Below, in pieces: positions 1 through 64,000 of a stretch of 64,000 bases of DNA. How positions within the stretch are numbered: position 1 is the stretch's first letter; every line of letters starts with the position of its first letter. The stretch is from assembly GCA_000004985.1 (NCBI GenBank), contig GG738852.1; one strand, written 5' to 3'. Source of the DNA: Naegleria gruberi. Taxonomy: Eukaryota. A model generated the notes under the pieces. The model was not told the DNA's origin. It worked only from the letters and a program-made list of their open reading frames with translations, and made no database searches. Both the position numbers and the translations under genes were made by a program.

Positions 1-386
1 ATGCCACCAAGGACAGCAAGGTTTTCAAGGTTATCATCAAGTTCAAGGCTAACCCATTCTTCAATAATACTGAATTGTGGAAGAACATTTCCTCCAAGAA
101 GACTGGTGCTGATGTTTCTATGGACGTCACCCAATCTGGTATTGACTGGAAGGCCGGAAAGAACTTTTTGGCCAAGCCAGCTGCTGAAGAAGGAAAGAAG
201 AGAAAGAAGTCAGCTGTTGAAGAAGATTTGGAAGACAGTGAAGGTTTCATTGGCATGTTTGCCCAAGAAACTGAAAATGATGAAGATTTCCTCTCCATCA
301 TTGTTGATGAAATTTATGATAATCCATTGAGCGTCATGTTGGGCGAAGGTGGAGAAGACTCCTTCATTGAAGATGATGAACTCTAA
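1..386 (+). CDS. Nucleosome assembly protein (NAP/SET family), C-terminal portion; the 5' end lies outside the window
   Basis: Frame 3 is open from the window edge to TAA at 384-386. The translation ...KVFKVIIKFKANPFFNNTELWKNISSKK... followed by an acidic tail (EEDLEDSEGF...EDSFIEDDEL) resembles the conserved C-terminal region and acidic tail of NAP proteins. Third codon positions are C/G-rich, unlike neighbouring genes. The overlapping frame-1 ORF 1..330 is spurious. Confidence 0.55.
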   Translation, partial: ATKDSKVFKVIIKFKANPFFNNTELWKNISSKKTGADVSMDVTQSGIDWKAGKNFLAKPAAEEGKKRKKSAVEEDLEDSEGFIGMFAQETENDEDFLSIIVDEIYDNPLSVMLGEGGEDSFIEDDEL

Positions 387-525
387 ATTATATGATGATT
401 ATATTTTCACACTAGATTCCTAAAAAAACAATTTAAATCTAAGAATTTTAAATTATTTGAATAATTGTGAAATAAATTAATTTCATAATTATTTTTCACA
501 ATCAGCACAACATTTGAAAATCATT

Positions 526-1635
526 TTATTCTTCTTCATCACAAAAATTGTGTTCTAATTGGACAAGATTCTTTAAATAAGGGCTATTTGATATTATGGA
601 AGAAGATGAGGCAGAATAGGTATTCAATATTGGTCTTATTCTAAAGTTCTTGTTTCCATTATTGTTTAATAGATATAGAACTTGCAATTTTTTCATATTT
701 GGACTATTTGAAAGTATTTTGATTCCTTCGTCTGTAATCAAATTACCAGACAAATTCAAGTGAGTTAAGTTCAACATGTTAGAACAAATACAAGACAGCC
801 CTTCATCTCCAATACTATTTCCATCCAAATTAAGATTTGTCAATTGAGTTAAATATTGACTCGTGGCTAAATAGGATGCACCTTCTTTTTCAACTCTGTT
901 TCTTTTCAAGTTTAAACAAGTAAGGTTTGAAAGAAAAGGAGAGCTTGCAAGGTATTTAACTCCTTCAGCTCTTAAATTATTTCCATCCAAATTGAGCTCA
1001 GTCAAGTTTGACATGTGTGGAGTATTGGCAAGATGACGTGCAAAGTTGGCATCAACTTTGCATCTTGGTAAATAAAGTTCCTTCAGATTTGAAAACTTTT
1101 CACTCTCAATAATCCTAATTGCTCCAATATTGAGAATTCTTGAGTCAGCAAACTTCAAACTAGTCAACCCAGAAACATTTCCACTTTTTGCAATGAAAAA
1201 AGCAGATTTTGGCCTGGCATTATACACTTGTAATTTCTTCAACTTTGAATTCTTTGAGCAATTAATAGTCTTGTTGACAATTCCACTATCTGTTCCTTGC
1301 ATACTCAACTCCATTACATTATTAAAGAATTTGCTCTTATAAAATTTGTGGTATTGAACCTGTGAGCGATAGGAACTTTTGAGTTCAATTTTACATTCTA
1401 GTTGCTTGATCATTAACAGCCATTCTTTGCACACTAATGCTAGCCGGGTGGCACAATTGAAAGGGCAAATAAATTGCATGATGACACTAATGCAATCTGT
1501 TTGATCTTTCAATCCTTCCAAACAATTCTTTTCATAATAAATTTCAGGTTCCTCTTCATATTCTTCGTAGTCTCCCTGAAATTCTTCCTGTTCTTCACAT
1601 ACGGGAAGCAGAAGCTCATCAGTAATTGCAGACAT
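526..1635 (-). CDS. F-box-like / leucine-rich repeat (ribonuclease-inhibitor type) protein
   Basis: 369-aa ORF with ATG at 1635. The N-terminus has an F-box-like motif (ISVIMQFICPFNCATRLALVCKEWLLMI). It is followed by at least 6 RNI-type LRRs (LTELNLDGNNLRAEGVKYLAS..., LTNLNLDGNSIGDEGLSCI..., LTHLNLSGNLITDEGIKIL...). Confidence 0.75.
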   Translation of the reverse strand: MSAITDELLLPVCEEQEEFQGDYEEYEEEPEIYYEKNCLEGLKDQTDCISVIMQFICPFNCATRLALVCKEWLLMIKQLECKIELKSSYRSQVQYHKFYKSKFFNNVMELSMQGTDSGIVNKTINCSKNSKLKKLQVYNARPKSAFFIAKSGNVSGLTSLKFADSRILNIGAIRIIESEKFSNLKELYLPRCKVDANFARHLANTPHMSNLTELNLDGNNLRAEGVKYLASSPFLSNLTCLNLKRNRVEKEGASYLATSQYLTQLTNLNLDGNSIGDEGLSCICSNMLNLTHLNLSGNLITDEGIKILSNSPNMKKLQVLYLLNNNGNKNFRIRPILNTYSASSSSIISNSPYLKNLVQLEHNFCDEEE

Positions 1636-1732
1636 TTTTTCATTTCAAGATTGAACATCTCCATAAAATTGCATTTAAAAAATTGTGAAATTATTAATTA
1701 TTCTAAATACAAAGTTACAAAATATTTAATGA

Positions 1733-2953
1733 TTAACAATCCTTTTCAATGAATAATCTTCTCACATTGGGAAATATCTTTTCAATTTTGTAATCCAATT
1801 TGTTTTCTCTCAAATCCAAACTGTATAAAGAATTTAAATTACTTAAATAATTTGCACCATTTTTGGTAATTTGATTATTTCTTAATTGTAAATATTTTAA
1901 ATGAGAAAATTTAGAAATAATTTTTGCACCTTGATCCTCAATATTGTTACCATTCAAGTTTAAATCAGTCAGTTTCCTTAAATTTCCTAAATTAGTAATT
2001 CCAGAATCGCTCAATCCATTATATGACAAATTTAGAAAGGTTAAATTGGCTAATTTCCCAATATTTACTAATCCAGCATCTCGAATTACATTTCCACTCA
2101 AATTCAAACTTGTGAAACTTGAAATATTCGAAAGGAACTCAGCACCTTTCGAATTAATATTCGAATTCCACAATTTAAGATGATTCAAACTAGTCAATTT
2201 TGAAATATTTTCAATATCTTCTTCCTTATTGTATTTAACATTGAGAATTAATGAATTTAAACTTTTCATTTCGGATAAATGAGCAGAAGTTCCATAACTA
2301 TCTGGACTACAGTTCAATTCTTTCAGATTCGTCAATTTTTTCAAATAGGCAACCGATTCCGCCTCCAATCTTAACTCTCCCAATATCAAAGATTCCAATA
2401 ATTTCATTTCAGAAATATAAACAATCGACTGCTTTCCAATATCTGTACAGAAAATATTCAACCTTCTCATTGATGGAATTAATGAAATTTCCTTCACATG
2501 TGCATCAGTCACTAGTTCGTTATAACTCAAATCTAAAGCAGTTAAATTCTTTAGTTTTGAGAATATTTTGGTATTTGTTATTCGAACCTGGTGATGATTA
2601 AACGAAAGGTCAGTAACGGATTCTAGTGTTGGGAAGTAGTCAATCATTCTGGAATGAAACTTTCCTTCGATTTTTAAACAACTTTTCAAGACTCTGCTTT
2701 TGCAACATGCCAAGAAACTGTCAACATTTTTAGTGTTGACATTGACAGTGAAAGGTGTTTGTGAAATTAGCTGATTCCAATATTTGCAGACTAATCGGAG
2801 TTTGGAAATTAAATTCTTGTAGGAAAGGCAAATGAAAATGTGATGAGTAATAATTTCACCTGGAATGGAGTGAAATTCACAAGTTTCGTTTGGATTCTCC
2901 AACTTTATTTTCTCTTCCGAGAAGGAAATGAGTGAAATAAGTTGTTGCCACAT
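1733..2953 (-). CDS. F-box-like / leucine-rich repeat protein; paralog of the adjacent gene
   Basis: 406-aa ORF with ATG at 2953. The N-terminus carries an F-box-like motif (IICLSYKNLISKLRLVCKYWNQLI). Then come at least 8 LRRs (LTFLNLSYNGLSDSGITNLGNLRKLTDLNLNGNNIEDQGAKIIS...). It has the same strand and architecture as 526-1635, suggesting a tandem duplicate. Confidence 0.75.
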   Translation of the reverse strand: MWQQLISLISFSEEKIKLENPNETCEFHSIPGEIITHHIFICLSYKNLISKLRLVCKYWNQLISQTPFTVNVNTKNVDSFLACCKSRVLKSCLKIEGKFHSRMIDYFPTLESVTDLSFNHHQVRITNTKIFSKLKNLTALDLSYNELVTDAHVKEISLIPSMRRLNIFCTDIGKQSIVYISEMKLLESLILGELRLEAESVAYLKKLTNLKELNCSPDSYGTSAHLSEMKSLNSLILNVKYNKEEDIENISKLTSLNHLKLWNSNINSKGAEFLSNISSFTSLNLSGNVIRDAGLVNIGKLANLTFLNLSYNGLSDSGITNLGNLRKLTDLNLNGNNIEDQGAKIISKFSHLKYLQLRNNQITKNGANYLSNLNSLYSLDLRENKLDYKIEKIFPNVRRLFIEKDC

Positions 2954-3049
2954 TTTTTATGTTGATCCATTAGAAATTCAATGATAACTCCAACACTTTA
3001 CAATAATTCTATTTTAATCAAAAGTTTAATTCAATCCAATAATATTATT

Positions 3050-4465
3050 TTACACAGTTACTTCAACTAAATCATATTCAGAACCACTCCAACTTCTGCC
3101 ACATAATCCACTAATAAAGTCCCAACAAGAGGATAGATATTCTCTTCTTGTCTTGGATTGAGCATCTTTCTGTTTGCCTTCTCTCCATTTGGCTGTAATG
3201 ACAACAGCAACACCGATGAGAATTAAGGCAGCTCCTGGAACAACTAATGGAGTGACACGTTCTCCCAAGATGAAAAAGGCCATCAAACTTGTAACAATTG
3301 GATTCAGAGTTGAGTAAACTCCAATAATGGTTGGAGTTGTTAAACTTGAAGCTTTAGAGTTCAAAACAAAGAAGAGAGTTCCATGAACCAATCCACCATA
3401 TAAAATTCCCGCATATGCCATCACGTCCATTCTCAACACAATTTGAATTGGTGAATAACCATAATCAGCAGTCAAGAAGTAAACTGAAGGAAGCAGAGGA
3501 ACTAAACTACCAATTGTCCAAGTCCATAAAGCAAGTGTCAATACAGGAATCTTTTCCTTTTCAAATGTCTTTTTGAAATTAATCAAGTACAAGGCATAGA
3601 AAAACATATTCACACATAAAAAGAGCATACCAATAGTGAACGAAAAGGTGTTAATGAAATTGTCGATGGCACTTGCTGTACTGCTATCTGCATCATCAAT
3701 TACATCCTTCTTTTTAGGATTGAACAATGTGGAAACTACCAACATGGCCACAGCCCCTCCGACAGCTAAGAAAACTCCAAAAAATTTCAATATTGATCTA
3801 CCCTCTCTCTTCAAAATAACAGACATGATACAAGTAATGATAGCCACCAATGGCTGCATAATACCTGCAATAGTTGAATTTGTCCATCTCAATCCCATAA
3901 AGAAGAGAATTTGATTCAGATTAATAAACAATCCCAATACGAAAATCTGCTTTGCTTGTCTCCAATTTGGAGTCTTTCTTAAAATATATCTGTAAATACG
4001 TTTCAAAATTCCAATACCTCCAAATTTTGACAATTTCCTCTCCAGAACTTTCTCTGAACGAAACGAAAATGCTGAATCCTTAATAACTGTCACTGGAAAC
4101 AAACCAATGACAATTAACAAAGATCTAAATAATGCAAATGTAGTCGGATGCATAATTGCTATAGAATGTGGAATCAACACAACATATCCACCAAATGTAA
4201 TCAATGTAGTAAATAACAGAATATGAGCCAATAATTGAGATTGACCAAACCAATTAAACACCTTCTTAGTTTTGCTCCAACAATTAGTATTCACATGTTC
4301 TTCTTCCATTGATGAATAGGTTGGATCATCATCAATTGTATGTTTTCCATGATGATCAAAATCATCAGCCACATTATTATAATATACAGAGTTTGTTTTT
4401 TCAAAATTTGAATGTATCAGTGATGCACTCTCGGTATTCAAAGATCCCTTCTCTACCACCACCAT
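3050..4465 (-). CDS. Multi-pass membrane transporter, EamA/DMT-superfamily-like
   Basis: 471-aa ORF with ATG at 4465. There is a hydrophilic N-terminal stretch of about 80 aa, then about 10 hydrophobic helices. The C-terminal helix (GAALILIGVAVVITAKWREGKQ) is characteristic of EamA-type drug/metabolite transporters. Confidence 0.5.
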   Translation of the reverse strand: MVVVEKGSLNTESASLIHSNFEKTNSVYYNNVADDFDHHGKHTIDDDPTYSSMEEEHVNTNCWSKTKKVFNWFGQSQLLAHILLFTTLITFGGYVVLIPHSIAIMHPTTFALFRSLLIVIGLFPVTVIKDSAFSFRSEKVLERKLSKFGGIGILKRIYRYILRKTPNWRQAKQIFVLGLFINLNQILFFMGLRWTNSTIAGIMQPLVAIITCIMSVILKREGRSILKFFGVFLAVGGAVAMLVVSTLFNPKKKDVIDDADSSTASAIDNFINTFSFTIGMLFLCVNMFFYALYLINFKKTFEKEKIPVLTLALWTWTIGSLVPLLPSVYFLTADYGYSPIQIVLRMDVMAYAGILYGGLVHGTLFFVLNSKASSLTTPTIIGVYSTLNPIVTSLMAFFILGERVTPLVVPGAALILIGVAVVITAKWREGKQKDAQSKTRREYLSSCWDFISGLCGRSWSGSEYDLVEVTV

Positions 4466-4897
4466 CTTTTTCTATACACAATATCCTCCTATTGGTTTAG
4501 CTTGTTTTTGATATCAACTATCGCAGCAATGATGTTTGATCAAAACTCTAAGTTGTTTTTGCGCGGGGCTTTTTTTTTCTTTATGAAAATTGAAATCATC
4601 ACAACAGGATTGTGTGTGGCAATTCAGAGAGATAGCAAATGTTGTGAATGCTTGATTGGAATTTATTGGAATTTCTCGGAGTTACATTTGCAAAAAATTT
4701 CCACAGCATCCCCGCAATTACTGTAAAGGAAAGCGATTAATGCATCCACTTGGGCAAACTCCTGGCCAGGAGGAAGGACATTGTTTCTTCTTACTAAATA
4801 TTGTTTAATATTACAGAATGAGTTCCATAATGTACTGCTGTAATGGTTATTAATACAAGTTAGAAATCGTTTCAGAACTTTTGTGAGGAGCTTTGTG

Positions 4898-7273
4898 TTA
4901 GATTGTTTTGTTTTCTGTTTCTTCTTGTGGTTCAGTGGTGAGAGCTTGTTTGGAGTGCACTTCATAAACAATGAGCCAATTTCTGTATTGTTGAGTGGTT
5001 TGTAAACGACCATACGTATCCCACATATTATAGAGCATGTCACTGGTCAATTGGTGCCAAAGTGCTTCAACTTGTTTGTCAATTTCTGAGCCAGATACTG
5101 AGAATTTTTCTGCCTTCTTTTCTCTGATTTGGTCTAATAATTCATAGAAACGTGCCTTACTTTTGTGATGAATATTGACTTCATTGGGTGAATACATTCG
5201 AATAAAGTTGGATTCAATATGTTCCAATTGTTCCATTGTTGCAAATCCTGCCTTTTTAATTTCCAAAAGTTTGTCAAACAGATTACAGTTTTCCAATGAA
5301 GTTTCATAATAACTGTACTCTTTGAATAGTGTAGAGAAAGAAGGATTATTTGTGAGGAGGTGTTCGAATAAATTTTGTTCTCTTTCAACACTGGAACGAT
5401 TTGTTCTTTTGAATCGTCTTGCCTTAATTTTGTTGACTATTTCAATTGTCATGGCAATGCCTCCACTCACAGCTAACAACCAAACAGCAATTATAAATCT
5501 GACAATGTTACTTCCTAGTTGTGTTTGATTGGCTGGTGTCAATATAACCAATATAATGGCTAATATCACTTGAACAAACAGGGCCATCATATCCAATCGA
5601 ATGTGAGCTGGATCAGCAAAGAAAAAGTATTTTTGAAGTCCCTGTTCCTTGATCTCTTTCCAATTTAGAATTGCATCTATTGCACTATACAGTAAGGCAA
5701 GTACAATGGCTAATGCTGCCAACACTACAAAGTAAATATTGTTGAAAACCACCAAGTTATTAAAATCAACTGCAGCTGCAATGATGGAAGGTGCAACAAA
5801 GATAAATTGTAAAAATAGAGGAAGAATTAAAACAATTCCCCATCCAACCTTTTCAGAAGCTAACCATCTTGCAAATCTTGGATTCTTTGAGTTTTTGATA
5901 ATTCTATATAAATTCTTAATATATAAGAATCTCACAACCATCAATAGATATGCAGATCCAGCATAACCTGTAAATAGTAAAGTGAGTGGTAGCAGTACAG
6001 AACGACAATAATTTCTGACCATTGTTGAAAAGAGAAGTTCTACAAAGACCACCACAATTGGAGAAATGTAGATGGTTGCCAATCTGGTTCTCACTGATGG
6101 AGTTTTGTAAAGTGAAAATCCAAACAGAATTACAAAATAGAAAAATACTGGGACAATGATAATAAAGAGAAGGTAATCACCAATATCAATATTCTCAGCA
6201 GCGCAGGTTGTGGTGGTGCAACAGTGACATGTGGAATTGTAGAGCAAGTTTGATACTTGTGTTTGATTGAATTGATCTAGGGAATTGTTTAAAGTAAGGT
6301 AACTCTCAATGAAAGACCAATCCCTCTGTAATTTGATGGATTGTACACTTTCCAATAAATCAATCTCAGTATGTGTGAAATTCACAACACCATGCAAAGT
6401 GTCCAACACATAAGTGTCATGATATCTACTCAATGAGCAATCTGTTACATTTGTGAAATTTCTCATATTGATTTGACTCGAAAATAAAGAACCACTTCCA
6501 TCAATCGAATTGACCAAAACCTGTGATGGAAATAATGGAATGGGTACAAAATCAGTTGGATTGTAATAAGTACCATCACTCGATGGTGTCGTTCCCATTC
6601 CATAAAATAGACCCTTCCTCGTCACAAATTGATTCACTCTCACGTAGAATGCAAAATCAAAACTATTCAACAATAAGGCATCTCCCAATTCCAAACTAGA
6701 TCCATAAATACAATCAGGATAGAATGAAGAACGTGATTCCACAACAAAATTCTGATCAATCCATGTCTTGTTGTAATTTGTTGTCAGTGAGCTCCATATT
6801 TTCTGACATGGATACAGTTGTGGACAAAGAATTTTAAATTTCCTTGTCTTTCCAAATGGCTGTCCATTGGTTGAATAAAACTTTGTAAAATCTTGAGAAT
6901 TATTCGACACTCTCCCTATCAAATCATCCAAACTAAATGGATTTGTATTTTCTATTATCCCATTCGGATAAACAAATTTCCTCCATACAAATATAGAATA
7001 ATAATTGAAGGCACCAACAATTATCGAATTATTCTTCAAGTCTTGCATGTTGACCATGCTAACCTTATCTTGTATTTGCTGTTGTTGATATCCTAGAACA
7101 TAATTGGGTAGAGCGGAAAAGGTCAGTATTAGCAGTAAAATGTAAAATAGTTTGGTTTCTAATAAACTAATAGGAATGTTAGAATAAATACTCCCATAAG
7201 GTAAGAACCCAGTTCTTGTTGTGTGACCTATTATAACAGTCTGCACGTGTTGTGTGGTGTAACTTTGTGCCAT
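4898..7273 (-). CDS. Seven-transmembrane receptor with C-terminal RGS (regulator of G-protein signalling) domain; large extracellular N-terminal domain
   Basis: The likely ATG is at 7273 (MAQSY...); the ORF track M at 7312 is an alternative start. A hydrophobic signal-like segment (LFYILLLILTFSALP) and about 330 aa of Cys-containing ectodomain are followed by 7 hydrophobic helices between about residues 375 and 640. The cytoplasmic tail holds an RGS-like block: FEHLLTNNPSFSTLFKEYSYYETSLENCNLFDKLLEIKK ... IESNFIRMYSPNEVNI ... fits the RGS pattern F..FL..E.S.EN..F, and the downstream RGS helices are also recognisable. Confidence 0.65.
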   Translation of the reverse strand: MAQSYTTQHVQTVIIGHTTRTGFLPYGSIYSNIPISLLETKLFYILLLILTFSALPNYVLGYQQQQIQDKVSMVNMQDLKNNSIIVGAFNYYSIFVWRKFVYPNGIIENTNPFSLDDLIGRVSNNSQDFTKFYSTNGQPFGKTRKFKILCPQLYPCQKIWSSLTTNYNKTWIDQNFVVESRSSFYPDCIYGSSLELGDALLLNSFDFAFYVRVNQFVTRKGLFYGMGTTPSSDGTYYNPTDFVPIPLFPSQVLVNSIDGSGSLFSSQINMRNFTNVTDCSLSRYHDTYVLDTLHGVVNFTHTEIDLLESVQSIKLQRDWSFIESYLTLNNSLDQFNQTQVSNLLYNSTCHCCTTTTCAAENIDIGDYLLFIIIVPVFFYFVILFGFSLYKTPSVRTRLATIYISPIVVVFVELLFSTMVRNYCRSVLLPLTLLFTGYAGSAYLLMVVRFLYIKNLYRIIKNSKNPRFARWLASEKVGWGIVLILPLFLQFIFVAPSIIAAAVDFNNLVVFNNIYFVVLAALAIVLALLYSAIDAILNWKEIKEQGLQKYFFFADPAHIRLDMMALFVQVILAIILVILTPANQTQLGSNIVRFIIAVWLLAVSGGIAMTIEIVNKIKARRFKRTNRSSVEREQNLFEHLLTNNPSFSTLFKEYSYYETSLENCNLFDKLLEIKKAGFATMEQLEHIESNFIRMYSPNEVNIHHKSKARFYELLDQIREKKAEKFSVSGSEIDKQVEALWHQLTSDMLYNMWDTYGRLQTTQQYRNWLIVYEVHSKQALTTEPQEETENKTI

Positions 7274-7473
7274 TTTTTTATGTCTGAATAAATATAATAC
7301 GAAAAGTGACAATATTTAGATGTTAATGGTAGAGTGACGGCCAAAGATATATCAAAGTCTCCTTTAGGTAATTTTAATATCTCACCTGAATAAGGCAATA
7401 ATATGGTAAAGAACTTGGTTTGCAATTATCCTTTGAATCGATTATAATGAAATTTGTTCATCAGTATTTGAAA

Positions 7474-7992
7474 TTATTGTTTCCACAAGCCAATTCCTCT
7501 ATTTCTTGCACTTGTTTCATATTGCTTGTATTCACTTTGATATTTAACATTGGGATGATAGAAAACAGCTCTAGCATAACCTCCTTCCAATAGCATTTTC
7601 TGAAAATTATTTCCTCCAACCCAAACATGTGCCAATAATCTTCCATAACCATCTCTCAATTCATTTTCAAACTCTAGAATGATACTTGCATTTTCTAGTA
7701 CCTGCTTTGTGTAATCTGAAGCAGCCTGTCCATAGTATTCCTTCTTCTTTTTAGGATGAACTGTTTCGGGTGTATCCACTCCAATCAATCGAATTCTTTC
7801 CTTCTCTCCATCACGCATTTTACAAATAATTGTATCACCATCGACAACTCGCAATACACGAATATTCTTCATTTGGGAATTTCTGGTCGGTTCCTGAACG
7901 AGTGGTAAATTTAAATTTGAATTTTGAAAGGAATTCTTCCAAATAATCGTTCCGATCAAGAGGATTGCAAAAATCAGCACTTTGAGTTCCAT
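7474..7992 (-). CDS. Secreted staphylococcal-nuclease-like (thermonuclease / SNase) domain protein
   Basis: 172-aa ORF with an N-terminal hydrophobic signal peptide (LKVLIFAILLIGTIIW). The SNase core is recognisable: VLRVVDGDTIICKMRDGEKERIRLIGVDTPET...KEYYGQAASDYTKQVLENASIILEFENELRDGYGRLLAHVW...LLEGGYARA. The catalytic Arg/Glu/Arg and the Ca-binding DGDT / D-T-P-E motifs are all present. Confidence 0.85.
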   Translation of the reverse strand: MELKVLIFAILLIGTIIWKNSFQNSNLNLPLVQEPTRNSQMKNIRVLRVVDGDTIICKMRDGEKERIRLIGVDTPETVHPKKKKEYYGQAASDYTKQVLENASIILEFENELRDGYGRLLAHVWVGGNNFQKMLLEGGYARAVFYHPNVKYQSEYKQYETSARNRGIGLWKQ

Positions 7993-8040
7993 TTTTTTTA
8001 ATGCATTTTCTGTTGTTCATGAACTAGCAAATCGAACAGT

Positions 8041-11000
8041 TTATTTTGTTTCAAAATAGGAATGTTCCATAATTTCTTTAGCTTGTGGTCTTTTGGATGG
8101 GTTTTTCTCCAACATTAAAATGATGATTTCCTGTAGTGTGTCTGAATACTTGCCACATTCAGAGAGCTTGTTTTTAAGCCATTGCTTTACATCATTGGTA
8201 GACTCTGATTGCATGTATAAATTACTAATGGATGTAACTAGGTCACCTGTGCATAATTGATAAATTGCAACTCCTAGAGAATACACATCAGTGTTAAAGC
8301 TATACTTTGCTCCAAGACCTAATTCTGGAGACATGTAAAGAGGAGTTCCAGCATAAGAATTATTGACAGAACCAAACATTTGTTTCGCAAGACCAAAATC
8401 TGCCAATACTATCGATACAGAATTATCTGATAATTCATTAATAAAGATATTGTTAGGTTTTACATCTCTGTGAATCATTTTAAGGTTGGTGTGAACAAAG
8501 CTCAAGGCATCACAGCCTTGATAAAGTATTTGTTTCACAATATCCTCACTAATAGTACCTGCTGCTTTAGGAATGAGTTTTGTCAAGTCTCCATTTTCAT
8601 AATAGTCCATGTCAATAAGTAATATTTGATCCTTGTCAATAAATAAATCATTCACTTTTAAAATGTTTGGGTGATTGATATTCATCAATTGAGTTCCTTC
8701 TTTCATAATCGAGTTCAATTCCTCAATATCAGAATATTTGACAACTTTTAGCGCCTTCAGTTTATCGCCCATCTTGGTATCGTTGCATTTAAAAACTGAC
8801 CCAAATCCGCCTTGTCCAATCTTCTCCAAATTCTTATATCTTGAGGCAGGATCGAAATTAGATGCAGATGATATTATAGAAGTGACAGTAAGTCCATTAG
8901 AGTTTGTTGAACCTCCAATTATGGATTTGAAACGAACACTTTCGTCCGATGGAAAGTCTGAACTATATGATGATGGCGCAATGCTAGAATTCATTTTGTT
9001 ATACTGTGAATCATTGAGTTCAATCATGCTCTCTCCCTGATTAGGGAAATCATTGACAGTGTTTGGGACTGGTTTCTGCTTTTTCATTCCTCTAAAAACT
9101 ATAATGAAAACAATTATGACCACAATAATCAATATAACAATAACTAAAAGAGAAAGTCCGACTGCTAAACCAATTATTAAACCTAGTTGATTATTGCCTA
9201 CTATTGTTGAAGAACCAACTCTTGTTGCAATGTTAACATTGCAACTAGAACCTGTCCATCCAGCATTACAGTTGCAATAGTTATAATCAGTGCATTTTCC
9301 ATTTGAGGAACAAGAGTTGGTGTTATTGGAATAAATTCCATAACACATGGTTACTTCACAATATTTTCCATAGAAATTACTACCACAACTACAAGTATCA
9401 TGAGATGAACAACTTCCTCTCGAAGAACAAACAGAAGAATCAGTGCTTTGAGTACCATTACAAAGAGATACCTTACATTCAGTTCCTTGATAGAATGGTT
9501 CACACTGACAAGTGTCTGCTGCTACACAGGTACCATGGCCCCCACAAACAGAAGCATCAGTGGATAACTTTCCAAAACATTTTCTGGTATCACAATTGAC
9601 TCCATAAAATCCATTATTGCATGAACACGAATTGTAATCGATACATGTACCATTGGAGGAACAAACTGAAGTGTCATTCGAAAACTTTCCATAACACATG
9701 GTTACTTCACAATATTTTCCATAGAAATTACTACCACAAATACAAGTATCATGTGCGTTGCATACTCCCCTTAAAGATGAGCATACCAATGTAGAATTAC
9801 TTAATGTACCGTTACAAGTTGTAATTTTACAGTCAGCTCCAAGGTAAAGGCTGTCACATCTGCAAGTGTCACTAGAAATACATGCTCCATGGCCGCTACA
9901 AACATTACTTGTATCGTTTGATAATTTACCAAAACAACTCAATAAATTACACTGAGATCCATAGAATCCTGAGTTGCACTGACAAGTGTCTGGTGCAATG
10001 CATGTACCATTTCTTGAACAAGCATTTGGCTGCTCTGAGCTAAAACCAAAACATGTTGGGATGCATGCATTATAATATTGGTTCAAAATGTAGGGAGAGT
10101 CACAATATGGGGTCAATTGTCTTACAGTATTTTTCTGATTATCAACAAAAACAATTTCAGAAGTAGAGGTAATGAATGCTCCACTAGGGCTTAGAGTGGC
10201 TTTAGTGGCATCGGGACCATCATCATTGAATCCAACCAGGTTTGATCCACCATTTCCTGCCATTGTAGATATAATTCCATTTGCTGCTAATCGCATTCTG
10301 TTTTGTCCTCTGTCAGAAATGACAATAAAATTCGAAATACTTGATCCAAATACAGAAATAGGTGAGAGACCTGCATATAAAATATTACCATTATCATTCA
10401 GACTTGCACCCAACCCAGAGTAAACATTCAGAATATTGGTGCTTGAATCCACATACATGACGCTCAATTTCGAGTTATAGTATGCCAAAAAGTAAAATCC
10501 AGTCGGTGAAACATATATTCCTCCATCTACACTAATTGTGACAGAATTAGCTTGCGATGATCCAGGAATAAATGTTGATTCTGAACTGATAGTTCCAGCA
10601 ACATTTGTTATTATTCCATTGGAATTGATCTTCCTTATCAGAAAATTATCCACAATGAAAACCTCATTAGCAGAAGTGACAAAAATACCAGTTGGGAAGC
10701 TGAATACATTTGGGTGAGCAAAAAGAGTTTTGAAACTTACTAAAGTCTTGCACTGAGAGCATTGACACCATCATCACCTAAATATCCACTGGAAGGTGGC
10801 TGTGATCCAGTACCTGCAATAGTAACAATGGTACCATTAGTGAATATTTTTCTAATTCTTCTATTAACACTGTCTGATATGTATACTTCATTCTTGAATT
10901 CAAATACAGAACTAGGATAGTTCAGTTGAGCTGTGGAAGCATCCATATAATCGCTATTGTATCCAGCAACTCCGGTACCAGCTATCGTAATTATAGTTCC

Positions 11001-12594
11001 ATTAGCAAACACCTAACAATCATTTAAATCAAATATGAGAATTAGAATCAATACAAACCTTGCGAATTCTGTGATTACCAGTATCGGCAATCAAGTATTG
11101 TCCATTGCTAGTTTTAACAACATTGGCAAGTTGGTTGGTCATAAATTTGAATGTTGCCTTAGTTGCTTGAGAACCATCTTGTTGTAATGTTAAATATTAA
11201 TATTAAATAATGGAATTAATCATACATACCTCCACTAAATGTAGAACCTCCTATTCCAGCAACTGTTGTAATAATTCCAGTACTAGTAGAAATCCTTCTC
11301 AATCTCATATTATCTGAAATGAATACTTCACCAGGAGAAGTTGAAAAAACTCTAATTGGGCTAACATTTACCAAATTTGCTTGAACATTATCCTTATAAT
11401 TAGTATAAGAGGATGTTCCTGTTCCAGCAATAGTAACAATGGTACCATTAGTTAATACCTTTCTCAATCTATTACTGCCCAACTCTGCAATCCATATCTC
11501 ACCGTTACTGTCAACAGAAACACCATAAGGATAACTTGTCAAGTTAGTTAAAAAAACATACATCTAAAAAAACCTACTCAAGTTTAGCTGCAGTAGCCAG
11601 CATTCCATCACCATTATATCCCTCCTCACCAGTACCTGCGACAGTAATAATTGTTCCATTCGTTAAAACCTTTCGAATTCTGAAATTTCCTGCATCAGCT
11701 ATATAAATTTCATTGTTGCTCGTGACAAAGATTCCCTGAGGGTTAGTGAGACGAGCATAGGTGGCAGGTATTCCATCCCCATTGTACCCAAAACCCAAAC
11801 CAGTTCCACTTGTTCCAATTTGTGTGCCATTTCCAGCTACTGTTGTAATAACTCCCGTTGAAACATTAACCATCCTAATGTAATGATTCTGATATTCTGA
11901 AATATAAACGTTTCCATTTGAAGAAACAAATACGTCAACAGGAGAGTTGAGATAGGCATTTGTAGCAAGCATTCCATCTCCATTATATCCAGCATTTCCG
12001 TTTCCTTATGAAGGATTAGTCCTATATCTTTACAACAACAACCACTTACCTGCTATTGTCACAATATTGCCATTAGTTTGAATCTTTCTAACTCTAGAAT
12101 TTTGACTATCAGCAATATAAATTTCAGAATTAAAAACAAATACACCAGTGGGTGTATTGAGCTGAGCTGTAGTTGCTTGAATATTATCGCCATTGTACCC
12201 AGAAACTCCAGTACCTAAATTTTCCAGCACATCATCATACCAAGATGTGAAACACATTTGTTTCCATAACAATATGTGTGCATGTGTAAAATAAATTTTG
12301 TCATGAGAAAAACATACCAGCAATGGTGAGAACGGTTCCATTAGCTGCAAATACTCTCACTATTCTATGATTGCTATTATCAGAAATAAATAAATCACCC
12401 GAACTGAGATCTTTAAAACAACTATTGACATCAATATTGGCCATTTTGGCATCTATTCCACTGGATAATGAATTGTAGCCAGCAATGGTCGTGATGTTAT
12501 ACTTGACAGAGATTGCGCCAATAACTAAACCGCTGCCATGGTAGGTCAAAATGAGTAGGCACAGAATCCAAACAACCTTTGCATCTGCCAACAT
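8041..12594 (-). CDS. Receptor Ser/Thr protein kinase with signal peptide, NHL-repeat beta-propeller, tenascin-type EGF repeats and one TM helix; about 7 exons
   Basis: Exon 1 (12594 to ~12320) has an ATG and signal peptide (MLADAKVVWILCLLILTYHG). Exons 2-6 (~12216-12050, ~12002-11581, ~11537-11228, ~11177-11069, ~11022-10758) each encode NHL-type blades (TNGTI.TIAGTG...YNGDG..AT.A.L..P.GV.V...G..YIAD..N.RIRK). The introns are 43-100 nt with GTATGT/GTAAGT/GTTTGT donors and AG acceptors, and the reading frame is continuous across each junction. The terminal exon (~10703-8041) encodes further propeller sequence, about 8 Cys-rich EGF-like repeats (C..G.YG..C...C.G), a TM helix (IIGLAVGLSLLVIVILIIVVIIVFIIVF) and a kinase domain. 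The kinase domain has IGQGGFGSVFKC, ALKVVK, HRDVKPNNIF, DFGLAK and GTPLYMSPE. The ORF track M at 10653 is a GTG. Confidence 0.7.
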
Positions 12595-13019
12595 TTTTTT
12601 CTTGTTTGATTTGACATGGTCCAAAAGTGGCTAATATGTGAATGGTGCTGAACAGCAAAGATGAACTAGAATTTGATTTGTGATGCCAATGGAACTATCA
12701 GATCAAGTAAAGGTACTTCCTCATATCTTCCTGTAATCCAAAGCCAAAAACATAAAATTATGGATCACAGCCATCATCAAATTGACAATCACTAGAATTT
12801 ATCTTTTTGCACAGTTCATTGTCTGGTAAATTAAATCCAATTTGAAGTTATTAATGTTGAAGAGAATTCTTCCAAGCCAAACATTCCGATTCATCATTGA
12901 AGGGTAAAATAAAAAAGAAGCTTCATTCCATTTTTTTAAATAATTTTCCCGCCCAAAATAAATTTAATCCATCAAAATCTAAATATTGTAACAACTCATA
13001 TTTAATAATATTAAAAAAA

Positions 13020-15065
13020 ATGAGTCTATCAATTTTACCACAAGATTTAATTTACGAAGTGATGAAATTTCTTCGTGTCGATCAACGTATTCGCATCTCG
13101 AGAGTTTGCCAAGAGTTTTATCATATCATAGCGTCTCTTTTTCCCGCACTAGAATTAAATTTGAGTGGCGGGAAAATATTACCAGTAAATTTACCAAGTT
13201 TTCTTTCGTGTCCATTTCTTGAGCAGGTTACAGTGTTGGATCTTTCAGAGAATCTTTTATCAGAGGAGAATATTATTGCAGTTGCCAACTGTGAAAGATT
13301 TAAAAAATTAGAAGAGTTGATTTTGAAAAAGAATGAGTTTAGTTTAAAATGTGCCGAAGCTTTTACTAAATCATCATTTATTAGACAATTGAAATATATT
13401 GATCTTAGAAATGCATTCTTTGTATGGAAAGATGTAGATCATGTTGAAATTGGAAAGAAATTTATTACAAGTCAACCACAAGATTTGCAAAATTTTTGGT
13501 ATCTAGTTTTGGGTAATTGTGGAACAGAAATAGTACCTGAATGGTTATTGGTTGGATGTAAAGAGGGAAATAGTAAATTGCATTGGGAAACTCAATTGGA
13601 GTTTGGTGAATATTTATACCATTCTGAACAAAACACATCACTAGCAATTCAATACTTTGAGGAGTTGGGCAATAATCCACTAGCTCATAATAGAGCTATT
13701 GCCATGTACGTTTTGGGTAAAATTTATTCAACACTAGGTGAAAAGTATCATTCGAAAGCATTCCAGTTATTCTTAAAAGCGGCAAATCTTGATGATCAAC
13801 TATCCTATTTGTCTGTTGCCAACTTTTATTCATTTGGAATTGGTATTGGATCAGATCCAGATGAAGCATTGAAGTGGTATTTGAAATATGCAGAGAATAG
13901 TAATGATGATGATGGAGTTGTTGCACATCAAATTGGTGGTATTTATTTTGAGTACAAAAAAGATATCCCACAAGCTCTGAAATGGTGGAACAAATCTGCG
14001 GAAAAGGACAATACAGAAGCACAATATTCACTCGGTACAATATATATGAATGGGGATGGTGTTGAAAAGGATGTTAAGAAAGGTATGGCACTACTTGAGG
14101 ATTCAGCAAGATTGGGCAATTCTGATGCTCAGAATACAGTCGGTGCAATTTACTTAGAAGGTGAAGATTCAATTGAAATAGATCTCAATAAGGCCAAAGA
14201 CTTTTTAATTGCGGCAGCTGAGGCAGAAGACACAGATGCTCTCTACAATTTAGGGATATTAGCAGAAAATGAAAAACGATTCGAAGAGGCAATGCAATGG
14301 TATAAAAAGGCCTTAGATATGGGAAATACAGCTGCTGCTTATCCACTCGGAAGGTTTTATTTCCAAGGACTGGTAGCTCCAAAAGATGAAAAGAAAGCCA
14401 TTCATTATGTTGAAATCGCCGCCAATAATAATTCTTCAATAGCCCAAGAATATTTGGGTGATATTTACCACACCAAAGAGAGTGAAATTTATAATCCTGT
14501 AAAGGCAATTGAATGGTACACAAAAGCTGCCTCGAATGACTCTACCAATGCCATGTATAATTGTGGATGTATTAATGAGGAGCTTAATAATTTTGAAATG
14601 GCTTTATATTGGTATACAAAGGCGATAGAAAAGGGTAGTTCATCAGCAATGAATAATTTAGCAATGATATACTATGAAAAGAAGAATTATGAGAATGCTA
14701 AGAAATGGATAGAAAAATCAGTGGAGTTTAACAATTCATATGCAATATGCACGATGGGTGAGTGGTATATAGAAGGTTTATGCTATGAAAAGAGTTATGA
14801 AAAGGCTGTTCAACTCTTTACTAGATCAACTCAATTTACAGATGAAAGTGGTGACCAATCGATTTGTCCTCCTGCTTTCCTGCATCTCTATAAATTATAT
14901 GCTAATGGTTTGGGATGTGAGAAGGATTTGGAAAAGGCACAACAATTGCTCGAAACTGCTGCCAAATTAGAAATACAAGAAGCTATTGAAATACTCGAAG
15001 ATCAACAATCCAAAAAGAGAAAATCAACCACTGAATATGATGGCTCATCAAAGAAAATGAAATAA
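13020..15065 (+). CDS. F-box-like / Sel1 (TPR-like) repeat protein
   Basis: The true ATG is probably at 13020 (MSLSILPQDLIYEVMKFLRVDQRIRISRVCQEFYHII gives the F-box-like motif). It is followed by at least 9 Sel1-type repeats (e.g. AQYSLGTIYMNGDGVEKDVKKGMALLEDSARLGNSDAQNTVGAIYLEGE). The C-terminus is basic and Lys-rich. Confidence 0.75.
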   Translation: MSLSILPQDLIYEVMKFLRVDQRIRISRVCQEFYHIIASLFPALELNLSGGKILPVNLPSFLSCPFLEQVTVLDLSENLLSEENIIAVANCERFKKLEELILKKNEFSLKCAEAFTKSSFIRQLKYIDLRNAFFVWKDVDHVEIGKKFITSQPQDLQNFWYLVLGNCGTEIVPEWLLVGCKEGNSKLHWETQLEFGEYLYHSEQNTSLAIQYFEELGNNPLAHNRAIAMYVLGKIYSTLGEKYHSKAFQLFLKAANLDDQLSYLSVANFYSFGIGIGSDPDEALKWYLKYAENSNDDDGVVAHQIGGIYFEYKKDIPQALKWWNKSAEKDNTEAQYSLGTIYMNGDGVEKDVKKGMALLEDSARLGNSDAQNTVGAIYLEGEDSIEIDLNKAKDFLIAAAEAEDTDALYNLGILAENEKRFEEAMQWYKKALDMGNTAAAYPLGRFYFQGLVAPKDEKKAIHYVEIAANNNSSIAQEYLGDIYHTKESEIYNPVKAIEWYTKAASNDSTNAMYNCGCINEELNNFEMALYWYTKAIEKGSSSAMNNLAMIYYEKKNYENAKKWIEKSVEFNNSYAICTMGEWYIEGLCYEKSYEKAVQLFTRSTQFTDESGDQSICPPAFLHLYKLYANGLGCEKDLEKAQQLLETAAKLEIQEAIEILEDQQSKKRKSTTEYDGSSKKMK

Positions 15066-15258
15066 CTCTGGTTTTCTCTTAAATTGTCTTATCTAATTTT
15101 TCGAACATCAATTGGTTGTTGATTATCTTTCTTGTTATCTGTGTCTTGTTGCATGATACGATTGGTTATTCTTACTTGTTGAGCATTTCTTGTAGAGAAT
15201 TTTATAATAATTAGTTACAAAATATTCACACAACATTTATTCAAATATAACGAATTAT

Positions 15259-15643
15259 TTACCAATATCTATATGGATAGTATCCTCCATAATACGGCAT
15301 TGAATAGGCAGAACCATAATTATTACCATAACTGTATGGTCCATTATAATAAGAACCATAACTACTATATGGATTATAGGAAATTGCACTTATTTGATTA
15401 GAATAAGCTTGAGTATTTTGTGCATATTGATTGTAATTTCCACCTGCCACTCCATAATTTGAACCTAATCTCATTACAATTACATGATATTTTCCAAACA
15501 TTAATTGAAAATCTTAAAAAGCACTTACCGGCACCTCCATTGTATCCATAGGCACCTCCATATGCATTATTGTATTGTCCCAATGCAAAAGATAATAAGC
15601 CAAGGAAGAAGAAGAGCAGCGCTACCAAACAAGTTCTTTTCAT
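15259..15643 (-). CDS. Small secreted Gly/Tyr/Asn/Ser-rich low-complexity protein; 2 exons
   Basis: Exon 1 (15643-15529) encodes a signal peptide (MKRTCLVALLFFFLGLLSFALG) plus QYNNAYGGAYGYNGGA. The 64-nt intron (15528-15465) begins GTAAGT and ends AG. Exon 2 (15464-15259) encodes ...NYGVAGGNYNQYAQNTQAYSNQISAISYNPYSSYGSYYNGPYSYGNNYGSAYSMPYYGGYYPYRYW. The frame is continuous across the splice. Confidence 0.6.
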
Positions 15644-16139
15644 TTTTGTTTCAAATTTGTTATTGGATTATGAAAGAAGCAGAGAAGGTAAATTTATAAG
15701 AAATTGGAAAGAATTGAAAAAGTCAATTCTTCAAATATAAATGTTATTTTGAACCTATTAAGGAAAAAATTCTTAAATGTTTATTGAACATTTCAGTGTA
15801 AGCAATAGACGAAATGAAGCCATCCACAATTCTCAATTCCTCATTCAATCCCAATGCAAAACTCAATCACGCACAAATTGACTAGTTTTTCTGAGGAACA
15901 GTCTCCATCCATCTATTTCACTACAGCATCAAGATGGAAGATTTCATACCTAATGTGGAACATTGGCACCATACCCGAATTATTTTAGCGATTATTTTCA
16001 GCAATTAAAACATAAAATACTGAGTTTATTCGAGTTGCATTTTGTAAATCTTCAATCAGTGATGAATATTCAGTTGATTCTGGTTCTTGTTTGGAAAGTA
16101 AAATACATTGTAATTGTTCAAATAATAAATCAAGAAAAA

Positions 16140-16736
16140 ATGTCATTCCTTGTTTATGAAGCTCCATCACACGATCCTCACCCAACACAATCACAAACCA
16201 ACAACAGTACAAGTTCCGATCTAGCAGTGGTGAAGAATTTATTTCTTGCTGGTGGAATTTCCGGATGTGGAAATTGGCATTTGGATATGATTGAATCACT
16301 CAAGAAGAAGTGTTTGAAGAATGATCATGTTCGGGAGAAGTGTTGTGTTAAATTGTACAATCCAAGAAGAGAGAATTTTGATGTGAGTGATAAGAGCCAA
16401 TCAGATGTTCAAATTAGATGGGAACATTCCTATTTACATACTGTGGAAGCTGTATCATTTTGGTTTTGTAGTGAAACTCTTTGCCCAATTACTGTAAGTT
16501 TTGTGAATAATATTGAGTTTAAAAAACTAAAACATCTTGTGAAATAGTTATATGAGCTAGGTAAAATTTCCATGATGCCAAGTGTTAAATTATTTGTTGG
16601 AGTTCATCCAGATTATTTGAGAAGAATGGATGTTGAAACTCAAACCCTTCTTGTAAGACCAGAGGTTACTATTGTCTATTCAGTTGAAGACTTAGCTCAA
16701 CAAGTATTTGATGAATATTTTGCAGTACAAGATTAA
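16140..16736 (+). CDS. Hypothetical protein of about 180 aa; 2 exons; weak resemblance to the nucleoside 2-deoxyribosyltransferase-like fold
   Basis: The ATG is at 16140 (MSFLVYEAPSHD...). Exon 1 runs to 16493. The 54-nt intron (16494-16547) has a GTAAGT donor and AG acceptor. Exon 2 (16548-16736) is in phase (...CPIT|LYELGKISMMPSVKLFVGVHPDYLRRMD...). The motif LFLAGGISGCGNWH and the acidic C-terminal half only faintly recall the Rossmann-like deoxyribosyltransferase family, so the functional call is weak. Confidence 0.4.
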
Positions 16737-16772
16737 AAATCTGATCTTAATAAAAAGTGAAAATATATTAAT

Positions 16773-19066
16773 TTAGAGAGTCAAGTAGAGTGGATTTTCA
16801 AGAAGAGTCTTGAATTCTTGCAACCATTGAGCACCAACAGCACCATCAACAACACGATGGTCACAGCTCAAAGTAACCTTCATAGTTGTCACAACCTTGA
16901 ATTTATCTTCAGCAGAGGTTGGCTTTTCATTGACAACAACCTTCTTTGAGGACTTACCAACAGCCAAAATACAGGCTTGTGGTGGATTGATAATTGCAGA
17001 GAATTCATCAATACCGAACATACCAAGGTTAGAAATAGTGAAAGTACCACCTTGGAATTCGTGTGGCTTCAATTTGTTTTCTCTTGCCTTACCAGCGAGA
17101 GCCTTAACTTCATTAGAAATTGAGGAGAGACCCTTAGTTTCAGCAGAGAAGACAATTGGAGTAATCAAACCAGAATCAGTTTGGACAGCAACTGAGAGGT
17201 CAACATTGTTATATTGACGAATGAAAGTATCTTGCCATGAGCTGTTGATTTCTGGAACCTTCTTCATGGAGAGAGCAGCAGCCTTAACGAGGAAGTCATT
17301 GACAGACAACTTGAATCCTCTCTTTTCACCAGCCTTGTTCAATTCTTCTCTGGCCTTCATCAAATTATCAACTTCAATTTCAACAGTCAAATAATAGTGA
17401 GGAATAGTTCTCTTTGATTCCAAGAGACGGTCAGCAATAATCTTACGAACGTTAGAAACTGGAATATCAACAAATGAACCAGATGAAACAGCTGGAGCAG
17501 CAACAGTTTGTTGTTGAGTAGTGGTGGTGGTAGTAGCTCTTGGTTGTTCTTGAACAGCTGGCTTACGAGTAAGGAATTCTTCAACATCAGCCTTGACGAT
17601 TCTGTTAGAATGACCACTTCCAGAACCAATTTGAGCCAAATCAACATTGTTATCTTGAGCTACCTTCTTAGCCAAAGGTGAAGCAAAGACACGTCCACCA
17701 GTTGAGGTAGTAGTAGTGGATGGAGCTGATTGAGTTGTAGTAGTGGTGGAAGTTTGTTGAGATGGAGTGGATGATGGAGTAGTGGAAGCAGCAGGGGTGG
17801 CAGCACCTGGAGTGTATGAAGCACCAGCAGCCAAATCCTCCTTATTTTCAACGAGAATAGCAATGATATCACCGAGATTAGTTTCAATACCAGCAGGGAT
17901 GACAATCTTGGCCAAATAACCTTCTTCTTGGAATTCAAAATCAACAGTTGCCTTATCAGTTTCAACTGTACAAATAATGTCACCTGGAGAAACCTTGTCA
18001 CCAACTTGCTTGGTCCAAGCACCAATACGACCCTTAGTCATGGTTGGGGAAAGCGTTGGCATGGTAATTTCGTGAAGACCCTTTGGCTTGGCAGATGGAG
18101 TAGCTTGTGGTTGAGCAGTTGTTGGTTGAGGTGTTGGAGTTGTTGATTGAGTAGTAGTAGTGGTTGGTTCTGGTGCAGAAGTAGCTCCTCCTTGCAAATC
18201 AGCCAAAGTTAAACCTTGAACAGAGGAAATCTTTGAAGCATCATCAACGAGAATTGCAATTGGACTACCAAGAGCAATAGTTTTACTTCCTTCTGGAGTC
18301 AAAATCTTAGCCAAGAAACCTTCTTCTTGGAATTCGAATTCTAATGTGGATTTATCAGTTTCAACTTCAACAATGAGATCACCTGGCTTGAGTTCATCAC
18401 CTTCCTTCTTTAACCATTTACCAATATTACCAGTATTCATGGTTGGACTGAGAGCAGGCATGGAAATGAGAGAAGCTAATAATTTTGATAAATACATATT
18501 CAAAATATCATGATATTATTACCAAATGGTGAGGAGTTGTACAAGTAGAGTAGAAGGAATAATACAAGTAATAATAAATTATCATGTTAATAATATTAAT
18601 AATACCAATCAATTTGAAAACATTCCGAAATAATATTATCACGGTTGAAAATTTCAAATGATGATTCAAAGTACCAAAAATGTCATTCATAAATTGTTTA
18701 TATTATCCGATATTAATGATAGTAATAATAATAACAATAACACAAATACAATAATATTATACATTCATAAAAACACAAATAATTTTCAATAATCCTTTCA
18801 ATAAATCAACTCCACAACATTATCAACTTACCTCCCTTTGGAAGAGTAGCATATCCTCTCATCATGGTGGTAGCTTGTTGATTGATCATCAAACCCTTCC
18901 ATGAAGTTTGTTTTGTAGTAAAAGTAGAAGTATTAACAAACTTTACACTAGAAATATTTCTCCTGGTTGCTGCTGCTGTTGATGAGGCAATCAACATTGC
19001 CTTCTTACTGTTACGAGAAAGGACAACCTTCTTGGTGAGTGATGAAATTGCAGAACGGGCCAACAT
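16773..19066 (-). CDS. Dihydrolipoamide acetyltransferase (pyruvate dehydrogenase E2), mitochondrial; 2 exons
   Basis: Exon 1 (19066-18832) encodes only a presequence-like peptide (MLARSAISSLTKKVVLSRNSKKAMLIASSTAAATRRNISS...RGYATLPKG). A GTAAGT intron of about 355 nt spans 18831-18477. Exon 2 (18476-16773) has two lipoyl domains (ETDKSTLEFEFQEEGFLAKI and ETDKATVDFEFQEEGYLAKI, with the lipoyl-Lys in DK). It also has an E3-binding domain (GGRVFASPLAKKVAQDNNVDLAQIGSGSG) and a catalytic domain containing the DHRVVDGA active-site motif. Confidence 0.85.
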
Positions 19067-19372
19067 TTTTTTTAAACTCTTAAGCCTATTCTTGGTCTCA
19101 ACCTTTTCATTCAACGGAGTGCTGCATCAAATGAAAGTGTGAGTTTTCAAAAATGCAAACGCTCACATTCATAGAAATTTATCTTGTTTTGTTCATCACC
19201 ATTATTATGGAGAGTTGAATGGTTGTTAAAGAAGAGGATGAAGGAGAAGAGGATGATAGAATATACTCTATAAGAAATTGATGTGAATAGTGTTTCATGG
19301 AGGTAAGAAGGAAATGCATTTGAGAATCTTTTGGACTAAAGATTACAATATGTGTGGTTTCCGATAAAATAT

Positions 19373-20659
19373 TTAATGGGATTGTTTTTTGTCTTGTTCA
19401 ATTTGAGCGTCACATTTTCTCTTCAATTCTTTCATTCCTTCTTCTACTCTGGCAGCAAGTTGAATGTAGACTTGGTCTTCTGAAATTTCCTTGTTTCGTC
19501 CCTTCTCAATGATATCGTCCACTCTAATTTCATCTCCAAACATGATGGTAATATGTTTGCCTACACGTGGAACAATGCCATCATAAGGTAAAACATCTGG
19601 TAATCCTTTGTGATAGATTGGATAAATGTATGGAGTTGGATCACAATCATAGATCAGTTTTCCTATTCCTCTTCTACATTGGTGAATTTCACCGTCCACA
19701 TAAATTTTACCTTCAGGGAAAATATTAAGCCAACCTCCAGTTGAAAGTTTGTGTACAATTAATTTCATTGCAGATTGTTCCAGACCTCCAGCTCTCTTGA
19801 TAGGTAGTACTTTAACAGTCTTGAAGAATTCTCCCAATAAAAAGTGTCCAAAACACATATCAGATGCACATACAGCATATCTAATAATATCAGATTTAAA
19901 GAACCAACTCATTGGAGCCAAACCTGACATTAAGATTGGTTCATCAAGCATACTATTGTGATTGACAACTGTCAATAATCCACGAATCTTCTTTTCTGCT
20001 TTTGGTTCCGATAATGATGTAGTAGTGACTGGAGTTTCCTTCATTTCCTTTTGAACTGATTCATAATGTTCCTCAATGGTAGTTCTAAACTTTTCCTTTC
20101 CATAGAATTTACAACTATTGGCAACATTTAAGAAAAACTTGGAAAATGTTCCCAAATAAACAATCAATCCCATACTTGCCAATCTTCTCAAAAAACTAAA
20201 ATTATGATATTCATAGTGGAATTTTTCTTCATAATTGAAATATGGAAGTTTTGACAAATCTCTCAATACTGACCCAATTGAAGACAGTTTAAATCTGAAA
20301 ATTGCCTTATCATTCAATTTAGTTCCTGCCAATTTCTTATTCTCTTCAAAATATGGATTAAACAACAAAGATGATGACCTATTTACACCACTATTATTAT
20401 TATTCAATTTGCTCCCAGAAGAGGAGAAAAAGTAACCCGATGGTGGTTTCAATTCAAAATACCTCGAACACTCGTCCAAGAAGGATGGATAACTATAACT
20501 ACTCTTTTCAGCCTGTTGATAATACAACACAACAGGTTCCTTATTCAAAGATGACACCTTCGATGACGATGTATAGTATGTATTCTCTGGATGTGGTTTT
20601 ATCGTAACAGCAATATCATACTCACTGCTGACAGATGTGGCTACTCTCTTTCTTCCCAT
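19373..20659 (-). CDS. TAZ: Tafazzin-family phospholipid/glycerol acyltransferase with a roughly 170-aa N-terminal extension
   Basis: 428-aa single ORF with ATG at 20659. The C-terminal half has the acyltransferase HX4D motif (VVNHNSMLDEP) and the FPEG motif (WLNIFPEGKIYVDG). The surrounding sequence (VLPIKRAGG...IGKLIYDC...PIYHKGLPDVLP) is tafazzin-like. Confidence 0.75.
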   Translation of the reverse strand: MGRKRVATSVSSEYDIAVTIKPHPENTYYTSSSKVSSLNKEPVVLYYQQAEKSSYSYPSFLDECSRYFELKPPSGYFFSSSGSKLNNNNSGVNRSSSLLFNPYFEENKKLAGTKLNDKAIFRFKLSSIGSVLRDLSKLPYFNYEEKFHYEYHNFSFLRRLASMGLIVYLGTFSKFFLNVANSCKFYGKEKFRTTIEEHYESVQKEMKETPVTTTSLSEPKAEKKIRGLLTVVNHNSMLDEPILMSGLAPMSWFFKSDIIRYAVCASDMCFGHFLLGEFFKTVKVLPIKRAGGLEQSAMKLIVHKLSTGGWLNIFPEGKIYVDGEIHQCRRGIGKLIYDCDPTPYIYPIYHKGLPDVLPYDGIVPRVGKHITIMFGDEIRVDDIIEKGRNKEISEDQVYIQLAARVEEGMKELKRKCDAQIEQDKKQSH

Positions 20660-21276
20660 TTCTTTCTTGTGTTTATTCCGATGTGGTGATTGTTATAAAA
20701 TTGTTTTTTTTGATTAAAGTTGTGAAATTCGATAATTTTCCGTTACTTTTCAATTTTTGTGATTAAAATTTGGATTTGATTAAGAATTATTGGGTACAAT
20801 ATTTCTAATAAGGATTAATAATTTAATTTAATGCTTTAGAACAATTGGAAACTCAATCAATAAATATCATCATTTCTGAAGCAATTTCATACGGAGAACA
20901 AACCTCACTTGTTTCAAATCATCTCTCAATTGATAGAAAATAATTTAGACAATATTGTTTTGCTATTATCAGAATACATGCCTTCTGATATTATTTGAAT
21001 CAGTGTATTTCGAAATGAAGAATGAACTCAATATTTCAGTATTGTTTCCTTATTTTAACTAATTTAGAGCAAATGTGCAAACTATTTAACACTGCAGTCT
21101 TCTATCAAGAATTCAACGTGAGTGGGTCAAACATGTAAAATTTTCAACTAATTCTAACTCTATAATTCTTCCCTGTAACATTCAATAAAGTTATTCCATC
21201 ATTTACTCGAAATATTAATAAAATATTTCACAAACGATTCGAATTACCTTCCAAAAGGTTGAAAATCCACAAAAAA

Positions 21277-22147
21277 ATGGCCAGAACAAAACATTCAACC
21301 CAAATCACTCGCCATCGTAAGAGAACGAAACATTCAACCCAAATCACTCGCTCACGATAAAATACAACACCACCGATGGGAGAGAAATAAAAAATTGAAA
21401 ATGGAAATATTAAGCAAGCTTGATGGTTAGGAGAGTTTTTGTGATTTATTAATAAGTACTTCAATAGGAAAGGACAAGAATGAGAGGAAGGGAAGTGATG
21501 ATCCACATCATTTGGATAAAAATCAACAAGAATTGATGAAATATTTACAATTTAAAATTAATGATAGAAAATATGATGTGTTATTTCCAAAGATTAAATA
21601 TTTGGAAGTTCAAGAGACGAATGAGATGGATGTATTTAATATGATTGAAAATGAAGATGTGAACTATTATTTACTTGTTGATAGAGAATGTATTGAAGAG
21701 TATTCGAAACTTGCTGAATGTATTCTTGAAGAATTTGTTAGAGATTATCCTTATTTTGAAAGTCCAAGGATTGTTAATGCAGACAGAAGTGATGATGGTA
21801 TATATTTTCGTGGAATGACAATTGAATTTCGAATGTGTGGAAAGAAATGTATTTACAAAACAATTGAGGACAGAATGGAATTGATATTTCTTCTCATTAA
21901 CAAGTACGAATATGTTTATTTTGGTTATTTCGATAGACAACCAATAATTGGAATGCCAGATTTTAGATTCACCTCTCAATCACAAGTCAATAATGGAATT
22001 CTTGTAAATTCTCTTGATTGGGAGGAAAAAATCTCGAATTATTTATTCGAAAATCCTGAAGAAGAAGTAGCTATTCCTCCCTTAAAGGAAATATTAGGAA
22101 AAGGAGGAAAATTTTTGGAAAATGCCTTGAAAAACTCATTCGAATAA
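21277..22147 (+). CDS. Hypothetical protein; possible 2-exon model in which the 5' exon overlaps a short tandem repeat
   Basis: The main exon 21468-22147 is open in the frame of the ORF-track ORF 21512-22147, whose M is a TTG. An upstream ATG at 21277 opens MARTKHSTQITRH followed by a GTAAGA donor at 21317. Splicing to the AG at 21466-21467 keeps the frame (..TRH-R-KDKNERKGSDDPHHLDKNQQELMKYLQF...). No recognisable domain. The alternative start is the in-frame ATG at 21533 (MKYLQFKIND...). Confidence 0.35.
21289..21351. repeat. Tandem duplication of a 24-nt unit (39-nt period)
   Basis: aaacattcaacccaaatcactcgc occurs at about 21289-21312 and again at about 21328-21351. The first copy lies in the putative 5' exon of gene 21277-22147 and the second in its putative intron. 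Confidence 0.6.
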
Positions 22148-22229
22148 CATATTTATTTTTATCGTAATGTGTTGGAAGTTTCAAACTTTCACTTTTTGTT
22201 AAACATTTGGTTGGAGGTAAAGTCACTGA

Positions 22230-24062
22230 TTATGGAAAGACAAAGGTTTGAGTGTTGTCAATGTTGAGAGATTTGTGGATTTTTGGATTGCCCTTCTTTA
22301 AGGAATAGAAAATAGGGAGTGATTCAGTTTTCAGAGTCAGTTGACCTCTTTCATTTTGGTAAATTGGAATACAGAGTTCACAATTTGATGCTCTCGCATG
22401 GAAAATCATTTGACATTCTGAATCGTCATTATTATCCAAAGAATAGACCACTCTTCCATAATTTAAACACTTGTAAACTGGCACTGGATGAGAGTGCATC
22501 ACATTTTCAATATCCAATCGATACATTTGTTGATTGTAGTTGTATCTTGGTAGTGGTGCAGTATTAGTCCAAGTATTTGCAAAGGTTCCCTCAAAATAAA
22601 TCACCTTCCCACCCATTTCATCGTATTCAACATGATGTGAGGGATTATAGAAATCATGCTTTGTAAACTTGTGTGAAACTATTTTTGTGGCATATTTGAA
22701 TGGTCCTAGTGGTGTTTCTCCTTCACTGTAATAAATCTCACCGAGAATGGATGGTGAGCTATTGTCTCCAAATTGTTCCAAAATCATAATGTACTTGTTT
22801 CTGAATTGATTGAAATTAACAGTTCCTGCATGAGCGATTATTTCCTTACCAGTTTCATGATCAATTAGATCAATGAATTTTGCTTGTTCCTTTTTAATTT
22901 TTCCCATCAAAACTAAATTCATCATTTGTTCGGCTGAAATAGGAGAAGTAGTCGATTTCCAATCATATATGAGTTGACCTGATGTTTCATTAAAATCCAA
23001 TTGAACATTTGAAAGATTGTACGAGTTAGTATTTGCTTTCAGTGGTGTGTAGGACTGATACGAGCTCAAATCTTGATAATTTCTTGTCCTTACGAGTGGA
23101 AATGGTTGACCAAAATAAATCCAACCATCCAATGATTTCACTCCTTTTCTATGAGCTACCACATGAGAACCATCAATTGGAAATGAAAAAAACTTTTCAA
23201 ATGCAATTTCAGAAATCAAATCAAATTTCTCCTTATCATCATTCCATTTCAATAAACCTCTCTTTGTGATTTCCAATTCTTGATTCGGTTTCATGAATGT
23301 GGCAAACATTTCGTCCTGTCTTTCGTCCACATAGAGTGCATGTATCCAGGTTGGTAAATTCAAAGATTGCATTGGAGCCACTCCTTTAACAAATCCATTT
23401 GTATTTCTAAAGTAGGTAATATTTGGAATGATTGATAATCCAAACTTTTGTAACTGTTCTACAGGTGTGAAACCTCCACTTGCTTGAAAATTTCCCAAAT
23501 AATACGAAATTGAATTGGTATCTCCATAAAACCAATAATATTTTCCCTTATAGATTGCATTCATAACACTGTCTTGACCAGTAACTTTTGAATTTAACAG
23601 AAATCGTTCCTTGATTGTTTCTCTGTTGACATTTGGCACATCAACATGAGCCACAAACGATTCTCGGAATATTCCTTCACCAGTCGATCTGTACAATCTC
23701 TCTGCAAGCTGCTCTCTCTTCATCAATAACTTTACAGATTCATCATCCGTATAGAGCAATGAAATTCCTTGAAATTCATCAGATTTTACCAATTGATAAC
23801 CATCACATTGTACTTTCAACCAAATAATTTGATTTTCGTAACCTGGCTCGAGAATTAGCACTATACCATTCGAATCACTCACATAGCTCACTTCATTGGT
23901 GCTTGTTGCCATGACCATGGGTATTCCCCTTCTGGTTTCTGCATCTAGAAATTGCAGAGTTAAAGCATGGACGATACCGAACCATAATGATGAAAATAAA
24001 ATCATCATGATGATTACGATCGTGAGAGAAATTGGGCGAGTTTGATTTTGTGTTGAGAACAT
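22230..24062 (-). CDS. Hypothetical secreted/type-II membrane protein (about 610 aa) with an N-terminal signal-anchor
   Basis: The likely ATG is at 24062 (MFSTQNQTRPISLTIVIIMMILFSSLWFGIVHA). The ORF is long and uninterrupted, with no introns detected. It has Trp/Tyr-rich motifs (GKYYWFYGDTNSISYY) but no domain I can name with confidence. Confidence 0.45.
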   Translation of the reverse strand: MFSTQNQTRPISLTIVIIMMILFSSLWFGIVHALTLQFLDAETRRGIPMVMATSTNEVSYVSDSNGIVLILEPGYENQIIWLKVQCDGYQLVKSDEFQGISLLYTDDESVKLLMKREQLAERLYRSTGEGIFRESFVAHVDVPNVNRETIKERFLLNSKVTGQDSVMNAIYKGKYYWFYGDTNSISYYLGNFQASGGFTPVEQLQKFGLSIIPNITYFRNTNGFVKGVAPMQSLNLPTWIHALYVDERQDEMFATFMKPNQELEITKRGLLKWNDDKEKFDLISEIAFEKFFSFPIDGSHVVAHRKGVKSLDGWIYFGQPFPLVRTRNYQDLSSYQSYTPLKANTNSYNLSNVQLDFNETSGQLIYDWKSTTSPISAEQMMNLVLMGKIKKEQAKFIDLIDHETGKEIIAHAGTVNFNQFRNKYIMILEQFGDNSSPSILGEIYYSEGETPLGPFKYATKIVSHKFTKHDFYNPSHHVEYDEMGGKVIYFEGTFANTWTNTAPLPRYNYNQQMYRLDIENVMHSHPVPVYKCLNYGRVVYSLDNNDDSECQMIFHARASNCELCIPIYQNERGQLTLKTESLPIFYSLKKGNPKIHKSLNIDNTQTFVFP

Positions 24063-24130
24063 TTTTTTCTGTGGGATGTGTGAAATGTGAAAAGTAATGT
24101 AGTTCATTTGTGAAAATATCTTTATGTTCT

Positions 24131-25726
24131 CTAAATGTAACTATTGCCAGTTGTGTGAAGTTCTTCATTCGAAATCTTTCCAATTTTTATACCTGATTGA
24201 GTTTGTTGTAAACAGTAAAAGATAGGTAAGCCACATAGAGCATATCTCTTTTCAATGACTCGAGGAATGAGAGCTTGATCGGTTGGTGGTGCAAGTCGTG
24301 CTTTCTGAATTGAACTGTTACCCAATCGATTGCATTGAACAATTATTCTATCTAACATGGAATAAATGTTAGGTATCGAGACGAAACCAGCATTGGTAAT
24401 TTCAGTAACCATGGAAAATGGTAAGAAGACTCGTTCAACTCTATGTCCAAAGTAGACACTTCCAACACTATTTGCATCTATTTTGGCAGGGTTATTGTTA
24501 AAATCTAGAGTGAAAATAATTTCCTCAATGTCATCTTTGAGACTCCATGAAGATATTGGATCTTCTCTTTCGAAATACGAAAGTCCAATATTATTTCCAA
24601 TCTTTTGGATAAAGCTCTCGAATGCATAGTATCCTCTGCAAATAAATAATCTCTTAGTTGTGACAACATAGGTCAATAATAATTTACAATATAGCAACTT
24701 GTAGGTGAAAGCATAAATAATCAAAAATAAATAAAGAATTATGAAAAGGTAATATAACAGTAAGTATGCTGAAATGATCAGATACGAGCTCGAGTCATAA
24801 TCTTCAATCTTGTGGGAAATATAGTCAATTGGTACATAACAAGCAATGCTTGTAACTACAACTCCAAATATAAACATGATAATGACATTCTTTTTAAATG
24901 ATGAGGCAGGAGTTTCAATATGAATGATGGATTCTGAACTGTCAAGAGTAATTCCTTTTGGAATATTTGCAGCAGAAGAAGAATTCAAAAGTGTTCTTCT
25001 TTCTCTTCTTTCGTTATTATTTACATATTCCTCAATTGAGTTTTCATCATCCTCCTCATTAATGTCCGAAACTGATGCACTCAATAAATTTCCCTCCTCA
25101 AAATCTTCATTCAGTAAATCAGGTGAATAATAAATTTGTTGATTCTGTGGACGTAACATGTGAATGAATGAATTTGAGAAATTACTCTCCAATCTCGGGG
25201 TAGAAACAGAATTATTCGAACTACTATTATCACCTTCATTGTTTCCTTCTCCTCCCTCTGCTGGTTGAACAACTTCCTTGATGAGTGCATTGAAATTTTT
25301 GGCAAACAAATTCAACTTGCTTTGCATTTGTTTGTTTACCCATGATGAGAAGACCTTCAATCTTCCCAATGGTTGATTGGATGCATGAATAAAACTCTTC
25401 GATTTACTCAATTTACCAATAGTTGTAGATGCACTACTTGTTGTTGGTAATAATTCTTCTTCTTCAATAGTACTAGTAGTATCATTGTGATGATTACTCT
25501 CAAAGATTGTTCCTGCTGTTGATGTTGATGAAGAATGGCTCAATCTCTTACTACTCACAACAGCAGTATTTCCTTGAAGATCACTGCTGTTGGTTTCCAA
25601 TTCACCATCATCCTCCGATTCTGCATGTATTATCGGATCGTTCGTGATGGGAGGTGTTTGTTGTTGATTGTTGTCGGATAATACAGTGGATGATGGAGTA
25701 TTGCCCTCTATCTGCAATGTGGCCAT
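24131..25726 (-). CDS. Hypothetical membrane protein (531 aa)
   Basis: ATG at 25726. A long Ser/Thr/Asn/Glu-rich low-complexity N-terminal region is followed by two hydrophobic helices (VIIMFIFGVVVTSIACYVPIDY; YLIISAYLLLYYLFIILYLFLIIYAFTY) and a globular C-terminal region of about 200 aa. Confidence 0.45.
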   Translation of the reverse strand: MATLQIEGNTPSSTVLSDNNQQQTPPITNDPIIHAESEDDGELETNSSDLQGNTAVVSSKRLSHSSSTSTAGTIFESNHHNDTTSTIEEEELLPTTSSASTTIGKLSKSKSFIHASNQPLGRLKVFSSWVNKQMQSKLNLFAKNFNALIKEVVQPAEGGEGNNEGDNSSSNNSVSTPRLESNFSNSFIHMLRPQNQQIYYSPDLLNEDFEEGNLLSASVSDINEEDDENSIEEYVNNNERRERRTLLNSSSAANIPKGITLDSSESIIHIETPASSFKKNVIIMFIFGVVVTSIACYVPIDYISHKIEDYDSSSYLIISAYLLLYYLFIILYLFLIIYAFTYKLLYCKLLLTYVVTTKRLFICRGYYAFESFIQKIGNNIGLSYFEREDPISSWSLKDDIEEIIFTLDFNNNPAKIDANSVGSVYFGHRVERVFLPFSMVTEITNAGFVSIPNIYSMLDRIIVQCNRLGNSSIQKARLAPPTDQALIPRVIEKRYALCGLPIFYCLQQTQSGIKIGKISNEELHTTGNSYI

Positions 25727-25940
25727 TTTTTAACGTTCTTGTTACTTATTAATAGTGGCTGGCAAACCATCAAGAGAAGTAATTTATCAAACAAGTAAGT
25801 TGGCTATTTAATTTTCTCATTATTGCCTCAATTCCTTTAATAATCACTTCTTTGTGATTGTTTAAAACCGATTCCGAGAATTTAAAATTAATTCCATGAT
25901 GAAGTTTGCTGATTCAATCAAAATTTAAAACTTTAAAAAA

Positions 25941-26162
25941 ATGTTTTCAAGACTTTTTAATACCATCTTCCCAAGGTCGAGAGTTACCGGAAGACGTCCA
26001 TTCCTTGCTGCTTCACTCCTTTTTGGTGCCTACATGGCTGCTACATTACCAGTTAATCGTACTGGTGGAGAAGCTACTGGTGCTGATATTGCACAATCTA
26101 CACTTGTTTCCGATCAACTTGCTGATGATTCTACTAACGAACAATTCTCTAAGAATAATTAA
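25941..26162 (+). CDS. Small (73 aa) single-TM protein with a presequence-like N-terminus; possibly a small mitochondrial membrane subunit
   Basis: MFSRLFNTIFPRSRVTGRRPFLAASLLFGAYMAATLPVNRTGGEATGADIAQ... Third codon positions are C-rich (highly-expressed-type bias). The N-terminus is basic and hydroxylated, and one hydrophobic helix follows. The function is a guess. Confidence 0.4.
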   Translation: MFSRLFNTIFPRSRVTGRRPFLAASLLFGAYMAATLPVNRTGGEATGADIAQSTLVSDQLADDSTNEQFSKNN

Positions 26163-26351
26163 TAATTAGAATTAATTTTGCCATCATTTTACTATCAATT
26201 ATCAATCAATATATTGTGCAAATTAATTTTCGGAATTTATGAAGAATTAATAGCAACAATTTACTTTTTGGAAATAACTCTATCCTTCTTCCCTATCCTT
26301 CTCCCTACCTCCCAATCATCAATGACAATAAAAAACAAATAATTTATAAAT

Positions 26352-28490
26352 TTAATATTCTCTATTGAGGAAAGCATCAAGAGATAATTGTCTTGGATCA
26401 TTGTTTGGACCCTTGACAGGTTTTACAGATTTCACATAAATAACTTCATCATCATCATCATCTGACATGTCATCAGCAGCAGTTGTGGAATCAGTCTTAG
26501 TCTTTTTTGAAGACTTGCTACTGTCACTTTCTTCAGATTTACGTTTCTTTGGAGATTTGGCATCTTCACTAGTGGAGCTCTTCTTTTTAGGAGAAACCAT
26601 AGTTTCTGATGTTTTTCTTTTAGGGTTAGCAGGAGCTTCTGGATAAACACAATCTAATCCCTTCTTTGTGCATGTAAGACATGATGGAATATGTCTGCTA
26701 CACTTCTTGTGAGATTTTTTGCAACAGAGGCAAGAAAAATATGACAATTGTTCTTCAGAATTCTCAGTTTCTGATGATGAACTAGATGCTGTAGATTTCT
26801 TATCTTTCTTAGATTTGCTACGTTTTTCAGAAGCTTTTTCTTTTTTACCTGCAGATTTCTTATCTTTCTTAGATTTGCTACGTTTTTCTACTTTTTCTAC
26901 TTTTTCAACCTCACAAACAGATGTATCAAGTCCTCCAACCTCAAAATCCATCTCGTTTGGTATTGAGGAAGGAGTGGTAGAAGTTGGCGTAATTAAGGAG
27001 ATGGTTTCAATAGCCTTATCAGCTGAATTGCTATCGGGATTTTTGGTAACATCCAAAGTAAGTTGTCCTTTTTCATGTTTTTCATTCTTTTTGGTTTTCT
27101 TTTCAGCTTTCTTTTCATTCTTAGTGTCAGATTTTTGCTCGGATTTCTTTTCAGTCTTGTCTTCAATCTTATCCTCCACCTTCTTTTCAGACTTATTTTC
27201 AGTCTTGTCATCTACATTCTTATTATCTTCATCATTCTTCTTATTTTTTCTATTTTTCTTCGTTTTTTTGTTTTCTGTTGTTGGCTTTTCACTCATTTCA
27301 ACATCTTTTGTCTGTTCGAAAGGCTTTTCTTGTGGGCTTTTCACTGATTCTTGAGAGCTTATTTGAGAATTATCCTTTGAATTTTCCTTGTTCTTCTCTT
27401 TTTTCGACTTTTTGTCCTGTGTCGCCTTATTGTTTTGAGATGATTCCTTTTGCTCCTTTTGTACCTCTGTTGTTTTTGGTTGCTCTTTAGTTTGTTTTTC
27501 TGTGATTTTTGGTTGCTCTGGCTTCTCTTGAGAGCTACTTTGTAATGTTCCATTTGTTGGTTGAGTAACATGTTGATTTTCTATAGCCTTTTTTGATTTT
27601 TCATCCTTCTTTTGAAGATATCTTGGTTTATCCTTAGGCTGTTCCTTTGGTTGGATTTTTGGCTTTTCTTGTGAGCTTGCCACTGATTCTTGAGAGCTAT
27701 TTGGCAAAATTGCGATTGGACTTTCTTGTTGTTTCTGTGAGGTTCCATTTGGTTGGGCTAGAGGTTTCTCTTGTGTAACTTGTTGGATAGTTGGTTTAAT
27801 TGACTCGATTATATTAGATTTGGCTATTATTGGGGATTCCTTAGACAGCACGATAGCAGCTGGTTCAGGTTGTGAAATAGTTTCAGGCTTATTCTCGACG
27901 GAAGCAACAACTGGATTAAATTTTGCTTTGAAACTATTTTCTTTTTTGTCTTTCATTCTACCCTTCAGTCGGGAAACTAATTTGTTGAAGGTTTTGACTT
28001 GGCTTGGTGGTGTAGATGATGTTGTAATAATACTAGCATATGCATTTGTAGAGTTCGTAGCATTTGTATTTGAACAAGTTGTAGTGTTTGATGATTCATT
28101 AGAAGCTTGTTTAGGTGTTTGTTTTTTTGGTTTCTTCTTCACTTCCTCGGAATCTGATTCACTCTCATCGCAATACATTGACTCCCAATCTTCTTCTTCA
28201 TCTTCCGAATCATGATTTATACTAAAATCCTCATCCTCTTCCTCTCTATATTCTGTTGGCCTTGAAATAATGTCATCTTCATCACTTGATTCATCCACAA
28301 AAAAATCATCATTTAATACATCGTCATCCTCCTCGTCCTCCATTAAATTTAAAATGCTCGGATCCAATAAATCATCACCATCATCCTCCTCGTAAACTAC
28401 TACTGTCTTGGTCTTCCTTGGGGATTCAGCCTTTCCTTTGTCTTTACTGATTGTTTTACCGGAGAGTGTTTTCTGGACGGTCTTTGGCAT
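26352..28490 (-). CDS. Low-complexity acidic/Lys-Ser-rich nuclear-type protein with a Zn2Cys6 binuclear-cluster-like motif
   Basis: 712-aa ORF with ATG at 28490. It has an acidic N-terminus (DEEDDDVLNDDFFVDESSDEDD), then a long K/E/S/T/Q-rich region. Near the C-terminus is CLCCKKSHKKCSRHIPSCLTCTKKGLDCVY, which is C-x2-C-x6-C-x6-C-x2-C-x6-C. A bipartite NLS-like KKRK follows. Confidence 0.55.
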   Translation of the reverse strand: MPKTVQKTLSGKTISKDKGKAESPRKTKTVVVYEEDDGDDLLDPSILNLMEDEEDDDVLNDDFFVDESSDEDDIISRPTEYREEEDEDFSINHDSEDEEEDWESMYCDESESDSEEVKKKPKKQTPKQASNESSNTTTCSNTNATNSTNAYASIITTSSTPPSQVKTFNKLVSRLKGRMKDKKENSFKAKFNPVVASVENKPETISQPEPAAIVLSKESPIIAKSNIIESIKPTIQQVTQEKPLAQPNGTSQKQQESPIAILPNSSQESVASSQEKPKIQPKEQPKDKPRYLQKKDEKSKKAIENQHVTQPTNGTLQSSSQEKPEQPKITEKQTKEQPKTTEVQKEQKESSQNNKATQDKKSKKEKNKENSKDNSQISSQESVKSPQEKPFEQTKDVEMSEKPTTENKKTKKNRKNKKNDEDNKNVDDKTENKSEKKVEDKIEDKTEKKSEQKSDTKNEKKAEKKTKKNEKHEKGQLTLDVTKNPDSNSADKAIETISLITPTSTTPSSIPNEMDFEVGGLDTSVCEVEKVEKVEKRSKSKKDKKSAGKKEKASEKRSKSKKDKKSTASSSSSETENSEEQLSYFSCLCCKKSHKKCSRHIPSCLTCTKKGLDCVYPEAPANPKRKTSETMVSPKKKSSTSEDAKSPKKRKSEESDSSKSSKKTKTDSTTAADDMSDDDDDEVIYVKSVKPVKGPNNDPRQLSLDAFLNREY
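26793..26888. repeat. Direct repeat of a 36-nt unit (2 copies, about 60-nt period) inside the coding sequence 26352-28490
   Basis: agatttcttatctttcttagatttgctacgtttttc occurs at about 26793-26828 and again at about 26853-26888. On the minus strand this encodes the duplicated peptide RSKSKKDKKS. Confidence 0.6.
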
Positions 28491-28705
28491 TTTTTTTCAA
28501 GTGAAAAACCTCCAAATTTTGTTGGATTTTATTTAAGAAATTGCAAAGAACAAGAAACTTTGTGCTCTGTTACAATGAAAATAAATGTTTTGTGATGATG
28601 AAACAAATGATCCGAATGATGATGAAAATGTATTATTTAGTATTCTTCAAAGATTAAATATTTTGTTTATTATATTAAAGAATATTAATAATTATATTAA
28701 AAAAA

Positions 28706-29333
28706 ATGTTGTACTCGTGTTGCATCTTTAACCGTTCGGGAGATTATATTTTTTATCGTGAGTGGAATACATCCGATAAATATAAAAAGCAAAGTGAATC
28801 AAAGCTCAAGTCACAAATGAAATTGATGTATGGTTTCTTGTTTTCCATGAAGAGATTTGCTGAAGGAATTTCACCAAAACCGTACGTTTTTTATTAGTAG
28901 TAGATTTTGTGGATGATCATTGAATATAATTATAATAATATTATTGTTATTGATAATTGGATGAATAATGTTTTGATACGGATCATGATTATTTAATTAT
29001 TTAAATTTAAATAATAATATTTATTGTGGATGTTGATGATGGATTGGATCGGATGATAATTTCTATCAAATTAGAAATTCACAATTCCAAAGTTTTAAAA
29101 CAAATAATTACAAGTTACATTTCTTTGAATCTCCCACTGGTCTCAAATTCATCTTAATGACAGATCCTAATGTTGGAAATATTGAAAATATCTTGCAGGA
29201 AATTTATTCAAAACTCTATGTGGAATTAGTTGTTTTCAACCCAGTTGAAAAGACACAAGATTTAATCACCAATACTCTTTTTGTGAAACATTTGGACAAG
29301 TATTTGAGCCAACTTCCATGGTTCTCCAATTAA
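28706..29333 (+). CDS. TRAPPC1: TRAPP complex subunit 1 (Bet5); 2 exons
   Basis: Exon 1 (28706-28881) encodes MLYSCCIFNRSGDYIFYREWN...KLMYGFLFSMKRFAEGISPKP. The 193-nt intron (28882-29074) starts GTACGT and ends TTAG. Exon 2 (29075-29333) encodes NSQFQSFKTNNYKLHFFESPTGLKFILMTDPNVGNIENILQEIYSKLYVELVVFNPV... The two exons total 144 aa. The match to Bet5/TRAPPC1 runs the whole length (KLMYG.LFS...F.T..YKLH.FE.PTG.K..M.TD). Confidence 0.8.
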
Positions 29334-29542
29334 AATTGTACTATAACATGATGAATTATGCACTCAACACAACACAGCCCCCTTCTTTTTTGACAATGTA
29401 CAGACCAAACAAATCTCTATAAATTATATCACATCATACATTTCATCACTATTCTCAACAACTAGTCCATTAACTTACTCTCATTATTTCAATGACCAAC
29501 TCTTCACGTGTTACATGTTACAAAATGTGCTGAGATGTCCAG

Positions 29543-30988
29543 ATGAACTTCCATCTCCAAAATGGAATGCAATTCAACGATGCAGAGATCACTTCTCAAC
29601 TCTCAAAGATTCAGCACAACAAAAAAATGAGCTTCTTTTCATCATTCTTCGGAGGGAATAGTTCTACCAACCAATCTTCGGATCCATTACAAGTTAAACT
29701 TAATGAATTAAATAGTAAGGTAGGTTTTAGTATGATAGTACAAATGAGGTGGAGATTTTTGTTCTGTATAATTGTATAATATTATACAATATTATTCTTT
29801 GCAATTGTTATCCTTTATTAATAATAATAATAATTGATATCGTCATCGTCATCATTGCTAATGTGTGTGGATGGAATTTTATAACGTTTATTTTAGGCTG
29901 ATAAAGTAGTACCACAAATTGATAATAGAAGAACCATTCAGGAATATTTTCAGTTTGGAGCTAATCTGATTAGACAGGCTGGGCAATATAAAAAGAGTGA
30001 GGACTATGAAAATGCTTATATTTATTTGAAGGCCTTTGAAATTTTGATTTCTAATCGTATTCCTTATCATCCACAAATTGAAATGAGTAGAGCGGAATAT
30101 AATTATAATTTAGAGGTATAGTATCAAACCGGGGTAATAATATTAATATATTTATTGAACTTTGTATAGAAATTGAAACAATTCCAACCAGAAATTGAAA
30201 AAATCAAACAACAATTGAAAGTCCAATGCACACCTCAACAAAAAACTCCATCATTCAATCCTTATTCGAATGAAACCAACTCCTATCCTCAACAACAACA
30301 ACAATATCCACCTCAACAACAACCTCAATATTCGCAACAATACATTCAACCACAACAACAACAACAGTACAATAATCAATCAGGTAATAGAAAATCACTC
30401 CCTCCTCTTCCACCTAACATGATGACAACAAATAATACTCAAATTGTTTCAACTCAAAAGAGAAATCTACCACCTCCACCTTCATCTTCTTCAGGATTGA
30501 CAAAACAAGAAGCTGTTGTTTATAACTCTGTTGGAAATGTTGTTTACAATGATAAATTCCAATCTGCTATGGGAAATCAAGTTGCCAACATGGCTCAAAA
30601 TGAAAAGATCCAAACTGCTGTTGCTACAGGTGTTGCCACAGCATCAACAAACAGAAATATTCAGAGAAGTGTAGGTGATGCTATTGCATCATCGAGTGAC
30701 AGCTATATGGTTCAAAGTTTGGCAAGAAATGAATCAGTTCAACAAACAGTAGGTGTAGTGGTTGCTAACACTGTAGGAAACAAGGAAGTTCAACAAAAGG
30801 TTGGCTCCTACATTGCTAAAGCAGCCACCAATAAGGAAGTACAACAAAAGGTTGCTAAAGGGTTCATGACTCTAGTCAAGGGCACAATCAAGGGAGGTCA
30901 AATTGTTGGAAAGGCAGCTATTGACGGAGGTAAAGTTGTAACTAAAATGGCCATTGAAGAAGGAAAGAAACAATATAACAATCAATAA
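29543..30988 (+). CDS. Hypothetical protein of about 400 aa with an AMSH/USP8-N-terminal-like (MIT-like) helical domain, a Gln/Pro-rich linker and C-terminal amphipathic repeats; 3 exons
   Basis: Exon 1 (29543-29719) is followed by a GTAGGT intron. Exon 2 (29897-30115) encodes RRTIQEYFQFGANLIRQAGQYKKSEDYENAYIYLKAFEILISNRIPYHPQIEMSRAEYNYNLE, which resembles the N-terminal helical domain of AMSH/STAMBP/USP8. A GTATAG intron follows. Exon 3 (30170-30988) is poly-Q and Pro-rich, then carries NKEVQQKVG-type repeats. No JAMM or USP catalytic domain is present. All junctions are phase 0. Confidence 0.45.
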
Positions 30989-31114
30989 TAGATCATTGAT
31001 TTTCATCACCTTTTCCATGCTACCCTACTAGATGTAATTTCAAAATAGATAAATCATGATGTACATTAAAAGAAAATGTTTATTTTCAATTCGGAGGGAA
31101 AATATTTACACAGC

Positions 31115-31429
31115 TTACTTGTTTTCATTGATAACATCCAAGAGGGCATTTGGGTTAGCACCGACAACAGACTTAATCTTTTGACCACCCTTGAAGAAGA
31201 GGAAAGTTGGCATAGCTTCAACAGAGTAAACTGAAGCAGATTCATCATTGATATCAACATCAACCTTCAAGAACAAGACAGTGGTGTGAGTCTTGGACCA
31301 TTCTTCAATGGTTGGAGCAATTCTCTTGCAAGGACCGCACCAAGTAGCAAAGAAATCGACAACGACGAGTCCTTCGTGTCCTTCAATCAATGATTTCAAT
31401 TCAGAGTGAGAATCAACTTGTTTGACCAT
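31115..31429 (-). CDS. Thioredoxin
   Basis: 104-aa ORF with the WCGPCK active site and the full thioredoxin fold (VVVDFFATWCGPCKRIAPTIEEW...VEAMPTFLFFKGGQ). Single exon. Confidence 0.9.
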   Translation of the reverse strand: MVKQVDSHSELKSLIEGHEGLVVVDFFATWCGPCKRIAPTIEEWSKTHTTVLFLKVDVDINDESASVYSVEAMPTFLFFKGGQKIKSVVGANPNALLDVINENK

Positions 31430-31971
31430 TTTGTGTGTATGTAATATTTTTTTGTATTATTATTATTAATTGATTTCCGTTATGCAGGCTTAAGGATCTT
31501 TTAAGTCCTGACAGAGAGGCGGAAACAAGAACATGAAAATTTTAAAAATATGCTCAAGTACAATCAACGAATTAAACCGCACGATCGCAAGGATGTGCCG
31601 AAATACTTCCAACCGACCAACTAGTAAGCGTGAACGAACAAGTTCTTTTGGTTCATCAACACAATTGATTGAGGCACTAATTGGTTTTTCATTGTGTTGT
31701 AAAATTTACATTTATGAACCTTACGAAAAGAGGATTAGTACTTATTGCGTTATACTAGTCTGATTGAGGAGGTTTTAGAAGCAAATCACATTGTTTATGC
31801 TCAATAATTTTTTCAATGTTTGGTGGGCAATTCTAGAATTGCAGGAAAAAACAAGTTTCAACCATTTAGTTATAAAATTATAGAGCTAATTTCAAAAAGA
31901 AACTCAACTTCGATTTATAAGGTTGTCTAATAATAATAATAATCGTAAATAGTAGGAATAAACAATTATTG

Positions 31972-33534
31972 TCAATCATAATCTTCATACCATCGATAAT
32001 AGGTCGATGCATCTCTTCTTCTTCTTGTACCTGGTTGAAACTCTGATAAATTCAAATATCCTTCATTTTCTCTAACTCGTTGAGAGGACGAAGAAGATTG
32101 TGATGAGGATTGAGATGAATCAAGAGAATCTTGACCCATTCTTTTTGCCTTACATACAGGGCAGGGAAAATCACTTTTGAATCCTTTCCATGTTTTTAAA
32201 CAATCCGAATGAACATTAATTCCACAATTGCAACAATAATCAGCATCAGCTTGATCTCTCCTCGTTGTAAATTTGTCACAACAAATTGGACAAGTTGTGT
32301 GACTATTTAGTGGATGTCTTATTGATTCTCCTTTCAAATGTTTGTACTGAGATATCGCTTCAGTACTCGCAATATTTACAGAGGGAACTGTTGGGGGAGC
32401 TCGTTGAAAGATGCATTGCAGCTCACCCCTTAGTAATGCGTTTTGATAGACTAGATATGAGGTTGCATCAACCCTGAGCACTTTTAACATGATAAAGAGC
32501 TAGAGGATTATATTTGTGTTGGTAGTTGACCATTAAAACTTACAATGTGTTTGCACAAGTTACCACCTTCAAAATCTGGACAAGAACACGATGGTTCCTC
32601 ACAAATTGAAACTGAATAAACATTTCCAGTCGAGCCCAAAACTACAAAATGTTCTTCAAATTCACTCTTAATCGTTCTCTCCACAAGAAATAATCTAAGA
32701 AAATTGAATATAGAGAAATAACATTGACAATTCTCAAACAATTTGAAAAACATACTTTTGTAAAAGTGCTCTTTCAATTCGTTGTTCAATTCTTGCTGGA
32801 CATTTTGAAATAAATCTTCTCTTTCTCTTTTCTTCTGATTTTGGTGGACTGGTTGGCAGCTCAATTGGTCTTGATGTAATCTTTGGTGTAGATGCTCTTG
32901 GTGGCGACAGATCCTGAGACGAACTTGCAATACGAGATTCTGCTTTTGCTCTAGGAGGTGTCACTATTCCCAAATTATCAAAAATAGATGAATTCAGTAT
33001 ATCATCATCACTATCCTCCACTATTTCCACAATTTCTCTTTTAACTGATGAAGAGTTTTCCAATTTTTCCTTCTTAGTTGGTGAAATATATTCCGACTTG
33101 CATTTTTCCTTCTTTGTTGGAGTATATTTCCTCTTCTTTTCCATTACTTCCTCAATATCAACACTTCCATCACTGGCATCCTCATTCTCATTCTCATCAT
33201 CATCATCACTGCCAGGTGCTGTTGTTGATTTAATGATGATGATTGGCTTATCTACTGTCACCATCTTCCGAAGAGAAGATTCAATATTAGCAGCAATTGC
33301 ACTATTACTAGTAGTGGTAGTAGTGGTAATATTACTAGTGGTTGTGCTAACTATTTTCCTGTGGTCATTATTTTCCAATTCTTCTTGATAATATTCCTTA
33401 ATCTTCTCAATAAGTTGTTCCTTTTTCAATGATGAACATTTTTTGTAAATTCCCAATTCCTTCATGTGTTCCTTCAGTTGATCCACTTTTAATCCCCACA
33501 AATCCAATTCGGAATGAAAATGGTGAGTTGACAT
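31972..33534 (-). CDS. SAP-domain / SWIM zinc-finger / RING-PHD-type zinc-finger protein (putative E3 ubiquitin ligase); 3 exons
   Basis: Exon 1 (33534-32756) has a SAP-like motif (LKVDQLKEHMKELGIYKKCSSLKKEQLIEKIKEYY) and acidic/Ser-rich low complexity. A 61-nt GTATGT intron spans 32755-32695. Exon 2 (32694-32544) carries the SWIM signature CSCPDFEGGNLCKH, which is CxCx(n)CxH. A 44-nt GTAAGT intron spans 32543-32500. Exon 3 (32499-31972) carries a C4HC3 zinc finger: CPICC...CCNCGINVHSDC...CPVCK. Phases check at both junctions. Confidence 0.65.
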
Positions 33535-33873
33535 GATGAATTTTTTTTTAATTTTTTAATTTCAATAAATTTCAGTAATATTTAAATATTAATCTGATAG
33601 AGAGTTGACATTTCAAGGAGCGAGTAAGATTTTTTGGTCTTATTACATTACCAACAATGAGATTCATTGAGAAACACAAAAGTTTGATTCCAAATAGATA
33701 GATATCAAGTCATCAACAGAAATAAACACAATAATACAGTGTACGAGTTTGACATTATAATAAATGTACTCCATTCTCCTCCCCTTACTGCTCAATAATA
33801 ACAACTGACTCTATAATTGCTCAAAAAACAATTTTCACAAGTGAAATAATCATCTCCCTCACTCCATACAAAA

Positions 33874-34495
33874 ATGGCACGCTCACATCTTGCTTTTGTG
33901 ATCTGCAGTGTTGTTATCTTACTAATCTCCACATGTGTGAATGGTGGTGCTTCTGGTTTGTGGTAACAACGTAAGAATAATCAATATAGAACTAATTCTA
34001 TTGGGTTCAATGGAAAACACCAGCCGTTTAGAAAAGTTCAGAGTAAGAGATGGTTTCAAATTCAATTCAAGTATTGAAATTACTCAAGGTCAACCCAGAA
34101 ATTTGGTTTCTATGGATAGAGAAAATATGGTTGCCATTACTAACACTAAGAATGACGATGAGGCAAGCTATCTTTCAGTTGTCATTTTCAAGAGTGGTTT
34201 ATTCGAAACTACTGAAATAATTCCGCCTAGATATCCACCAAACCTAGCAGGTTGTGATTTCCCATTGCTATCAGGCAGTACCACAAACTTCAAGATTGAT
34301 ACTTATGAAGTCGAAGTTTCCTGCACTGACAACATGGACAGAGTTTACAATGTTTTTACAACAAGTTATGTCGTTAATTACAATCAGGCACTTGCTGGCA
34401 CTCAAGTCAAAGCAATACCAAAAGATTTTAGATTGGGTTTGACAAAGCTTTCAAAATCTCATGCCTTAATTGCCAAGAATATTCAAAATGGATAG
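33874..34495 (+). CDS. Hypothetical small secreted protein; tentative 2-exon model
   Basis: The ATG at 33874 opens a signal peptide (MARSHLAFVICSVVILLISTCVNGGAS). A possible 34-nt intron (GTTTGT...TATAG) would join it in frame to the ORF 33941-34495, which has no recognisable domain. Without splicing, the protein would instead start at the internal Met (MENTSRLEKF...). Confidence 0.3.
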
Positions 34496-34708
34496 GATAT
34501 CATGTCTGAAATGGGCGAAACTATTACAACCATTCAATCTTCAATGGCAGCAAAGAGTTGTGAAATTATCACCTCTTCCAATAATATATTTTATGCATTT
34601 TGTTGGGATGGAATGGATGTTGTGAAAATTGAATCAAAGCAATTACCTATTGTTTAACAAAATAAAGTTTAATCTTAAAGTTTAGTTTACAATAATATTC
34701 GAAAAAAA

Positions 34709-35965
34709 ATGAAAAGAAAACTTGAAAAGAAACAAGTGCTTGTGGGAAAGAAGATCAAAATGAAGAGCATTGAATTATTCCCTGATGATATTTGTTATGA
34801 AATATTAAAATATTTAAATTTTCAACAAGTGCTACTGAACGCATGTAAAATTTCAAAGCAATTTTACAGAATTTCCACCACAAGATATGAATTTACAATC
34901 AAATCGGAAGAAACTGCTGATGATTGGTTCAAATACAAAAGTATTTGGACTAAATTTGTTAAATATTGTGAAAAACACCATTGCCCCTATTTGAAGAATG
35001 TTAGAACATTGATAATTATTGACGTGTTGTTGGTTTTAGATGATGATGAATGGGAAATTGTTTGTGCAATGAAGGAATTGAGAGAATTGAGATTGGAAAT
35101 TTTTATTAAAACTTTGGAAAACAAGCAAATTCAAATGTTGGCTAAACATTTAACAAAACTGGAAAAGATTATATTAGGTGGTAATGTTAGTGATGAAAAT
35201 GTTCAACAATTTCAATTATTTCCAAATTTAACAAGTTTGAAAATACCACAGGGTCATATTACTAATTTGAAAAATATAGCCAAATTAGAAAAATTGACTG
35301 AATTGGATATTGGAGAATGTTGTGATATTGTGTTGGACGATGGTCTCAGTCCTCTGGCTTTAATGAAAAATCTGACAAGTTTGTCTCTTTCAAAAATTGT
35401 ATTCGCACCTGAAGAGTACAAGCCCATCACACAATTACCTCGCCTTGTCTCTTTGGATGTGTCCTCTTCAGATAATACTGTTGAATCAATCAAGATATTG
35501 ACAAGCTCACTAAAGCAGTTAACAATATTTAACATTAGCAACAATTTTCTGATTGGGGATGAAGCTGCTCGATTAATTGGAGAATCACTGAAACAATTAA
35601 CATTTTTAAACATCAGCAATACCAATTTACAACCACAAGGAGTTAAATATATTTGTGAATTGACAGAGTTGAGACATCTTGAAATGGGAGAAAATCAGAT
35701 TTTCGATCAGGAGGTGGTTTTCATTTGCAAATCAAAATTTTCATCCAAATTGACAAACTTGGATTTGAAAAATACTAGAATTTCAAAAGAATGTCTCAAA
35801 TCACTATCTACACTCGACAATCTTCAATATCTTAATTTGATGTTTACAGAAATAGACAAATCCAACATTACATTTCCATTCAAGAAATTGAGATTCCTCA
35901 CACTTAAGGAAAATAACCTAGATGGAGATGAATTGGAAGAATTGACCAATTTCAATCAACAATAA
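34709..35965 (+). CDS. F-box-like / leucine-rich repeat protein
   Basis: 418-aa ORF. The N-terminus has an F-box-like motif (LFPDDICYEILKYLNFQQVLLNACKISKQFYRI). Multiple LRRs follow (LTELDIGECCDIVLDDGLSPL..., LTFLNISNTNLQPQGVKYICELTELRHLEMGENQI...). Confidence 0.7.
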   Translation: MKRKLEKKQVLVGKKIKMKSIELFPDDICYEILKYLNFQQVLLNACKISKQFYRISTTRYEFTIKSEETADDWFKYKSIWTKFVKYCEKHHCPYLKNVRTLIIIDVLLVLDDDEWEIVCAMKELRELRLEIFIKTLENKQIQMLAKHLTKLEKIILGGNVSDENVQQFQLFPNLTSLKIPQGHITNLKNIAKLEKLTELDIGECCDIVLDDGLSPLALMKNLTSLSLSKIVFAPEEYKPITQLPRLVSLDVSSSDNTVESIKILTSSLKQLTIFNISNNFLIGDEAARLIGESLKQLTFLNISNTNLQPQGVKYICELTELRHLEMGENQIFDQEVVFICKSKFSSKLTNLDLKNTRISKECLKSLSTLDNLQYLNLMFTEIDKSNITFPFKKLRFLTLKENNLDGDELEELTNFNQQ

Positions 35966-36030
35966 TCCACACACATTTCAACAATTCAACAATTCATGGA
36001 TGAACTTGATTAATTTTCATTACAAAAAAA

Positions 36031-36978
36031 ATGGCGCAACATGAACTTGTTTCCTTACCCGATGAAATAATCATGGAAATTTTAACGATGGCCTCCGATA
36101 GCATTGGTAGTGTGATGAAGTTCGGAATGACCTGCACATCACTCTATGAAATAATAACTCAGAGAGGAACGCTGCTATGGACGAACGTTTTGGAGAGAAT
36201 GAAGAGAGAAGATGGTACTCGTTTCAAGAAAAATGTCTTGTCCATTTTGGATATTGATCAACGGCACATGCCAGATAAATGTCAGCGATTGATGAAAATT
36301 GTAAGGCATCAGTATCGTTTTCAAGTAAAGAAAAGAATTGTTTCAAAAGTGCGAAATGAAAGAATTGTGCAAGAAAAGAAGAAGTTCATTGAGAATGTGA
36401 AAGTGGAGGATGAAATAATCAAGAAAATAATCAATCCATTCAAGGGGTCTATATACCATTTCTACTCACCTGAAAATTTCATTTGTGCAAGATATGGAGG
36501 ATCTTTTGAACGATTTTTGTATTTTCTAATGTCTGACAAGTTGGCCCATTTTACAATGAAAGAGACTGTGGATCATTTATTCAAAAAGACAAATGCACAT
36601 CAAAAACTGACTTTGAAGAATAGATTTGGAGGAAAGAGTTCAGAATTTTATAGTTGGGTTATGCTAGCATATAATCGTGAATATTATGTGAACCAACTTA
36701 TTTCTCTATTGGAATTTGTAACCAATGTACAGGACGCTGTTTTTTTGATAACATTTATCTATTTTGAATGCCCGATTTATCATGAAAAGGTGAATTATCA
36801 ATTTATCAAATCGTGGACTGGACTAACAGTAGATCAGGAAAAGGACGGGAACTTTCTTAAACATTTGAAAAATATTCTCAAAGAAAATCAATCTATTCTC
36901 AATCAAAATTCAAACATTATTTCACAAGCTCTCACTGAGGTTAAGCTCCAACTTTATGGACCAAAATTAAAGCATTAA
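36031..36978 (+). CDS. Hypothetical protein with N-terminal F-box-like motif
   Basis: 315-aa ORF. The N-terminus LPDEIIMEILTMASDSIGSVMKFGMTCTSLYEII is F-box-like. It lies only 66 bp downstream of the previous F-box gene. Its stop codon is 14 bp from the stop of the convergent gene at 36992. Confidence 0.5.
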   Translation: MAQHELVSLPDEIIMEILTMASDSIGSVMKFGMTCTSLYEIITQRGTLLWTNVLERMKREDGTRFKKNVLSILDIDQRHMPDKCQRLMKIVRHQYRFQVKKRIVSKVRNERIVQEKKKFIENVKVEDEIIKKIINPFKGSIYHFYSPENFICARYGGSFERFLYFLMSDKLAHFTMKETVDHLFKKTNAHQKLTLKNRFGGKSSEFYSWVMLAYNREYYVNQLISLLEFVTNVQDAVFLITFIYFECPIYHEKVNYQFIKSWTGLTVDQEKDGNFLKHLKNILKENQSILNQNSNIISQALTEVKLQLYGPKLKH

Positions 36979-36991
36979 AGAAATTATTTAA

Positions 36992-38800
36992 TTACTCAAT
37001 TGTACATGGAAGATTATTAATCTCGAAAACTCTCTTCATAATATCAAAGTGATATTGGATATTTGGATGTATATCATGAAAATACAAACCCTTATCAATG
37101 ATCATATGGATAAGGTTTTTGTCTTGTTTTAACCTTTCGCTGGCATATCTTATTGATCTTGGATTGTTCAACACTGCCTTGTATACAATTTCTCTATCAT
37201 CCCTTAATTCTGGATTCAAATACTCAAGCCATTCTCCCTGCTTACTCACCAATTCTAGTGCCAATAATCTTGGAATTCCATGTAAAGATTTTGCAGGAAA
37301 GTAAGTAGCGTCATCGATTGAAATTATCCTCAAAAGCTGGCCACATTTTAACATTTCATCTGAAACAAATACAATACTATATGGATCTATCTTAACAAGT
37401 TCTTTCATGAATTCCATATCGTTCCATAAATTTGGATCTATCATTTGTTGGAGTTTGTCATTGAGGATTAGTAATGGTTTTTTCTTTTTGAATAGTTCCT
37501 TAATAAGTTCTCTGTCCGATCTGTACTTTGCAGGTATTTCTTTGAAATGAATCAAGTATTGAAGAGCTGATTCTCTAGTGTCAACCTTTTCCAGATTTCT
37601 CTTTATAAATCCTTTGTAATTTTCAATGAATTCTTTAATTTCTTCTGCAGGATTGACTACTTGTTTACAGATGCTGTCAGCGAGAGATCCATTTCCAAAC
37701 AAATCTTTCACAATTCTTTTAAAGTACTTATTGGTAAATTGCTTATTTTCCAACAAATCCTTATCCGACATTGATAATGGAGCTTTGAGTCCCAATGAGA
37801 GAATCACATCTGGATCCCTGCTACAATAGCAACTATAAGAAAAACCGGGCTCAATTTTGAGAGCCTTAATCATGAATTCCTTATCCTTTAACAGTTCCTT
37901 TCCAACAAATTGCAAAATATATTGTGGATGATTACCCATGCCTGTTTCTATTAATCCATAATCTTGACCAGATTTAATGGCAGCCATGGCAATCTTTGGA
38001 TCATTCTTGAGATTATCAGTTGCATGTGCAATAGAATATGGATTTGAATTGACAGCTTGCATGACAATTTCTGGATCTGATTTAAAAGTATCGCTTGCAA
38101 ATTTCAAAGCAGCACCATTTAACTTTACAGCCTTTGAGACAATTGACTTGTCATTCTTGAATTTCTCTTCAACAAATTGCAAAGCGAGTGGATTACTTTT
38201 GACAGCCATTAATACTACTGCCTTTTTGTTTCTCAATTTTTCACTAGCAAATTTGATACATTCTCCTTGTTTTCTAATGGCCTTTAACATGAGTTCTTTA
38301 TCATCTTTAATCAAAGGTATCACCTTTGACCAGTCATGATCATGAATATGTGAATTCAAGTCTAATAATTTGTTAATGACATCTCTGTCATGTAGCAATT
38401 CTTCTGGAAGATGATCGAGAACCAATCTGTTCAATTTCATAATCACCTCCTTATCCTTCCTAAATTCCTCTGGCAAATGATCAATTTGAATAAATTCCGA
38501 TTTTGAATCGAGTAATTTCATAATAAAATCTCTATCCTTAGTGGTGGATAACCTTTCTCTGAAATCCAACAATCCAATCCTATACAATTCCCTCAGGCAT
38601 TCAATCTTGTTATTGGTGAATAAATAATTTTCGAGAGTTTTTTCCCTTTTATTACTTGTTGTGTTGAGAAATTGTGATGATGAGAAATTTCTAGTCATTG
38701 TAAATATTGACGATGATGATTTGAGAGTTTGAATGAATCCCGAAGATGGTGATGAACCCTGTAAGGAGAACAATCTAACCTTGTTAACAAGTTGTTTCAT
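36992..38800 (-). CDS. DUF4116-repeat protein
   Basis: 602-aa ORF with at least 8 tandem units of about 35 aa. The units follow the pattern D.E.V..AV..N..AL.YAS..LK.D (e.g. DKSIVSKAVKLNGAALKFASDTFKSDPEIVMQAVNSNPYSIAHATDNLKNDPKIAMAAIKSG; DREIVYKAVLNNPRSIRYASERLKQDKNLI), which is typical of DUF4116. Confidence 0.6.
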   Translation of the reverse strand: MKQLVNKVRLFSLQGSSPSSGFIQTLKSSSSIFTMTRNFSSSQFLNTTSNKREKTLENYLFTNNKIECLRELYRIGLLDFRERLSTTKDRDFIMKLLDSKSEFIQIDHLPEEFRKDKEVIMKLNRLVLDHLPEELLHDRDVINKLLDLNSHIHDHDWSKVIPLIKDDKELMLKAIRKQGECIKFASEKLRNKKAVVLMAVKSNPLALQFVEEKFKNDKSIVSKAVKLNGAALKFASDTFKSDPEIVMQAVNSNPYSIAHATDNLKNDPKIAMAAIKSGQDYGLIETGMGNHPQYILQFVGKELLKDKEFMIKALKIEPGFSYSCYCSRDPDVILSLGLKAPLSMSDKDLLENKQFTNKYFKRIVKDLFGNGSLADSICKQVVNPAEEIKEFIENYKGFIKRNLEKVDTRESALQYLIHFKEIPAKYRSDRELIKELFKKKKPLLILNDKLQQMIDPNLWNDMEFMKELVKIDPYSIVFVSDEMLKCGQLLRIISIDDATYFPAKSLHGIPRLLALELVSKQGEWLEYLNPELRDDREIVYKAVLNNPRSIRYASERLKQDKNLIHMIIDKGLYFHDIHPNIQYHFDIMKRVFEINNLPCTIE

Positions 38801-39014
38801 TTTTTTGTGTAATAAATTGATTGGTCAACTACAATGATAACAATAAGATAATCAAATTGATTATATCAGAATAATTTATTTAGCATGTGTATTGTTTCAT
38901 CAAGTTACGATCTTATCTAACATTAAACCTTATAAGAGTAGGTAGGGTTATTCCTTTTCAATTTTGACTAATATATTTTGAATCAAAGACTCTAGAACAA
39001 TAATATTAGAAGAT

Positions 39015-39425
39015 CTAATCATCTTCGTCTTCATCTAATTTTTCACCAGCTGCAATCTTTCTGTCCTCCTCAAATCTCTGTTCAAAATAATCGGAAGGTG
39101 TATCACCCTTGTTTCCTCTATAAAACTCAGCTTTGAGAGCCATTCTTTGGAAAAAGTTATGATTATTCTCAGTGTACTTTAACTTTTCTTCCAATAGACA
39201 ATGTTGATAATCTCTCCTCTCGGGAATGACACATCTATTATAACTCTTTATCTTGACGCATTCCTTAAATATTTCTTGTTTTGGTTGGCAAGCTTCACTA
39301 ATCTTTCTTTCCAATTCTTCATTATCATCCCAATAGAACTTTTCAATAAAATTCATTTTGGATTTAATGTGTTTCTCCGATGTTGTTGTTGATGATGATG
39401 GATTATTGTTCTGACTTGAGGACAT
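39015..39425 (-). CDS. Small CHCH-type (Cx9C / Cx10C) protein, probably mitochondrial intermembrane-space (COX6B/NDUFB-like)
   Basis: 136 aa. CQPKQEIFKEC is Cx9C and CVIPERRDYQHC is Cx10C. An acidic C-terminal tail follows. No presequence. Confidence 0.45.
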   Translation of the reverse strand: MSSSQNNNPSSSTTTSEKHIKSKMNFIEKFYWDDNEELERKISEACQPKQEIFKECVKIKSYNRCVIPERRDYQHCLLEEKLKYTENNHNFFQRMALKAEFYRGNKGDTPSDYFEQRFEEDRKIAAGEKLDEDEDD

Positions 39426-39507
39426 TTTTTCAAATTAAAATTAATAATTTGAAAAACTCTTATGATATTATTATTATTAATATTAATTGTTGTTGATAAT
39501 ATAAAGA

Positions 39508-40044
39508 TTATAATTTTCTTCTCATGGCAACTGAAGCAATCAAATGAATAATTGGTAAAATACATAAACCACGATGAATTTGATACATTCTCGATGAGTA
39601 GAAAGTATCATCGAAGGGTTTGAACATATCACTCGGAAGAGGCTTATTATTCAGAGTGGCTTCATCATACATCCAAATATAATGTACCATCTTGGCTTTA
39701 AAAGAGGCCGATTGATGAGAGTTTGAACCATTACCAGCAACTCGTTGTCCATGCTCATTCAAGGCAATATTCACAGCATTACTAATTGGAAATTTGTTAT
39801 CAAAATCGAAGGAAACAGTGGCTTGTCCTTGTGATCCCTTGTTTTCTCTTTCGACAGAGTTTTGTTTAAAGACGACTGGAAAAGTTGAGGGAAAACGTTT
39901 TGCATTCGGACCTTGTTGTTTTAATTGATCGAGGAAATTCTCAGTCAATACATCCATTCTCTGTGGATGTTGATAGAGAAAGTAATAAGAAACGAGTGGT
40001 AAACTACACGAAAGAAGAAATGAAGCTGATTTCAATTTGGACAT
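39508..40044 (-). CDS. Hypothetical membrane protein (178 aa) with N-terminal signal/anchor and C-terminal hydrophobic helix
   Basis: MSKLKSASFLLSCSLPLVSYYFLY at the N-terminus and GLCILPIIHLIASVAM at the C-terminus. No recognisable family. Confidence 0.4.
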   Translation of the reverse strand: MSKLKSASFLLSCSLPLVSYYFLYQHPQRMDVLTENFLDQLKQQGPNAKRFPSTFPVVFKQNSVERENKGSQGQATVSFDFDNKFPISNAVNIALNEHGQRVAGNGSNSHQSASFKAKMVHYIWMYDEATLNNKPLPSDMFKPFDDTFYSSRMYQIHRGLCILPIIHLIASVAMRRKL

Positions 40045-40222
40045 TTTTTTACAATTTTAAGAATAATATTATTAAATACTTATCTATTAATATTTAACTT
40101 AATTAAACGAGTTGAATCTTGCTTAAAGTAATTCAGAGAGAAAACTTCCAGCTTTTGAAAGACTTCCAGAATTTTAAAGATTTGCTTGGCGCTAATTTTA
40201 ATCGTTTTTAAATCAAAAAAAA

Positions 40223-40591
40223 ATGAGCAACAACGATATTCAGCCATACCAACCAGTCTCTTACCCATACGTCAATGCACAAACCTTGAGAAATTATATC
40301 GGCAAGGAAGTAACCTTGATTGGTAGAGTTGTTTCACTTGTTAGCGATTCCGATGTTTTTGATGTTTTAACTCACGAAGGTACAGTCACAATTTACCACA
40401 ATAGTCCAGTCTCTTTTGATGAGAACGCATTTGTTATGATTAGAGGACAAGGTGAAGATTTGAATGGTTCTCCTTCTTTGCGATCAACATTTGCTCAACA
40501 ATTACACACAACCACTGATTTGGATATGGAAGTTTTTAACAATTTTATTCTCTTGGCCGAAGGAAAATTCAGAGATTTATTCTATGATTAG
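40223..40591 (+). CDS. Small OB-fold protein resembling replication protein A 14-kDa subunit (RPA3)
   Basis: 122 aa. The N-terminal VNAQTLRNYIGKEVTLIGRVVSL... and the C-terminal ...LDMEVFNNFILLAEGKFRDLFYD follow the RPA3 pattern (...L..yigk.V...Grv.......fD...fn........f..lF). A Ten1-like OB fold cannot be excluded. Confidence 0.4.
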   Translation: MSNNDIQPYQPVSYPYVNAQTLRNYIGKEVTLIGRVVSLVSDSDVFDVLTHEGTVTIYHNSPVSFDENAFVMIRGQGEDLNGSPSLRSTFAQQLHTTTDLDMEVFNNFILLAEGKFRDLFYD

Positions 40592-40984
40592 AGACTCTAG
40601 AACACTATTATTTAATTATATTGTAAATACACCAAACCATTTCAATGGACTAGGAGATACATTCAACATCAATTTGATATGCGAAAGTCTACCACAGAGA
40701 TGTTGTTTTTGTAATAATAAATTATTAAATAATTAATTAGAATACCAATGATGTCTTTACTGCACATTTGAATATTCTCTTCATTCCGAGAGAGATTACA
40801 CCATTTACATAATTGCGTTTCAATAATTCAATCGTAAATTTTAAGCAAGTTGAACAGCACAACAGAACTATCCGTTTTTTATTCAAACAAAAAAATCCTT
40901 AATTCCTTCAACAACCTTCTTCTCAAGTTGCTACTATTGCTGGAGAACGTATACGTTTGAATATTAGCATCAATTTTAAACAAA

Positions 40985-41539
40985 ATGTCTAGTGGAGCCT
41001 ATCATGTAAAGGTAAAAATTGGAAACTACAATGAGGAACAATGGGATCAACAATTTGCAAAGAAGGAGGCTCCTCCGAGATTATTAGGACTTCAACACAA
41101 TACCTACCAAACAACCTATTCGACAGAACATTCAATTCATAATTCCCTCGATAGAAGGAAGGTTGAAAATCTTACTCGAAGTGTCAATGTAAATTCTCTC
41201 AAATTAAGGGAAAGTTCAAAAGTTACAGATGATAATCAACAAGTATTTTCAAAGGCCTTCCCAGGGCATCAACCAGAATTGGACCACAACAATAAGCAAG
41301 TACTAAACCAGGAGAGGAGTAATGAAGAGGCCTACTATCGTAGCACTTCTGCTGCCACCTATTCAAATCCTAGAAATTCTCCAATACCTAAAGAAACCCT
41401 CACTTATTTACCTCCAAACCAATTGAATGAATATAGAAAAACATGGACCTCGAAACAAGCAAGAGATATGCACTCAGAGTATCAGAGAGAGCATGGATCA
41501 GTAGCTGACAAAAGAACAGCCGAATATAATAAACGTTAA
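40985..41539 (+). CDS. Hypothetical hydrophilic protein (184 aa)
   Basis: An ATG-initiated ORF in an otherwise empty 400-bp gap. It is charged and Gln/Asn-rich, with no recognisable domain. Its stop lies 37 bp from the stop of the convergent PP2C gene. Confidence 0.35.
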   Translation: MSSGAYHVKVKIGNYNEEQWDQQFAKKEAPPRLLGLQHNTYQTTYSTEHSIHNSLDRRKVENLTRSVNVNSLKLRESSKVTDDNQQVFSKAFPGHQPELDHNNKQVLNQERSNEEAYYRSTSAATYSNPRNSPIPKETLTYLPPNQLNEYRKTWTSKQARDMHSEYQREHGSVADKRTAEYNKR

Positions 41540-41575
41540 ATGTAAAATAATAAATTGTAAAATATTTATTACAAT

Positions 41576-44500
41576 TTATTGATCTGGTTGTACATAATGC
41601 AAACTTGCAATAATGACACTTACGTTGTCACCACTATTTCTATTGAAAATAGAATGATTTACCAAGTTTTTGGCAATGATATTGAAATCTTTAACTCGAT
41701 GATGATAGTATTGTTTGTAAATATAATCAGCAACATCACTGTTGTTCATTACATCAAACAAACCATCACTAGCTATGACGATTAAGGTTGGTAAACTTGG
41801 AGTAACACTTGAAAACATTACATCCTTTCCATCTTTGTCATCCTTACGTTTTTCAACTACCTTTTTAGGTTTTTCCAAGTGAATCTTGTGCTTTACAACC
41901 TCAGGGAGAGCAACAACTGCTTGCTTTCTTAAATTAGTATTTTGAATTGGTTGAGTGAGACCAACATTGATTGCACCATTGGTACTTGTTGGATCTGGAT
42001 TATTCTTTGCATAATAATCTCCAAATGTTCTAGAAACAGCCAATCCACAAACACGATTATTTTCAACACGAGATCCAAACATTTCAATTCTTCTCTTTTC
42101 TTGTTCATAGGTTGGTTTATGATCACTGGAGAGAGGAATAATCTTTGACAAGTGAATCATAAAAGCACGACTATCACCAACGTTTGCGCAAGTTACATAG
42201 TATGTATTGGCTTCCTCCTCACTAGCAGTGATAAACACAGTGCAGCCTGTTGAACCAGCACATGCCATAATACCACTAGTTGTTCTTGGAGAAGGAACAC
42301 CCTTTTTAACAGAGAGATTGGTTCTATATTGGTCTATAACCTTTTCACGATATTGTTCATCAACCTTAATGAATGCATACTCAAGAAGATCTCTTCTGGA
42401 GAATATTGGCTCATGGATATTAAATACCAATGATTGATAATTTTCCAAGTGATAGATAAAGTTTTGATACAAATAGTCAGCACATTCAGCACCACCATGT
42501 CCATCAAATACACAAAGTACTGCAGCTTTTTGATTGTGGAAATTTTCAAATGACTTATTTACAAAATAAACACGATCTTCCATATAGTTTCTCTTTCCTC
42601 TTTCTTGAGCACAGCTGATAGCAAGTGGGAGTTGCTTCTTTTCAAAATCGAATATGGATTGTGATGGAGATTCTGTTGGATTTGCTGTGGTATTGTTATT
42701 GTTACCTGGAGTACTTCCTGGAGGAGGCATTGTATTTGGGGAAATGCCATGAGTCTTTTTCTTTGGTGTTACTTGAAGTGGGTCACGCCAAATAAAAGGA
42801 ATTACACTTGTAGAGGCATTTGATTCAGAATCTGATTGGGATTGTTGGACAGAGGTGACATGGTGATTAAGGAATTTAAAGATGGATTGTTCAGCTTGTC
42901 TATAATAGTCCATTTGGGATGGATGTTTGAGAAGATTGAGATCTTTGCAAAGGTCATTACATTGATGTTTGGAGAAGAATCTCTTCACTTCTGTATACTC
43001 GGAAAAGTTGTTGCTGTCGTTAGATTTTTTAGATTGAGGAGAACTTGGCTCGGTCAACTCGGTTGGTGATTTGATAGATTTCTTAGCTGAGGCACCTCCA
43101 CCATTATCAAATATTCTACAATCGAATTTTCCGAAAAGATAACTGCCATAACAGAACATTTCGTTTGCTTCAAAAACAAATGTTCCTTTAGATTCTAAAA
43201 AGATAAAATGGAAAAGAGATTCAGCAACAAAATTACTGGTATGTCTTGGAGGTAGGCAAGCCATCTTTTCACCATGTTTTTCATCAGTAGGATCGAGATA
43301 TGGATATTCTACAAAAGGATAGGCAATTAAGGTTACTTCTTCAACATCAGGGGATGGTGTTACAATACTTGGATTAGATACAGCACCAGTCTTTGGATCA
43401 TAATGTAATCTATATACATTGTAGAAAAGAGAAAAATTCTTTTGTACCTTAGAGTTATAAAGTTGTAAGTAATAGTTCAAATGTGTCAAAACATTGACTG
43501 GATCGTATTTTTGATGACGAGTGTTGATTCTTGTACCATGGAAAGTAAGTCCATTCATTGAAAGATCTTTGATAAAAACTGAATTAGGGAAGGAAGATGT
43601 CTTGGACGGTGTACCTGGTTGTTTTGTTTTAGAATCAGTACTCTTTTCAGTATTCTTACTCTTATCTCTATAATAGAGAACAATATCATGATAAAGTAAT
43701 GAGTTTGCATTTGAAGGATTGGTCATTCCTGAGCTACTGTTATTGGAAATGTAAGTCATTACTTCTGAAACATTGTACTTGTAAATGTAATGTGGGTCAT
43801 TACTAGTATTTTTCCAAAATGTATTATTCTTATTGGCTTCTGCTAATGAGGATGCAATTCCGCTATCTCTACTCTTACTTCTAGATAATCCAGATGGGAT
43901 GGAAGTGGAACTGGCCAATGTATTAATATTACTTCCACTGTTAGAGTGTGAAAGTGTTGGATTACTTGTGGAATGTGAAAGTGGTGTTCCATTTTGAATT
44001 TGTAAAGCACTTGGTAAATATCCAATTTGTTGAAGTGGACTTCCTTCATAGCAAGGAAAACATACAGCTTTGGATTTGTATTCTAAAAATCCTGAAGAGC
44101 TTGATGTTGAAGAAATGTTGTGAAGACTCATGGATGGTGAAATTGAAGGGATACTACTATCACTCTCAGAACCTCCATTTGATTCGCTTGTAATGGTTGA
44201 CAAATTACTATTTTCACTGGTGGATCGACTGATACGTTGCTCATCTTTAGCTTTTTTCTCTTGGTGAGCCATACATAAATGGTTTGTTAAAACACTAGGA
44301 ACATTTGAAAAGTTTGTAAAGGTAAATGCCAAATGTTTAGATTGATTATGTTGTTGAGAATTGCTTGGAGGTACTAGAGGGCTTGCATCAATTGTAGAAA
44401 TATTTGGAGTGGAGGTACTATTCGGAAGTGTCCCACTCGAAGAGGTTGGAATCAAAGGAGTTGAAGTACTTTTCACAATTGCAAATTGTGTAATATTATT

Positions 44501-44986
44501 TCCAGAAGTTGATGGAGGAAGGCTACTATTAACTTGATTTGATCCCGAATTTGTATTTGGGAAGGGTGATTGTGAGGAAGATGTAGTTGTTGGAGAAGCA
44601 GAAGAAATTGTCAATGATACTGGTTGATCCATCTTTAAACTACCTCTATTATTTGGAGTGGAAATAGTTCCCATAGAGGTTGTTGCAGTACCTCCAAAGC
44701 TTTTAGTTCTCGAGTGAAATATTGGCATTTTGTGCATAATCGTCTTGACCAAACCTTCAGATGATTGATTGGAACCTATTCCTTGACCTAATTGTATTGG
44801 AGGAGCTGTTGAGTTTGAAGAAGAAGAAGAAGGCGAAACAGATCCTTGGTTATTTCCCTTGTTCAAAATGATTGATGCCGTGCCTGACTTTAAAGAAGAA
44901 GTAATATTATTCATGTTTGGTGGAGGTGGCATTTTGAATTCTGAATTGTTATTTGATGATGTATTATTATTATTATTGTTACTCAT
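41576..44986 (-). CDS. Protein phosphatase 2C (PPM family) with a roughly 750-aa Ser/Thr/Asn-rich N-terminal extension
   Basis: 1136-aa single ORF with ATG at 44986 (MSNNNNNNTSSNNN). The C-terminal 330 aa carry PP2C motifs: RNYMEDRVYF, AAVLCVFDGHGGAECADY, GSTGCTVFI, GDSRAF, ASDGLFDVMNN. Confidence 0.8.
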   Translation of the reverse strand: MSNNNNNNTSSNNNSEFKMPPPPNMNNITSSLKSGTASIILNKGNNQGSVSPSSSSSNSTAPPIQLGQGIGSNQSSEGLVKTIMHKMPIFHSRTKSFGGTATTSMGTISTPNNRGSLKMDQPVSLTISSASPTTTSSSQSPFPNTNSGSNQVNSSLPPSTSGNNITQFAIVKSTSTPLIPTSSSGTLPNSTSTPNISTIDASPLVPPSNSQQHNQSKHLAFTFTNFSNVPSVLTNHLCMAHQEKKAKDEQRISRSTSENSNLSTITSESNGGSESDSSIPSISPSMSLHNISSTSSSSGFLEYKSKAVCFPCYEGSPLQQIGYLPSALQIQNGTPLSHSTSNPTLSHSNSGSNINTLASSTSIPSGLSRSKSRDSGIASSLAEANKNNTFWKNTSNDPHYIYKYNVSEVMTYISNNSSSGMTNPSNANSLLYHDIVLYYRDKSKNTEKSTDSKTKQPGTPSKTSSFPNSVFIKDLSMNGLTFHGTRINTRHQKYDPVNVLTHLNYYLQLYNSKVQKNFSLFYNVYRLHYDPKTGAVSNPSIVTPSPDVEEVTLIAYPFVEYPYLDPTDEKHGEKMACLPPRHTSNFVAESLFHFIFLESKGTFVFEANEMFCYGSYLFGKFDCRIFDNGGGASAKKSIKSPTELTEPSSPQSKKSNDSNNFSEYTEVKRFFSKHQCNDLCKDLNLLKHPSQMDYYRQAEQSIFKFLNHHVTSVQQSQSDSESNASTSVIPFIWRDPLQVTPKKKTHGISPNTMPPPGSTPGNNNNTTANPTESPSQSIFDFEKKQLPLAISCAQERGKRNYMEDRVYFVNKSFENFHNQKAAVLCVFDGHGGAECADYLYQNFIYHLENYQSLVFNIHEPIFSRRDLLEYAFIKVDEQYREKVIDQYRTNLSVKKGVPSPRTTSGIMACAGSTGCTVFITASEEEANTYYVTCANVGDSRAFMIHLSKIIPLSSDHKPTYEQEKRRIEMFGSRVENNRVCGLAVSRTFGDYYAKNNPDPTSTNGAINVGLTQPIQNTNLRKQAVVALPEVVKHKIHLEKPKKVVEKRKDDKDGKDVMFSSVTPSLPTLIVIASDGLFDVMNNSDVADYIYKQYYHHRVKDFNIIAKNLVNHSIFNRNSGDNVSVIIASLHYVQPDQ

Positions 44987-45649
44987 GATGATACTATAAA
45001 ATTATTATTCTTTGTTGATGATGTATTTTCTTTGAAGTGTAATAGAAGCTTATGTGCTCTTTGGGATAATGAATATTTGTAAAAATAGCAAATATCTTAT
45101 TTCCGTACTTGTTAATTACAGAATATGATGATTACTCTAAAAACTCGGTAAATTGGTCTTCGATGATTAAATCATTCAATGTAAAAAGACCTGTAGGAAA
45201 GGTCCAGAAATGTACAAGTGTTTGGTGTTGGTGATTTTTTAAAAAAGAAAACTCCAACGGTAGAGTTTGCTGTATTTTTTATTCGAGTTGGATCTTTTAT
45301 GGTAGACGCACCTTATTTATTTTATTGAGAAAGCTGCATAATCTGTCTGTTGAGAGTATTGATTGATCTTTCAGAGTATTGATTATTGAGTGACGTATTG
45401 CATGAAAATCAGCAATGTAGATTGAACCTCTCATATCATCCTAAGAATACTCCCTAGTTAATGATTGAATAGGTTTGGAAATCGCAAAAGAACTGTATAA
45501 TACTATTATTACCCAAACATTATCTATTATGGTCGAATGATACTTAGGGAGAGTCAATGGTTTACTTTAAAATATCTATTAGCAAGATATTTTCTCTGAA
45601 CTGTCACTTGAAAGATATTCTGTTCATTCCTTGCCTTATTCTCAAAAAA

Positions 45650-46310
45650 ATGAAACCAAAGGATGAAATTAAGGCTGTTTTTGTTGGTAAGTTAATTTCC
45701 TGATCATGCTCTTGTGGCTAAAGGGAGGTTGATATTAGGTGATACTGTGAGTGGTAAAACATCACTCTTAATTGCATTGATGGGAGGAGTCATTTCCGAT
45801 AGCTATGTTACACCATTATTGGATCCTTTCGATTCTGTGGTTAACAATTTCACCCTTAGAGGCATGGGGGAAGGAAATGGATTACCAAAAGAAAACCTGC
45901 ATGTTAAATATATTGATACGAGAGGATCAGTAGATTATGATCCAATTAGATATCTCATCTATCCAGAGACCAATCTATTTGTTATTTGCTGCAGTCTTGC
46001 CAATGATGAGCCACTAAAAAGTGTTATAACTAGGTGGCTTCCTGTTATTAAAGACAAGTACAAAATGATTCCATTTGCCTCATTCTTGGTTGTTGGTACA
46101 AAGTCTGAAACCACATCCATTCCTAAAGGTTCTTTTATTACATCAGCAAACTCAATGTTCAAGAATGTTCCAGGATATGCAGGTGCAGTAGAAGTTTCAG
46201 CCATGGACCAAACGGGAATTAAAGAACTCCAACAAAAAATTATTGTTGTTGGAGCTGAAAATTTGAGAAAAAAGAATAAGGACTCGGAGGGATGTTGTAC
46301 AATTCAATAA
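45650..46310 (+). CDS. Atypical (Rnd-like) Rho-family small GTPase with farnesyl-type CaaX box; 2 exons
   Basis: Exon 1 (45650-45686) encodes MKPKDEIKAVFV. The 52-nt intron (45687-45738) has a GTAAGT donor and TTAG acceptor. Exon 2 (45739-46310) encodes GGDTVSGKTSLLIAL...YVTPLLDPFDSV...YIDTRGSVDYDPIRYLIYPETNLFVICCS...TRWLPVI...FLVVGTKSE...EVSAMDQT...GCCTIQ*. The alignment to Rho runs through switch I, DTAGQE, the Rho insert region, NKxD and SAK. In the P-loop (GDTVSGKT against Rho GDGACGKT), Thr replaces the Gly12-equivalent. In switch II (DTRGS against DTAGQ), Ser replaces the catalytic Gln. NKxD reads TKSE. The C-terminus CTIQ is a CaaX box with X=Gln. Confidence 0.7.
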
Positions 46311-46360
46311 ATATTCTTTTCATGATCTATTTTCTCAAATTGTGATTCATTTTTGTTTCA

Positions 46361-48739
46361 TCACTCCTCTATCCTATTCATTATGTTTCTGATTCTTTCA
46401 AAGTGATGCTGCTTTCTAAGCTTTAGAATATCAATAGTTTCACCCTTTTCATTCTTGTTATTGTCCTTAATTTCCATATTGAGTAGTTCCCTTTCATTTT
46501 TCAAATAATCTTCAATGGCAGCAATGACCTCTTCATAGCTTAACATTTTTTCATTATGTAATTTTCTCTTTCCAAAGGCGTGAAACGTAAGGAACTGAGC
46601 AAATTTTTTGGTGTCAATCTCTGAAAGCATAAAAGATGTGGCAATTAATGATGACCTGTCATTTGATTTGGTATGGATTGTAAATGGTCTATATTGATTT
46701 TCGATAGGATTATCCAATATATCTTCGCCTGTTCCATTCAATATTTCCATTGAATCTCCATTGGTAGGTAAGGAAGGCTCGACGGTACCTGTTGGTGGTG
46801 CTACTTGGAGAATACTGGAGGTTGTTTCTTCCTTTTTAGAGGATTTGACTTGTTCAAGCATACATTTGACTATCCTTTCAACTTGTTGTTCCTGATCCAA
46901 ACGATTTCCAATAGATTGCCCATGCTTGTAGACATATTGTAATTGCTGTTCTACAGTTTCAATAAATATTCCATCTGGTTCATTTCGAGTTTGGAGAGGC
47001 ATTTCAGTAAATTCGCTAGAAGATCCATGCCAATGAACGATAGGAGTTTCCAGAGATCTGATGTTGATTCCAGAATATTGATTGGAAAAGAACCTTCTTC
47101 GATGATCTTTGGAAGGCTCTGCCCTATCATATTGACTTGTCACAGTTCCATACTTGGAGGAATACTTGTTAATGGCTGTTTCTCTCTCTTTAAAATAGTA
47201 ATACTCATTATTTCCAATAATGGGTGTCTTCAAATAAGAGTTTCCTTTTCCACTGTAGCTTCTTGTTAAAATGCATTGATTTTGTTGGGAGGCATCAACC
47301 TCAATAGCATCCAATGGAATGTCATCATTTACCTCCTCGTAATTGATCTGTGGTCTCCTTCTTCTTGTTTTTGTGGAGGAGGCTTCATCTGTTGAGGAGG
47401 AGGATGAAGAGCGTGTAGATTTCCTCTTCTTGCTTGATTTACCTGTTCCTCTTTCGCTGTTATAATTGCTAATGATTTCAGATCGTTTGAGTTTTTTCAG
47501 TTTAACCTTCTTTGTATCTGCATCTTTGTGTATTGGAATTGTTGGTTGGTTTGAGAGTCTCACTAATCTGAATTTATAGACATAGGCACCGTTCTTTCCA
47601 TTGGGGAGAATTTGGCGTTCTTTCCAATAGTTGGTAACCCAATACAGTCCATCATATCTATATCCGCTTATTGGTGCATACTTTTCCTGCAATTGAAATC
47701 CTCTAACAACTCTTACTGGAGTTTTAGAGGTCATATTGATTGTTAAACTTTTGTTCACACTGTTAAGTGTTTGATCAGATGTTTCTGACCCACCCTGTCC
47801 TGTATAAATCATAATGTCTCCCATATCCTCATCACCATATCCACCCATAGAGGATGCAACAATTGATTCGGCAGCCTCTCCATTGTTACCATTTCCGAAA
47901 ATACCACACTGTGGTGGACGATGGGTCTTTGACTTGGAACATTGAATACGTTTTTCATATGTAGTGAAAACAGGTTCGACATGTCCATAAAGTTTTCCTG
48001 AATCATCTGGACTTTCATTGATATGAGTCCATTTAGTAGCATCTCCAATTGATTTCTTGTCTAGATCTGTAATATAATTTGCTCTCTTGTTTTTTTCGTC
48101 TTCATCAAGATCTGAATAGTTTACATCTTCTTCCTCCTCTTCTTCATCATCTTCCTGTTCTTCCATTGGAGTTGTGACTTGTGACTCTTCACTTGGTTCG
48201 AAAGAGAAGGTTACAGTTTTTGCAATTGGGCTAAAATGTGAATCACTTGTTTGATGAGAATTGGTTGACGAAATTGGAGAGAGGGGAGGAACTACCACTT
48301 CAACAGTTTGAGTACTAGGTTTTGAATCTCGAATAATTAATGGCCTTTCTAATGTAAGTGGTTTTTGAGGTGTCGTAGATTGCTTATTCTTCCTTCTGAC
48401 AGATCTTGTCCTTTTAGGTGGCTCATTAAAAGCCTCCTCAAGTGTTAAAAATTCATCCAGATCGTTCTCATCAGTTGGAATAAACCCTGTTGACGGATTC
48501 TGCTGAGCAGTCATGTTGAAAAGTGTTAAATTCGAAATTCCACTATTCTGAGGGGGAAGATCCTCTTCCGACAAATCACTCAAAGTAGTGGGAGATTCAA
48601 AAGAGTTATTCATTGATTTTCCAATATCCATAAAATGTGACGATGAGTCTTCATCATCGGGAAAGGGTGATTGATCACCTACGTCAATATAAATCGGCTG
48701 ATTTTCCAATTTTTCAAATAATGTTCTTTGTATCCGCAT
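46361..48739 (-). CDS. SRA/YDG-domain (methyl-cytosine-binding type) protein with long acidic/basic low-complexity flanks
   Basis: 792-aa single ORF with ATG at 48739. The central block reads PPQCGIFGNGNNGEAAESIVASSMGGYGDEDMGDIMIYTGQGGSETSDQTLNSVNKSLTINMTSKTPVRVVRGFQLQEKYAPISGYRYDGLYWVTNYWKERQILPNGKNGAYVYKFRLVRL. This fits the SRA-YDG consensus (GI.G......A.SIV.SGGY.DD.D.GD...YTG.GG...Q.L...N.AL......PVRV.RG...Y.YDGLY.V...W), including the YDG motif. An acidic stretch (EEQEDDEEEEEED) and a basic stretch (KKRKSTRSSSSSS...TRRRRP) flank it. Confidence 0.65.
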   Translation of the reverse strand: MRIQRTLFEKLENQPIYIDVGDQSPFPDDEDSSSHFMDIGKSMNNSFESPTTLSDLSEEDLPPQNSGISNLTLFNMTAQQNPSTGFIPTDENDLDEFLTLEEAFNEPPKRTRSVRRKNKQSTTPQKPLTLERPLIIRDSKPSTQTVEVVVPPLSPISSTNSHQTSDSHFSPIAKTVTFSFEPSEESQVTTPMEEQEDDEEEEEEDVNYSDLDEDEKNKRANYITDLDKKSIGDATKWTHINESPDDSGKLYGHVEPVFTTYEKRIQCSKSKTHRPPQCGIFGNGNNGEAAESIVASSMGGYGDEDMGDIMIYTGQGGSETSDQTLNSVNKSLTINMTSKTPVRVVRGFQLQEKYAPISGYRYDGLYWVTNYWKERQILPNGKNGAYVYKFRLVRLSNQPTIPIHKDADTKKVKLKKLKRSEIISNYNSERGTGKSSKKRKSTRSSSSSSTDEASSTKTRRRRPQINYEEVNDDIPLDAIEVDASQQNQCILTRSYSGKGNSYLKTPIIGNNEYYYFKERETAINKYSSKYGTVTSQYDRAEPSKDHRRRFFSNQYSGINIRSLETPIVHWHGSSSEFTEMPLQTRNEPDGIFIETVEQQLQYVYKHGQSIGNRLDQEQQVERIVKCMLEQVKSSKKEETTSSILQVAPPTGTVEPSLPTNGDSMEILNGTGEDILDNPIENQYRPFTIHTKSNDRSSLIATSFMLSEIDTKKFAQFLTFHAFGKRKLHNEKMLSYEEVIAAIEDYLKNERELLNMEIKDNNKNEKGETIDILKLRKQHHFERIRNIMNRIEE

Positions 48740-49004
48740 TTCTATTAATTTAATTTATGTTTTAATTATCTAATGATGGGTTTTACATGAAAATCTTCGC
48801 TACTATGTTGTGTTTCTGCCTTTTCAGAAAAGGAAGAAACGTTCTGTTGGATTCTTTTTATTTTTTTTTAATTAAAAATTTTGAGCAATTGTTGATGGCA
48901 CTATTAATCTTCTTTCCTAGCTTTAAAAGAACATTGTAATTTAACTGCAATTGTATTAATATTATTAAAATTTCCATCACAATATTAATTCTATTTATAA
49001 AAAA

Positions 49005-50453
49005 ATGCCATTGTTTGAATTCCACGATTTGCGTCAATTGCAAAAGGATGATGATGTAAGAACAGAATCCTCTCGAGAGCAAGCCAGTACTGAAGGAACC
49101 TTGAACAAATTCTATAATCCATACATTCAGAAACAAGCATTATTCTTTGATTCATTGGTTTTATTTATTGAAGAACATACAAAATTTGCTAAAAAAGGTC
49201 TCCGAACCCTTCCATCATATTTTGATTCATTGGATGCTAGTAGACCATGGTTTTGCTTTTGGTGTTGCAATGCATTGAGCATGCTCCCTAACTTGGGAAG
49301 TGATAATGTATTGTATCCTTCTCAATTGGATCTAATCAAGAGAGATGATCCAACACTTGTATCGGATTTTAGTAATTTTCTTGGAAATTTCTGTCAAGAC
49401 AAGGAAAAGGGTGGAATTGCAGGAGGTCCAGGACAATTATCACACGTTGCACCTACATTTTCTGGTACTATTGCATTGTGTGCTTTGAAAGCAAACCAAG
49501 GATTGGATTTAATTGACAAGCAAAAAATGTATTCTTTTTTATATAGTTTGAAAGATCCTGTCTCTAAAGGATTTAGAATGCATGTGGATGGTGAAGTTGA
49601 TACAAGAGGATGTTTTTGTGCATTAATTGTTGCTACTGTTTTGAATATTATGGATGATAAATTGACAGAAGGTGTAGCAGAATATATTGTCAATTGTCAA
49701 ACTTATGAAGGAGGTATTGGAGCTTATCCAGGAGTTGAAGCACACGGTGGATACACTTATTGTGGATTGGCAGCTATGATGTTCATGAAGAAAGCTCACC
49801 TTCTCGATTTAGATTCATTAACACACTGGCTTGCCAGAAGACAAATGTCATATGAAGGAGGATTCCAAGGAAGAACAAACAAGCTGGTAGATGCTTGTTA
49901 TTCGTTTTGGGTTGGTGCCTCTTTCCCTCTCTTAGAAGCTGCTTTAGTTTCCCTTAAGGATCCAAAAGACAGAACTGAATTAGATCAACAAATTCTCGAT
50001 TATCTTCAATGGCAACCTCCAACTTTGGACTCGGAAACCAGAATCAAATATACACCAAAGACATTCAGTTTGAAGGACACTTTGAAAAAAATCAAAACCC
50101 ACCACAATTCTGAGGAGTATTGCCAAATTGAGGAAATGGAGGCAACAGAACCATATTTGGATTTGCAAGATTCAGAATGGATGTTCAATCAAACAGCCTT
50201 ACAGGAATATCTTCTCTTGTGTTGCCAACAAGAGTCAGGAGGTCTTCGTGACAAACCAGTCAAACAACCAGACTTTTATCACACTTGTTACGCCTTGTTT
50301 GGTTTATCAATTTCTCAACACAATCCAAGTGGTTCTCTGGCTGTTTTGGGCGATTGCAAAAATCTTCTCAGACAAATCAATCCTCTCTTCCAAATGTGTA
50401 CAGATAGTGTTTCAAATGTTTTGAATTATTATGGAGGTAGAACGAGTGTGTAA
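49005..50453 (+). CDS. Protein prenyltransferase beta subunit (CaaX farnesyltransferase-beta / GGTase-I-beta type)
   Basis: 482-aa single ORF. It contains prenyltransferase alpha-alpha toroid repeats (GGIAGGPGQLSHVAPTFSGTIAL; GGIGAYPGVEAHGGYTYCGLAAM; GGFQGRTNKLVDACYSFWVGASF; GGLRDKPVKQPDFYHTCYALFGLS). The zinc-ligand context D-x-C-Y is present. Whether it is FTase-beta or GGTase-I-beta cannot be decided by eye. Confidence 0.7.
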   Translation: MPLFEFHDLRQLQKDDDVRTESSREQASTEGTLNKFYNPYIQKQALFFDSLVLFIEEHTKFAKKGLRTLPSYFDSLDASRPWFCFWCCNALSMLPNLGSDNVLYPSQLDLIKRDDPTLVSDFSNFLGNFCQDKEKGGIAGGPGQLSHVAPTFSGTIALCALKANQGLDLIDKQKMYSFLYSLKDPVSKGFRMHVDGEVDTRGCFCALIVATVLNIMDDKLTEGVAEYIVNCQTYEGGIGAYPGVEAHGGYTYCGLAAMMFMKKAHLLDLDSLTHWLARRQMSYEGGFQGRTNKLVDACYSFWVGASFPLLEAALVSLKDPKDRTELDQQILDYLQWQPPTLDSETRIKYTPKTFSLKDTLKKIKTHHNSEEYCQIEEMEATEPYLDLQDSEWMFNQTALQEYLLLCCQQESGGLRDKPVKQPDFYHTCYALFGLSISQHNPSGSLAVLGDCKNLLRQINPLFQMCTDSVSNVLNYYGGRTSV

Positions 50454-50575
50454 ACTCAATATGAAAGCAAATCTTATTCCCGCCAAAATTAAATAACAGC
50501 AATAAAATAAATTTAAAAAAAATAGAGCAGTTGTTGTACCAACTATTTTTCTAACATCACAACGATTATTTCTTC

Positions 50576-51343
50576 ATGATGAATAGTAGCTTTAGCACAA
50601 CCAGCAACCCTGCAATGGAAGAGGTTGAAAAAATGTTTCAGGAAGTAATCGAAATTCACGATCGGGTTGCTCAAAAAACAAACCAATTCGAACAAAACTT
50701 TAAAGGTTTCATTAATAGTCAAATTAACGACAATAATAAGAAAAGACACGATTTTGAACAAAATTGTCAAAATTTTCAATCAGAATTTCAATCACTCACT
50801 ACCCGTGTAGAGAGAGGAATTAATGAAAGACAACATGTGGAAGAAATTAGAAAAAGATACTGTGAGGATGAAGGTGAGCTGGATCAAAGAATAACCGATA
50901 TGAAAGTCAGAGCCGACGAACAACCTAAAATTATTGAAGAATCCAAGCAAAAATTGCTACAACTCAAATCAGAACATGAAGAAAAATCCAACATGCTCAA
51001 TAGAGTTGAATCGGATTTTGTTGACCATGCCACAAAGAAATTTATTGAAAAAGAAAAGTATAGAACTCTTCTTGGAATGACATTCGAAGCAAGACAAGAT
51101 GGTGACATTGCTTACCTTTTAATTTCCTTCTCCATTCAAAATATGCAAGCTTTAGGGTTGACCAGTTGTCAAATTGCTTTGAGAATTGATGGAGGACTAT
51201 ATTCTGTAGCAGGATGTCAACCAGCAATTCAATATGATGATTTAATTGCTTCACTCAATGACAATAAGAACTTTGGATCGTTCATTATCTTGGTCAGAAA
51301 TCGTTTCAAGAACCTTATCAACCAACACAAACCAAGAAAATAG
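50576..51343 (+). CDS. SPC25: Kinetochore protein Spc25-like (N-terminal coiled coil plus C-terminal RWD-like domain)
   Basis: 255 aa. The N-terminal 170 aa have heptad character. The C-terminal GMTFEARQDGDIAYLLISFSIQ...YSVAGCQPAIQYDDLIASLNDNKNFGSFIILVRNRFKNL resembles the Spc25 C-terminal domain (..NNFSAFLANVRKAF..). Confidence 0.45.
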   Translation: MMNSSFSTTSNPAMEEVEKMFQEVIEIHDRVAQKTNQFEQNFKGFINSQINDNNKKRHDFEQNCQNFQSEFQSLTTRVERGINERQHVEEIRKRYCEDEGELDQRITDMKVRADEQPKIIEESKQKLLQLKSEHEEKSNMLNRVESDFVDHATKKFIEKEKYRTLLGMTFEARQDGDIAYLLISFSIQNMQALGLTSCQIALRIDGGLYSVAGCQPAIQYDDLIASLNDNKNFGSFIILVRNRFKNLINQHKPRK

Positions 51344-51555
51344 TAGTACCAATTATTTAGTGAAATATCGATAGAAATTTAATGCTCTACAGCTTCATCG
51401 TAATATGTTTGAAAATGATTTTCAAAATCAGAATAATAAATTGACAGCAGAAGCACCTTACTTGAGAAATAATTCTTTTTCAACTTTTACCGCTATGAAT
51501 ATATGCAAGCATAAAAATGTTGTTGTAATCTCGCAAAAAAATATCCCCATCAAAA

Positions 51556-52058
51556 ATGAGAGTTTGGCCTAGTGTATGTTTATTTAGTGTTAGAGGACAA
51601 GTTTTCTAATTATTATTTGCGTGTGATGATGTATTCCTTGTTGTGCGATTACTATTACAACAACAACAAATAATGATACAATTATTGTGGATGATAATTT
51701 GTGTGGATAATAATTTTTATTGTTGGGAATTAAAATAGTTCTTGTTGACCGCAATGTTCGTTGCTGGTGTTGTTCACGGAAAGGACAAGCAAGCTTCCTT
51801 GTACAGACTTGCTAAGGGTAATCAACAAAAGGAAGAAGAATTGGTTGAAAAATACGTTAAGGAAATGATTGAAGAAGATGAAAAGAAGGCTGCCACTGGT
51901 ATGTATCATGATGATAATATTAAATTTATTTACTAATTTTAATAGAAAGAGGTGAAGATGCTTCCTTGTACAATGTCCCACCAGGATTGCGTCAAATGGC
52001 CAAGACCATCAAGCAACAAAGAGCTAAGAATGTTCAACCAGCTGCTGCTCAACAATAA
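51556..52058 (+). CDS. Small secreted Lys/Glu/Gln-rich peptide with an internal repeat; 3 exons including an 18-nt first coding exon
   Basis: Exon 1 (about 51556-51573) is ATG AGA GTT TGG CCT AGT and is immediately followed by GTATGT. An intron of about 165 nt ends at AG 51737-51738. Exon 2 (51739-51898) continues FLLTAMFVAGVVHG|KDKQASLYRLAKGNQQKEEELVEKYVKEMIEEDEKKAAT. A 47-nt GTATGT intron follows. Exon 3 (51946-52058) encodes ERGEDASLYNVPPGLRQMAKTIKQQRAKNVQPAAAQQ*. Exon 1 plus the start of exon 2 give a classical signal peptide (MRVWPSFLLTAMFVAGVVHG). Codon third positions are C-rich. The motif G(K/E)D..ASLY occurs twice. Confidence 0.45.
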
Positions 52059-52258
52059 TTTAATTTTAAAATTGTGGGAAGATGTACATAAATTCCGTTT
52101 TTCATATCTTTGGACTGTTTCAATAAATCGTTATGACAACCCAATAAGAGGGTTTTATAATTCAAAAATACAATTTAATAATAGTATTTTAATGTAATGA
52201 TTGTTTCGAATGGATTAGTTATATTATTGTAAGTAATATGTTGTTGCTACCATAAAGG

Positions 52259-53716
52259 ATGAAGAGAAATGGATTAATGGGATTCTCATGGAATAAATCA
52301 AAAAAAATGTTAGGAAACAATACTAAGAGCATGTTGAAGATATCTAACAAGATGAGAGGAATGAATCATTCCCTTCGCAACACTTCTTGTTTATTTAATC
52401 AACAATTTAAAAGACAATTTTTGGTAAGTACATTTACATCATTGCTGGTCTGACTAGGAGCCGATCATCAATCGGAATGATGATAGACCTCATCAATTAA
52501 TGGTCAACAATGCAGAAATGCAAGCACATCAGATATTGCATCAACATCATTGAAAAAGAAGAAGGACAGCAAGTTTTATTCATTTTGTCAAACACAATTT
52601 CCAAACAAGTTTAAGGTTGGAGAGTGTAATATTGTGGAGGAATTATTTTCTGCAGAAAGTCAAAAGTTGTGTTTCAGTGAAATTTCAAAGAGAAGTGTCG
52701 TTACAGTGGAGGGAGAACATTCTGATTCATTCATTCATTCACTCGTAACAAGTGATGTTTCTAAAAAACTCATTGTTCGAGATGAAACAAAGAAAAATCT
52801 TCCAACACATAGCTCTCAACCTTCCTTGTTCCTTTCTCCAAAGGGAAGAGTTCTCTTTGATGCAATTTTGAGTGTGGAATTTGAAAGTGATGGATCTTTG
52901 AAAAATAATCGTAAAATTTATATTGAACATGAGGCATCTCAAACTGAACATTTGTATAATTATTTAAAGAGTCACGTATTGAGAAAAAAGGTTAAAATTG
53001 AGAAATTTTCAAATAATTTCCAATCTACTACTACTACAACTTCAGAAGGCCCAATTGTTAAAGTTTTTGCCTTGTTTGGAAATAAGATTTTGAAATCTAG
53101 AAAACCTGACTTGCAATACAAGTGGAAAGATTCTGTGGTTTGTGTCAAGGATCCAAGAATTCCAACTCTCGGTTACAGAATTTATGGATTCTTTTCAAAT
53201 CAAGAACAATACGAACAATTTAAACATGATGTGAGTGCAGAACTCTCTAAAAAACTCTTGGTTGACACTGAAAGTGCTGAATATTATGAAAGAATTCGTT
53301 TATTATCTGGAATTGCTGAAAACTCTGTAGATATTCCATCAGATAGTGCATTCCCAATGGAATCAGGATTTGAACAAATTGGTGGTATTCATTTTGGTAA
53401 GGGATGTTATGTTGGACAAGAGCTCACAAATAGAACCTTTCACAGAGGAGAAATCAGAAAGAGAATAGTTATCATTAAGGGAGATAAATTACCAGAAGCT
53501 GGTTCTGATCTCCAATTTACTGGATCAAATACTGAAGAGCTCAGAAGTGATAAGGCTGGTAGAATGTGCTCTCGTGATGAACAAGTTGGCTTGGCCACTG
53601 TTAAATTTGAACCTCTCTTGGAGAAGGACTCCACTTTGGAATTGTCATTTACCAATAGTCAAGATGGAAGTACAAATACTCTCAAAATTGTACCTCCATA
53701 TTGGTTAGCCCTCTAA
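52259..53716 (+). CDS. IBA57: IBA57 / YgfZ-family mitochondrial Fe-S cluster assembly factor (GcvT-like folate-binding fold); 2 exons
   Basis: Exon 1 (52259-52423) encodes a basic presequence-like peptide (MKRNGLMGFSWNKSKKMLGNNTKSMLKISNKMRGMNHSLRNTSCLFNQQFKRQFL) and ends at a GTAAGT donor. An intron of about 135 nt follows. Exon 2 (from about 52559 to 53716) has a GcvT-like N-domain (SVVTVEGEHSDSFIHSLVTSDV...LFLSPKGRVLFDAIL). It also carries the family signature KGCYVGQELTNRTFHRGEIRKRIV, i.e. the K-G-C-Y-x-G-Q-E motif. Confidence 0.75.
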
Positions 53717-53906
53717 CTTATCGATTTTGCGTGCAATACTCGAGAAAATGATTACATTCATCCAATAAATTAACCTTGCTTCTCCTTCTATTCTGATCAT
53801 TATTTGGGAAGGTATATCTCGATAGTGCAAATTGTTGAAACTTCCACTCAAATTCCTCTTCCAATTCTTTATACGGTCTGTTGATATGTCTAAAATAGTA
53901 CATTTT

Positions 53907-54563
53907 TCAAAAATTACAAATAAATATTGAGGCGATAAGGATAATGAAAATTAAAATATCAATAACATACTCGAAATAATAATCATAAAATTCATCACAC
54001 TCTGATGGAAATTTGTACAATGTCAAGTGATATTGCAATACATATTGTTGATACATGATTTTTGTTATCTCCTCATCGGAAGGTGTTTTGGTATTGTCCT
54101 CCAAATTATCTGACTCCTCCACCAGCTCCTCTCTGATCATTTCATTGTTTTGAGGTGTAAGCTGACTGCAACTTGAATCAAAACTTGAGGAAAATCTAGA
54201 ATGAGGACTAGCATTAATTGTGGTAGGAGAACGAGGTTTTACACTCTTGATATACCCATTCTCTACTTCAAAATCATCACTATAAAAATGTCTTTCTATT
54301 TCATATTGTGAGGAATTCCATTCCATATTGTTGAAACTAGTATCAGTAACAATTTTAAAGGTGGGAGACTTGAAATTATCACTGCCAATTATTTCTCCAA
54401 ATAAACCTCCAACCATTCCTCTCGAGTGAGAACTTGATCCACTAGAAAAACAGTTGAATGAATATGTATCATCATACTCAGTTCTTGCAATTCCTAAATC
54501 CGAGAGAGAATCTGCAACTGTGTTTTCTTCCTTGTTGATGTTAGTAGAAAATTCCGAACCCAT
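53907..54563 (-). CDS. Hypothetical protein (about 218 aa) with N-myristoylation-type start and C-terminal hydrophobic tail
   Basis: The probable ATG is at about 54563, giving MGSEFSTNINKEEN, which fits the M-G-x-x-x-S consensus. The ORF-track M upstream is a TTG. The C-terminal IDILIFIILIASIFICNF is a tail-anchor-like helix. No recognisable domain. Confidence 0.4.
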   Translation of the reverse strand: MGSEFSTNINKEENTVADSLSDLGIARTEYDDTYSFNCFSSGSSSHSRGMVGGLFGEIIGSDNFKSPTFKIVTDTSFNNMEWNSSQYEIERHFYSDDFEVENGYIKSVKPRSPTTINASPHSRFSSSFDSSCSQLTPQNNEMIREELVEESDNLEDNTKTPSDEEITKIMYQQYVLQYHLTLYKFPSECDEFYDYYFEYVIDILIFIILIASIFICNF

Positions 54564-54957
54564 TATCCTTTCTGGTATTAATAAATTGGAGCTGCAACAA
54601 TGTTTTACTCCGCGTTTTAATGGCAATCAAAGGATTTGATTAACTGATGACTTCTTGCTTTTTTTTTAAATGGAAAAAAGTATGAAGTTGGCCAAACACT
54701 GATTTGAGAGCAATCCAGATAACTCTTTTTAAATGAAATGTAATTTCAAATAACATTGTAATTTCTCTCTCAACACTGTCTAGGATGTTAGACACAAATG
54801 TCAGTTATGGAGCGAGCATAATAATTGAAAATATTTTACAAAACATTAATATTTATACATAAAGTTTTTAATTTTTTGAATGCCCTGATGGAGGTGGGAT
54901 GGCCCGGGTTTTTAGGAACAGTTTGTTTGGAAACAATGAAAAATCCAATTATATAAA

Positions 54958-56232
54958 TTATTGTGAGATGAATGACTTGTTAATAACCTTAACCTTATCG
55001 ACTGGAACTAATCTGTAAACTGGATTTGGTAATAAAGCTTCAACAATCTTCTTTTCATCAATGAGTTCCTTAACACTGACGTTAATTCTATCAGCAGAGA
55101 AAGAGTTAATTGGCAAACCTTCAATAACACCGTATTGACCAGCACCGAAACATTGCACTGGCATAGAACTCCAAATACCTCTTGGAATACCATATTGACC
55201 TTTGCTTGGAATGGCCATAGAAACCCATTCACTGTTACCCAAAACCCAATCACGCATGTGTTTAACAGCAGCATCAGCGGCAGAAGCAGCAGATGACTTT
55301 CCTCTAGCACCAATAATAGCAGCACCTCTTTGTTGAACCTTTGGAATGAAATCTTCGGTTATCCACTTTTCGTCATTGATCAAGTTCATGGCCCATTGTC
55401 CGTTGACAGTGGTGAATGAAAGATCTGGGTATTGAGTAGCAGAGTGGTTACCCCAAATAGCAAATCGTGAAATATCGGAAACGGTACATCCAAGCTTATT
55501 AGAAATTTGTGCCAAGGCTCTATCATGGTCAAGTCTAGTCAAGGCAGTAATATTTTCTTGTGGAATATCAGGAGCATTGAGAGATGTGATCATGGCATTA
55601 GTGTTGGCTGGGTTAGCAACAATCAAGACCAAAACATCACCATTAGCATTAGAGTTCAAAGCTTCACCTTGCTTCTTGAAGATGGCAGCATTATCCTTCA
55701 TAACATCAGCTCTTTCCATACCTGGACCTCTTGGCTTACCTCCGAGCAAAACAGCATAGTCTGTACCTCTGAAAGCTTCAGATTCACTATCGGTAATGAA
55801 AATTTCTTCAAGGAGTGGGAAAGCACCATCTTCCAATTCCATTTTAACACCTTCCAAAGCCTTCATGGATTGTGGGACGTCCAACAATCTCAATCTGACT
55901 GGTTGATTTTCACCCAACATTTCACCAGTGGCAACTCTGAACAACAAGCTATAGGCAATTTGACCAGCAGCACCTGAAACGGTAACTGTAACTGGAGGAG
56001 CAAGTTGATCGACATCCTTGGTCATGACTCTTGGGCCTTCTCTGGCACTCTTGTTGATCCACTTACCAACAGTCTTGATATCCTTTACATCAACACCAGC
56101 AAAGTCAGCCTTGGTTTGCTTACCGAGCAACATACGTTCAAGAGGTGTCTTGGTGAGGGACATTTCTTGGTCCATTTGAGCACCACGTTGCTTCAAAGTG
56201 CTATAATTACGACCTAAAATGTTGTTTTTCAT
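54958..56232 (-). CDS. Malate dehydrogenase, cytosolic (MDH1/LDH-like NAD) type, with a roughly 70-90-aa N-terminal extension
   Basis: ATG at 56232. The core from VTVTVSGAAGQIAYSLLFRVATGEMLGENQPVRLRLLDVPQ onward matches MDH1 throughout, including the NAD-binding GAAGQIAY, catalytic IWGNHS and substrate Arg residues. Upstream, about 90 in-frame codons with the same C/G-rich third-position bias precede it (MKNNILGRNYSTLKQRGAQM...). Internal Mets are at residues about 20, 34 and 71. Confidence 0.9.
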   Translation of the reverse strand: MKNNILGRNYSTLKQRGAQMDQEMSLTKTPLERMLLGKQTKADFAGVDVKDIKTVGKWINKSAREGPRVMTKDVDQLAPPVTVTVSGAAGQIAYSLLFRVATGEMLGENQPVRLRLLDVPQSMKALEGVKMELEDGAFPLLEEIFITDSESEAFRGTDYAVLLGGKPRGPGMERADVMKDNAAIFKKQGEALNSNANGDVLVLIVANPANTNAMITSLNAPDIPQENITALTRLDHDRALAQISNKLGCTVSDISRFAIWGNHSATQYPDLSFTTVNGQWAMNLINDEKWITEDFIPKVQQRGAAIIGARGKSSAASAADAAVKHMRDWVLGNSEWVSMAIPSKGQYGIPRGIWSSMPVQCFGAGQYGVIEGLPINSFSADRINVSVKELIDEKKIVEALLPNPVYRLVPVDKVKVINKSFISQ

Positions 56233-56470
56233 CAAATAAAATTATATGTGTTCAATATATTCAACATCAAATAATTATCATCATTAATTTTTATAATTTT
56301 TAAAAGTCGGTTCGTTAAAAACATCAATTATTCAATTATTGGTAAAAATTAGAAAGTGTAAATCAAATTAATAATAATAAATAGATATCGTACGTGTTGT
56401 CTTGGACAATTGTTGAGTAAGTCTCTTCATTTGTTTCGATATTTTTTTTAGGAATTTACAATATTTATTT

Positions 56471-56507
56471 TTTGCTGCTGAGTTGACTCTCCCAGCAAAA
56501 AATGCCT
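56471..56507. other. Perfect 10-bp inverted repeat (hairpin potential) in the divergent MDH/ICMT intergenic region
   Basis: ttttttgctg ctgagttgactctcc cagcaaaaaa: the 10-bp arms are exact reverse complements, with a 15-nt loop. Confidence 0.4.
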
Positions 56508-56857
56508 TGTCGCACTTCTTTGCTCAGTTATTAAAATCTTCCTCTGATATGTTGTGAATTGGATTAGAGATGATGATTTAATTACCAAGTTATTTGAAGT
56601 AGTAATAGTGAAAGAATATTTGAGTCTCTAATGACAATTCTTTCATGGAAGGGGATGGAAATTTTTTTTGTTCCGATTCAAAATTTCCTTCATTTTAATC
56701 TTCTCTTATGGATTGATTAATTATCAAAAGTTAAAGTATCACTACAATCACAAGAAGAAGAACTATTTGATGATAAAAGCTTCTGGTGACCCTGATGACA
56801 TGTAAACGGACTGAACTTTGATTTCATTGTTCCTGTTGATTATCAAAAATCAAAAAA

Positions 56858-57523
56858 ATGGATTTAGTCTGGTTTGCATTCCTTCTCTTCGTTGTGATTA
56901 TTATTGTTTTCCATGGAGGAGAATGGTTGACACAATATTTATACAATAGAGAATTATGTTCAATTGAGTGTAGGTTTTGTGAGGAAGTTTTGATTATTTA
57001 ATATGATGATGACTTTATATTCCGATTATTGGAAAAAGCTCTTGCTATTCAACAACATTACGTGATTGCTATGGGATGTGCTGTTTTGGAGTTCTTTATT
57101 GAGGCCTTCTTCTTTCCATCCTTGAAGGAACATCCAATTATCTGTTATTTGGGATTGATTCTTGTTATTATCGGAGAGGTCATCAGAAAGGTTGGCATGG
57201 TTACAGCCAAGAAGGCCTTCACTCACTACATTCAAGAGAATAGAAGACCTGGTCACAATTTGATCAAGCACGGAATTTATGCTTACATTCGTCATCCAGG
57301 TTATTTGGGTTGGTTTATTTGGGCTCCAGCAACTCAATTGGTTCTCATGAATCCTATTTGTACTGTCTTGTTCTTGTATGTGGCTTGGTACTTCTTTTAT
57401 GATAGAATTCCATATGAAGAGGAAACACTTATTGATTTGTTTGGAAAGGAATATGAAGATTATAGAAGAGCAGTTCCATCCTATATTCCATTCATTGATG
57501 GCATCGTTTTAAAGAAGCATTAA
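56858..57523 (+). CDS. ICMT: Protein-S-isoprenylcysteine O-methyltransferase (ICMT / Ste14); 2 exons
   Basis: Exon 1 (56858-56978) encodes MDLVWFAFLLFVVIIIVFHGGEWLTQYLYNRELCSIECRF. The 60-nt intron (56979-57038) has a GTGAGG donor and AG acceptor. Exon 2 (57039-57523) encodes SLAIQQHYVIAMGCAVLEFFIEAFFFPSLK...LIKHGIYAYIRHPGYLGWFIWAPATQLVLMNPI...FFYDRIPYEEETLIDLFGKEYEDYRRAVPSYIPF. This carries the ICMT signature R-H-P-x-Y...E-E motifs and matches the C-terminal two-thirds of Ste14. Donor choice is by phase compatibility only. Confidence 0.7.
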
Positions 57524-57600
57524 TATTTTAAAAACCAATTAAAAAAGATTTAATTTATTCTAATAATTTAAATAATTGGATGAAAAATTAAAAAATAGAT

Positions 57601-59028
57601 TTATAATTTATAATGTTCCATAATTGGAACAGCAATATAGTTAATTAAGGTATTGAGTAAAGACCATGGTAATCTTCTATAAAATGGTAAGTGTTTGATA
57701 TAAATTGAGGAATACTCAACTGCAGGTGAGCAACCTCTATTCATTTTGAATATTGAGGCACCAGATGATTGATTGAAAAACACATTGAAATGAATGGCAT
57801 CTTGTAATAGAATGCTTGATAACATTCTGTAAAGGGGAGCTGAGACAGATGTATTATATCCCAATACTGGACATGTCATTACTCTTGTATTGTTGAATGT
57901 TTTGATGAAATATCCAATCACTCCATCAATTTCATCTCTCTCATTATTCAGAATGCATTTGTAGTTGATAATATTATTTTTCAAGGTTTCATAAACAAAC
58001 AATTTTGAGAATTGAATGTTACACTCTGAGTATTTTCCAATATATAACATGTTATAGACATTTACCATTTGTTCAATATATTTGTGATTCATATCATTAA
58101 TTTTCTCTCTCAATTCATTATTTCCAATAATAGTATATGAGTTTTTATACTTGTTGAGAAGTTTCTTATCATCCTTAACATCCCTCTTTTTTAATGTGCT
58201 TTGAATAGTGTCTTTATCGAGTGTATTGAGTGTGTAAATCATTCTGGAAGGGATTGGACAATATCCTATTTTAGATAGAGTATTCAAAATTGGGGAGTAA
58301 ATTTTATCATTCAAAGATCTCATCATGACTGAATGCTGTGGAAATTTGGATGTTAAAAATTTGGTCAACTCTGAATATAATTCATTATCTTCAATTTGGT
58401 TTAAAGATTCTAATGTATAATTGGTATTCATTAATTTTAATTGACTATCTATATTGCCTGAATTGTATAATATGCTTTGAGTTCCATTATTTAGGAAATC
58501 ATCCTGGTTCATAGTGGATCCAGAATTTTCCAATAAATTGTTTTTAATATTATACAAGTTATTGTATAAATTGGTCGAAAGCATTAAATTACCAATAATT
58601 AGAGTCTTGTCTAATTTTGTCCAAATGAAAAAGTAGCTAAATAAATCAATAATTAAATTCGTAAATTGTACAATCCACTTGTTAATATTATTAATTTCCA
58701 ATTCTACTCTTCCATATGAAATATAGTGATGATAGGGCGATAATGTAAATATATTATAATTTCCATTGTGTTTAACATTTCCTGTATTGATAGTAATCGG
58801 AACATAACCAATGGTAACATTCTTACTGTCCACTTGTTTTGAAATTCGAATAAATTGCATTTGTGATGATTCAACATCAATATTAGAAATTAATTGATTC
58901 AATGGATATTTAGAGTACAATTCAAAGAAATCTAAAATCCTATCAGCAGCACCCTTCATCACTACGAGTTGAGCAATTTGATTCAACGGAATTAACAATA
59001 TCAAAGTGGAACATTTTTTTTGGACCAT
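57601..59028 (-). CDS. Hypothetical protein (475 aa), Asn/Ile-rich, no recognisable domain
   Basis: Long ATG-initiated ORF (MVQKKCSTLILLIPLNQIAQLVVMKGAADRILDFFELY...). Codon usage is consistent with the neighbouring genes. Confidence 0.4.
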   Translation of the reverse strand: MVQKKCSTLILLIPLNQIAQLVVMKGAADRILDFFELYSKYPLNQLISNIDVESSQMQFIRISKQVDSKNVTIGYVPITINTGNVKHNGNYNIFTLSPYHHYISYGRVELEINNINKWIVQFTNLIIDLFSYFFIWTKLDKTLIIGNLMLSTNLYNNLYNIKNNLLENSGSTMNQDDFLNNGTQSILYNSGNIDSQLKLMNTNYTLESLNQIEDNELYSELTKFLTSKFPQHSVMMRSLNDKIYSPILNTLSKIGYCPIPSRMIYTLNTLDKDTIQSTLKKRDVKDDKKLLNKYKNSYTIIGNNELREKINDMNHKYIEQMVNVYNMLYIGKYSECNIQFSKLFVYETLKNNIINYKCILNNERDEIDGVIGYFIKTFNNTRVMTCPVLGYNTSVSAPLYRMLSSILLQDAIHFNVFFNQSSGASIFKMNRGCSPAVEYSSIYIKHLPFYRRLPWSLLNTLINYIAVPIMEHYKL

Positions 59029-59163
59029 TCCATCCGGAAATTATGTGAAAATCAATCAAGATACTATCTACGGCAGCTTTTGAAGTGAAATAAGCAATAA
59101 ATTTTACTATTCTTAAATATTTTTAAATATATAAGAATAAAATCTGAATAATAATTTTTAAAA

Positions 59164-60123
59164 ATGAATGATTTTATTAAGGTGGAACAACAGTTGGAAG
59201 CTCAGAGTAACAATAGTCAAACTCTGCCGTTGGAATTATCAAATGAGGAGGAAAAAGTGAAAGAAAATAACGAGGAACAGACAACGAATACGGAGGACAA
59301 TCAAGACCTTATCAAAAATCACTCTGATAATTCATATTCCTCTTCTGATGAAGAAAATGTTAAATTATTTAGAAGTGAGGATTTGGAATCATATGTACCA
59401 TCAAGGCCATCCACTTTATTGGCTTTTCAAAAAAAGGAGGAAACATCAGAGGAGGAGGAAGATGATCATCACATTCTCTCACCAGTAGTGAGAAAACATA
59501 TTAAGGATAATCACATCACACCAATCGGTCTTACTAAGAATAAGAAACTATTCATGGAATTGTTTCATCAAACCATGCCAAAGTCAATAACCACAACAGA
59601 AGACCCTGAAGAAAAACAATCACTTGCTGCAACCATGTTGCAAAAAGTTGTACGTGGTTGGGTTGTGAGAAAGAGGTATGCAAAGAGGAGAATTGATAAT
59701 GCAAGACTGTCGGCAGAGTTTACTGATGAGCAAGGTCTTATTCAGGGATTCAAGTTGAAAAAGAAGAAACTCACTGAAAGTGAAGTTAAGGAACAATGTA
59801 AAAAGATCGAACACGCAATAGGAGCTACCATATTTAGAATGAAAGAGAAAGAAAGAGTAATGAATGAAAGTGCTAAAATCGTTCAGAAAGCTTGGAGAAA
59901 TTACTATCGAGTAAAGAAGGAACAAATTAGACAACAGCCAATACTTCCAAATGAATGTGCCCAACTTATTAACAGAATATCAAATTCAAAATACCTTAAA
60001 AACAGAGAATCATTTGATGATATAATTGAAAGTGTTTCCATTAACCAAATTTATGGAATTCCAAGTTATGAAATGATGGATAGACCTGCAAGATCTTACA
60101 CTTTCAAAATTACAATATTTTAA
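59164..60123 (+). CDS. IQ-motif-containing protein (319 aa)
   Basis: An acidic N-terminal half is followed by two IQ-like calmodulin-binding motifs (AATMLQKVVRGWVVRKRYAKRR and SAKIVQKAWRNYYRVKKEQIR). Confidence 0.45.
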   Translation: MNDFIKVEQQLEAQSNNSQTLPLELSNEEEKVKENNEEQTTNTEDNQDLIKNHSDNSYSSSDEENVKLFRSEDLESYVPSRPSTLLAFQKKEETSEEEEDDHHILSPVVRKHIKDNHITPIGLTKNKKLFMELFHQTMPKSITTTEDPEEKQSLAATMLQKVVRGWVVRKRYAKRRIDNARLSAEFTDEQGLIQGFKLKKKKLTESEVKEQCKKIEHAIGATIFRMKEKERVMNESAKIVQKAWRNYYRVKKEQIRQQPILPNECAQLINRISNSKYLKNRESFDDIIESVSINQIYGIPSYEMMDRPARSYTFKITIF

Positions 60124-60251
60124 TTATTTGAAAACCTAAGTTTGTATTAATAGGATAATCCACATTTTTGAAAAAGTTAATTAGCTATTCAACATTTCAA
60201 ATTATCCAATCTCTCTTGTAACTTTATTTTGTAATTTAAACACTTTAAAAA

Positions 60252-62165
60252 ATGAATGAACGTTGGCTTCTATTCTTCCTATGTGGTTTAATACTGTTTT
60301 TTTCCTTGTTTTGCTTTTACCCAAACCTAGTGGAAAGATTAAGAGAATTATCCTCTCTAGATAGTATATCGGAAATTATTGATCAAGTAGTGTGGAAATC
60401 AAAACATCGGAATTTTCACTTCTTCATGGAAATGTGTATGTTCGTAGTGTGTGTCATTCTGGTGCCACACTTGTACATTGGAAGGAGTCAAAATGATGCT
60501 AGGGAAGGAAAATTAATTGGATACGGATTATTTCCTCTGCTGAGTTATTGTATCGGAATGTATTTTGATTTAGGTGCTGGGTTTACTGATGGTTTTGTGG
60601 TTGTGAGATCGATAGCCCAGCAGGAGAAACAAGTACAAGCACTTTTTACAGATTCCCGACAACATATTCTAACATTTTCAAAACCATTTTCAATATTTCA
60701 TACCAGCTTGATTACAAATATACTTGCACTATTGATGGAGGATCGAATGCAATTCTTGAAACTCTATATTTATGGCTCGTATGCAGCCATATTGAGTATT
60801 TATTGGCCAATCTCCTCAAAAATAGCATCTGGCACACTCAAAGTTGGTTATATTAAGAAAGCTCTATTGTCAATGAATTTGAATGTTGATTGGATAACTA
60901 GTACGGAATTTATTTCTCTAATGAGTGTGATTATTATTGGATTTTTGGTATTTGAATTAACATTTTCAATTTGTAGGAAATTTTCCCCTTCATCCTTTAC
61001 ATTTGGAGAAAGTGTTATTATGAGTAACATTACGAGTGTTTGTTTTTTGAGATTAGTAGACTTGTCGAGGAATGCACATCTATTGGTGGCTGACGATGTA
61101 TCAATGGTTGAAGCATTGATAGAACTCATGATTCTATCTACAGTTTTCTTTGGAATATCATGCTATTTTATATTTGTTAAATTGACTGGAAGGAGGTACA
61201 ATACCATTCTCAATTATATGGCCTATGCTATTTTCTATTACTCTATTGTACTTATTTATGTATTGCCAAAGGTATTACTTCCTAATGAGGCAGTGTCAAT
61301 TGAGAATATTAAGAATCCAATTATTTGGATTGTTGAATTTATATTTATCAAAGATGCCATGCACTTGAAAATATTAGTTTATTGGCTAATGTGTATGTCA
61401 TTCATGTTTATTGTAATGAGCTTTTCAAAGGAGAAAACAATAGAAGTTTCAAAAACAAAAAAGAAGGATTTGATATACCTTTTTGGAGGAAGAATAAGTG
61501 TCCCAAAAATCATTTATAGAAAATTCTTTCATATTATGGCTGTCATTATGTTTGTACCTGTTACTATTCAAAGACCTCTATTCATGTGCCTGAGTTATGC
61601 TGTGGCAATTTGTTTATTCTTACTAATTGAGAGTTTCAGAGTTCAATTCATCACAGAGCATGAAGTCAACTCGCTAGCAAGAGCTCTCCATTTTTATATT
61701 AAGCAATTTACAGATTCAAGAGATTCTGGCACTTTTATATTGACACATATTTATCTTTTAATTGGATGCATGATACCTACCTGTGTGGAAATTTTCAGTC
61801 ATGAAAAGACAATTAATTATCATAGAATTTTATCAGGAGTCATGATTTTAGGAATTGGAGATACCATGGCATCAGTTGTTGGTTTCAATTTTGGAAAAAC
61901 CAAGTGGAATTATCCTATTGATACCAAAAAATCAGTTGAGGGTACGTTTGCCTCATTCCTCAGTGTTTGTTTCATTTCCTATCTTGTCGTGCCAATTCAT
62001 TTCACTTCCAACTTGGAATTGTGTAGTTATATATTTTGTACACTTGCTGCCAGTATGTTGGAGGCTTACACTGTACAAATTGATAATTTGATACTTCCAG
62101 TATTCTTCTACACCCTATTGTGTGCCTTCTCAACCATTCAAAGTCATTTGTTTACTATTCTGTAA
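60252..62165 (+). CDS. DOLK: Dolichol kinase (CTP-dependent; Sec59/DOLK family)
   Basis: 637-aa polytopic membrane protein. The C-terminal 200 aa match dolichol kinase closely: RKFFHIMAVIMF...FTDSRDSGTFILTHIYLLIGC...ILGIGDTMASVVGFNFGKTKW...KSVEGTFASFLSV...EAYTVQIDNLILPVFFY. These correspond to the conserved RK.FH, D.RD.G.FIL.H.YLL.GC, LG.GD..AS.VG, K..EGS.A and EA.T.Q.DNL.LP blocks. Confidence 0.8.
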   Translation: MNERWLLFFLCGLILFFSLFCFYPNLVERLRELSSLDSISEIIDQVVWKSKHRNFHFFMEMCMFVVCVILVPHLYIGRSQNDAREGKLIGYGLFPLLSYCIGMYFDLGAGFTDGFVVVRSIAQQEKQVQALFTDSRQHILTFSKPFSIFHTSLITNILALLMEDRMQFLKLYIYGSYAAILSIYWPISSKIASGTLKVGYIKKALLSMNLNVDWITSTEFISLMSVIIIGFLVFELTFSICRKFSPSSFTFGESVIMSNITSVCFLRLVDLSRNAHLLVADDVSMVEALIELMILSTVFFGISCYFIFVKLTGRRYNTILNYMAYAIFYYSIVLIYVLPKVLLPNEAVSIENIKNPIIWIVEFIFIKDAMHLKILVYWLMCMSFMFIVMSFSKEKTIEVSKTKKKDLIYLFGGRISVPKIIYRKFFHIMAVIMFVPVTIQRPLFMCLSYAVAICLFLLIESFRVQFITEHEVNSLARALHFYIKQFTDSRDSGTFILTHIYLLIGCMIPTCVEIFSHEKTINYHRILSGVMILGIGDTMASVVGFNFGKTKWNYPIDTKKSVEGTFASFLSVCFISYLVVPIHFTSNLELCSYIFCTLAASMLEAYTVQIDNLILPVFFYTLLCAFSTIQSHLFTIL

Positions 62166-62227
62166 TTCTCAACACAATTAAACATTTATTTGTGAGTGCA
62201 ATTTCAAATAAACTTTTTTAAAAAAAA

Positions 62228-62479
62228 ATGGAAAAATCATATTCAAAGGCAACACCTGCTTCCATGATGCCTTCCGTTAAACCATTCAACCACAACTCAT
62301 CAAGTAATCCGTTCGTTGTGGAAAATAAAAAGAGAGAAGAAAAATTAAAACCTATTGTTTTGTATAGGTGTGGATCATGCGGAATGGAAAGTTACAATTT
62401 CAGAGCCTGTGCTTCATGTCAAAGTAAATTAATGTACAAGAAGAGAACCCCTAAATTTATCCATCACGAAACTAATTAA
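62228..62479 (+). CDS. Small zinc-ribbon protein resembling RNA polymerase common subunit ABC10alpha (Rpb12 / POLR2K)
   Basis: 83 aa. The C-terminus LYRCGSCGMESYNFRACASCQSKLMYKKRTPKF matches the ABC10alpha pattern Y.C..C(n)C..C..[KR].[IL][LM]YKKRT. Confidence 0.55.
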   Translation: MEKSYSKATPASMMPSVKPFNHNSSSNPFVVENKKREEKLKPIVLYRCGSCGMESYNFRACASCQSKLMYKKRTPKFIHHETN

Positions 62480-62844
62480 CTTATTATTATTCGGAATGTA
62501 TTTTACTGCAATGTGATGGTAAAATAACCAGCTAGGAGAGTCGCAAATTATTGATACGAAATTTACCAATTGGTTTCTGCAATAATTACTTTGTGATGAA
62601 CAAATAAATAGTAATTTATTTTAATGGAGATGAAGTAAAGCTATTCTGATAACTTGTAACTGAGGAACGAGAGACTGTATCTGTAATTTCCATTTGTTAA
62701 AGGAATTTCTTGAACTTGTCTACAATAATCAATGTGATTCAATTAACAAAATTGAAATAGTAATTTACATCACCTAATTGATGATGTGAGTTTGAGATTG
62801 TGAAGTGAACGAATGTTGATATGTTATTCAAAAGTATCTGAATC

Positions 62845-64000
62845 TTAAACATTATCTTGTGAAGTAAAGTTTGGCTTTGTGTCATCTGCCATATGATATT
62901 TGAAAAGATAATATTGACTAGTAACAGAAACAAGTAATAGCCCACAACAAACTTCAAATTGAGAAATAGAATTAACATAATACAATGATAATACAACCAG
63001 AAAATTGGTAGGAATTCTAATATAGTTCATAACAGTAGATCTGACATCTTCTGGTATGTACATGCTCTTCATGGTAGAGATGGCAGGCCAGAATACTCCA
63101 ACACATGCTTCAAACACTAAAAAGCTCAATAAAATTGGTGTGAATGAAGAGAAAAAAATTGGAATGATGAATGAAACTATTGCAGTAATAAATACAATCA
63201 AGAGAATGAATTCCACACTTGAGAAACGGCTAGCATTTGTAAAACTCTTCTGAGAGCTAGCATTGGAATAAAAGATTTTGAAAATTGAACTTCCAATCAT
63301 GACAGAAATCATAAAGGCGGCAAATACATAACCAATGTCCAATTGTTTAACACCATCCCAGTATGCTTGTTGCAAAGTTGGAGTCCACATTAAAACAAAA
63401 ATATACATTGCAGCTTCAAAGAAACTTTGTGAAATTGCAACACACAAAACTTTCTTATCAGTCCTAATAACTTCATATCCTCTAATGAAATTCTTTTTCC
63501 AATCACCAGTGGTGTCACCATAATTTTCATTCCAATTATAGTAAATTATTGCACCTCCAATAACGAGGAAGATAATGGCACCTAATATTTATCAGTAAAA
63601 ACAGTAAAATTAGATTATTGTAAATTATTAATAATTTTACAATCAAAAACTTACAATCAAATGGAGCTACAGGACTTCCTATAATATCATATAAAAAGTT
63701 TGAAACAAATCCTGACAAGATTGCAATAATTCCATTTGCAAAAGTCTGCTGATAAAAAGTATCTCCAATCCAAGAAGGATCGAATTTGGCATTGTTATGC
63801 TCGTAAATCATCCAAGATTCGAATACAGAACTCAAAATACTAGTAGCTATTCCACTGAAAAATCGTCCAATCATTAATACCACCAAGTTGGAGCTGTGTT
63901 TTGTCAAGCAAGCCAAAGCATATAAAACTACAAATGTCAAACAAATTTTCTTTCTCCCTCTAAAATGAAAATATTCATAAAATCACATGAGAATGAAAAA
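62845..64000 (-). CDS. Major-facilitator-superfamily transporter (MFSD5 / molybdate-transporter-2-like), 3' portion; at least 3 exons, with the 5' exons outside the window
   Basis: Exon from about 63959 down to 63639 begins right after an AG acceptor and encodes GRKKICLTFVVLYALACL...IGRFFSGIATS...GSPVAPFD; GRKK is MFS motif-A-like. A 59-nt GTAAGT intron spans about 63638-63580. The last exon (63579-62845) encodes CAIIFLVIGGAIIYYNWNENYG... and at least 6 further TM helices. The first exon or exons, with TM1-2, must lie beyond position 64000. Confidence 0.5.

What the first reader, a model, noticed from the sequence alone, without database searches (positions are those of the whole stretch)
4898..7273. 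7TM receptor with a C-terminal RGS domain and a large Cys-containing ectodomain
A single polypeptide has a signal sequence, an ectodomain of about 330 aa, seven predicted TM helices and an RGS box in the cytoplasmic tail. Its topology matches the 7TM-RGS architecture known from plant AtRGS1 and some protists. Such proteins are proposed to be ligand-regulated GAPs for G-alpha rather than GEF-type GPCRs. The ectodomain has no obvious known fold and could be the ligand sensor.
Basis: partly seen in the sequence, partly recalled or inferred. Interest (0 to 1): 0.55.

Follow-up and report, generated by a model that had tools for sequence, protein, structure and literature searches.

The report
Naegleria seven-helix receptor with RGS tail

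Summary
The minus strand 7273..4898 carries one uninterrupted 791-aa ORF of Naegleria gruberi. It encodes:
- an N-terminal hydrophobic segment (aa 42-62)
- an alpha/beta ectodomain of about 300 aa with 8 Cys and 9 N-glycosylation sequons
- seven TM helices (aa 364-612)
- a cytoplasmic RGS domain (aa 629-779)

The RGS call is marginal for this sequence alone (Pfam 21.1 bits, cut-off 23.9). It is secure at family level. The family profile hits only RGS structures in the PDB (best 1.2e-8). The family consensus scores 42.7 bits. The model superposes on RGS17. All G-alpha contact residues are kept.

At least 150 representative relatives exist. All named ones come from Naegleria species or Willaertia. 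This is the 7TM-RGS family described by Bosch et al. 2022 in N. fowleri, where RGS domains of other members act as GAPs on self-activating G-alpha subunits.

New here:
- The member is unannotated and its public gene model is N-terminally truncated.
- Many paralogs share the orphan ectodomain.
- The cytoplasmic loops are more conserved than the RGS domain.

Verdict: real, interpretation supported, new member of a known kind.

The parts
4898..7273 (-). Complete coding sequence, 791 aa plus stop codon, with no intron needed
   Evidence: ORF list and sequence. It is 100% identical to N. gruberi P0001 and 49% identical and colinear with N. fowleri P0002.
7088..7150 (-). N-terminal hydrophobic segment (aa 42-62), either a signal peptide with a long n-region or a signal anchor
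   Evidence: Kyte-Doolittle peak of 2.0. AF2 helix 36-53 at low confidence. Equivalent segments occur in the ortholog and paralogs. Cleavage was not tested.
6245..7087 (-). Extracellular alpha/beta domain (aa 63-343; structured from about aa 71); family-specific, no known fold assigned
   Evidence: AF2 pLDDT is mostly 75-96. It carries 9 sequons and Cys150, 156, 188 and 279. The window's ectodomain matches 14 others directly (E from 4.5e-40 to 1e-8), and 46 of 73 family ectodomains form one phmmer single-linkage cluster with it. No Pfam, PDB or NCBIfam hit.
6185..6244 (-). Cys-rich juxtamembrane linker (aa 344-363, 'NSTCHCCTTTTCAAENI'; family consensus S.C..C....C)
   Evidence: C349, C352 and C357 are conserved in 66-76% of 50 members. 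The segment is coil in the AF2 model. It is not a Pfam GPS motif.
5438..6184 (-). Seven-transmembrane domain (aa 364-612) with a GPCR fold
5930..5932 (-). Invariant Arg448 at the cytoplasmic end of TM3 (family motif R..YLRNLY)
   Evidence: Conserved in 100% of 50 members.
5591..5677 (-). Third cytoplasmic loop (aa 533-561), the most conserved stretch of the protein (family motif D.I.NRK.IK.KG...FLFFDDPF..R.D; D554 invariant)
   Evidence: 2.65 bits per position, against 1.9 for the RGS domain and 0.8-1.4 for the outside loops.
4937..5389 (-). Cytoplasmic RGS domain (aa 629-779), with a 13-aa variable insert at aa 720-732
5288..5305 (-). RGS motif ETSLEN (aa 657-662), aligned to the E(F/Y)SEEN motif of RGS16, RGS17 and RGS10
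   Evidence: HMMER alignments. E657, S659, E661 and N662 are 92-100% conserved in the family.
5174..5176 (-). Asn700 in 'SPNEVNI', aligned to the Asn of the EVN/QVN motif of RGS16 and RGS10 (the RGS4 Asn128 position)
   Evidence: Alignments. 98% conserved in the family.
5006..5020 (-). RGS motif DTYGR (aa 752-756), aligned to 'DSYSR' of RGS10 (the RGS4 Asp163, Ser164 and Arg167 positions)
   Evidence: Alignment to RGS10. D752, T753 and R756 are 92-98% conserved.

Best explanation
The gene encodes a plasma-membrane receptor-type GTPase-activating protein of the heterolobosean (Naegleria/Willaertia) 7TM-RGS family.

Proposed mechanism:
- The N-terminal hydrophobic segment directs the glycosylated, disulfide-bonded ectodomain of about 300 aa to the outside of the cell.
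- A GPCR-fold seven-helix bundle spans the membrane.
- The C-terminal RGS domain sits in the cytoplasm next to membrane-anchored G-alpha subunits. There it accelerates GTP hydrolysis on one or more of Naegleria's many G-alpha subunits, some of which exchange nucleotide spontaneously. This holds them in the GDP state.
- An extracellular cue sensed by the variable ectodomain and outer face changes how well the RGS domain reaches G-alpha. The change could be conformational or could involve removal of the receptor from the membrane, as in Arabidopsis AtRGS1. Either way the pathway is released or damped.

Shown here: the architecture, the topology signals, the predicted GPCR and RGS folds, retention of every G-alpha contact residue, and membership of the family.
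Inferred: GAP activity of this particular protein, its G-alpha partner, regulation by a ligand, and the ligand's identity.
For: - Architecture and topology.
- RGS by sequence: PF00615 E=4.2e-4 for the protein alone. The family profile hits 35 PDB chains, all RGS, best 1.2e-8, some across the whole domain. 36 of 50 members hit PF00615. The family consensus scores 42.7 bits, E=8.7e-11.
- RGS by structure: Foldseek to RGS17 (6am3), 135 columns, TM-score 0.63, probability 1.0.
- G-alpha contact residues kept and 92-100% conserved: E657, S659, E661, N662, N700, D752, T753, R756.
- Family size and origin: 150 representatives at E<=1e-3 and 52 at E<=1e-30. Named members are from N. gruberi, N. fowleri, N. 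lovaniensis and Willaertia magna, several labelled 'RGS domain-containing protein'.
- Conservation pattern fits a receptor family with diverse inputs and a common cytoplasmic output: cytoplasmic loops 2.0-2.65 bits per position, ectodomain and outside loops 0.8-1.4.
- Literature: N. fowleri has 28 7TM-RGS proteins. RGS domains of 7TM RGS2-4 accelerate GTP hydrolysis on Nf G-alpha 2, 3, 5 and 7, two of them self-activating (PMC9283941). N. gruberi has 229 RGS proteins (PMC3971589) and about 44 G-alpha subunits (PMC8584482).
Against: - This protein alone is below Pfam's RGS gathering score (21.1 against 23.9 bits), and its public record carries no domain annotation.
- No biochemical data exist for it or for its N. 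fowleri ortholog. The four N. fowleri proteins that were tested are much larger (1215-2459 aa) and have different ectodomains.
- The RGS domain has a 13-aa insert between helices and scores weakly in its C-terminal half.
- The 7TM cytoplasmic loops are more conserved than the RGS domain, and an invariant Arg sits at the end of TM3. So the bundle may do more than anchor the RGS domain (see the first rival).
- No ligand or fold could be assigned to the ectodomain.
- Expression and the true start codon were not checked.
Confidence: 0.75

Rival explanations
1. It is a dual-function receptor. The seven-helix bundle itself couples to a G protein through its strongly conserved cytoplasmic loops, either as an exchange factor like a conventional GPCR or as a docking site for the heterotrimer. 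The tethered RGS domain then shuts the same G-alpha off quickly. The protein would shape signal kinetics rather than act only as a ligand-regulated GAP.
For: - ICL1, ICL2 and ICL3 are the best conserved parts of the protein (2.04, 2.20 and 2.65 bits per position, against 1.9 for RGS).
- Arg448 at the cytoplasmic end of TM3 and Asp554 in ICL3 are invariant in 50 members. The Arg occupies roughly the place of the Arg of the class A DRY motif (my own knowledge, not tested).
- The bundle has a true GPCR fold.
- Naegleria has both slow-exchanging and self-activating G-alpha subunits, and both kinds interact with 7TM-RGS proteins (PMC9283941).
Against: - No 7TM-RGS protein has been shown to have exchange-factor activity (literature as read).
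- The conserved loops could equally hold the RGS domain in cis or bind a kinase or arrestin.
- There is no sequence similarity to any Pfam GPCR family.
Confidence: 0.15
2. The RGS domain is a degenerate, non-catalytic RGS-homology domain used as a scaffold, as in axin, GRKs or sorting nexins. The protein would signal or traffic independently of G-alpha GTP hydrolysis.
For: - The Pfam score is sub-threshold for this protein.
- There is an insert at aa 720-732, and the C-terminal half of the domain matches weakly.
- Some RGS domains have lost GAP activity (PMC3971589).
Against: - All residues aligned to the G-alpha-contacting positions of R4/RZ-type RGS proteins are present and nearly invariant across the family.
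- The best PDB matches are catalytic RGS proteins (RGS17, 10, 1, 5, 16), not RGS-homology domains.
- Paralogs' domains are active GAPs.
Confidence: 0.07
3. The long ORF is a gene-model artefact: two genes, or a pseudogene, read through as one.
For: The public gene model differs from the ORF at the 5' end: it starts at Met76 and lacks the hydrophobic segment. No transcript data were examined.
Against: - The 2.4-kb ORF is uninterrupted in a 33-34% GC genome.
- The order of domains is the same in the N. fowleri ortholog and in many paralogs from four species.
- The AF2 full-length model is confident (pLDDT 82.9, pTM 0.79).
- Even the public model includes ectodomain, 7TM and RGS in one protein.
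Confidence: 0.03

Closest known systems
Naegleria fowleri 7TM RGS proteins (28 genes; Nf 7TM RGS1-4 studied; Bosch, Jeck and Siderovski 2022, PMC9283941)
   Same: - Same genus and same architecture: ectodomain, 7TM, then a C-terminal RGS domain.
- N. fowleri proteins are direct homologs over ectodomain, 7TM and RGS (P0002 at 49% identity; P0003 at E=1.5e-137).
- Large family members of 1186-1371 aa also match the 7TM-RGS part.
- Canonical G-alpha contact residues are kept.
   Different: - The proteins that were tested are 1215-2459 aa, with EGF-like, lectin and GPS-motif ectodomains.
- This one has a compact orphan ectodomain of about 300 aa and no GPS, EGF or lectin hit in Pfam.
- Neither it nor its ortholog has been tested.
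- I could not check whether its ortholog was among the 28 counted.
Arabidopsis AtRGS1 (plant 7TM-RGS)
   Same: - 7TM followed by a cytoplasmic RGS domain.
- Proposed logic of a receptor that holds a self-activating G-alpha in check and is relieved by a signal (PMC3865004, PMC3386157, PMC9283941).
   Different: - From my own knowledge, AtRGS1 has almost no extracellular N-terminal domain, and plants have one or few copies.
- Here there is a 300-aa ectodomain and a family of well over 100 members.
- Homology of the two 7TM domains was not tested.
Class C GPCRs (GPR156, GABA-B, mGlu, TAS1R, GPR158)
   Same: - The general layout is alike: a large extracellular domain plus a Cys-containing linker before the bundle.
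- GPR158 recruits an RGS protein (RGS7-Gbeta5) in trans (PDB 7ewp, listed).
   Different: - No sequence match to 7tm_3, ANF_receptor or NCD3G.
- The margin over class A is small (16.6 against 15.1).
- The RGS domain is fused in cis.
Trichomonas vaginalis and other protist or early-fungal 7TM-RGS proteins
   Same: The same fused architecture, and the same pairing with self-activating G-alpha subunits (PMC3865004, PMC3971589).
   Different: No named non-heterolobosean protein appeared among the 30 relatives whose names I looked up. The fusion may be independent or too diverged to detect.

Membership tests
RGS domain (Pfam PF00615) | Significant match to the RGS profile | tested here: met
   Alone the protein scores E=4.2e-4 and 21.1 bits, below the cut-off of 23.9. 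The family consensus scores 42.7 bits, E=8.7e-11. 36 of 50 members match. The family profile hits only RGS chains in the PDB, best 1.2e-8.
RGS domain (Pfam PF00615) | All-helical RGS fold | tested here: met
   The AF2 model has helices at 629-779 with pLDDT about 90. Foldseek to RGS17 (6am3): 135 columns, rmsd 4.3, target TM-score 0.63, probability 1.0, though the E-value is only 0.15. This is a predicted structure, not a solved one.
RGS domain (Pfam PF00615) | Residues that contact G-alpha switch regions (RGS4 S85, E87, N88, N128, D163, S164, R167) | tested here: met
   S659, E661, N662, N700, D752, T753 and R756 align to the corresponding motifs of RGS16, RGS17 and RGS10. They are 92-100% conserved in the family. 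The RGS4 numbering is from my own knowledge.
RGS domain (Pfam PF00615) | GAP activity on a G-alpha subunit | not testable with these tools
   Shown only for other N. fowleri family members (PMC9283941).
7TM-RGS receptor-GAPs (AtRGS1-like architecture) | Seven TM helices N-terminal to the RGS domain in one polypeptide | tested here: met
7TM-RGS receptor-GAPs (AtRGS1-like architecture) | RGS domain on the cytoplasmic side | tested here: met
   In silico only. Lys/Arg clusters lie in ICL1, ICL2 and after TM7. All 9 ectodomain sequons plus N582 fall in predicted outside segments. An N-terminal hydrophobic segment precedes the ectodomain.
7TM-RGS receptor-GAPs (AtRGS1-like architecture) | 7TM domain homologous to that of AtRGS1 | not tested
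Naegleria 7TM RGS family (Bosch et al. 2022) | Homology to N. fowleri 7TM proteins with a C-terminal RGS domain | tested here: met
   P0002 (N. fowleri) is 49% identical over 91% of the query. P0003 (N. fowleri 'RGS domain-containing protein') scores E=1.5e-137. Further N. fowleri, N. lovaniensis and N. gruberi members were found.
Naegleria 7TM RGS family (Bosch et al. 2022) | Ortholog included in the published list of 28 | not testable with these tools
   The supplement held lists only the four cloned members, by AmoebaDB number.
GPCR fold | Seven-helix bundle superposable on solved GPCRs | tested here: met
   [not shown]
Class C GPCR (7tm_3 with Venus-flytrap and Cys-rich domain) | Sequence membership in PF00003, ANF_receptor or NCD3G | tested here: not met
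   No Pfam hit for the protein, for 50 members or for the 7TM consensus.
Adhesion-type receptor (GAIN/GPS) | GPS motif before TM1 | tested here: not met
   No Pfam GPS hit in this protein at E<=1 or in the 17 ectodomains scanned. The juxtamembrane 'TCHCCTTTTC' lacks the C-x-C-x-H-L-T/S pattern (sequence; pattern from my own knowledge).
Type II periplasmic-binding-protein fold (NMT1/SsuA-like) for the ectodomain | Profile or structural match to PBP families | tested here: inconclusive
   - The Willaertia paralog P0041 and its subgroup consensus hit PF09084 at 22.3 and 21.7 bits (cut-off 20.5).
- That subgroup aligns to the window-type ectodomain with hhalign score 35.6 and E=6e-4, against at most 16.7 in 30 shuffles.
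- The window protein, its subgroup consensus and both profiles hit no PBP in Pfam, NCBIfam or PDB.
- No PBP appears in the top 50 Foldseek hits.

The most novel reading that the evidence does not exclude
The shared ectodomain may be a much-reduced type II periplasmic-binding-protein (Venus-flytrap-like) module that binds a small molecule. It would be joined by a disulfide-tethered Cys linker to a class-C-like seven-helix bundle. The bundle's invariant cytoplasmic loops would dock G-alpha for the fused RGS domain. That would make this a nutrient or metabolite sensor built like a class C GPCR but wired to switch G proteins off, expanded to well over a hundred variants in vahlkampfiid amoebae.
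Probability: 0.2. Interest if true: 0.55.

Novelty: new member of a known kind. Interest (0 to 1): 0.3.

Why it matters
7TM-RGS proteins are central to the idea that many eukaryotes control G proteins by regulating the off-step rather than the on-step. Naegleria has the largest known set, and one species is a lethal human pathogen in which these receptors have been proposed as drug targets (PMC9283941).

This gene adds three things:
- A compact, Pfam-invisible member whose public model lacks its targeting sequence. Domain-based censuses of such receptors therefore undercount them.
- An orphan ectodomain shared by many paralogs, which is a tractable candidate ligand sensor of about 300 aa.
- Cytoplasmic loops that are more conserved than the RGS domain. 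This points to an untested second contact between the receptor and its G protein or a regulator.

None of this changes the current picture. It refines it.

Tried and rejected
- Word-index homolog searches. All three (full protein, 7TM-RGS alignment, 50-member family profile) returned only the protein itself and its N. fowleri ortholog. The exhaustive HMMER search was needed to find the family.
- AF2 on a two-sequence alignment of the 7TM-RGS part was unusable (pLDDT 46).
- The afdb50 fold library was not installed. AtRGS1 and other AlphaFold models could therefore not be compared, and one fold search remained unused.
- Ectodomain fold. Nothing came from the profile against PDB, 17 members against Pfam, consensus sequences against Pfam and NCBIfam, or the Willaertia-type profile against PDB. 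The exception is a marginal NMT1 hit confined to the Willaertia subgroup.
- The A6-versus-A7 hhalign result (99.7%) is circular, because A6 contains two A7 sequences. I discarded it in favour of the independent test with shuffle controls.
- GPS/adhesion-GPCR reading: rejected for this member, which has no Pfam GPS, EGF or lectin hit.
- Functionally linked neighbours: rejected. This is a eukaryotic locus, and no G-alpha or second RGS gene occurs among window ORFs of 200 aa or more. The family HMM hits only this ORF in a six-frame scan.
- A short 5' intron that would give a better start: considered from the sequence and rejected, because the only GT..AG candidate is 25 nt.
Full report
**What is in the sequence.** The window is nuclear DNA of Naegleria gruberi, at 30-38% GC.
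- On the minus strand an uninterrupted ORF runs from the first ATG at 7273 to a stop codon at 4898-4900, giving 791 aa.
- It is 100% identical to the database entry 'predicted protein [Naegleria gruberi]' (P0001). That model is 716 aa, carries no Pfam annotation and begins at Met76 of the ORF.
- The only other hit of the word-indexed search is an 851-aa N. fowleri protein (P0002), 49% identical. It is colinear from the start of the conserved ectodomain to the C-terminus, and it too has an N-terminal hydrophobic segment.

**Topology.**
- Kyte-Doolittle analysis gives a hydrophobic segment at aa 42-62, followed by VLG|YQ. It gives seven further peaks between aa 359 and 612.
- Lys/Arg clusters lie in the loops predicted to be cytoplasmic: after TM1, after TM3 and after TM7.
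- Nine NxS/T sequons and eight cysteines lie in aa 63-363. The only sequon within the 7TM loops (N582) is in a predicted outside loop.
- Seven ectodomain cysteines and Cys423 are conserved with N. fowleri. Cys423 sits at the top of TM3, where GPCRs usually carry a disulfide cysteine. The second outside loop has no Cys.
- I therefore infer, without proof, that Cys423 pairs with one of the juxtamembrane cysteines (349, 352 or 357).

**The family.** An exhaustive HMMER search with the two-sequence profile found 150 cluster representatives at E<=1e-3, which is the listing limit. Of these, 99 are at E<=1e-10 and 52 at E<=1e-30.
- Most full-length hits have an N-terminal hydrophobic peak and 150-900 aa of N-terminal sequence. 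They also have six to eight hydropathy peaks and a C-terminal 'E-x-S-x-E-N' motif.
- I looked up names for 30 relatives. Every one that names an organism comes from N. gruberi, N. fowleri, N. lovaniensis or Willaertia magna. The rest are unnamed metagenome or EukProt entries.

**RGS domain.**
- Alone, the protein matches PF00615 at E=4.2e-4 and 21.1 bits, under the 23.9-bit cut-off. It matches RGS16 in the PDB at E=0.03.
- With the 50-member alignment A5, all 35 PDB hits at E<=0.01 are RGS domains (best RGS17, 1.2e-8). Some alignments cover the whole domain.
- 36 of 50 members hit PF00615. The family consensus scores 42.7 bits.
- The alignments place ETSLEN (657-662), the Asn of SPNEVNI (N700) and DTYGR (752-756) on the motifs that carry the G-alpha-contacting residues of R4-type RGS proteins. 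These positions are 92-100% conserved in the family.

**Structure model.**
- AlphaFold2 on two sequences failed (pLDDT 46). On A5 it gave pLDDT 82.9 and pTM 0.79.
- The model has an alpha/beta ectodomain (aa 71-343), a coil linker, seven long helices and a helical RGS domain.
- Foldseek against the PDB gave only weak E-values (>=0.018). All the top hits shown are GPCR bundles, apart from the LYCHOS/GPR155 membrane proteins and RGS17, which aligns over 135 columns with TM-score 0.63.
- The bundle therefore has a GPCR fold with a slight lean towards class C.
- No Pfam 7TM family matches the protein, the members or the consensus.

**Ectodomain.**
- 46 of 73 family ectodomains form one phmmer single-linkage cluster with the window's. 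Its direct neighbours score from 4.5e-40 to 1e-8.
- The most conserved positions are C188, D241-F242, P249, C352 and C357.
- Neither members, nor consensus sequences, nor profiles hit anything in Pfam, NCBIfam or the PDB.
- There is one exception. A Willaertia subgroup (P0041 and its consensus) matches NMT1/THI5-like, a type II binding-protein family, at 22.3 and 21.7 bits, just above the 20.5 cut-off.
- That subgroup is related to the window-type ectodomain over aa 177-313. The hhalign score is 35.6 with E=6e-4, against at most 16.7 in 30 column shuffles and 12.7 for the reversed alignment.
- The subgroup profile hits no binding protein in the PDB. No binding protein is in the top Foldseek hits of the model.
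- I treat 'binding-protein-like' as a lead, not a result.

**Conservation pattern.** The cytoplasmic loops are the best conserved parts of the protein, while the outside parts vary most.

| Region | Bits per position |
|---|---|
| ICL1 | 2.04 |
| ICL2 | 2.20 |
| ICL3 | 2.65 |
| RGS domain | about 1.9 |
| TM helices | 1.5-1.9 |
| Outside loops | 0.8-1.4 |
| Ectodomain | 0.9-1.2 |

- Four positions are invariant: R448 (end of TM3), D554 (ICL3), and E661 and N749 (RGS).
- This fits a receptor family with many inputs and one cytoplasmic partner. It also suggests that the bundle's inner face has a conserved contact of its own.

**Comparison with what is known.**
- 7TM-RGS proteins are established in plants (AtRGS1), Trichomonas and many other lineages (PMC3971589, PMC3865004, PMC3386157).
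- For Naegleria, Bosch et al. 2022 (PMC9283941) reported 28 7TM-RGS genes in N. fowleri.
- They showed that the RGS domains of three of them accelerate GTP hydrolysis on G-alpha subunits, including self-activating ones. They proposed that the family arose by adaptive radiation for sensing outside cues.
- The members they tested are much larger and have EGF, lectin and GPS features. The present protein belongs to a compact subgroup with an orphan ectodomain.
- N. gruberi has 229 RGS proteins and about 44 G-alpha subunits. The window itself has no G-alpha gene and no second family member.

**Verdict.** The protein is best filed as a new, unannotated member of the known heterolobosean 7TM-RGS receptor-GAP family. 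GAP activity, the G-alpha partner, ligand regulation and the ectodomain fold remain inferred or open.

Noticed in passing
window 7048-7273 (-): The public N. gruberi gene model (P0001, 716 aa) starts at Met76. It omits the N-terminal hydrophobic segment that the ORF, the N. fowleri ortholog and most paralogs possess, so it is probably truncated at the 5' end.
   Followed up: partly
window 5438-6184 (-), aa 386-399, 448-473, 533-561: Across 50 family members the three cytoplasmic loops of the 7TM domain are more conserved than the RGS domain. Arg448 at the end of TM3 and Asp554 in an 'FFDDP..R.D' motif are invariant. This suggests an uncharacterised conserved contact on the inner face of the bundle.
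   Followed up: partly
window 8041-10653 (-): The neighbouring ORF of 870 aa is a single-pass receptor kinase. It has seven teneurin-type EGF repeats, one TM segment and a Ser/Thr-Tyr-type kinase domain (Pkinase E=1.7e-54).
   Followed up: no
window 7474-7992 (-): A 172-aa ORF lies directly upstream of the receptor gene. It has an N-terminal hydrophobic segment and a staphylococcal-nuclease domain (E=8.5e-28), so it may be a secreted nuclease.
   Followed up: no
window 26352-28490 (-): A 712-aa ORF carries a fungal-type Zn(2)-Cys(6) binuclear cluster domain (E=4.6e-7). It lies in the 2-kb bin with the most extreme AT skew of the window (-0.32), and a 211-aa ORF overlaps it on the opposite strand.
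   Followed up: no
window 526-2953 (-), 12897-15065 (+), 34709-35965 (+): The window holds several F-box proteins with LRR or Sel1/TPR repeats, plus one adjacent LRR-only ORF. It also has a protein with six DUF4116 repeats (36992-38800) and a 1136-aa PP2C phosphatase (41576-44986).
   Followed up: no
relatives P0041 and P0047 (Willaertia magna): A Willaertia subgroup of the family has an ectodomain that passes Pfam's cut-off for NMT1/THI5-like, a type II substrate-binding-protein family. This is the only hint of a known fold for any compact ectodomain in the family.
   Followed up: partly

What the first reader, a model, noticed from the sequence alone, without database searches (positions are those of the whole stretch)
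8041..12594. Multi-exon receptor kinase combining an NHL beta-propeller, tenascin-type EGF repeats and a Ser/Thr kinase
Five short upstream exons, each encoding one or two NHL blades, join a large terminal exon that contains more propeller, about 8 EGF-like Cys repeats, one TM helix and an active-looking Ser/Thr kinase (HRDVKPNN, DFG and SPE present). Propeller-plus-EGF ectodomains on a kinase are unusual outside metazoan and plant receptor kinases. Encoding the repeats one per exon suggests exon-shuffling origin of the ectodomain. The ORF track misses the first six exons because the introns break the frame.
Basis: partly seen in the sequence, partly recalled or inferred. Interest (0 to 1): 0.55.

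Follow-up and report, generated by a model that had tools for sequence, protein, structure and literature searches.

The report
Amoeba NHL–EGF receptor Ser/Thr kinase gene
This is an intact seven-exon gene from a Naegleria-like amoeba for a membrane receptor whose outer part is two NHL propellers on an EGF stalk and whose inner part is an active-looking Ser/Thr kinase. It is a new member of an uncharacterised family already present in the published Naegleria genomes, so it is a modest finding.

Summary
On the minus strand, 12594→8041, seven exons joined by six short GT..AG introns (41-103 nt) give one 1407-aa reading frame. Its parts, in order:
- a signal peptide
- 12 NHL blades
- 7 six-Cys teneurin-type EGF units (not about 8)
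- one TM helix
- a conserved juxtamembrane segment
- a kinase with every catalytic motif intact

All six junctions restore the NHL motif and align without gaps to two N. gruberi homologues.

The kinase is not TKL/RLK-like. It scores as generic Pkinase and is closest to STE20/NEK kinases by sequence and by fold.

The architecture is not unique. At least 15 proteins of N. gruberi, N. fowleri and N. lovaniensis, plus several metagenome proteins, share the same TM, juxtamembrane motifs (DFPSDxS, DPxSRY) and kinase (50-62% identity) behind NHL and/or EGF ectodomains. They are annotated only as hypothetical proteins or kinases, and I found no paper describing them.

Exon shuffling is not supported:
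- No intron lies at a domain boundary.
- Only exon 2 equals one repeat.
- The EGF array grew by a 351-nt duplication inside the terminal exon.

Verdict: a real gene, a new member of a known but unstudied heterolobosean receptor-kinase family. Interest is modest.

The parts
8041..12594 (-). Whole coding region (ATG 12594 to stop 8041-8043): 7 exons, 6 introns, 1407 aa
   Evidence: Spliced translation has no internal stop. Domains by Pfam.
12318..12594 (-). Exon 1 (277 nt): start codon, signal peptide, NHL unit 1
   Evidence: The N-terminus resembles that of N. lovaniensis P0445.
12529..12594 (-). Signal peptide, about aa 1-22 (MLADAKVVWILCLLILTYHGSG)
   Evidence: N-terminal hydrophobic segment in the Kyte-Doolittle scan. 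The cleavage site is inferred by eye.
12215..12317 (-). Intron 1 (103 nt, GTATGT..TTTAG, phase 1), after ..TIAG
12050..12214 (-). Exon 2 (165 nt, phase 1-1): exactly one NHL unit (aa 94-148)
12005..12049 (-). Intron 2 (45 nt, GTAAGT..ATAAG, phase 1), at the same repeat position as intron 1
   Evidence: Its length is a multiple of 3, but it carries an in-frame TAA.
11578..12004 (-). Exon 3 (427 nt): NHL units 3 and 4 and the first third of unit 5
11535..11577 (-). Intron 3 (43 nt, GTAGGT..ACAAG, phase 2), between ..AKL and DYPYGV
11230..11534 (-). Exon 4 (305 nt): rest of unit 5, unit 6, start of unit 7
11178..11229 (-). Intron 4 (52 nt, GTATGT..ACAAG, phase 1)
11059..11177 (-). Exon 5 (119 nt): middle of NHL unit 7
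11013..11058 (-). Intron 5 (46 nt, GTTTGT..GTTAG, phase 0)
10741..11012 (-). Exon 6 (272 nt): end of unit 7, unit 8, first third of unit 9
10700..10740 (-). Intron 6 (41 nt, GTAAGT..TTCAG, phase 2), at the same repeat position as intron 3
8041..10699 (-). Exon 7, terminal (2659 nt): NHL units 9-12, Cys linker, 7 EGF units, TM, juxtamembrane segment, kinase, stop
   Evidence: AF2 model of this exon's product.
10105..12495 (-). NHL array, aa 34-720 (12 units of 54-66 aa; genomic span includes the six introns); inferred to form two six-bladed beta-propellers
   Evidence: Pfam TEN_NHL and NHL. Repeat table. 40% identity over 676 columns to N. gruberi P0109. The P0109 AF2 model (pLDDT above 90) superposes half by half on six-bladed NHL domains. 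Best solved relative is the Bacillus teneurin-like protein 9IFO, E 5e-71.
9241..10104 (-). Cys721-Cys734 linker plus 7 six-Cys teneurin/tenascin-type EGF units (aa 738-1008)
   Evidence: Cys map. Pfam EGF_Teneurin, EGF_2 and EGF_TEN. Seven repeated small beta-hairpin modules in the AF2 model.
9258..9402 (-). Copy 1 of the intra-exon tandem duplication (partner 9609-9753, spacing 351 nt = 3 EGF units, 80% nt identity)
   Evidence: the repeat finder family D4. At protein level EGF2-3-4 resemble EGF5-6-7.
9609..9753 (-). Copy 2 of the same duplication
   Evidence: family D4.
9088..9186 (-). Transmembrane helix, aa 1027-1059, followed by RGMKKQK on the cytoplasmic side
   Evidence: Hydropathy peak 4.1. 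Single long helix in the AF2 model.
8839..9087 (-). Juxtamembrane segment, aa 1060-1142, with the family motifs IEL, SDFPSDES and DPASRY
   Evidence: Alignment of 15 family members. Predicted disordered.
8053..8838 (-). Protein kinase domain, aa 1143-1404 (RD type). Key residues: K1173, E1189, D1267, N1272, D1289, activation-loop S1303 and T1307, E1314
   Evidence: Pfam Pkinase E 3.7e-54. Motifs. Residues invariant in 19 family kinases. PDB relatives NEK1, MST3 and HPK1. pLDDT 75-95.

Best explanation
The locus is one functional nuclear gene of a heterolobosean amoeba related to Willaertia and Naegleria. It encodes a type I single-pass receptor-like Ser/Thr kinase.

Shown:
- A signal peptide is followed by 12 NHL blades, a stalk of seven six-Cys EGF modules carrying many N-glycosylation sequons, one TM helix and a cytoplasmic RD-type kinase with all catalytic residues.
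- A juxtamembrane segment has motifs shared with a multigene family in N. gruberi, N. fowleri and N. lovaniensis.

Inferred:
- The 12 blades form two six-bladed propellers, held away from the membrane by the EGF stalk, and these propellers are the ligand-binding part.
- Binding of an extracellular ligand (unknown; a bacterial or cell-surface molecule is plausible for a bacterivorous amoeba) brings receptors together.
- The kinases then trans-phosphorylate the activation loop. S1303 sits where STE20 kinases carry their activating phosphosite. The conserved DFPSDxS segment may also be phosphorylated, and the signal passes to cytoplasmic targets.

Gene history, inferred:
- The gene's shape (short 5' exons, one huge 3' exon) reflects 5'-biased intron retention in an intron-poor genome.
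- The repeats grew by intragenic duplication.
- Neither feature points to exon shuffling.
For: Gene model:
- One frame of 1407 aa after removing six GT..AG introns.
- Each junction restores the NHL motif and is gap-free against N. gruberi P0109 and P0065.
- Every retained intron gives an early stop.

Domains and topology:
- Pfam hits.
- 12 NHL units and 7 EGF units.
- Signal peptide, one TM helix with positive charges on the inside, and 17 NxS/T sequons outside against 4 inside.
- AF2 of the terminal exon product shows EGF modules, one long helix, a disordered linker and a kinase fold.

Propellers:
- The homologue P0109 is modelled with pLDDT above 90 over 640 aa.
- Six-bladed NHL domains (SOQ1 7djj/7djm) superpose on 325-342 columns at 2.1-3.3 A.

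Kinase activity:
- K1173, HRD, N1272, DFG, S1303, T1307, E1314, D1326 and R1392 are conserved in all 19 family kinases aligned.

Family:
- Kinase identity is 50-62% to Naegleria proteins that carry NHL and/or EGF ectodomains.
- The juxtamembrane motifs are shared.
- E-values jump from 1e-51 to 1e-31 between the family and the next kinases.

Organism and context:
- Eukaryotic neighbours in the window.
- The MDH gene is 78% identical to Willaertia magna.

Gene structure in relatives:
- N. lovaniensis P0445 has three introns, all in the NHL part, and a 2.4-kb terminal exon.
- The metagenome locus L001 is built the same way.
Against: - There is no transcript or protein evidence for this gene. No identical or near-identical protein was found in the 5.8-billion-protein collection.
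- The ligand, oligomerisation and phosphosites are inferences from other receptor kinases, not results.
- NHL unit 10 is degenerate.
- The kinase group (STE20-like, NEK-like or an orphan 'Other') was not settled by a phylogeny.
Confidence: 0.8

Rival explanations
1. Exon-shuffled mosaic. The ectodomain was assembled from one-repeat-per-exon modules, as in metazoan mosaic proteins.
For: - Exon 2 is a symmetric phase 1-1 exon equal to one NHL unit.
- Introns 1 and 2 share repeat position and phase, and so do introns 3 and 6.
- Two of the three N. lovaniensis P0445 introns fall at about the same two repeat positions. Some introns may therefore have been copied together with repeat units.
Against: - Phases are 1, 1, 2, 1, 0, 2, and five of the six upstream exons are not module-sized or not symmetric.
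- No intron lies at any domain boundary. The last 3.6 NHL units, all 7 EGF units, the TM and the kinase are in one exon.
- EGF expansion is a 351-nt duplication within that exon.
- Intron number and positions differ between family members.
Confidence: 0.08
2. Two genes: a secreted NHL protein upstream, and a separate EGF-TM-kinase gene in the terminal ORF.
For: The ORF finder reports the terminal 870-aa ORF as a stand-alone unit. N. gruberi has NHL+EGF proteins without a kinase (P0065, P0012) and kinase-only models (P0122, P0125).
Against: - The exon 6/7 junction lies inside NHL unit 9 and aligns without a gap to homologues.
- The terminal ORF has no signal peptide or plausible ATG at its 5' end.
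- Exon 6 ends in a stop only if intron 6 is read through.
- More than 10 Naegleria proteins carry NHL and kinase in one chain.
- The kinase-only N. gruberi models start inside the conserved juxtamembrane segment and look truncated.
Confidence: 0.03
3. The sensor part came from bacteria. The NHL array, and possibly the idea of an NHL-sensor kinase as in PknD, entered the heterolobosean lineage by ancient horizontal transfer and was then fused to a eukaryotic kinase. This concerns origin and is compatible with the best explanation.
For: - The NHL part is as similar to bacterial NHL proteins (38-46% identity, E = 0) as it is to Naegleria paralogues.
- The best solved relative by far is the Bacillus inaquosorum teneurin-like protein (9IFO, E 5e-71). 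Metazoan teneurins score 1e-15 and TRIM NHL domains 1e-12 (PMC13018210).
- The nearest non-family kinases include bacterial Hanks-type kinases.
Against: - The gene has spliceosomal introns and host-like composition, so any transfer is old.
- Consensus-like repeats inflate similarity.
- The protein collection is dominated by prokaryotes, which biases the top hits.
- Domain order (sensor N-terminal, kinase C-terminal) is the reverse of PknD.
- The kinase matches eukaryotic STE20 and NEK kinases about as well as bacterial ones: 110 bits to NEK1 against 128 bits for the best of billions.
- No phylogeny was made.
Confidence: 0.3
4. Non-functional copy: a pseudogene, or a pseudokinase used only for adhesion.
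For: No expression evidence was found, and no 1:1 orthologue above 62% kinase identity.
Against: - The 4.2-kb frame is intact in DNA where stops are expected about every 14 codons.
- All six splice sites are canonical.
- Every catalytic residue is conserved.
Confidence: 0.05

Closest known systems
Naegleria NHL/EGF receptor-type Ser/Thr kinases (uncharacterised). Examples: N. gruberi XP_002678153.1 (P0433), XP_002674300.1, XP_002672252.1, XP_002673894.1, XP_002674574.1 and P0109; N. lovaniensis XP_044550582.1 (P0445) and XP_044542747.1; N. fowleri XP_044565022.1 (P0506)
   Same: - Signal peptide, NHL array with or without teneurin-type EGF units, one TM helix, and a C-terminal kinase 50-62% identical.
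- The same juxtamembrane motifs: I/L-E-L/M, DFPSDxS and DPxSRY.
- Introns confined to the NHL part, with a large terminal exon.

   Different: - No close orthologue: ectodomain identity is only 28-40%.
- This member has 12 NHL + 7 EGF units. Relatives range from NHL-only to far longer ectodomains (848-2807 aa), and some have a GPS-like motif before the TM that this one lacks.
- It comes from another genus-level lineage.
Mycobacterium tuberculosis PknD and similar bacterial Hanks-type kinases with an NHL sensor (PDB 1RWI)
   Same: A single-pass membrane Ser/Thr kinase whose extracytoplasmic sensor is a bacterial-type NHL beta-propeller. The PknD sensor matches the NHL part at E 4.7e-12.
   Different: - In PknD the kinase is N-terminal and the propeller C-terminal, with one six-bladed propeller and no EGF (from established knowledge of PknD).
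- Here the order is reversed, with 12 blades, an EGF stalk and a spliced eukaryotic gene.
Teneurins and bacterial teneurin-like proteins (PMC3278476, PMC6297184, PMC13018210)
   Same: - The Pfam models that hit are the teneurin ones (TEN_NHL, EGF_Teneurin, EGF_TEN).
- The spatial layout is alike: an EGF stalk next to the membrane with the NHL propeller further out.
- The best solved NHL relative is the Bacillus TLP.
   Different: - Teneurins are type II proteins with TTR, FN-plug, YD shell and toxin-like domains, and no kinase.
- None of those domains is detected here.
- All 7 EGF units here have an even six Cys, so there is no obvious free Cys for teneurin-style covalent dimers.
Plant RLK/Pelle and animal receptor Ser/Thr and Tyr kinases (TKL and TK groups)
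   Same: Type I topology, a modular ectodomain, one TM helix, a cytoplasmic RD kinase, and a presumed ligand-induced oligomerisation mechanism.
   Different: - The kinase is not TKL or TK. PF00069 scores 184 bits against 109 for PF07714, the catalytic loop is HRDVKPNN, and the P+1 loop is GTPLYMSPE.
- The top PDB and fold matches are NEK1, MST3, HPK1, SLK and PAK.
- This implies an independent origin of the receptor architecture.
Entamoeba histolytica transmembrane kinases (TMKs)
   Same: A lineage-specific expanded family of single-pass receptor-like kinases with Cys-rich ectodomains in an amoeboid protist (from general knowledge; not tested here).
   Different: TMK ectodomains are CXXC/CXC-rich and lack NHL propellers, and the lineage is unrelated (Amoebozoa against Heterolobosea). 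No sequence comparison was run.

Membership tests
Naegleria-type NHL/EGF receptor Ser/Thr kinase family | C-terminal kinase domain that clusters with the family and is separated from other kinases | tested here: met
   50-62% identity to 19 family kinases. E-values run from 1e-96 to 1e-51 inside the family, then 1e-31 outside it.
Naegleria-type NHL/EGF receptor Ser/Thr kinase family | Single TM helix followed by the conserved juxtamembrane motifs (I/L-E-L/M, DFPSDxS, DPxSRY) | tested here: met
   Alignment of 15 members; the window protein has IEL, SDFPSDES and DPASRY. TM at 1027-1059.
Naegleria-type NHL/EGF receptor Ser/Thr kinase family | N-terminal signal peptide and an ectodomain of bacterial-type NHL units, with or without teneurin-type EGF units | tested here: met
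   Pfam; repeat map. The same domains occur in P0445, P0433, P0453, P0457, P0420, P0383, P0410 and P0382.
TKL-group receptor kinases (plant RLK/Pelle, IRAK, TGF-beta receptors) | Kinase domain of TKL type (best match PF07714; TKL relatives on top) | tested here: not met
   PF00069 scores 184.3 bits against 109.4 for PF07714. No TKL kinase appears among the best 60 PDB sequence hits or the best 50 fold hits.
STE20-group kinases | Groups with STE20, MAP4K and PAK kinases in a kinome phylogeny | tested here: inconclusive
   - MST3 and HPK1 are among the best sequence hits, but NEK1 is first and CDPK and MEK1 score about the same.
- Fold hits are led by HPK1, SLK, STK10 and PAK.
- No tree was built.
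Teneurins | Type II topology with the FN-plug/NHL/YD-shell superfold | tested here: not met
   The topology is type I: signal peptide, with the TM helix after the ectodomain. No YD/RHS, TTR or FN-plug Pfam hit.
Bacterial PknD-type NHL-sensor kinases | N-terminal cytoplasmic Hanks kinase, TM helix, C-terminal NHL propeller; prokaryotic gene | tested here: not met
   The domain order is reversed. The gene has six spliceosomal-type introns and eukaryotic neighbours.
Exon-shuffled mosaic genes | Modules encoded by symmetric (usually 1-1) exons, with introns at module boundaries | tested here: not met
   Only exon 2 qualifies. There are no introns at domain boundaries, and the EGF units are all in one exon.
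Active protein kinases (against pseudokinases) | Gly loop, beta3 Lys, alphaC Glu, HRD Asp, catalytic Asn, DFG Asp | tested here: met
   GQGGFG at 1150, K1173, E1189, D1267, N1272 and D1289. Enzymatic activity itself cannot be tested with these tools.

The most novel reading that the evidence does not exclude
This heterolobosean family is an independent invention of receptor Ser/Thr kinases. It was built by joining a bacterial-derived (teneurin-like or YvrE-like) double NHL propeller to a STE20-like kinase, rather than to a TKL or TK kinase. Amoebae use it to sense bacterial prey or kin at the cell surface. The window gene would then be a member from a lineage outside Naegleria, showing that the family predates the Naegleria/Willaertia split.
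Probability: 0.25. Interest if true: 0.55.

Novelty: new member of a known kind. Interest (0 to 1): 0.3.

Why it matters
Receptor kinases arose several times in eukaryotes: animal RTKs and RSTKs, plant RLKs, and Entamoeba TMKs. A family in Heterolobosea that pairs bacterial-type NHL propellers and teneurin-type EGF stalks with a non-TKL kinase would be one more independent solution.

It also offers candidate surface sensors in a group that includes the pathogen Naegleria fowleri. That species has members of the family (XP_044565022.1, XP_044566999.1).

This particular gene adds a well-defined, intron-resolved member from a related genus. It also flags probable truncated annotations in N. gruberi. 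It does not reveal a new kind of system.

Tried and rejected
I modelled the N. gruberi homologue P0109 and the terminal-exon product instead.
- Exact-sequence look-ups gave nothing on record for the neighbouring nuclease and for N. gruberi P0122, P0109 and P0433. N. gruberi intron positions could therefore not be compared.
- tblastn of the model against the rest of the window found no paralogue and no other kinase, NHL or EGF coding region.
- TRF found no DNA-level tandem arrays apart from trivial ones. The NHL units are only 60-78% alike at DNA level, so they are old repeats.
- Six literature searches and two papers found nothing on Naegleria or heterolobosean NHL/EGF receptor kinases. The N. 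gruberi genome paper is not held.
- Rejected: bacterial contamination, because of the introns and the eukaryotic neighbours.
- Rejected: a TKL/RLK relationship.
- Rejected: teneurin membership.
- Rejected: a single 12-bladed ring, because six-bladed NHL domains superpose on half of the array at 2-3 A.
- The exhaustive representative search with the terminal exon was dominated by giant EGF-repeat proteins of heteroloboseans (N. gruberi, Percolomonas, Acrasis). That says little about the receptor itself.

Full report
**Observation**

The finding's coordinates are exact, but the gene lies on the minus strand. The bacterial-code ORF list shows the coding sequence broken into seven pieces in different frames between 12624 and 8041. 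The last piece is an 870-aa ORF that already contains NHL-like, Cys-rich, hydrophobic and kinase sequence.

Reading the minus strand, I placed six GT..AG introns at 12317-12215, 12049-12005, 11577-11535, 11229-11178, 11058-11013 and 10740-10700. The seven exons then give 4224 nt = 1407 aa with no internal stop, starting at the first ATG (12594).
- Intron lengths are 103, 45, 43, 52, 46 and 41 nt, and phases are 1, 1, 2, 1, 0 and 2.
- The introns are AT-richer (17-34% GC) than the exons (35-40% GC).
- Every intron, if retained, gives a stop within 1-10 codons.

So there are six upstream exons, not five as the finding says in one place. The 'six junctions' it mentions elsewhere is right.

**Support for the junctions without transcript data**

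Each junction recreates the canonical NHL unit..IAG|TG....IAG|NG....AKL|DYPYGV....FSG|DGSQAT....IRK|VFANGT....ARL|YFPTGI... In pairwise alignments with two N. gruberi proteins (P0109 and P0065), no alignment gap falls at any of the six junctions. The model aligns continuously from aa 66 to 721 with P0109 at 40% identity. At about 35% GC a stop is expected about every 14 codons (my arithmetic), so an 886-codon terminal exon cannot be chance.

**Anatomy**

Pfam gives Pkinase 1143-1404 (E 3.7e-54), TEN_NHL (5e-35), NHL (3.5e-27), EGF_Teneurin (1e-27), EGF_2 and EGF_TEN. The parts, from N- to C-terminus:
- **Signal peptide.** The N-terminus is a hydrophobic signal-like segment.
- **NHL array.** Residues 34-720 are 12 NHL units of 54-66 aa.
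- **EGF stalk.** A Cys721-Cys734 pair is followed by seven complete six-Cys EGF units (738-1008, period 39-40 aa).
- **TM helix.** There is one very hydrophobic segment at 1027-1059, followed by RGMKKQK. There are 17 N-glycosylation sequons on the outside and 4 inside.
- **Kinase.** It has GQGGFG (1150), K1173, E1189, HRDVKPNN (1265-1272), DFG (1289), SPE (1312), DVYSLG (1326) and KRP (1391). These residues, and activation-loop S1303 and T1307, are invariant in all 19 family kinases aligned.

An AlphaFold2 model of the terminal-exon product (mean pLDDT 69) shows seven small repeated EGF-like hairpin modules. It also shows one long helix at the TM position, a disordered juxtamembrane stretch and a confident kinase fold.

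The spliced ectodomain could not be submitted, so I modelled the N. gruberi homologue P0109. Its 640-aa NHL array is predicted at pLDDT above 90 as about 11.5 four-stranded blades; the N-terminus of that gene model is truncated. Solved six-bladed NHL domains (SOQ1, 7djj/7djm) superpose on 325-342 columns at 2.1-3.3 A. I therefore infer two six-bladed propellers rather than one large ring.

**What kind of kinase**

- PF00069 scores 184 bits against 109 for PF07714.
- The best solved relatives by sequence are NEK1, MST3/STK24, CDPK, NEK2, MEK1 and HPK1.
- The best by fold are HPK1, SLK, STK10, PAK, CDPK and WNK.
- No TKL or Tyr kinase appears in either list.

The catalytic loop (HRDVKPNN) and the P+1 loop (GTPLYMSPE) are of the Ser/Thr STE/NEK/CAMK style. 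S1303 lies four residues before the GTP motif, where STE20 kinases carry their activating phosphosite (comparison from general knowledge). Group membership was not settled by a tree.

**Relatives**

With the TM-to-kinase part as query, eight proteins score from 1e-96 to 1e-51. The next hits drop to 1e-31 and include bacterial Hanks-type kinases.

An exhaustive HMMER search of 1.84 billion representatives with the terminal exon, followed by Pfam scans and source look-up, shows a multigene family with NHL and/or EGF ectodomains and this kinase:
- N. gruberi: XP_002678153.1, XP_002674300.1, XP_002672252.1, XP_002674574.1, XP_002673894.1 and P0109
- N. lovaniensis: XP_044550582.1, XP_044542747.1, XP_044543693.1 and XP_044543675.1
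- N. fowleri: XP_044565022.1 and XP_044566999.1
- metagenome proteins: P0121, P0126 and P0128

Kinase identity to the window protein is 50-62% for all of these except XP_044566999.1 (P0418), an EGF-only member at 39%. Ectodomain identity is 28-40%. An alignment of 15 members shows shared juxtamembrane motifs: I/L-E-L/M after the TM, then DFPSDxS, then DPxSRY just before the kinase. The window gene is therefore a member of an existing, annotated but uncharacterised family. Six literature searches and two papers found no description of it.

**Source organism**

- GC is 30-38% throughout the window.
- The neighbours are eukaryotic: LRR proteins, a Sel1/TPR protein, DUF4116, PP2C, SAD/SRA, a prenyltransferase, Spc25 and an SNase homologue.
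- The malate dehydrogenase at 54958-56235 is 100% identical in protein, and 99.2% in DNA, to a metagenome contig.
- That MDH is 78% identical to Willaertia magna, 58% to Acrasis kona and 56% to an N. gruberi MDH.

The window is thus from a heterolobosean near Willaertia and Naegleria whose genome is not in the protein collection. There is no paralogue in the window.

**Exon shuffling**

- Only exon 2 (165 nt, phase 1-1) equals one NHL unit. The other junctions cut blades at four different positions with mixed phases.
- No intron separates NHL from EGF, EGF units from each other, EGF from TM, or TM from kinase.
- The EGF array expanded by a tandem duplication of a three-unit block inside the exon. 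Two 145-nt stretches 351 nt apart are 80% identical (9258-9402 and 9609-9753). At protein level EGF2-3-4 mirror EGF5-6-7.

Relatives show the same overall shape with different introns. N. lovaniensis P0445 has three introns, all in the NHL part, and a 2.4-kb terminal exon. The metagenome locus L001 has a multi-piece NHL part and a 1.96-kb terminal exon. The simplest reading is 5'-biased intron retention in an intron-poor genome plus intragenic repeat duplication.

Introns 1 and 2 share position and phase (after ..AG), and so do introns 3 and 6 (before x-P-x-G). Two of the three N. lovaniensis introns fall at about these same two repeat positions. Some introns may therefore have been copied with repeat units, or inserted repeatedly at the same site. 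That is repeat amplification, not shuffling of different domains.

**Origin of the sensor**

The NHL part is as similar to bacterial NHL proteins (38-46% identity) as it is to Naegleria paralogues. Its best solved relative is the NHL domain of the Bacillus inaquosorum teneurin-like protein (9IFO, E 5e-71). Other solved NHL domains score much lower (PMC13018210):
- SOQ1: 4.5e-25
- metazoan teneurins: about 1e-15
- the PknD sensor: 4.7e-12
- TRIM NHL domains: about 1e-12

An old bacterial origin of the NHL array is plausible but untested. Consensus-like repeats and a prokaryote-heavy database both bias this comparison. The protein is not a teneurin (type I topology, no YD shell, FN-plug or TTR). 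It is not a PknD-type kinase either (reversed domain order, spliced gene).

**Mechanism**

Shown: topology, domain order, intact catalytic machinery and family conservation.

Inferred:
- The two distal propellers bind an extracellular ligand.
- The glycosylated EGF stalk spaces them from the membrane.
- Ligand-driven clustering leads to trans-phosphorylation of the activation loop (S1303) and perhaps of the conserved DFPSDxS segment, switching on an RD kinase.

The ligand is unknown. For a bacterivorous amoeba, bacterial surface molecules or cell-cell recognition cues are reasonable guesses.

**Verdict**

This is a real, intact, correctly delimited gene. The exon-shuffling and rarity arguments are not supported. 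It is a new member of a known but unstudied heterolobosean receptor-kinase family, and interest is modest (0.3).

Noticed in passing
window 7474-8043 (minus strand): Only 48 nt separate the kinase stop codon (8041) from the ATG (7992) of the next gene on the same strand. That gene is a 172-aa staphylococcal-nuclease homologue with a hydrophobic N-terminus (Pfam SNase E 8.5e-28). The spacing is very compact.
   Followed up: partly
P0506, P0382, P0410, P0126 (family members; alignment): Several Naegleria and metagenome family members carry a GPS-like 'C..THL[TS]SF[SA]V' motif just before the TM helix, and UniRef names a few of these proteins 'GPS domain-containing'. The window gene lacks it. Some of these receptor kinases may be autoproteolytically cleaved like adhesion GPCRs.
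   Followed up: no
N. gruberi P0122, P0125, P0127, P0481: These kinase-only gene models of 217-290 aa begin inside the family's conserved juxtamembrane segment or inside the kinase. They are probably truncated annotations of receptor kinases. Their genomic loci could not be fetched.
   Followed up: partly
window 54881-56560; locus L002: The malate dehydrogenase gene is 99.2% identical in DNA to a 1686-nt metagenome contig (ERZ929261, PRJEB11402). The best named relative is Willaertia magna at 78%. The source species occurs in that environmental sample but is not itself in the protein collection.
   Followed up: partly
window 26001-28000: There is a strong negative AT skew (-0.32) over the 712-aa minus-strand ORF 26352-28490. 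That ORF has a fungal-type Zn2Cys6 domain and is probably low-complexity coding sequence.
   Followed up: no
locus L001 4680-9962 (metagenome contig NODE_78, ERZ2098899): A related receptor-kinase gene (NHL array, 2-3 EGF units, TM, kinase 55% identical) lies on a 26.7-kb eukaryotic metagenome contig. A prokaryotic gene caller split it into five pieces, and its N-terminus resembles N. lovaniensis P0445.
   Followed up: partly
top hits (P0361-P0380): The EGF block is about 40% identical to giant (2000-7000 aa) EGF-repeat proteins of N. gruberi, Percolomonas and Acrasis kona. Teneurin-type EGF arrays are therefore massively expanded across Heterolobosea.
   Followed up: partly
window 36992-38800, 526-2953, 34709-35965: The window holds a DUF4116 repeat protein and three LRR proteins.
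   Followed up: no

Follow-up and report, generated by a model that had tools for sequence, protein, structure and literature searches.

A putatively GTPase-deficient and prenylated Rho-family paralogue near the farnesyltransferase-beta and ICMT genes of Naegleria gruberi

The window analysed here, a 64-kb stretch of the Naegleria gruberi genome, contains a two-exon Rho-family GTPase gene at 45650-46310, whose product has 202 residues. The coordinates and content given in the preliminary description are right, and the gene is split by a 52-nt intron (Table 1). The ATG at 45650 stands in the context 'aaaaaaATG', as at most clear gene starts of the window, and exon 1 runs directly into a GTAAGT donor; an alternative start, ATG 45663, is used in the published model (Herman et al. 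2021, PMC8296547). The splice at 45687-45738 is the only choice yielding IKAVFVGDTVSGKT, which matches IKCVVVGDGAVGKT of Rac/Cdc42 in the alignment. Exon 2 shows 99% identity to XP_002680709.1 ('rho family small GTPase, partial [N. gruberi]'); this entry is the gene itself and has been listed among the 'Rac' paralogues (Herman et al. 2021, PMC8296547, Table S8). Its frame is open for ~198 codons in DNA of 33% GC, with a chance that we estimate at ~2e-7.

Table 1. Features of the Rho-family gene and its neighbours in the window
Feature	Position	Strand	Details or basis
Rho gene, exon 1	45650..45686	+	encodes MKPKDEIKAVFV and the first base of the Gly13 codon
Rho gene, intron	45687..45738	+	52 nt, GT..AG; GTAAGT donor, TATTAG acceptor
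Rho gene, exon 2 with TAA stop	45739..46310	+	all G motifs and CaaX tail
P-loop (G)DTVSGKT	45686-45761 (exon 2 portion 45739..45761)	+	reference alignment
Switch I YVTPLLD	45804..45824	+	Pro38 at the invariant Thr35 position (PT -> TP)
G3/switch II DTRGS	45915..45929	+	Ala59 -> Arg, Gln61 -> Ser (Ser76)
G4 TKSE (replaces NKxD)	46098..46109	+	Asp118 -> Glu
G4-G5 region without Rho insert helix	46110..46196	+	~10 residues short in the reference alignment
G5 SAM	46197-46205	+	SAx base-contact motif present
Membrane-targeting tail	46266..46307	+	polybasic RKKNK, extra Cys, CaaX CTIQ; read from sequence
SAD/SRA-domain gene	46361..48739	-	Pfam PF02182, 116 bits
Protein farnesyltransferase beta subunit	49005..50453	+	single ORF, 482 aa; Pfam PF00432 Prenyltrans, 335 bits
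Spc25	50576-51343	+	Pfam scan
CAF17/IBA57-like	52550-53716	+	Pfam scan
Unknown ORF	53907-54626	-	Pfam scan
Malate dehydrogenase	54958-56235	-	Pfam scan
ICMT, exon 1	56858..56969	+	
ICMT, intron	56970-57038	+	69 nt
ICMT, exon 2 with stop	57039..57523	+	Pfam PF04140, 103 bits

The assignment of the product to the Rho family, made earlier, is well founded. All 60 of the 60 PDB sequence matches listed (50-56 bits) are Rac, Cdc42, RhoG or TC10, and the top Foldseek matches of its AlphaFold model (mean pLDDT 88, pTM 0.86) are all Cdc42, Rac or RhoA. The Rho signature of switch II/alpha2 (DYDRLRPLSYP) is present as DYDPIRYLIYP, and Trp112, equivalent to the conserved Trp97, is invariant across an alignment of 79 sequences. 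Identity amounts to 25-31% with Rho/Rac/Cdc42 (28-31% with Rac1 and Cdc42) and 19-20% with H-Ras. The best matches are ordinary Rho proteins with a scattered taxonomic distribution, and an exhaustive HMMER search through 1.84 billion cluster representatives returned none above ~37% identity or ~70 bits per domain, barring the protein itself. Judged from these matches, the protein is lineage-restricted.

The nucleotide-binding motifs were compared in a reference alignment with Rac1, RhoA, Cdc42, Rnd3 and H-Ras, and residues were counted per column across 78 related Rho-likes. Of the P-loop, exon 1 contributes no more than a single base, which opens the Gly13 codon. The reference alignment bears out Thr at the Gly12 position (Thr15, 45744-45746), Ser at the Gln61 position and the replacement of NKxD by TKSE, all as previously described. 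Gly is found in the Gly12 column of 43/78 related proteins and Thr in 4/78; in the Asp118 column, Asp accounts for 75/78 and Glu for 2/78. The Gly12 and Gln61 substitutions lie in exon 2 and are unchanged in all three 5' gene models, which settles the earlier concern that they might depend on the intron model for exons 1 and 2. Switch I reads YVTPLLD against YVPTVFD in the reference, with the G2 Thr changed to Pro; 64 of the 78 relatives have Thr in this column, and Pro is absent from the eight commonest residues listed. Phe28 is replaced by Ile. In total, five classical nucleotide-contact or catalytic positions are changed in the alignments. G1 (GxxxxGKT), the Asp (Asp57) and Gly60 of the G3 DxxG, and the G5 SAx are intact, while G4 is TKSE rather than TKxD. 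No helix is seen in the AlphaFold model between beta5 (127-133) and alpha4 (144-153), and the beta2-beta3 hairpin carries an insertion of ~12 residues in the alignment. The loss of the switch-I Thr35, the changes of Phe28 to Ile and Ala59 to Arg, the missing Rho insert and the beta2-beta3 insertion are features beyond the preliminary description. By its alignments, the protein is more degenerate than had been recorded.

The last five codons before the stop (46293-46307) encode CCTIQ. Gln as the final residue of a CaaX box is a determinant of recognition by farnesyltransferase (FTase) in mammals and by the Trypanosoma brucei enzyme (PMC3206815), a rule with which the earlier reading of CTIQ as a farnesyl-type box agrees. 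Farnesylation at Cys199 of CTIQ is thus predicted from the sequence. T. brucei is the nearest characterised lineage for the CaaX rule.

The two processing enzymes named earlier could both be recognised downstream. The best matches of the prenyltransferase beta subunit are all FNTB, making it an FTase-beta, and the N. fowleri FTase-beta is 78% identical. Its RPWFCFW, VDACYSFW and DFYHTCY align with RPWLCYW, VDGCYSFW and DFYHTCY of the rat enzyme, motifs that include, in rat numbering, W102, W106 and Y365 as well as the zinc ligands. As expected of an FTase beta subunit, the product thus combines the prenyltransferase alpha-alpha toroid with the zinc-ligand and isoprenoid-ruler residues. The ICMT gene encodes 198 residues with 69-71% identity to ICMT of N. 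lovaniensis (198 aa) and Willaertia (199 aa) and 49-51% to plant ICMTs, its matches being named protein-S-isoprenylcysteine O-methyltransferase.

The Rho gene is separated from FTase-beta by 2,694 bp and from ICMT by 10,547 bp, distances close to the ~3 kb and ~11 kb given before; FTase-beta and ICMT are 6,404 bp apart. The genes between FTase-beta and ICMT span 50576..56235 and lie on both strands. The Rho, FTase-beta and ICMT genes might form a cluster, in which an FTase substrate would lie beside its modifying enzymes for co-expression; the preliminary description had itself allowed that the proximity may be chance. All three are on the plus strand within 11.9 kb, the Rho product ends in a farnesyl-type CaaX box, and in N. 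fowleri and Willaertia, too, FTase-beta has Ras-superfamily genes no more than 10 kb away. However, the GTPases adjoining FTase-beta in those two amoebae are Ras-type, only ~20% identical to the Rho protein and different in position and orientation, and in N. gruberi five unrelated genes on both strands keep the three apart. Nor is the linkage kept in the relatives, an outcome that the preliminary description had named as refuting. The N. fowleri FTase-beta maps to contig NODE_856 and the ICMT of that species to NODE_117; NODE_856, which covers only 1.5 kb upstream of FTase-beta, carries neither ICMT nor a Rho copy, and linkage farther upstream is excluded from the ICMT side only. The two enzyme genes are on separate contigs in Willaertia magna, and FTase-beta is absent within 10 kb on either side of the N. 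lovaniensis ICMT. In none of these three amoebae was a copy of the Rho gene found near FTase-beta or ICMT, and no further prenylation gene is present in the 64-kb window. For this particular pair, the nominal probability that FTase-beta and ICMT fall within 8 kb of each other in a 41-Mb genome is ~4e-4, a small value that counts against chance as long as no correction is made for all the gene pairs and pathways inspected in a scan. For one farnesyl-type GTPase gene within 3.5 kb of FTase-beta we estimate a chance of ~2-3%, based on more than 160 Rho and Ras genes of N. gruberi and on the frequency of farnesyl-type tails given below. A functional neighbourhood is highly improbable, the proximity of the Rho gene to FTase-beta and ICMT being most likely accidental and peculiar to N. 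gruberi.

The Rho genes of N. gruberi number more than 80 and its Ras-superfamily genes more than 350, and its paralogues expanded extensively after the split from N. fowleri (PMC8296547, Supplementary Material 4). Among the 27 N. gruberi Rac sequences printed in Table S8 of the same work, 11 end in CaaQ and 6 in CaaM, giving 17/27 tails of the farnesyl type, and at least 10/27 have degenerate Gly12, Gln61 or P-loop residues. The sister XP_002678988.1 shares the pattern of degenerate motifs and CaaQ (GDASVGKT, DTAGT, CTLQ), and XP_002679920.1 combines a degenerate P-loop with a farnesyl-type tail (GDCECGKT, CLIM). The idea that the gene is unusual was not borne out, farnesyl-type CaaX boxes and catalytic degeneration being common in N. 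gruberi Rac paralogues; since sister genes are often catalytically degenerate and the position is not kept in related amoebae, the finding is an ordinary one. Against this expansion, the present member is set apart by having no F-box, BTB or Kelch extension and by pairing Thr35 to Pro with Asp118 to Glu, both rare among the 78 related Rho-likes.

The preliminary description had called the protein Rnd-like and its combination of features a hallmark of constitutively GTP-bound Rho proteins. Like Rnd1-3/RhoE, it has a non-Gly residue at position 12 and Ser at 61 (GDTVSGKT and DTRGS, compared with GDSQCGKT and DTSGS in Rnd3) and a farnesyl-type CaaX box, its own farnesylation being predicted. In both, regulation would lie outside the GEF/GAP cycle because GTPase activity is predicted to be absent. 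However, Rnd proteins keep the switch-I Thr, the NKxD Asp, the Rho insert and N- and C-terminal extensions, all four of which are lacking in the N. gruberi protein. Kinship with Rnd did not hold either: identity to Rnd3 is 26-27%, not above that to Rac1/Cdc42, and the neighbour-joining tree unites Rnd3 with RhoA and puts the N. gruberi protein on a long branch with other divergent Rho-likes. As far as the sequences tell, the resemblance is convergent. Constitutive GTP binding is less certain than catalytic loss, since the switch-I Thr, NKxD Asp and insert helix kept by Rnd are missing.

RhoH, with CKIF as its C-terminus, likewise has both Gly12 and Gln61 replaced; it differs in keeping the switch-I Thr and is not orthologous to the N. 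gruberi gene. Both Rnd and RhoH are GTPase-deficient through loss of Gly12 and Gln61 (PMC13236570; PMC3690454), and the activity of RhoH is thought to depend on expression level and degradation (PMC13236570). Entamoeba histolytica Rho1 (PDB 3REF) is among the structural neighbours of the model, at ranks 25 and 38. EhRho1 is an accepted protist Rho without the signature insert helix, so far like the N. gruberi protein; it differs by its canonical catalytic residues, and it is able to bind GTP and to hydrolyse it. In the pseudoGTPase classification of Stiegler and Boggon, as cited in PMC13236570, the likeness is to proteins with a G-domain fold from which catalytic and some nucleotide-contact residues are gone. 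Complete loss of nucleotide binding is not implied, since the P-loop still has its Lys and Thr and the DxxG is unaltered.

We propose, with a probability of roughly 0.7, that the gene encodes a GTPase-dead, prenylated, fast-evolving and lineage-restricted Rho ('Rac') paralogue with chance neighbours. By sequence and model, the protein keeps the G-domain fold, the phosphate-binding GKT, the Asp and Gly of DxxG, the SAx and the polybasic tail with its Cys-CaaX, and it has lost every residue for GAP-assisted GTP hydrolysis (Gly12 to Thr, Gln61 to Ser, Ala59 to Arg), together with the Thr of switch I, Phe28, the Asp of NKxD and the insert helix. Normal switching by GEF/GAP cycling would then not be possible, and the protein would be either locked in one nucleotide state, as are Rnd and RhoH, or a poor nucleotide binder acting as a pseudoGTPase scaffold. 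The predicted farnesylation of Cys199 would probably be followed by trimming and methylation, possibly with palmitoylation at Cys198, and would bring the protein to a membrane, where its activity would be governed by expression and turnover. The nucleotide state, the GTPase rate and the type of lipid are all inferred here, and a missing Gln61 is not by itself evidence of a dead enzyme: Rap GTPases lack this residue too and still cycle, their GAP providing an Asn. The open exon-2 frame and the retention of the CaaX box and polybasic tail are signs of function.

It is not hard to imagine that the motif losses reflect relaxed constraint on a decaying, functionless paralogue, expressed or silent, that is a pseudogene in the making. 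The five changed positions and the failure to find a close orthologue among the 1.84 billion representatives are compatible with this, as are the annotated pseudogenes and the birth-and-death evolution described for divergent Rab-like clades (PMC8296547, Supplementary Material 4). Nevertheless, the reading frame is intact, the splice sites are canonical and the start-codon context is that of bona fide genes in the window; GKT, DxxG, SAx, hydrophobic core, polybasic tail and CaaX box are still present, the G-domain is modelled confidently, and Herman et al. give an N. fowleri orthologue with no pseudogene flag (PMC8296547). We consider such decay unlikely. An alternative interpretation, to which we give just as little weight, is that the protein is a working switch on non-canonical machinery, in which a dedicated GAP would make up for the lost catalytic residue, the precedent being RapGAP and Rap, whose Gln61 is naturally absent. 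GTPase regulators are numerous in Naegleria, and the phosphate and Mg ligands (GKT and Asp57) and Gly60 are intact in the alignment, both of which would suit a working switch. In contrast, Thr at the Gly12 position should clash with an inserted catalytic finger, and a GTP/GDP conformational switch is doubtful because the protein has lost the switch-I Thr by which the gamma-phosphate is sensed.

For the preferred reading of a GTPase-dead paralogue, its age is a further point. The one-to-one N. fowleri orthologue listed by Herman et al. is Rac33, NfowleriV212_g705.t1 (PMC8296547); if the substitutions are common to both, the gene would be older and more constrained than 'fast-evolving' implies.

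The product of the Rho gene is a Rho-family G domain, since GKT, Asp57, Gly60, SAM at G5, the Rho-type DYDPIRYLIYP segment and the invariant Trp are all kept in the alignments, an AlphaFold2 model built on a 79-sequence alignment is confident (pLDDT 88, pTM 0.86; canonical order of strands and helices), and the closest solved structures to that model are all Cdc42, TC10, Rac or RhoA. The protein was aligned with human Rac1, RhoA, Cdc42, Rnd3 and H-Ras and eight database Rho-likes, and also with its 78 nearest single-domain relatives, with positions given in Rac1 numbering. The canonical Gly12 is replaced by Thr (Gly in 43 of the 78 relatives), Phe28 by Ile (Phe in 55), Ala59 by Arg (Ala in 53), Gln61 by Ser (Gln in 46), Glu62 by Val (Glu in 53) and Asp118 by Glu (Asp in 75), and Pro-Thr at positions 34-35 reads Thr-Pro, where Thr35 is found in 64 relatives and Pro is absent among the residues listed. 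The beta2-beta3 hairpin carries an insertion of ~12 residues; ~10 residues are missing at the site of the Rho insert helix, and the model has no helix between beta5 (127-133) and alpha4 (144-153). The two-exon gene with replaced Gly12, Gln61 and NKxD of the preliminary description is confirmed, and the degeneration exceeds what was recorded there.

At 98-99% identity, the product of exon 2 matches XP_002680709.1 (‘rho family small GTPase, partial [Naegleria gruberi]’), and XP_002680710.1, ‘farnesyltransferase beta subunit’, is the next downstream of the genes considered here. Two rival models exist for the 5′ end: the NCBI partial protein reads through the intron (LILGD...), and the model corrected by hand in Herman et al. 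2021 (MKLRLLILGD...) starts at ATG 45663 (PMC8296547). The junctions of the competing splice models are 45686/45739 versus 45676/45729, and both spliced models yield a plausible beta1 strand, IKAVFVGD or LRLLILGD. We favour the previously described start at ATG 45650 because of its ‘aaaaaaATG’ context, which recurs at FTase-beta (the farnesyltransferase beta gene), at ICMT (the CaaX-processing methyltransferase gene) and at most clear starts in the window, and because of the consensus GTAAGT donor; this model would probably give XP_002680709.1 a better 5′ exon. The choice is immaterial to the motifs, since the three models do not differ in the P-loop from Asp14 on, which exon 2 encodes, so the substitutions stand whichever intron model is adopted.

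In Rnd proteins and RhoH, GTPase deficiency results from the missing Gly12-equivalent and an altered switch II, and control is through expression and degradation (PMC13236570); Rnd3 carries a farnesyl group and is constitutively GTP-bound (PMC3690454). The Rho protein is likewise altered at the Gly12-equivalent and switch II positions and has a farnesyl-type CaaX box, and it had been taken for a Rnd-like, farnesylated Rho. In contrast to the Rho protein, Rnd retains the switch-I Thr, the NKxD Asp and the insert. The identity of the Rho protein to Rnd3 (26-27%) is below that to Rac1 and Cdc42 (28-31%), and a simple neighbour-joining tree joins Rnd3 to RhoA and leaves the Rho protein on a long branch among other divergent Rho-likes. 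Kinship with Rnd is therefore rejected, and the resemblance is convergent; what stands is that the Rho is atypical, has a farnesyl-type tail and is probably GTPase-dead. For this protein, ‘catalytically dead’ is more secure than ‘constitutively GTP-bound’, since without Thr35, Phe28 and Asp118 nucleotide might be bound more weakly or the switch in conformation might be lost, which would be pseudoGTPase-like.

In mammals, Gln as the X residue is a determinant for farnesyltransferase, and the T. brucei enzyme prefers Met and Gln to Ser, Thr, Ala or Cys (PMC3206815). Farnesylation of the Rho protein is predicted from the Gln of CTIQ, and the extra Cys in CCTIQ together with an RKKNK stretch suggests a second membrane signal. 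The FTase-beta of the window aligns with rat FTase-beta through RPWFCFW, VDACYSFW and DFYHTCY, which we take to hold W102, W106, D297, C299, Y361, H362 and Y365 in rat numbering. In the annotated protein XP_002680710.1 (467 aa), 15 in-frame codons (SDNVLYPSQLDLIKR) are spliced out; the annotation's 45-nt intron is probably an error and the uninterrupted 482-aa frame the true one, because residues homologous to SDNVLYPSQLDLIKR are kept in N. fowleri and Willaertia FTase-beta. Flagging this probable false intron is of practical use, and the N. fowleri orthologue is a drug target (PMC7560193). The Naegleria and Willaertia enzymes also have an insertion that rat FTase-beta lacks, located after the zinc-ligand motif VDACYSFW and before the conserved EWMF segment.

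How unusual is this gene among Rho genes? A word-indexed homologue search returned only the Rho protein itself, and an exhaustive HMMER scan of 1.84 billion cluster representatives gave no relative above ~37% identity, the next-best matches being ordinary Rho proteins of insects, yeasts, mites and unidentified protists. A metagenomic protein, P0127, drew attention by its missing insert, its TNIFIICC motif and its CHIM end, and was rejected as an orthologue given 30% identity, canonical G12 and Q61 and no neighbours in common; the scores of ~1e-30 of two further matches, P0122 and P0123, are explained by three to four tandem Rho domains in each. The reannotated N. gruberi Ras superfamily runs to over 350 genes, more than 80 of them Rho and 80 Ras (Herman et al., PMC8296547 Supplementary Material 4), with extensive paralogue expansion after the split from N. 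fowleri and signs of birth-and-death evolution in divergent Rab-like clades (PMC8296547). Table S8 of that study lists the Rho gene as ‘Rac’ without a pseudogene flag and gives N. fowleri Rac33 (NfowleriV212_g705.t1) as its one-to-one orthologue (PMC8296547). Among the 27 ‘Rac’ sequences printed there with complete C-termini (PMC8296547), the final CaaX residue is Gln in 11, Leu in 8, Met in 6 and Cys in 2, and at least 10 have a non-canonical G12 and/or Q61 or a degenerate P-loop, for example XP_002678988.1 (GDASVGKT, DTAGT, CTLQ), XP_002679920.1 (GDCECGKT, CLIM) and XP_002678060.1 (GDQAVGKT, DTAIH, CMLQ). This genome therefore commonly encodes catalytically degenerate Rho proteins with farnesyl-type tails, and the Rho gene is no isolated case: it is already catalogued and not unusual for N. 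gruberi. It matters little in itself, adding one annotated example to a Naegleria Rho family already reported as very large and fast-evolving, and it shows how common such paralogues are in that family.

Features in the window and at FTase-beta and ICMT loci of relatives (L001, N. fowleri FTase-beta contig; L002, Willaertia magna FTase-beta locus; L003, N. lovaniensis ICMT locus)
Feature	Position	Strand	Remarks
F-box genes	526-2953; 12897-15065; 34709-35965		LRR, Sel1 or TPR repeats
DUF4116 repeat gene	36992-38800		
Rho gene	45650-46310	+	ATG 45650; exon 1, 37 nt; intron 45687-45738, 52 nt, GTAAGT...TATTAG; TAA end 46310; 202 aa; Ser at Gln61, CTIQ
SRA-domain gene	46361-48739	-	792 aa; SAD/SRA (YDG) domain, 116 bits
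FTase-beta	49005-50453	+	
Annotated FTase-beta intron	49299-49343		probably false
FTase-beta insertion	49977-50168		~60 residues
FTase-beta and Spc25	49005-51343		counterpart L001:1484-4140
ICMT	56858-57523	+	
N. fowleri Ras-like gene	L001:7100-7876		DTAGEPE, CQIA
W. magna Ras-like genes	L002:8159-8865; 9052-9675		nearest one: DTSGLNEY, CVVM
N. lovaniensis DUF4116 homologues	L003:15144-20685		

FTase-beta and ICMT had been correctly named, and the Rho gene had been placed with them as a possible group of CaaX-processing genes, which, if real, would be a rare case of eukaryotic pathway clustering. The SRA-domain gene lies between the Rho gene and FTase-beta; Spc25, a CAF17/IBA57-like gene, an uncharacterised ORF and malate dehydrogenase lie between FTase-beta and ICMT, and no further prenylation or Ras-superfamily gene was found in the whole 64-kb window. 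The N. fowleri 10-kb contig has the order Vps4-like AAA, FTase-beta (78% identical), Spc25, a 666-aa gene, the Ras-like gene and PARG, with neither ICMT nor a copy of the Rho gene, and ICMT is on a different contig of the same assembly. In Willaertia magna the two enzyme genes are on separate contigs, and neither 20-kb neighbourhood contains the other enzyme gene or a copy of this Rho gene; in N. lovaniensis no FTase-beta was found within 10 kb on either side of ICMT. The FTase-beta/Spc25 adjacency is the only arrangement in common with these relatives, and synteny is lost directly after Spc25. The linkage is thus not conserved across the three species, which speaks against a functional cluster, and the Rho gene is not counted as part of one. 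The N. gruberi genome has 41 Mb. At that size the rough chance of finding FTase-beta and ICMT within 8 kb is ~4e-4 for this specific pair and ~1.4% over ~36 prenylation gene pairs, and over all pathways and the ~640 such windows of this genome one would expect dozens of neighbour pairs from the same pathway.

The three heterolobosean genomes examined (N. gruberi, N. fowleri and Willaertia) do all have Ras-superfamily genes within 10 kb of FTase-beta, at 0.3-4.5 kb in the latter two, and the N. fowleri gene and the nearest Willaertia one, like the Rho gene, combine a farnesyl-type tail with a replaced catalytic Gln. If the association were true, it would imply selection for co-location or co-expression of FTase-beta with ‘locked’ substrates, despite turnover in the identity of the neighbouring GTPase. 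The Ras-like genes are not orthologous to each other (37-39% identity) or to the Rho gene (~20%, Ras-type), and their positions and orientations differ. The ICMT loci checked have no Ras-superfamily gene, and the GTPase near Balamuthia FTase-beta is Rab5-like and without a CaaX box. The chance that any of the 160-plus Rho and Ras genes falls within 3.5 kb of FTase-beta is roughly 2-3%. Coincidence in GTPase-rich genomes is most likely, and a real recurrent association seems very improbable.

The SRA-domain gene, whose protein has long low-complexity flanks, is oriented divergently to FTase-beta, with a 265-bp intergenic region between them. F-box genes with repeats occur elsewhere in the window, as does a DUF4116 repeat gene; the homologues of the latter near N. 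lovaniensis ICMT probably reflect expanded families rather than synteny.

What the first reader, a model, noticed from the sequence alone, without database searches (positions are those of the whole stretch)
46361..48739. SRA/YDG-domain protein, implying a 5-methylcytosine (or modified-base) reading function
The central 200 aa match the SRA-YDG fold, which flips out and binds 5mC/5hmC in UHRF1 and plant SUVH proteins. The conserved GGY.DD.D.GD...YTG.GG and VRV.RG...YDGLY blocks are present. Here it is flanked only by acidic and basic low-complexity regions, with no SET, RING or HNH domain visible. It could be a stand-alone modified-base reader. Its presence argues that this organism modifies cytosines in nuclear DNA.
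Basis: partly seen in the sequence, partly recalled or inferred. Interest (0 to 1): 0.5.

Follow-up and report, generated by a model that had tools for sequence, protein, structure and literature searches.

The report
Fingerless SRA methylcytosine reader, Naegleria
This Naegleria gruberi gene encodes a protein with a genuine SRA/YDG domain that most likely flips out and binds methylated cytosine in any sequence context. It is an already-catalogued but unstudied member of a known reader family, so it is a useful lead rather than a surprise.

Summary
Bases 46361-48739 (minus strand) are one uninterrupted 792-aa ORF. It matches Pfam SAD_SRA at E=1.4e-33 (aa 256-398), and its predicted structure (pLDDT 86) superposes on the UHRF1, UHRF2, SUVH5 and TagI SRA domains.

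The protein is Naegleria gruberi XP_002680882 (D2V4P2). A 2023 comparative table already lists it in its UHRF1 column. A published methylome shows that N. gruberi carries sparse, heterochromatic 5mC with no CpG preference.

New details from this work:
- The pocket and thumb match SUVH5 (Q277, G279, Y301, D303, Y312, T313, Q315).
- The UHRF1 finger loop is reduced to four residues, in all heterolobosean relatives examined.
- The C-terminal 300 aa are not just low complexity. They hold three conserved blocks with no homologue outside Naegleria/Willaertia among 1.84 billion representative proteins.
- A second paralogue shares only the last block.

Best reading: a thumb-only, context-independent 5mC reader that brings an unknown partner to methylated heterochromatin. 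It is not a UHRF1, SUVH or SRA-HNH member. DNA binding and partners are untested.

Verdict: new member of a known kind, with modest interest.

The parts
46361..48739 (-). Complete single-exon CDS of 792 aa plus stop. It equals N. gruberi XP_002680882.1 / EFC48138.1 / UniProt D2V4P2 / NAEGRDRAFT_46701.
   Evidence: The ORF is listed. It is 100% identical over 100% of its length to P0001.
48164..48739 (-). N-terminal region, aa 1-192. It is S/T-rich with net charge -13, is poorly conserved, and is probably disordered.
   Evidence: The ortholog alignment shows almost no conserved columns here.
48077..48163 (-). Poly-acidic tract, aa 193-221 (EEQEDDEEEEEEDVNYSDLDEDE...), with 17 D/E in 29 residues.
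   Evidence: Composition is. An acidic tract sits at the same position in the orthologs.
47525..48076 (-). Structured SRA module, aa 222-405. It includes a conserved N-terminal extension (ITDLDKKSIGDATKW...YGH) that packs on the barrel.
   Evidence: The AF2 model of aa 215-440 has pLDDT 86, with the first 20 residues at 90-96. Foldseek places it on the UHRF1, UHRF2, SUVH5 and TagI SRA domains. The extension is conserved in the orthologs and paralogs.
47546..47974 (-). Pfam SAD_SRA (PF02182) match, aa 256-398.
   Evidence: E=1.4e-33 and 116.2 bits, against a cutoff of 30.7.
47900..47923 (-). Thumb loop H273-I280 (HRPPQCGI). Q277 aligns with SUVH5 Gln392 and UHRF1 Val446, the residue that enters the minor groove and replaces the flipped base.
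   Evidence: The alignments are. The role of Gln392 is described in PMC4740795.
47789..47845 (-). Base-binding pocket segment G299-G317 (GGYGDEDMGDIMIYTGQGG). Y301 and Y312 are the stacking tyrosines (SUVH5 Y416 and Y428). D303 is the Watson-Crick-edge acid (SUVH5 D418). T313 and Q315 equal SUVH5 T429 and Q431.
   Evidence: These are invariant columns. The residue roles are from PMC4740795.
47777..47788 (-). Remnant of the finger loop, S318-S321 (SETS). Four residues stand where SUVH5 has 12 and UHRF1 has 14, including N489-K490-R491.
   Evidence: The alignments are. The deletion is shared by all heterolobosean SRA proteins examined.
47330..47524 (-). Basic, serine-rich linker, aa 406-470 (KKVKLKKLKR, KSSKKRKSTRSSSSSS, KTRRRRP), net charge +11. 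It is NLS-like and includes a short post-SRA helix at aa ~419-431.
   Evidence: Composition is. The helix is H205-217 of the model, with pLDDT about 65-72. A 'TR.EY' motif is conserved here in the orthologs and paralogs.
47120..47275 (-). Conserved block 1, aa 489-540 (CILTRSYSGKGNSYLKTPIIGNNEYYYFKERETAINKYSSKYGTVTSQYDRA). It is specific to paralog group A.
   Evidence: Invariant residues P506, Y515, F516, R519 and G531 appear. There is no Pfam or PDB profile match. It is absent from group B.
46904..47047 (-). Conserved block 2, aa 565-612 (HWHGSSSEFTEMPLQTRNEPDGIFIETVEQQLQYVYKHGQSIGN). It is specific to paralog group A.
   Evidence: Invariant H569, W570, H571, S573-E576, E579, P581, N586, D589, G590, E597, L600, Y604 and G607 appear. 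No homologue was found outside the orthologs.
46364..46690 (-). Conserved block 3, aa 684-792. It is a C-terminal, mostly helical module (…SLIATSFMLSEI…, …IEDYLKNERELL…, …LRKQHHFERIRNIMNRI) shared with the second Naegleria SRA paralog.
   Evidence: hhalign of group A against group B gives probability 98.4% and E 9e-15 over aa ~679-790. Helices are predicted at aa 735-759 and 771-791, at low confidence.

Best explanation
The gene encodes a nuclear chromatin protein whose only recognisable domain is an SRA/YDG beta-barrel.

The proposed mechanism has four steps.

1. The SRA domain binds duplex DNA through conserved backbone contacts.
2. The thumb loop (HRPPQCGI) pushes in from the minor groove and flips a modified cytosine out of the helix.
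3. The flipped base sits between Tyr301 and Tyr312, with Asp303 reading its Watson-Crick edge.
4. Gln277 fills the gap and pairs with the orphan guanine, as in Arabidopsis SUVH5.

The major-groove 'NKR finger' gives UHRF1 its hemi-methylated-CpG specificity. Here it is deleted to a four-residue turn. The domain should therefore read 5mC (and probably tolerate 5hmC) regardless of neighbouring sequence or of the methylation state of the other strand. That fits the CpG-independent, weakly symmetric methylation reported for N. gruberi heterochromatin.

The acidic N-terminal and basic linker regions are probably disordered, and the basic linker is NLS-like.

**Shown here:** the domain identity, the fold, the conservation of pocket and thumb residues, the loss of the finger, the absence of any known effector domain, and the conservation and taxonomic restriction of the C-terminus.

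**Inferred:** 5mC binding, context independence, nuclear localisation and effector recruitment.
For: - **Domain and fold.** Pfam SAD_SRA scores 1.4e-33. PDB sequence hits are to the SUVH5, TagI and UHRF1 SRA domains. The AF2 model has pLDDT 86. Foldseek TM-scores to SUVH5 are 0.81-0.87.
- **Functional residues.** Q277, G279, Y301, D303, Y312, T313 and Q315 are identical to SUVH5 Q392, G394, Y416, D418, Y428, T429 and Q431, and C278 replaces S393. The roles of these residues are described in PMC4740795.
- **Purifying selection.** G299, G300, Y301, D303, Y312-G317, R343, R346 and Y362-Y366 are invariant across four Naegleria sequences (three named species plus an unnamed ENA sequence) and Willaertia.
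- **Finger loss.** Four residues stand where SUVH5 has 12 and UHRF1 has 14, and this holds across the family.
- **Role of the finger.** SRA domains with a disordered finger, such as SUVH5, rely on the thumb only, and SUVH5 binds both hemi- and fully modified CG DNA (PMC4740795). PDB entries also show SUVH5 SRA bound to methylated CHH DNA (3q0f). In UHRF1, base flipping is energetically enabled without the finger, while discrimination is encoded by it (PMC6816099).
- **Organism context.** N. gruberi has 0.28% mC at similar levels in all four dinucleotides, with CpG symmetry r=0.25. It has 447 hypermethylated regions on young transposons and silent genes, which coincide with H3K9me3 and H3K27me3. 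It also has two DNMT1 enzymes (PMC12344493).
- **C-terminus.** It contains conserved blocks, and block 3 is shared with the paralog.
Against: - No binding data exist for this protein or for any heterolobosean SRA.
- A fingerless SRA may flip bases promiscuously and discriminate modification states poorly. PMC6816099 argues that specificity is encoded by the finger.
- A family-specific two-residue insertion in the pocket-wall loop (VASSMGGY against V.S--GGY) could change what fits in the pocket. A one-residue insertion in UHRF2 shifts preference to 5hmC.
- The C-terminal region gave an unusable structure model (pLDDT 37) and has no detectable homologues. The effector-recruitment step is therefore pure inference.
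- The SUVH5-like residue mapping rests on sequence alignment, not on inspected coordinates.
Confidence: 0.6

Rival explanations
1. The domain reads an oxidised base rather than 5mC itself, such as 5hmC, 5fC, 5caC or a TET-generated 5hmU. The protein would then act downstream of the Naegleria TET-like enzymes.
For: N. gruberi encodes active TET-like dioxygenases (PMC4678852) that may also act on thymine (PMC12344493). The heterolobosean SRA has a two-residue insertion in the beta3-beta5 pocket-wall loop. A one-residue insertion in the same loop enlarges the UHRF2 pocket and favours 5hmC (PMC4740795). SUVH5, the closest pocket match, binds 5mC and 5hmC with similar affinity.
Against: No 5hmC was detected in the methylated regions by nanopore sequencing. 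The pocket side chains are the bulky SUVH5 type (Tyr and Gln), not the smaller UHRF2 type (Phe and Ser). The conserved Asp303 reads the cytosine N3/N4 edge, which argues against a thymine derivative.
Confidence: 0.15
2. It is the functional UHRF1 equivalent. It would recognise newly replicated hemi-methylated DNA and load DNMT1 for maintenance methylation.
For: It is the only N. gruberi entry in the UHRF1 column of the Funabiki survey. N. gruberi methylation is attributed to DNMT1 orthologues. The conserved orphan C-terminus could be a DNMT1-binding surface.
Against: No UBL, tandem-Tudor, PHD or RING domain is present. The finger loop is deleted, yet it is required for hemi-mCpG discrimination and for methylation maintenance by UHRF1 (PMC6816099). 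The SRA core falls in a heterolobosean clade (85% bootstrap) outside the UHRF clade (93%). CpG methylation symmetry in N. gruberi is weak, at r=0.25.
Confidence: 0.12
3. It is a modification-dependent DNA-processing enzyme. The conserved C-terminal blocks (HWHGSSSE...NEPDG) would be a novel catalytic module, and the protein would descend from bacterial SRA-HNH restriction enzymes.
For: The best non-heterolobosean sequence hits are bacterial SRA-HNH proteins. They score 95 bits and 101-136 bits, while plant, fungal and animal SRA proteins score 73 bits or less. TagI is the second-best PDB sequence hit. Block 2 has invariant His, Glu and Asp residues.
Against: There is no HNH, PD-(D/E)XK or other nuclease signature in Pfam. 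The C-terminal profile finds nothing among 1.84 billion proteins except its own orthologs. The blocks are short (about 50 aa each) and are modelled as low-confidence helices and coil. The neighbour-joining tree does not join the heterolobosean and bacterial clades with support.
Confidence: 0.05
4. The SRA domain is a degenerate or non-specific DNA binder. It would be a base flipper without modification selectivity, or a protein-interaction module, and the link to 5mC would be incidental.
For: The domain resembles the engineered UHRF1 delta-finger construct (GG-QSCDQ there, GG-SETSDQ here). Work on UHRF1 frames the SRA as a promiscuous flipper whose specificity lies in the finger.
Against: Every pocket residue that contacts the flipped 5mC in SUVH5 is kept, and these residues are invariant across the Naegleria and Willaertia orthologs. 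SUVH5 itself works with a disordered finger and still selects 5mC and 5hmC.
Confidence: 0.08

Closest known systems
Arabidopsis SUVH5 SRA domain (PDB 3Q0B/3Q0C/3Q0D/3Q0F, 4YGI)
   Same: It is the best PDB sequence hit at 1.4e-18, and the highest target-normalised TM-scores are to it, at 0.81-0.87. The thumb Gln, both stacking Tyr, the Asp, the Thr and the pocket Gln are identical. SUVH5 uses a thumb-only mechanism with a non-functional finger and binds both hemi- and fully modified CG DNA. It is also crystallised on methylated CHH DNA (3q0f).
   Different: SUVH5 carries pre-SET/SET/post-SET histone methyltransferase domains, which this protein lacks. The SUVH5 finger is 12 residues and disordered, whereas here it is physically deleted to 4. 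This protein has a two-residue insertion before the GGY motif. The two fall in separate clades in the tree.
Mammalian UHRF1/UHRF2 SRA domain
   Same: The fold is the same, with Foldseek E about 3e-13. The HRP thumb motif, the GGY...YTG.GG pocket and the VRVVR/YDG(L/I)Y core are shared. The protein is listed as the N. gruberi entry in the UHRF1 column of PMC10538959.
   Different: There are no UBL, TTD, PHD or RING domains. The NKR finger (residues 484-494) is absent. The thumb residue is Gln, not Val. The large insertion after the finger region (…CFAPINDQEGAEAKDW…) is absent. It is not in the UHRF clade.
Bacterial SRA-HNH type IV restriction enzymes (TagI, ScoA3IV/Sco5333, TbiR51I)
   Same: These are the highest-scoring non-heterolobosean relatives by sequence. 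TagI has an rmsd of 2.1 A over 157 aligned columns.
   Different: There is no HNH nuclease domain. The bacterial finger region is 8-9 residues longer. This is a eukaryotic nuclear gene with long disordered regions.
SRA-only 'YDG domain-containing' proteins of fungi (e.g. Puccinia) and other protists
   Same: They share the architecture of one SRA domain with long, unannotated, low-complexity flanks. The Funabiki survey recognises a class of homologs with SRA but no RING.
   Different: The flanking sequences show no detectable homology. The fungal proteins keep a long finger region.

Membership tests
SRA/YDG (SAD_SRA, PF02182) domain superfamily | A significant match to the family HMM above the curated threshold. 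| tested here: met
   116.2 bits against a cutoff of 30.7, E=1.4e-33, covering profile positions 9-148 of 148.
SRA/YDG (SAD_SRA, PF02182) domain superfamily | The SRA beta-barrel fold. | tested here: met
   The AF2 model has pLDDT 86 and pTM 0.79. All 50 Foldseek matches listed are structures containing an SRA domain, with TM-score up to 0.87.
SRA/YDG (SAD_SRA, PF02182) domain superfamily | A base-flipping thumb loop with an inserting residue. | tested here: met
   HRPPQCGI aligns with SUVH5 HRPSQSGI and UHRF1 HRPHVAGI. Q277 corresponds to Q392 and V446. This is judged by alignment, not by a DNA complex.
SRA/YDG (SAD_SRA, PF02182) domain superfamily | A pocket with two stacking aromatic residues and an acidic residue for the cytosine Watson-Crick edge. 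| tested here: met
   Y301, Y312 and D303 are invariant in the orthologs and align with SUVH5 Y416, Y428 and D418.
SRA/YDG (SAD_SRA, PF02182) domain superfamily | Preferential binding of DNA containing 5mC or 5hmC. | not testable with these tools
   This requires EMSA, ITC or fluorescence polarisation with the recombinant domain.
UHRF1/UHRF2 (ICBP90/Np95) family | The UBL - tandem Tudor - PHD - SRA - RING architecture. | tested here: not met
   Only SAD_SRA is found at E<=1 on the whole protein, and nothing at E<=10 on the C-terminal 359 aa. There is no room for extra exons.
UHRF1/UHRF2 (ICBP90/Np95) family | The NKR finger loop (UHRF1 residues 484-494), which reads hemi-methylated CpG from the major groove. 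| tested here: not met
   Only four residues (SETS) lie between GG and DQ. The finger definition and role are from PMC6816099.
UHRF1/UHRF2 (ICBP90/Np95) family | The SRA core groups with the UHRF clade. | tested here: not met
   In the neighbour-joining tree, the UHRF-type clade (93%) excludes it, and it sits in a heterolobosean clade (85%). This is a crude method, and the deep nodes are unresolved.
SUVH (Su(var)3-9 homolog) SRA-SET histone methyltransferases | Pre-SET/SET catalytic domains C-terminal to the SRA. | tested here: not met
   No PF05033 or PF00856 match was found, whereas the plant hits carry both.
Bacterial SRA-HNH modification-dependent endonucleases | An HNH (PF13391 or PF01844) nuclease domain fused to the SRA. 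| tested here: not met
   No HNH match was found. The C-terminal profile finds no bacterial protein.
Methyl-CpG-binding domain (MBD), considered for C-terminal block 1 | Profile similarity to the MBD family. | tested here: not met
   No Pfam hit was found. A PDB profile search returned no MBD chain.

The most novel reading that the evidence does not exclude
The fingerless heterolobosean SRA protein, acting through its orphan C-terminal module, could be the missing adaptor behind Naegleria's unusual CpG-independent 'CX' methylation. It would bind 5mC in any context by a thumb-only flip and recruit a DNMT1-type enzyme or an H3K9/H3K27 methylation factor to neighbouring DNA. Methylation would then be maintained regionally by positive feedback rather than site by site. 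This would be a UHRF1-independent maintenance logic in a deep-branching eukaryote.
Probability: 0.2. Interest if true: 0.6.

Novelty: new member of a known kind. Interest (0 to 1): 0.3.

Why it matters
Naegleria sits on a deep eukaryotic branch, and its methylome is odd. The 5mC is sparse and heterochromatic, has no CpG preference, and is made by DNMT1-type enzymes (PMC12344493). No reader of that mark has been studied.

Their natural loss of the finger loop makes them a ready-made test of a current hypothesis: that the SRA thumb does the flipping while the finger sets the specificity (PMC6816099).

If the conserved orphan C-terminus binds DNMT1 or a heterochromatin factor, it would show how DNA and histone silencing marks are coupled without UHRF1 or SUVH proteins.

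As it stands, this is a well-supported annotation with testable details, not a discovery of a new kind of system.

Tried and rejected
1. **Structure of the C-terminal region (aa 485-792).** An AF2 run with a 5-sequence alignment gave pLDDT 37.4 and pTM 0.19, which is unusable. No fold search was attempted on it.
2. **Remote homology of the C-terminus.**
   - Pfam gave nothing at E<=10.
   - An exhaustive HMMER profile search of 1.84 billion representatives returned only the four orthologs.
   - A PDB profile search with block 1 returned only chance-level hits, to a glucoamylase and ribosomal protein L3, at E>=0.13.
3. **Block 1 as an MBD-like domain.** By eye, block 1 (R..SGKGNSYLKTP...YYYFKERE.AI.KY) resembled an MBD. 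hhalign probability was 0.4%, so this was rejected.
4. **Block 2 as a nuclease motif.** By eye, 'PDG...E' in block 2 suggested a PD-(D/E)XK motif. The Glu five residues after the Asp (E594) is not conserved (it is Lys in Willaertia), the only invariant Glu (E597) lies eight residues after the Asp, and no Lys follows in the ExK register. This was rejected without further testing.
5. **Synteny as a functional clue.** The N. lovaniensis ortholog has entirely different neighbours, and the N. gruberi neighbours are unrelated housekeeping genes. This was uninformative.
6. **Literature search for the accession numbers.** There was no hit in any main text. Only the supplementary table of PMC10538959 lists the protein.
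7. **Origin of the domain.** A neighbour-joining tree with 100 bootstraps left the order of the heterolobosean, bacterial, SUVH and UHRF clades unresolved. I make no claim of lateral transfer.
8. **Hashimoto 2014 (PMC4364404).** The paper could not be read because it is not held.


Full report
**What is there**

Window bases 46361-48739 hold one uninterrupted minus-strand ORF of 792 aa. A word-indexed search of 5.8 billion proteins finds a 100% identical, full-length match, a 'predicted protein [Naegleria gruberi]'. An exact look-up gives its accessions as EFC48138.1, XP_002680882.1, UniProt D2V4P2 and NAEGRDRAFT_46701. The window is therefore N. gruberi nuclear DNA, with about 33% GC.

The gene is tightly bounded. 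A divergent prenyltransferase beta-subunit ORF starts 265 bp upstream, and a convergent Ras-like GTPase ORF ends 50 bp downstream. No additional exons encoding other domains can be hidden nearby.

**The SRA domain is real**

- Pfam SAD_SRA matches aa 256-398 at E=1.4e-33, with 116 bits against a gathering score of 30.7.
- PDB sequence hits are SUVH5 SRA at 1.4e-18, the bacterial SRA-HNH enzyme TagI at 3.2e-17, and UHRF1/UHRF2 at about 4e-15 to 1e-14.
- I modelled aa 215-440 with a 23-sequence alignment. The result has pLDDT 86.1 and pTM 0.79. It includes a well-ordered N-terminal extension (aa 215-235, pLDDT 90-96) and a helix after the barrel.
- Foldseek against the PDB lists only structures that contain an SRA domain among its 50 listed matches. 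E-values run from 1e-13 to 1e-11. TM-scores normalised to SUVH5 are 0.81-0.87, and rmsd is 2.1-3.2 A on ungapped alignments.

**Functional anatomy of the domain**

I aligned the domain with human UHRF1, SUVH5, TagI and heterolobosean relatives. The roles of SUVH5 residues are taken from PMC4740795.

| Naegleria residue | SUVH5 equivalent | Role |
|---|---|---|
| Q277, in thumb HRPPQCGI | Gln392 (UHRF1 Val446) | Enters the minor groove, replaces the flipped base and pairs with the orphan G |
| C278, G279 | Ser393, Gly394 | Thumb loop |
| Y301, Y312 | Tyr416, Tyr428 | Stack on the flipped base |
| D303 | Asp418 | Reads the Watson-Crick edge |
| T313, Q315 | Thr429, Gln431 | Line the pocket |

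Seven of these eight positions are identical to SUVH5. The pocket residues are invariant across the four Naegleria sequences and Willaertia.

Two features are specific to the heterolobosean proteins.

- **Finger loop.** It is essentially deleted. Four residues (S318-S321) lie between GG and DQ, against 12 in SUVH5 and 14 in UHRF1, where they include N489-K490-R491.
- **Pocket-wall loop.** It carries a two-residue insertion (VASSMGGY against V.S--GGY).

Both features are shared by Naegleria paralogs, Willaertia, Acrasis kona and an unnamed EukProt sequence.

The sequence left at the finger position (GG-SETSDQ) resembles the engineered UHRF1 delta-finger construct, in which Gly483 is joined to Gln495 to give GG-QSCDQ. 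The study using that construct concluded that flipping is driven by backbone distortion and thumb insertion, and that the finger encodes discrimination and is needed for maintenance methylation (PMC6816099).

**The rest of the protein**

Pfam finds nothing else, at E<=1 on the whole protein and at E<=10 on the C-terminal 359 aa. The flanks are nevertheless not all low complexity.

- **N-terminal 192 aa.** This region is S/T-rich, acidic and unconserved. It is followed by a poly-acidic tract at aa 193-221.
- **Basic linker, aa 406-470.** It follows the barrel, has net charge +11 and contains NLS-like runs.
- **Block 1, aa 489-540.** It contains CILTR..GKGNSYLKTP..YYYFKERE.
- **Block 2, aa 565-612.** It contains HWHGSSSEFTE.PL..RNEPDGIF.E..EQQL.YVYK.G.
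- **Block 3, aa 684-792.** It is helical and ends ...LRKQHHFERIRNIMNRI.

A profile of aa 485-792 was searched exhaustively against 1.84 billion representative proteins. It retrieved only four proteins, all orthologs: this protein, an unnamed ENA sequence and the N. fowleri and Willaertia proteins. The AF2 model of this region was unusable, at pLDDT 37. An MBD-like reading of block 1 was tested and rejected.

**Family context**

A second search, using a profile of the paralog group, found several relatives.

- A group-B paralog is present in N. lovaniensis, N. fowleri and N. gruberi.
- The NCBI N. gruberi model (P0032, 319 aa) stops inside the SRA domain, while a near-identical ENA protein (P0006, 699 aa) is full length. 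The gene model is therefore probably truncated.
- Acrasis kona has two SRA proteins.

hhalign shows that block 3 is homologous between groups A and B, with probability 98.4% and E 9e-15. Blocks 1-2 are found only in group A.

In a neighbour-joining tree of SRA cores, the heterolobosean proteins form their own clade (85% bootstrap). They are distinct from the UHRF-type clade (93%) and the SUVH clade (100%). The order of the clades is unresolved.

By raw score, the nearest outsiders are bacterial SRA-HNH enzymes. I do not claim lateral transfer on that basis.

**Organism context from the literature**

PMC12344493 reports the following for N. gruberi.

- Cytosine methylation is 0.28% by EM-seq, and WGBS confirms it.
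- All four CN dinucleotides are methylated at similar levels, and CpG symmetry is modest (r=0.25).
- There are 447 hypermethylated regions on young transposons and silent genes, and they coincide with H3K9me3 and H3K27me3.
- The species has two DNMT1 orthologues.
- Nanopore sequencing detected no 5hmC, even though the species has TET-like enzymes.

PMC4678852 documents the NgTet1 activity.

The supplementary table of PMC10538959 lists XP_002680882 in its UHRF1 column for N. gruberi. The same paper's figure legends recognise a class of homologs with SRA but no RING. No paper's main text mentions this accession.

**Interpretation**

The most economical reading is a stand-alone reader of methylated cytosine that works like SUVH5. 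Base flipping would be thumb-only, with Gln277 replacing the base and no finger. It should therefore show no CpG or hemi-methylation requirement. That matches the CpG-independent, weakly symmetric methylation of this organism. The C-terminal blocks are the only conserved surfaces that could couple reading to an output, and block 3 may mediate self-association.

These last steps are inference. So is 5mC binding itself.

The rivals are listed with their tests: an oxidised-base reader, a UHRF1-like maintenance cofactor, a novel enzyme, or a non-selective flipper. The protein fails the membership tests for UHRF1, SUVH and SRA-HNH, and passes all computable tests for the SRA superfamily.

**Verdict**

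- The finger loop is missing.
- The C-terminus is conserved rather than low complexity.
- The protein was already catalogued.

This is a new, uncharacterised member of a known kind. Interest is modest (0.3). It would rise if the fingerless domain proves to be the context-independent 5mC reader that couples to DNMT1 or heterochromatin in Naegleria.

Noticed in passing
Not in the window. Proteins P0032 (N. gruberi, 319 aa) and P0006 (ENA, 699 aa).: N. gruberi has a second SRA-family gene, paralog group B. Its NCBI gene model ends inside the SRA domain (…GGYGDEDYGD, followed by an unrelated tail), while a near-identical ENA protein is full length. The gene model is probably truncated or frameshifted, so surveys that count SRA proteins in N. 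gruberi would miss it.
   Followed up: partly
SRA cores of heterolobosean proteins (P0001-P0008, P0031, P0033, P0034).: The best non-heterolobosean sequence matches are bacterial SRA-HNH restriction enzymes. They score 95 bits and 101-136 bits, well ahead of plant, fungal and animal SRA proteins. A neighbour-joining tree leaves the inter-clade order unresolved, so the origin (vertical descent or lateral transfer) stays open.
   Followed up: partly
P0005 (Willaertia magna).: Its SRA core groups with the Naegleria group-B paralogs (94% bootstrap), yet its C-terminus carries the group-A blocks 1-2 (HHWHSSSSE…). This suggests that the A/B duplication occurred within the Naegleria lineage, with faster evolution of the group-A SRA or domain reshuffling.
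   Followed up: partly
L001:6001-8622 (N. lovaniensis ortholog).: The ortholog lies among different genes (TFIIIC subunit, Sec61-beta, PQ-loop, UCH). Its gene span is about 57 nt longer than its CDS, which implies a small intron. There is no synteny with the N. gruberi locus.
   Followed up: partly
window 26352-28490 (-): This 712-aa ORF has a 'fungal' Zn(2)-Cys(6) binuclear cluster domain (PF00172, E=4.6e-7). It lies in the 2-kb bin with the window's most extreme AT skew, -0.32.
   Followed up: no
window 8041-10653 (-): This 870-aa ORF combines teneurin-like EGF repeats with a C-terminal protein kinase domain, a receptor-kinase-like architecture.
   Followed up: no
window 41576-44986 (-): This 1136-aa ORF has a PP2C phosphatase domain only in its C-terminal third (aa ~794-1036). 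The domain is preceded by about 790 aa of N/S/T-rich, apparently disordered sequence.
   Followed up: no
window 50576-51343 (+) and 36992-38800 (-): The first ORF is an Spc25 kinetochore-protein homologue (PF08234, 9.3e-9). The second is a protein built of six DUF4116 repeats (2.6e-71). Both are ordinary neighbours and unrelated to the SRA gene.
   Followed up: no
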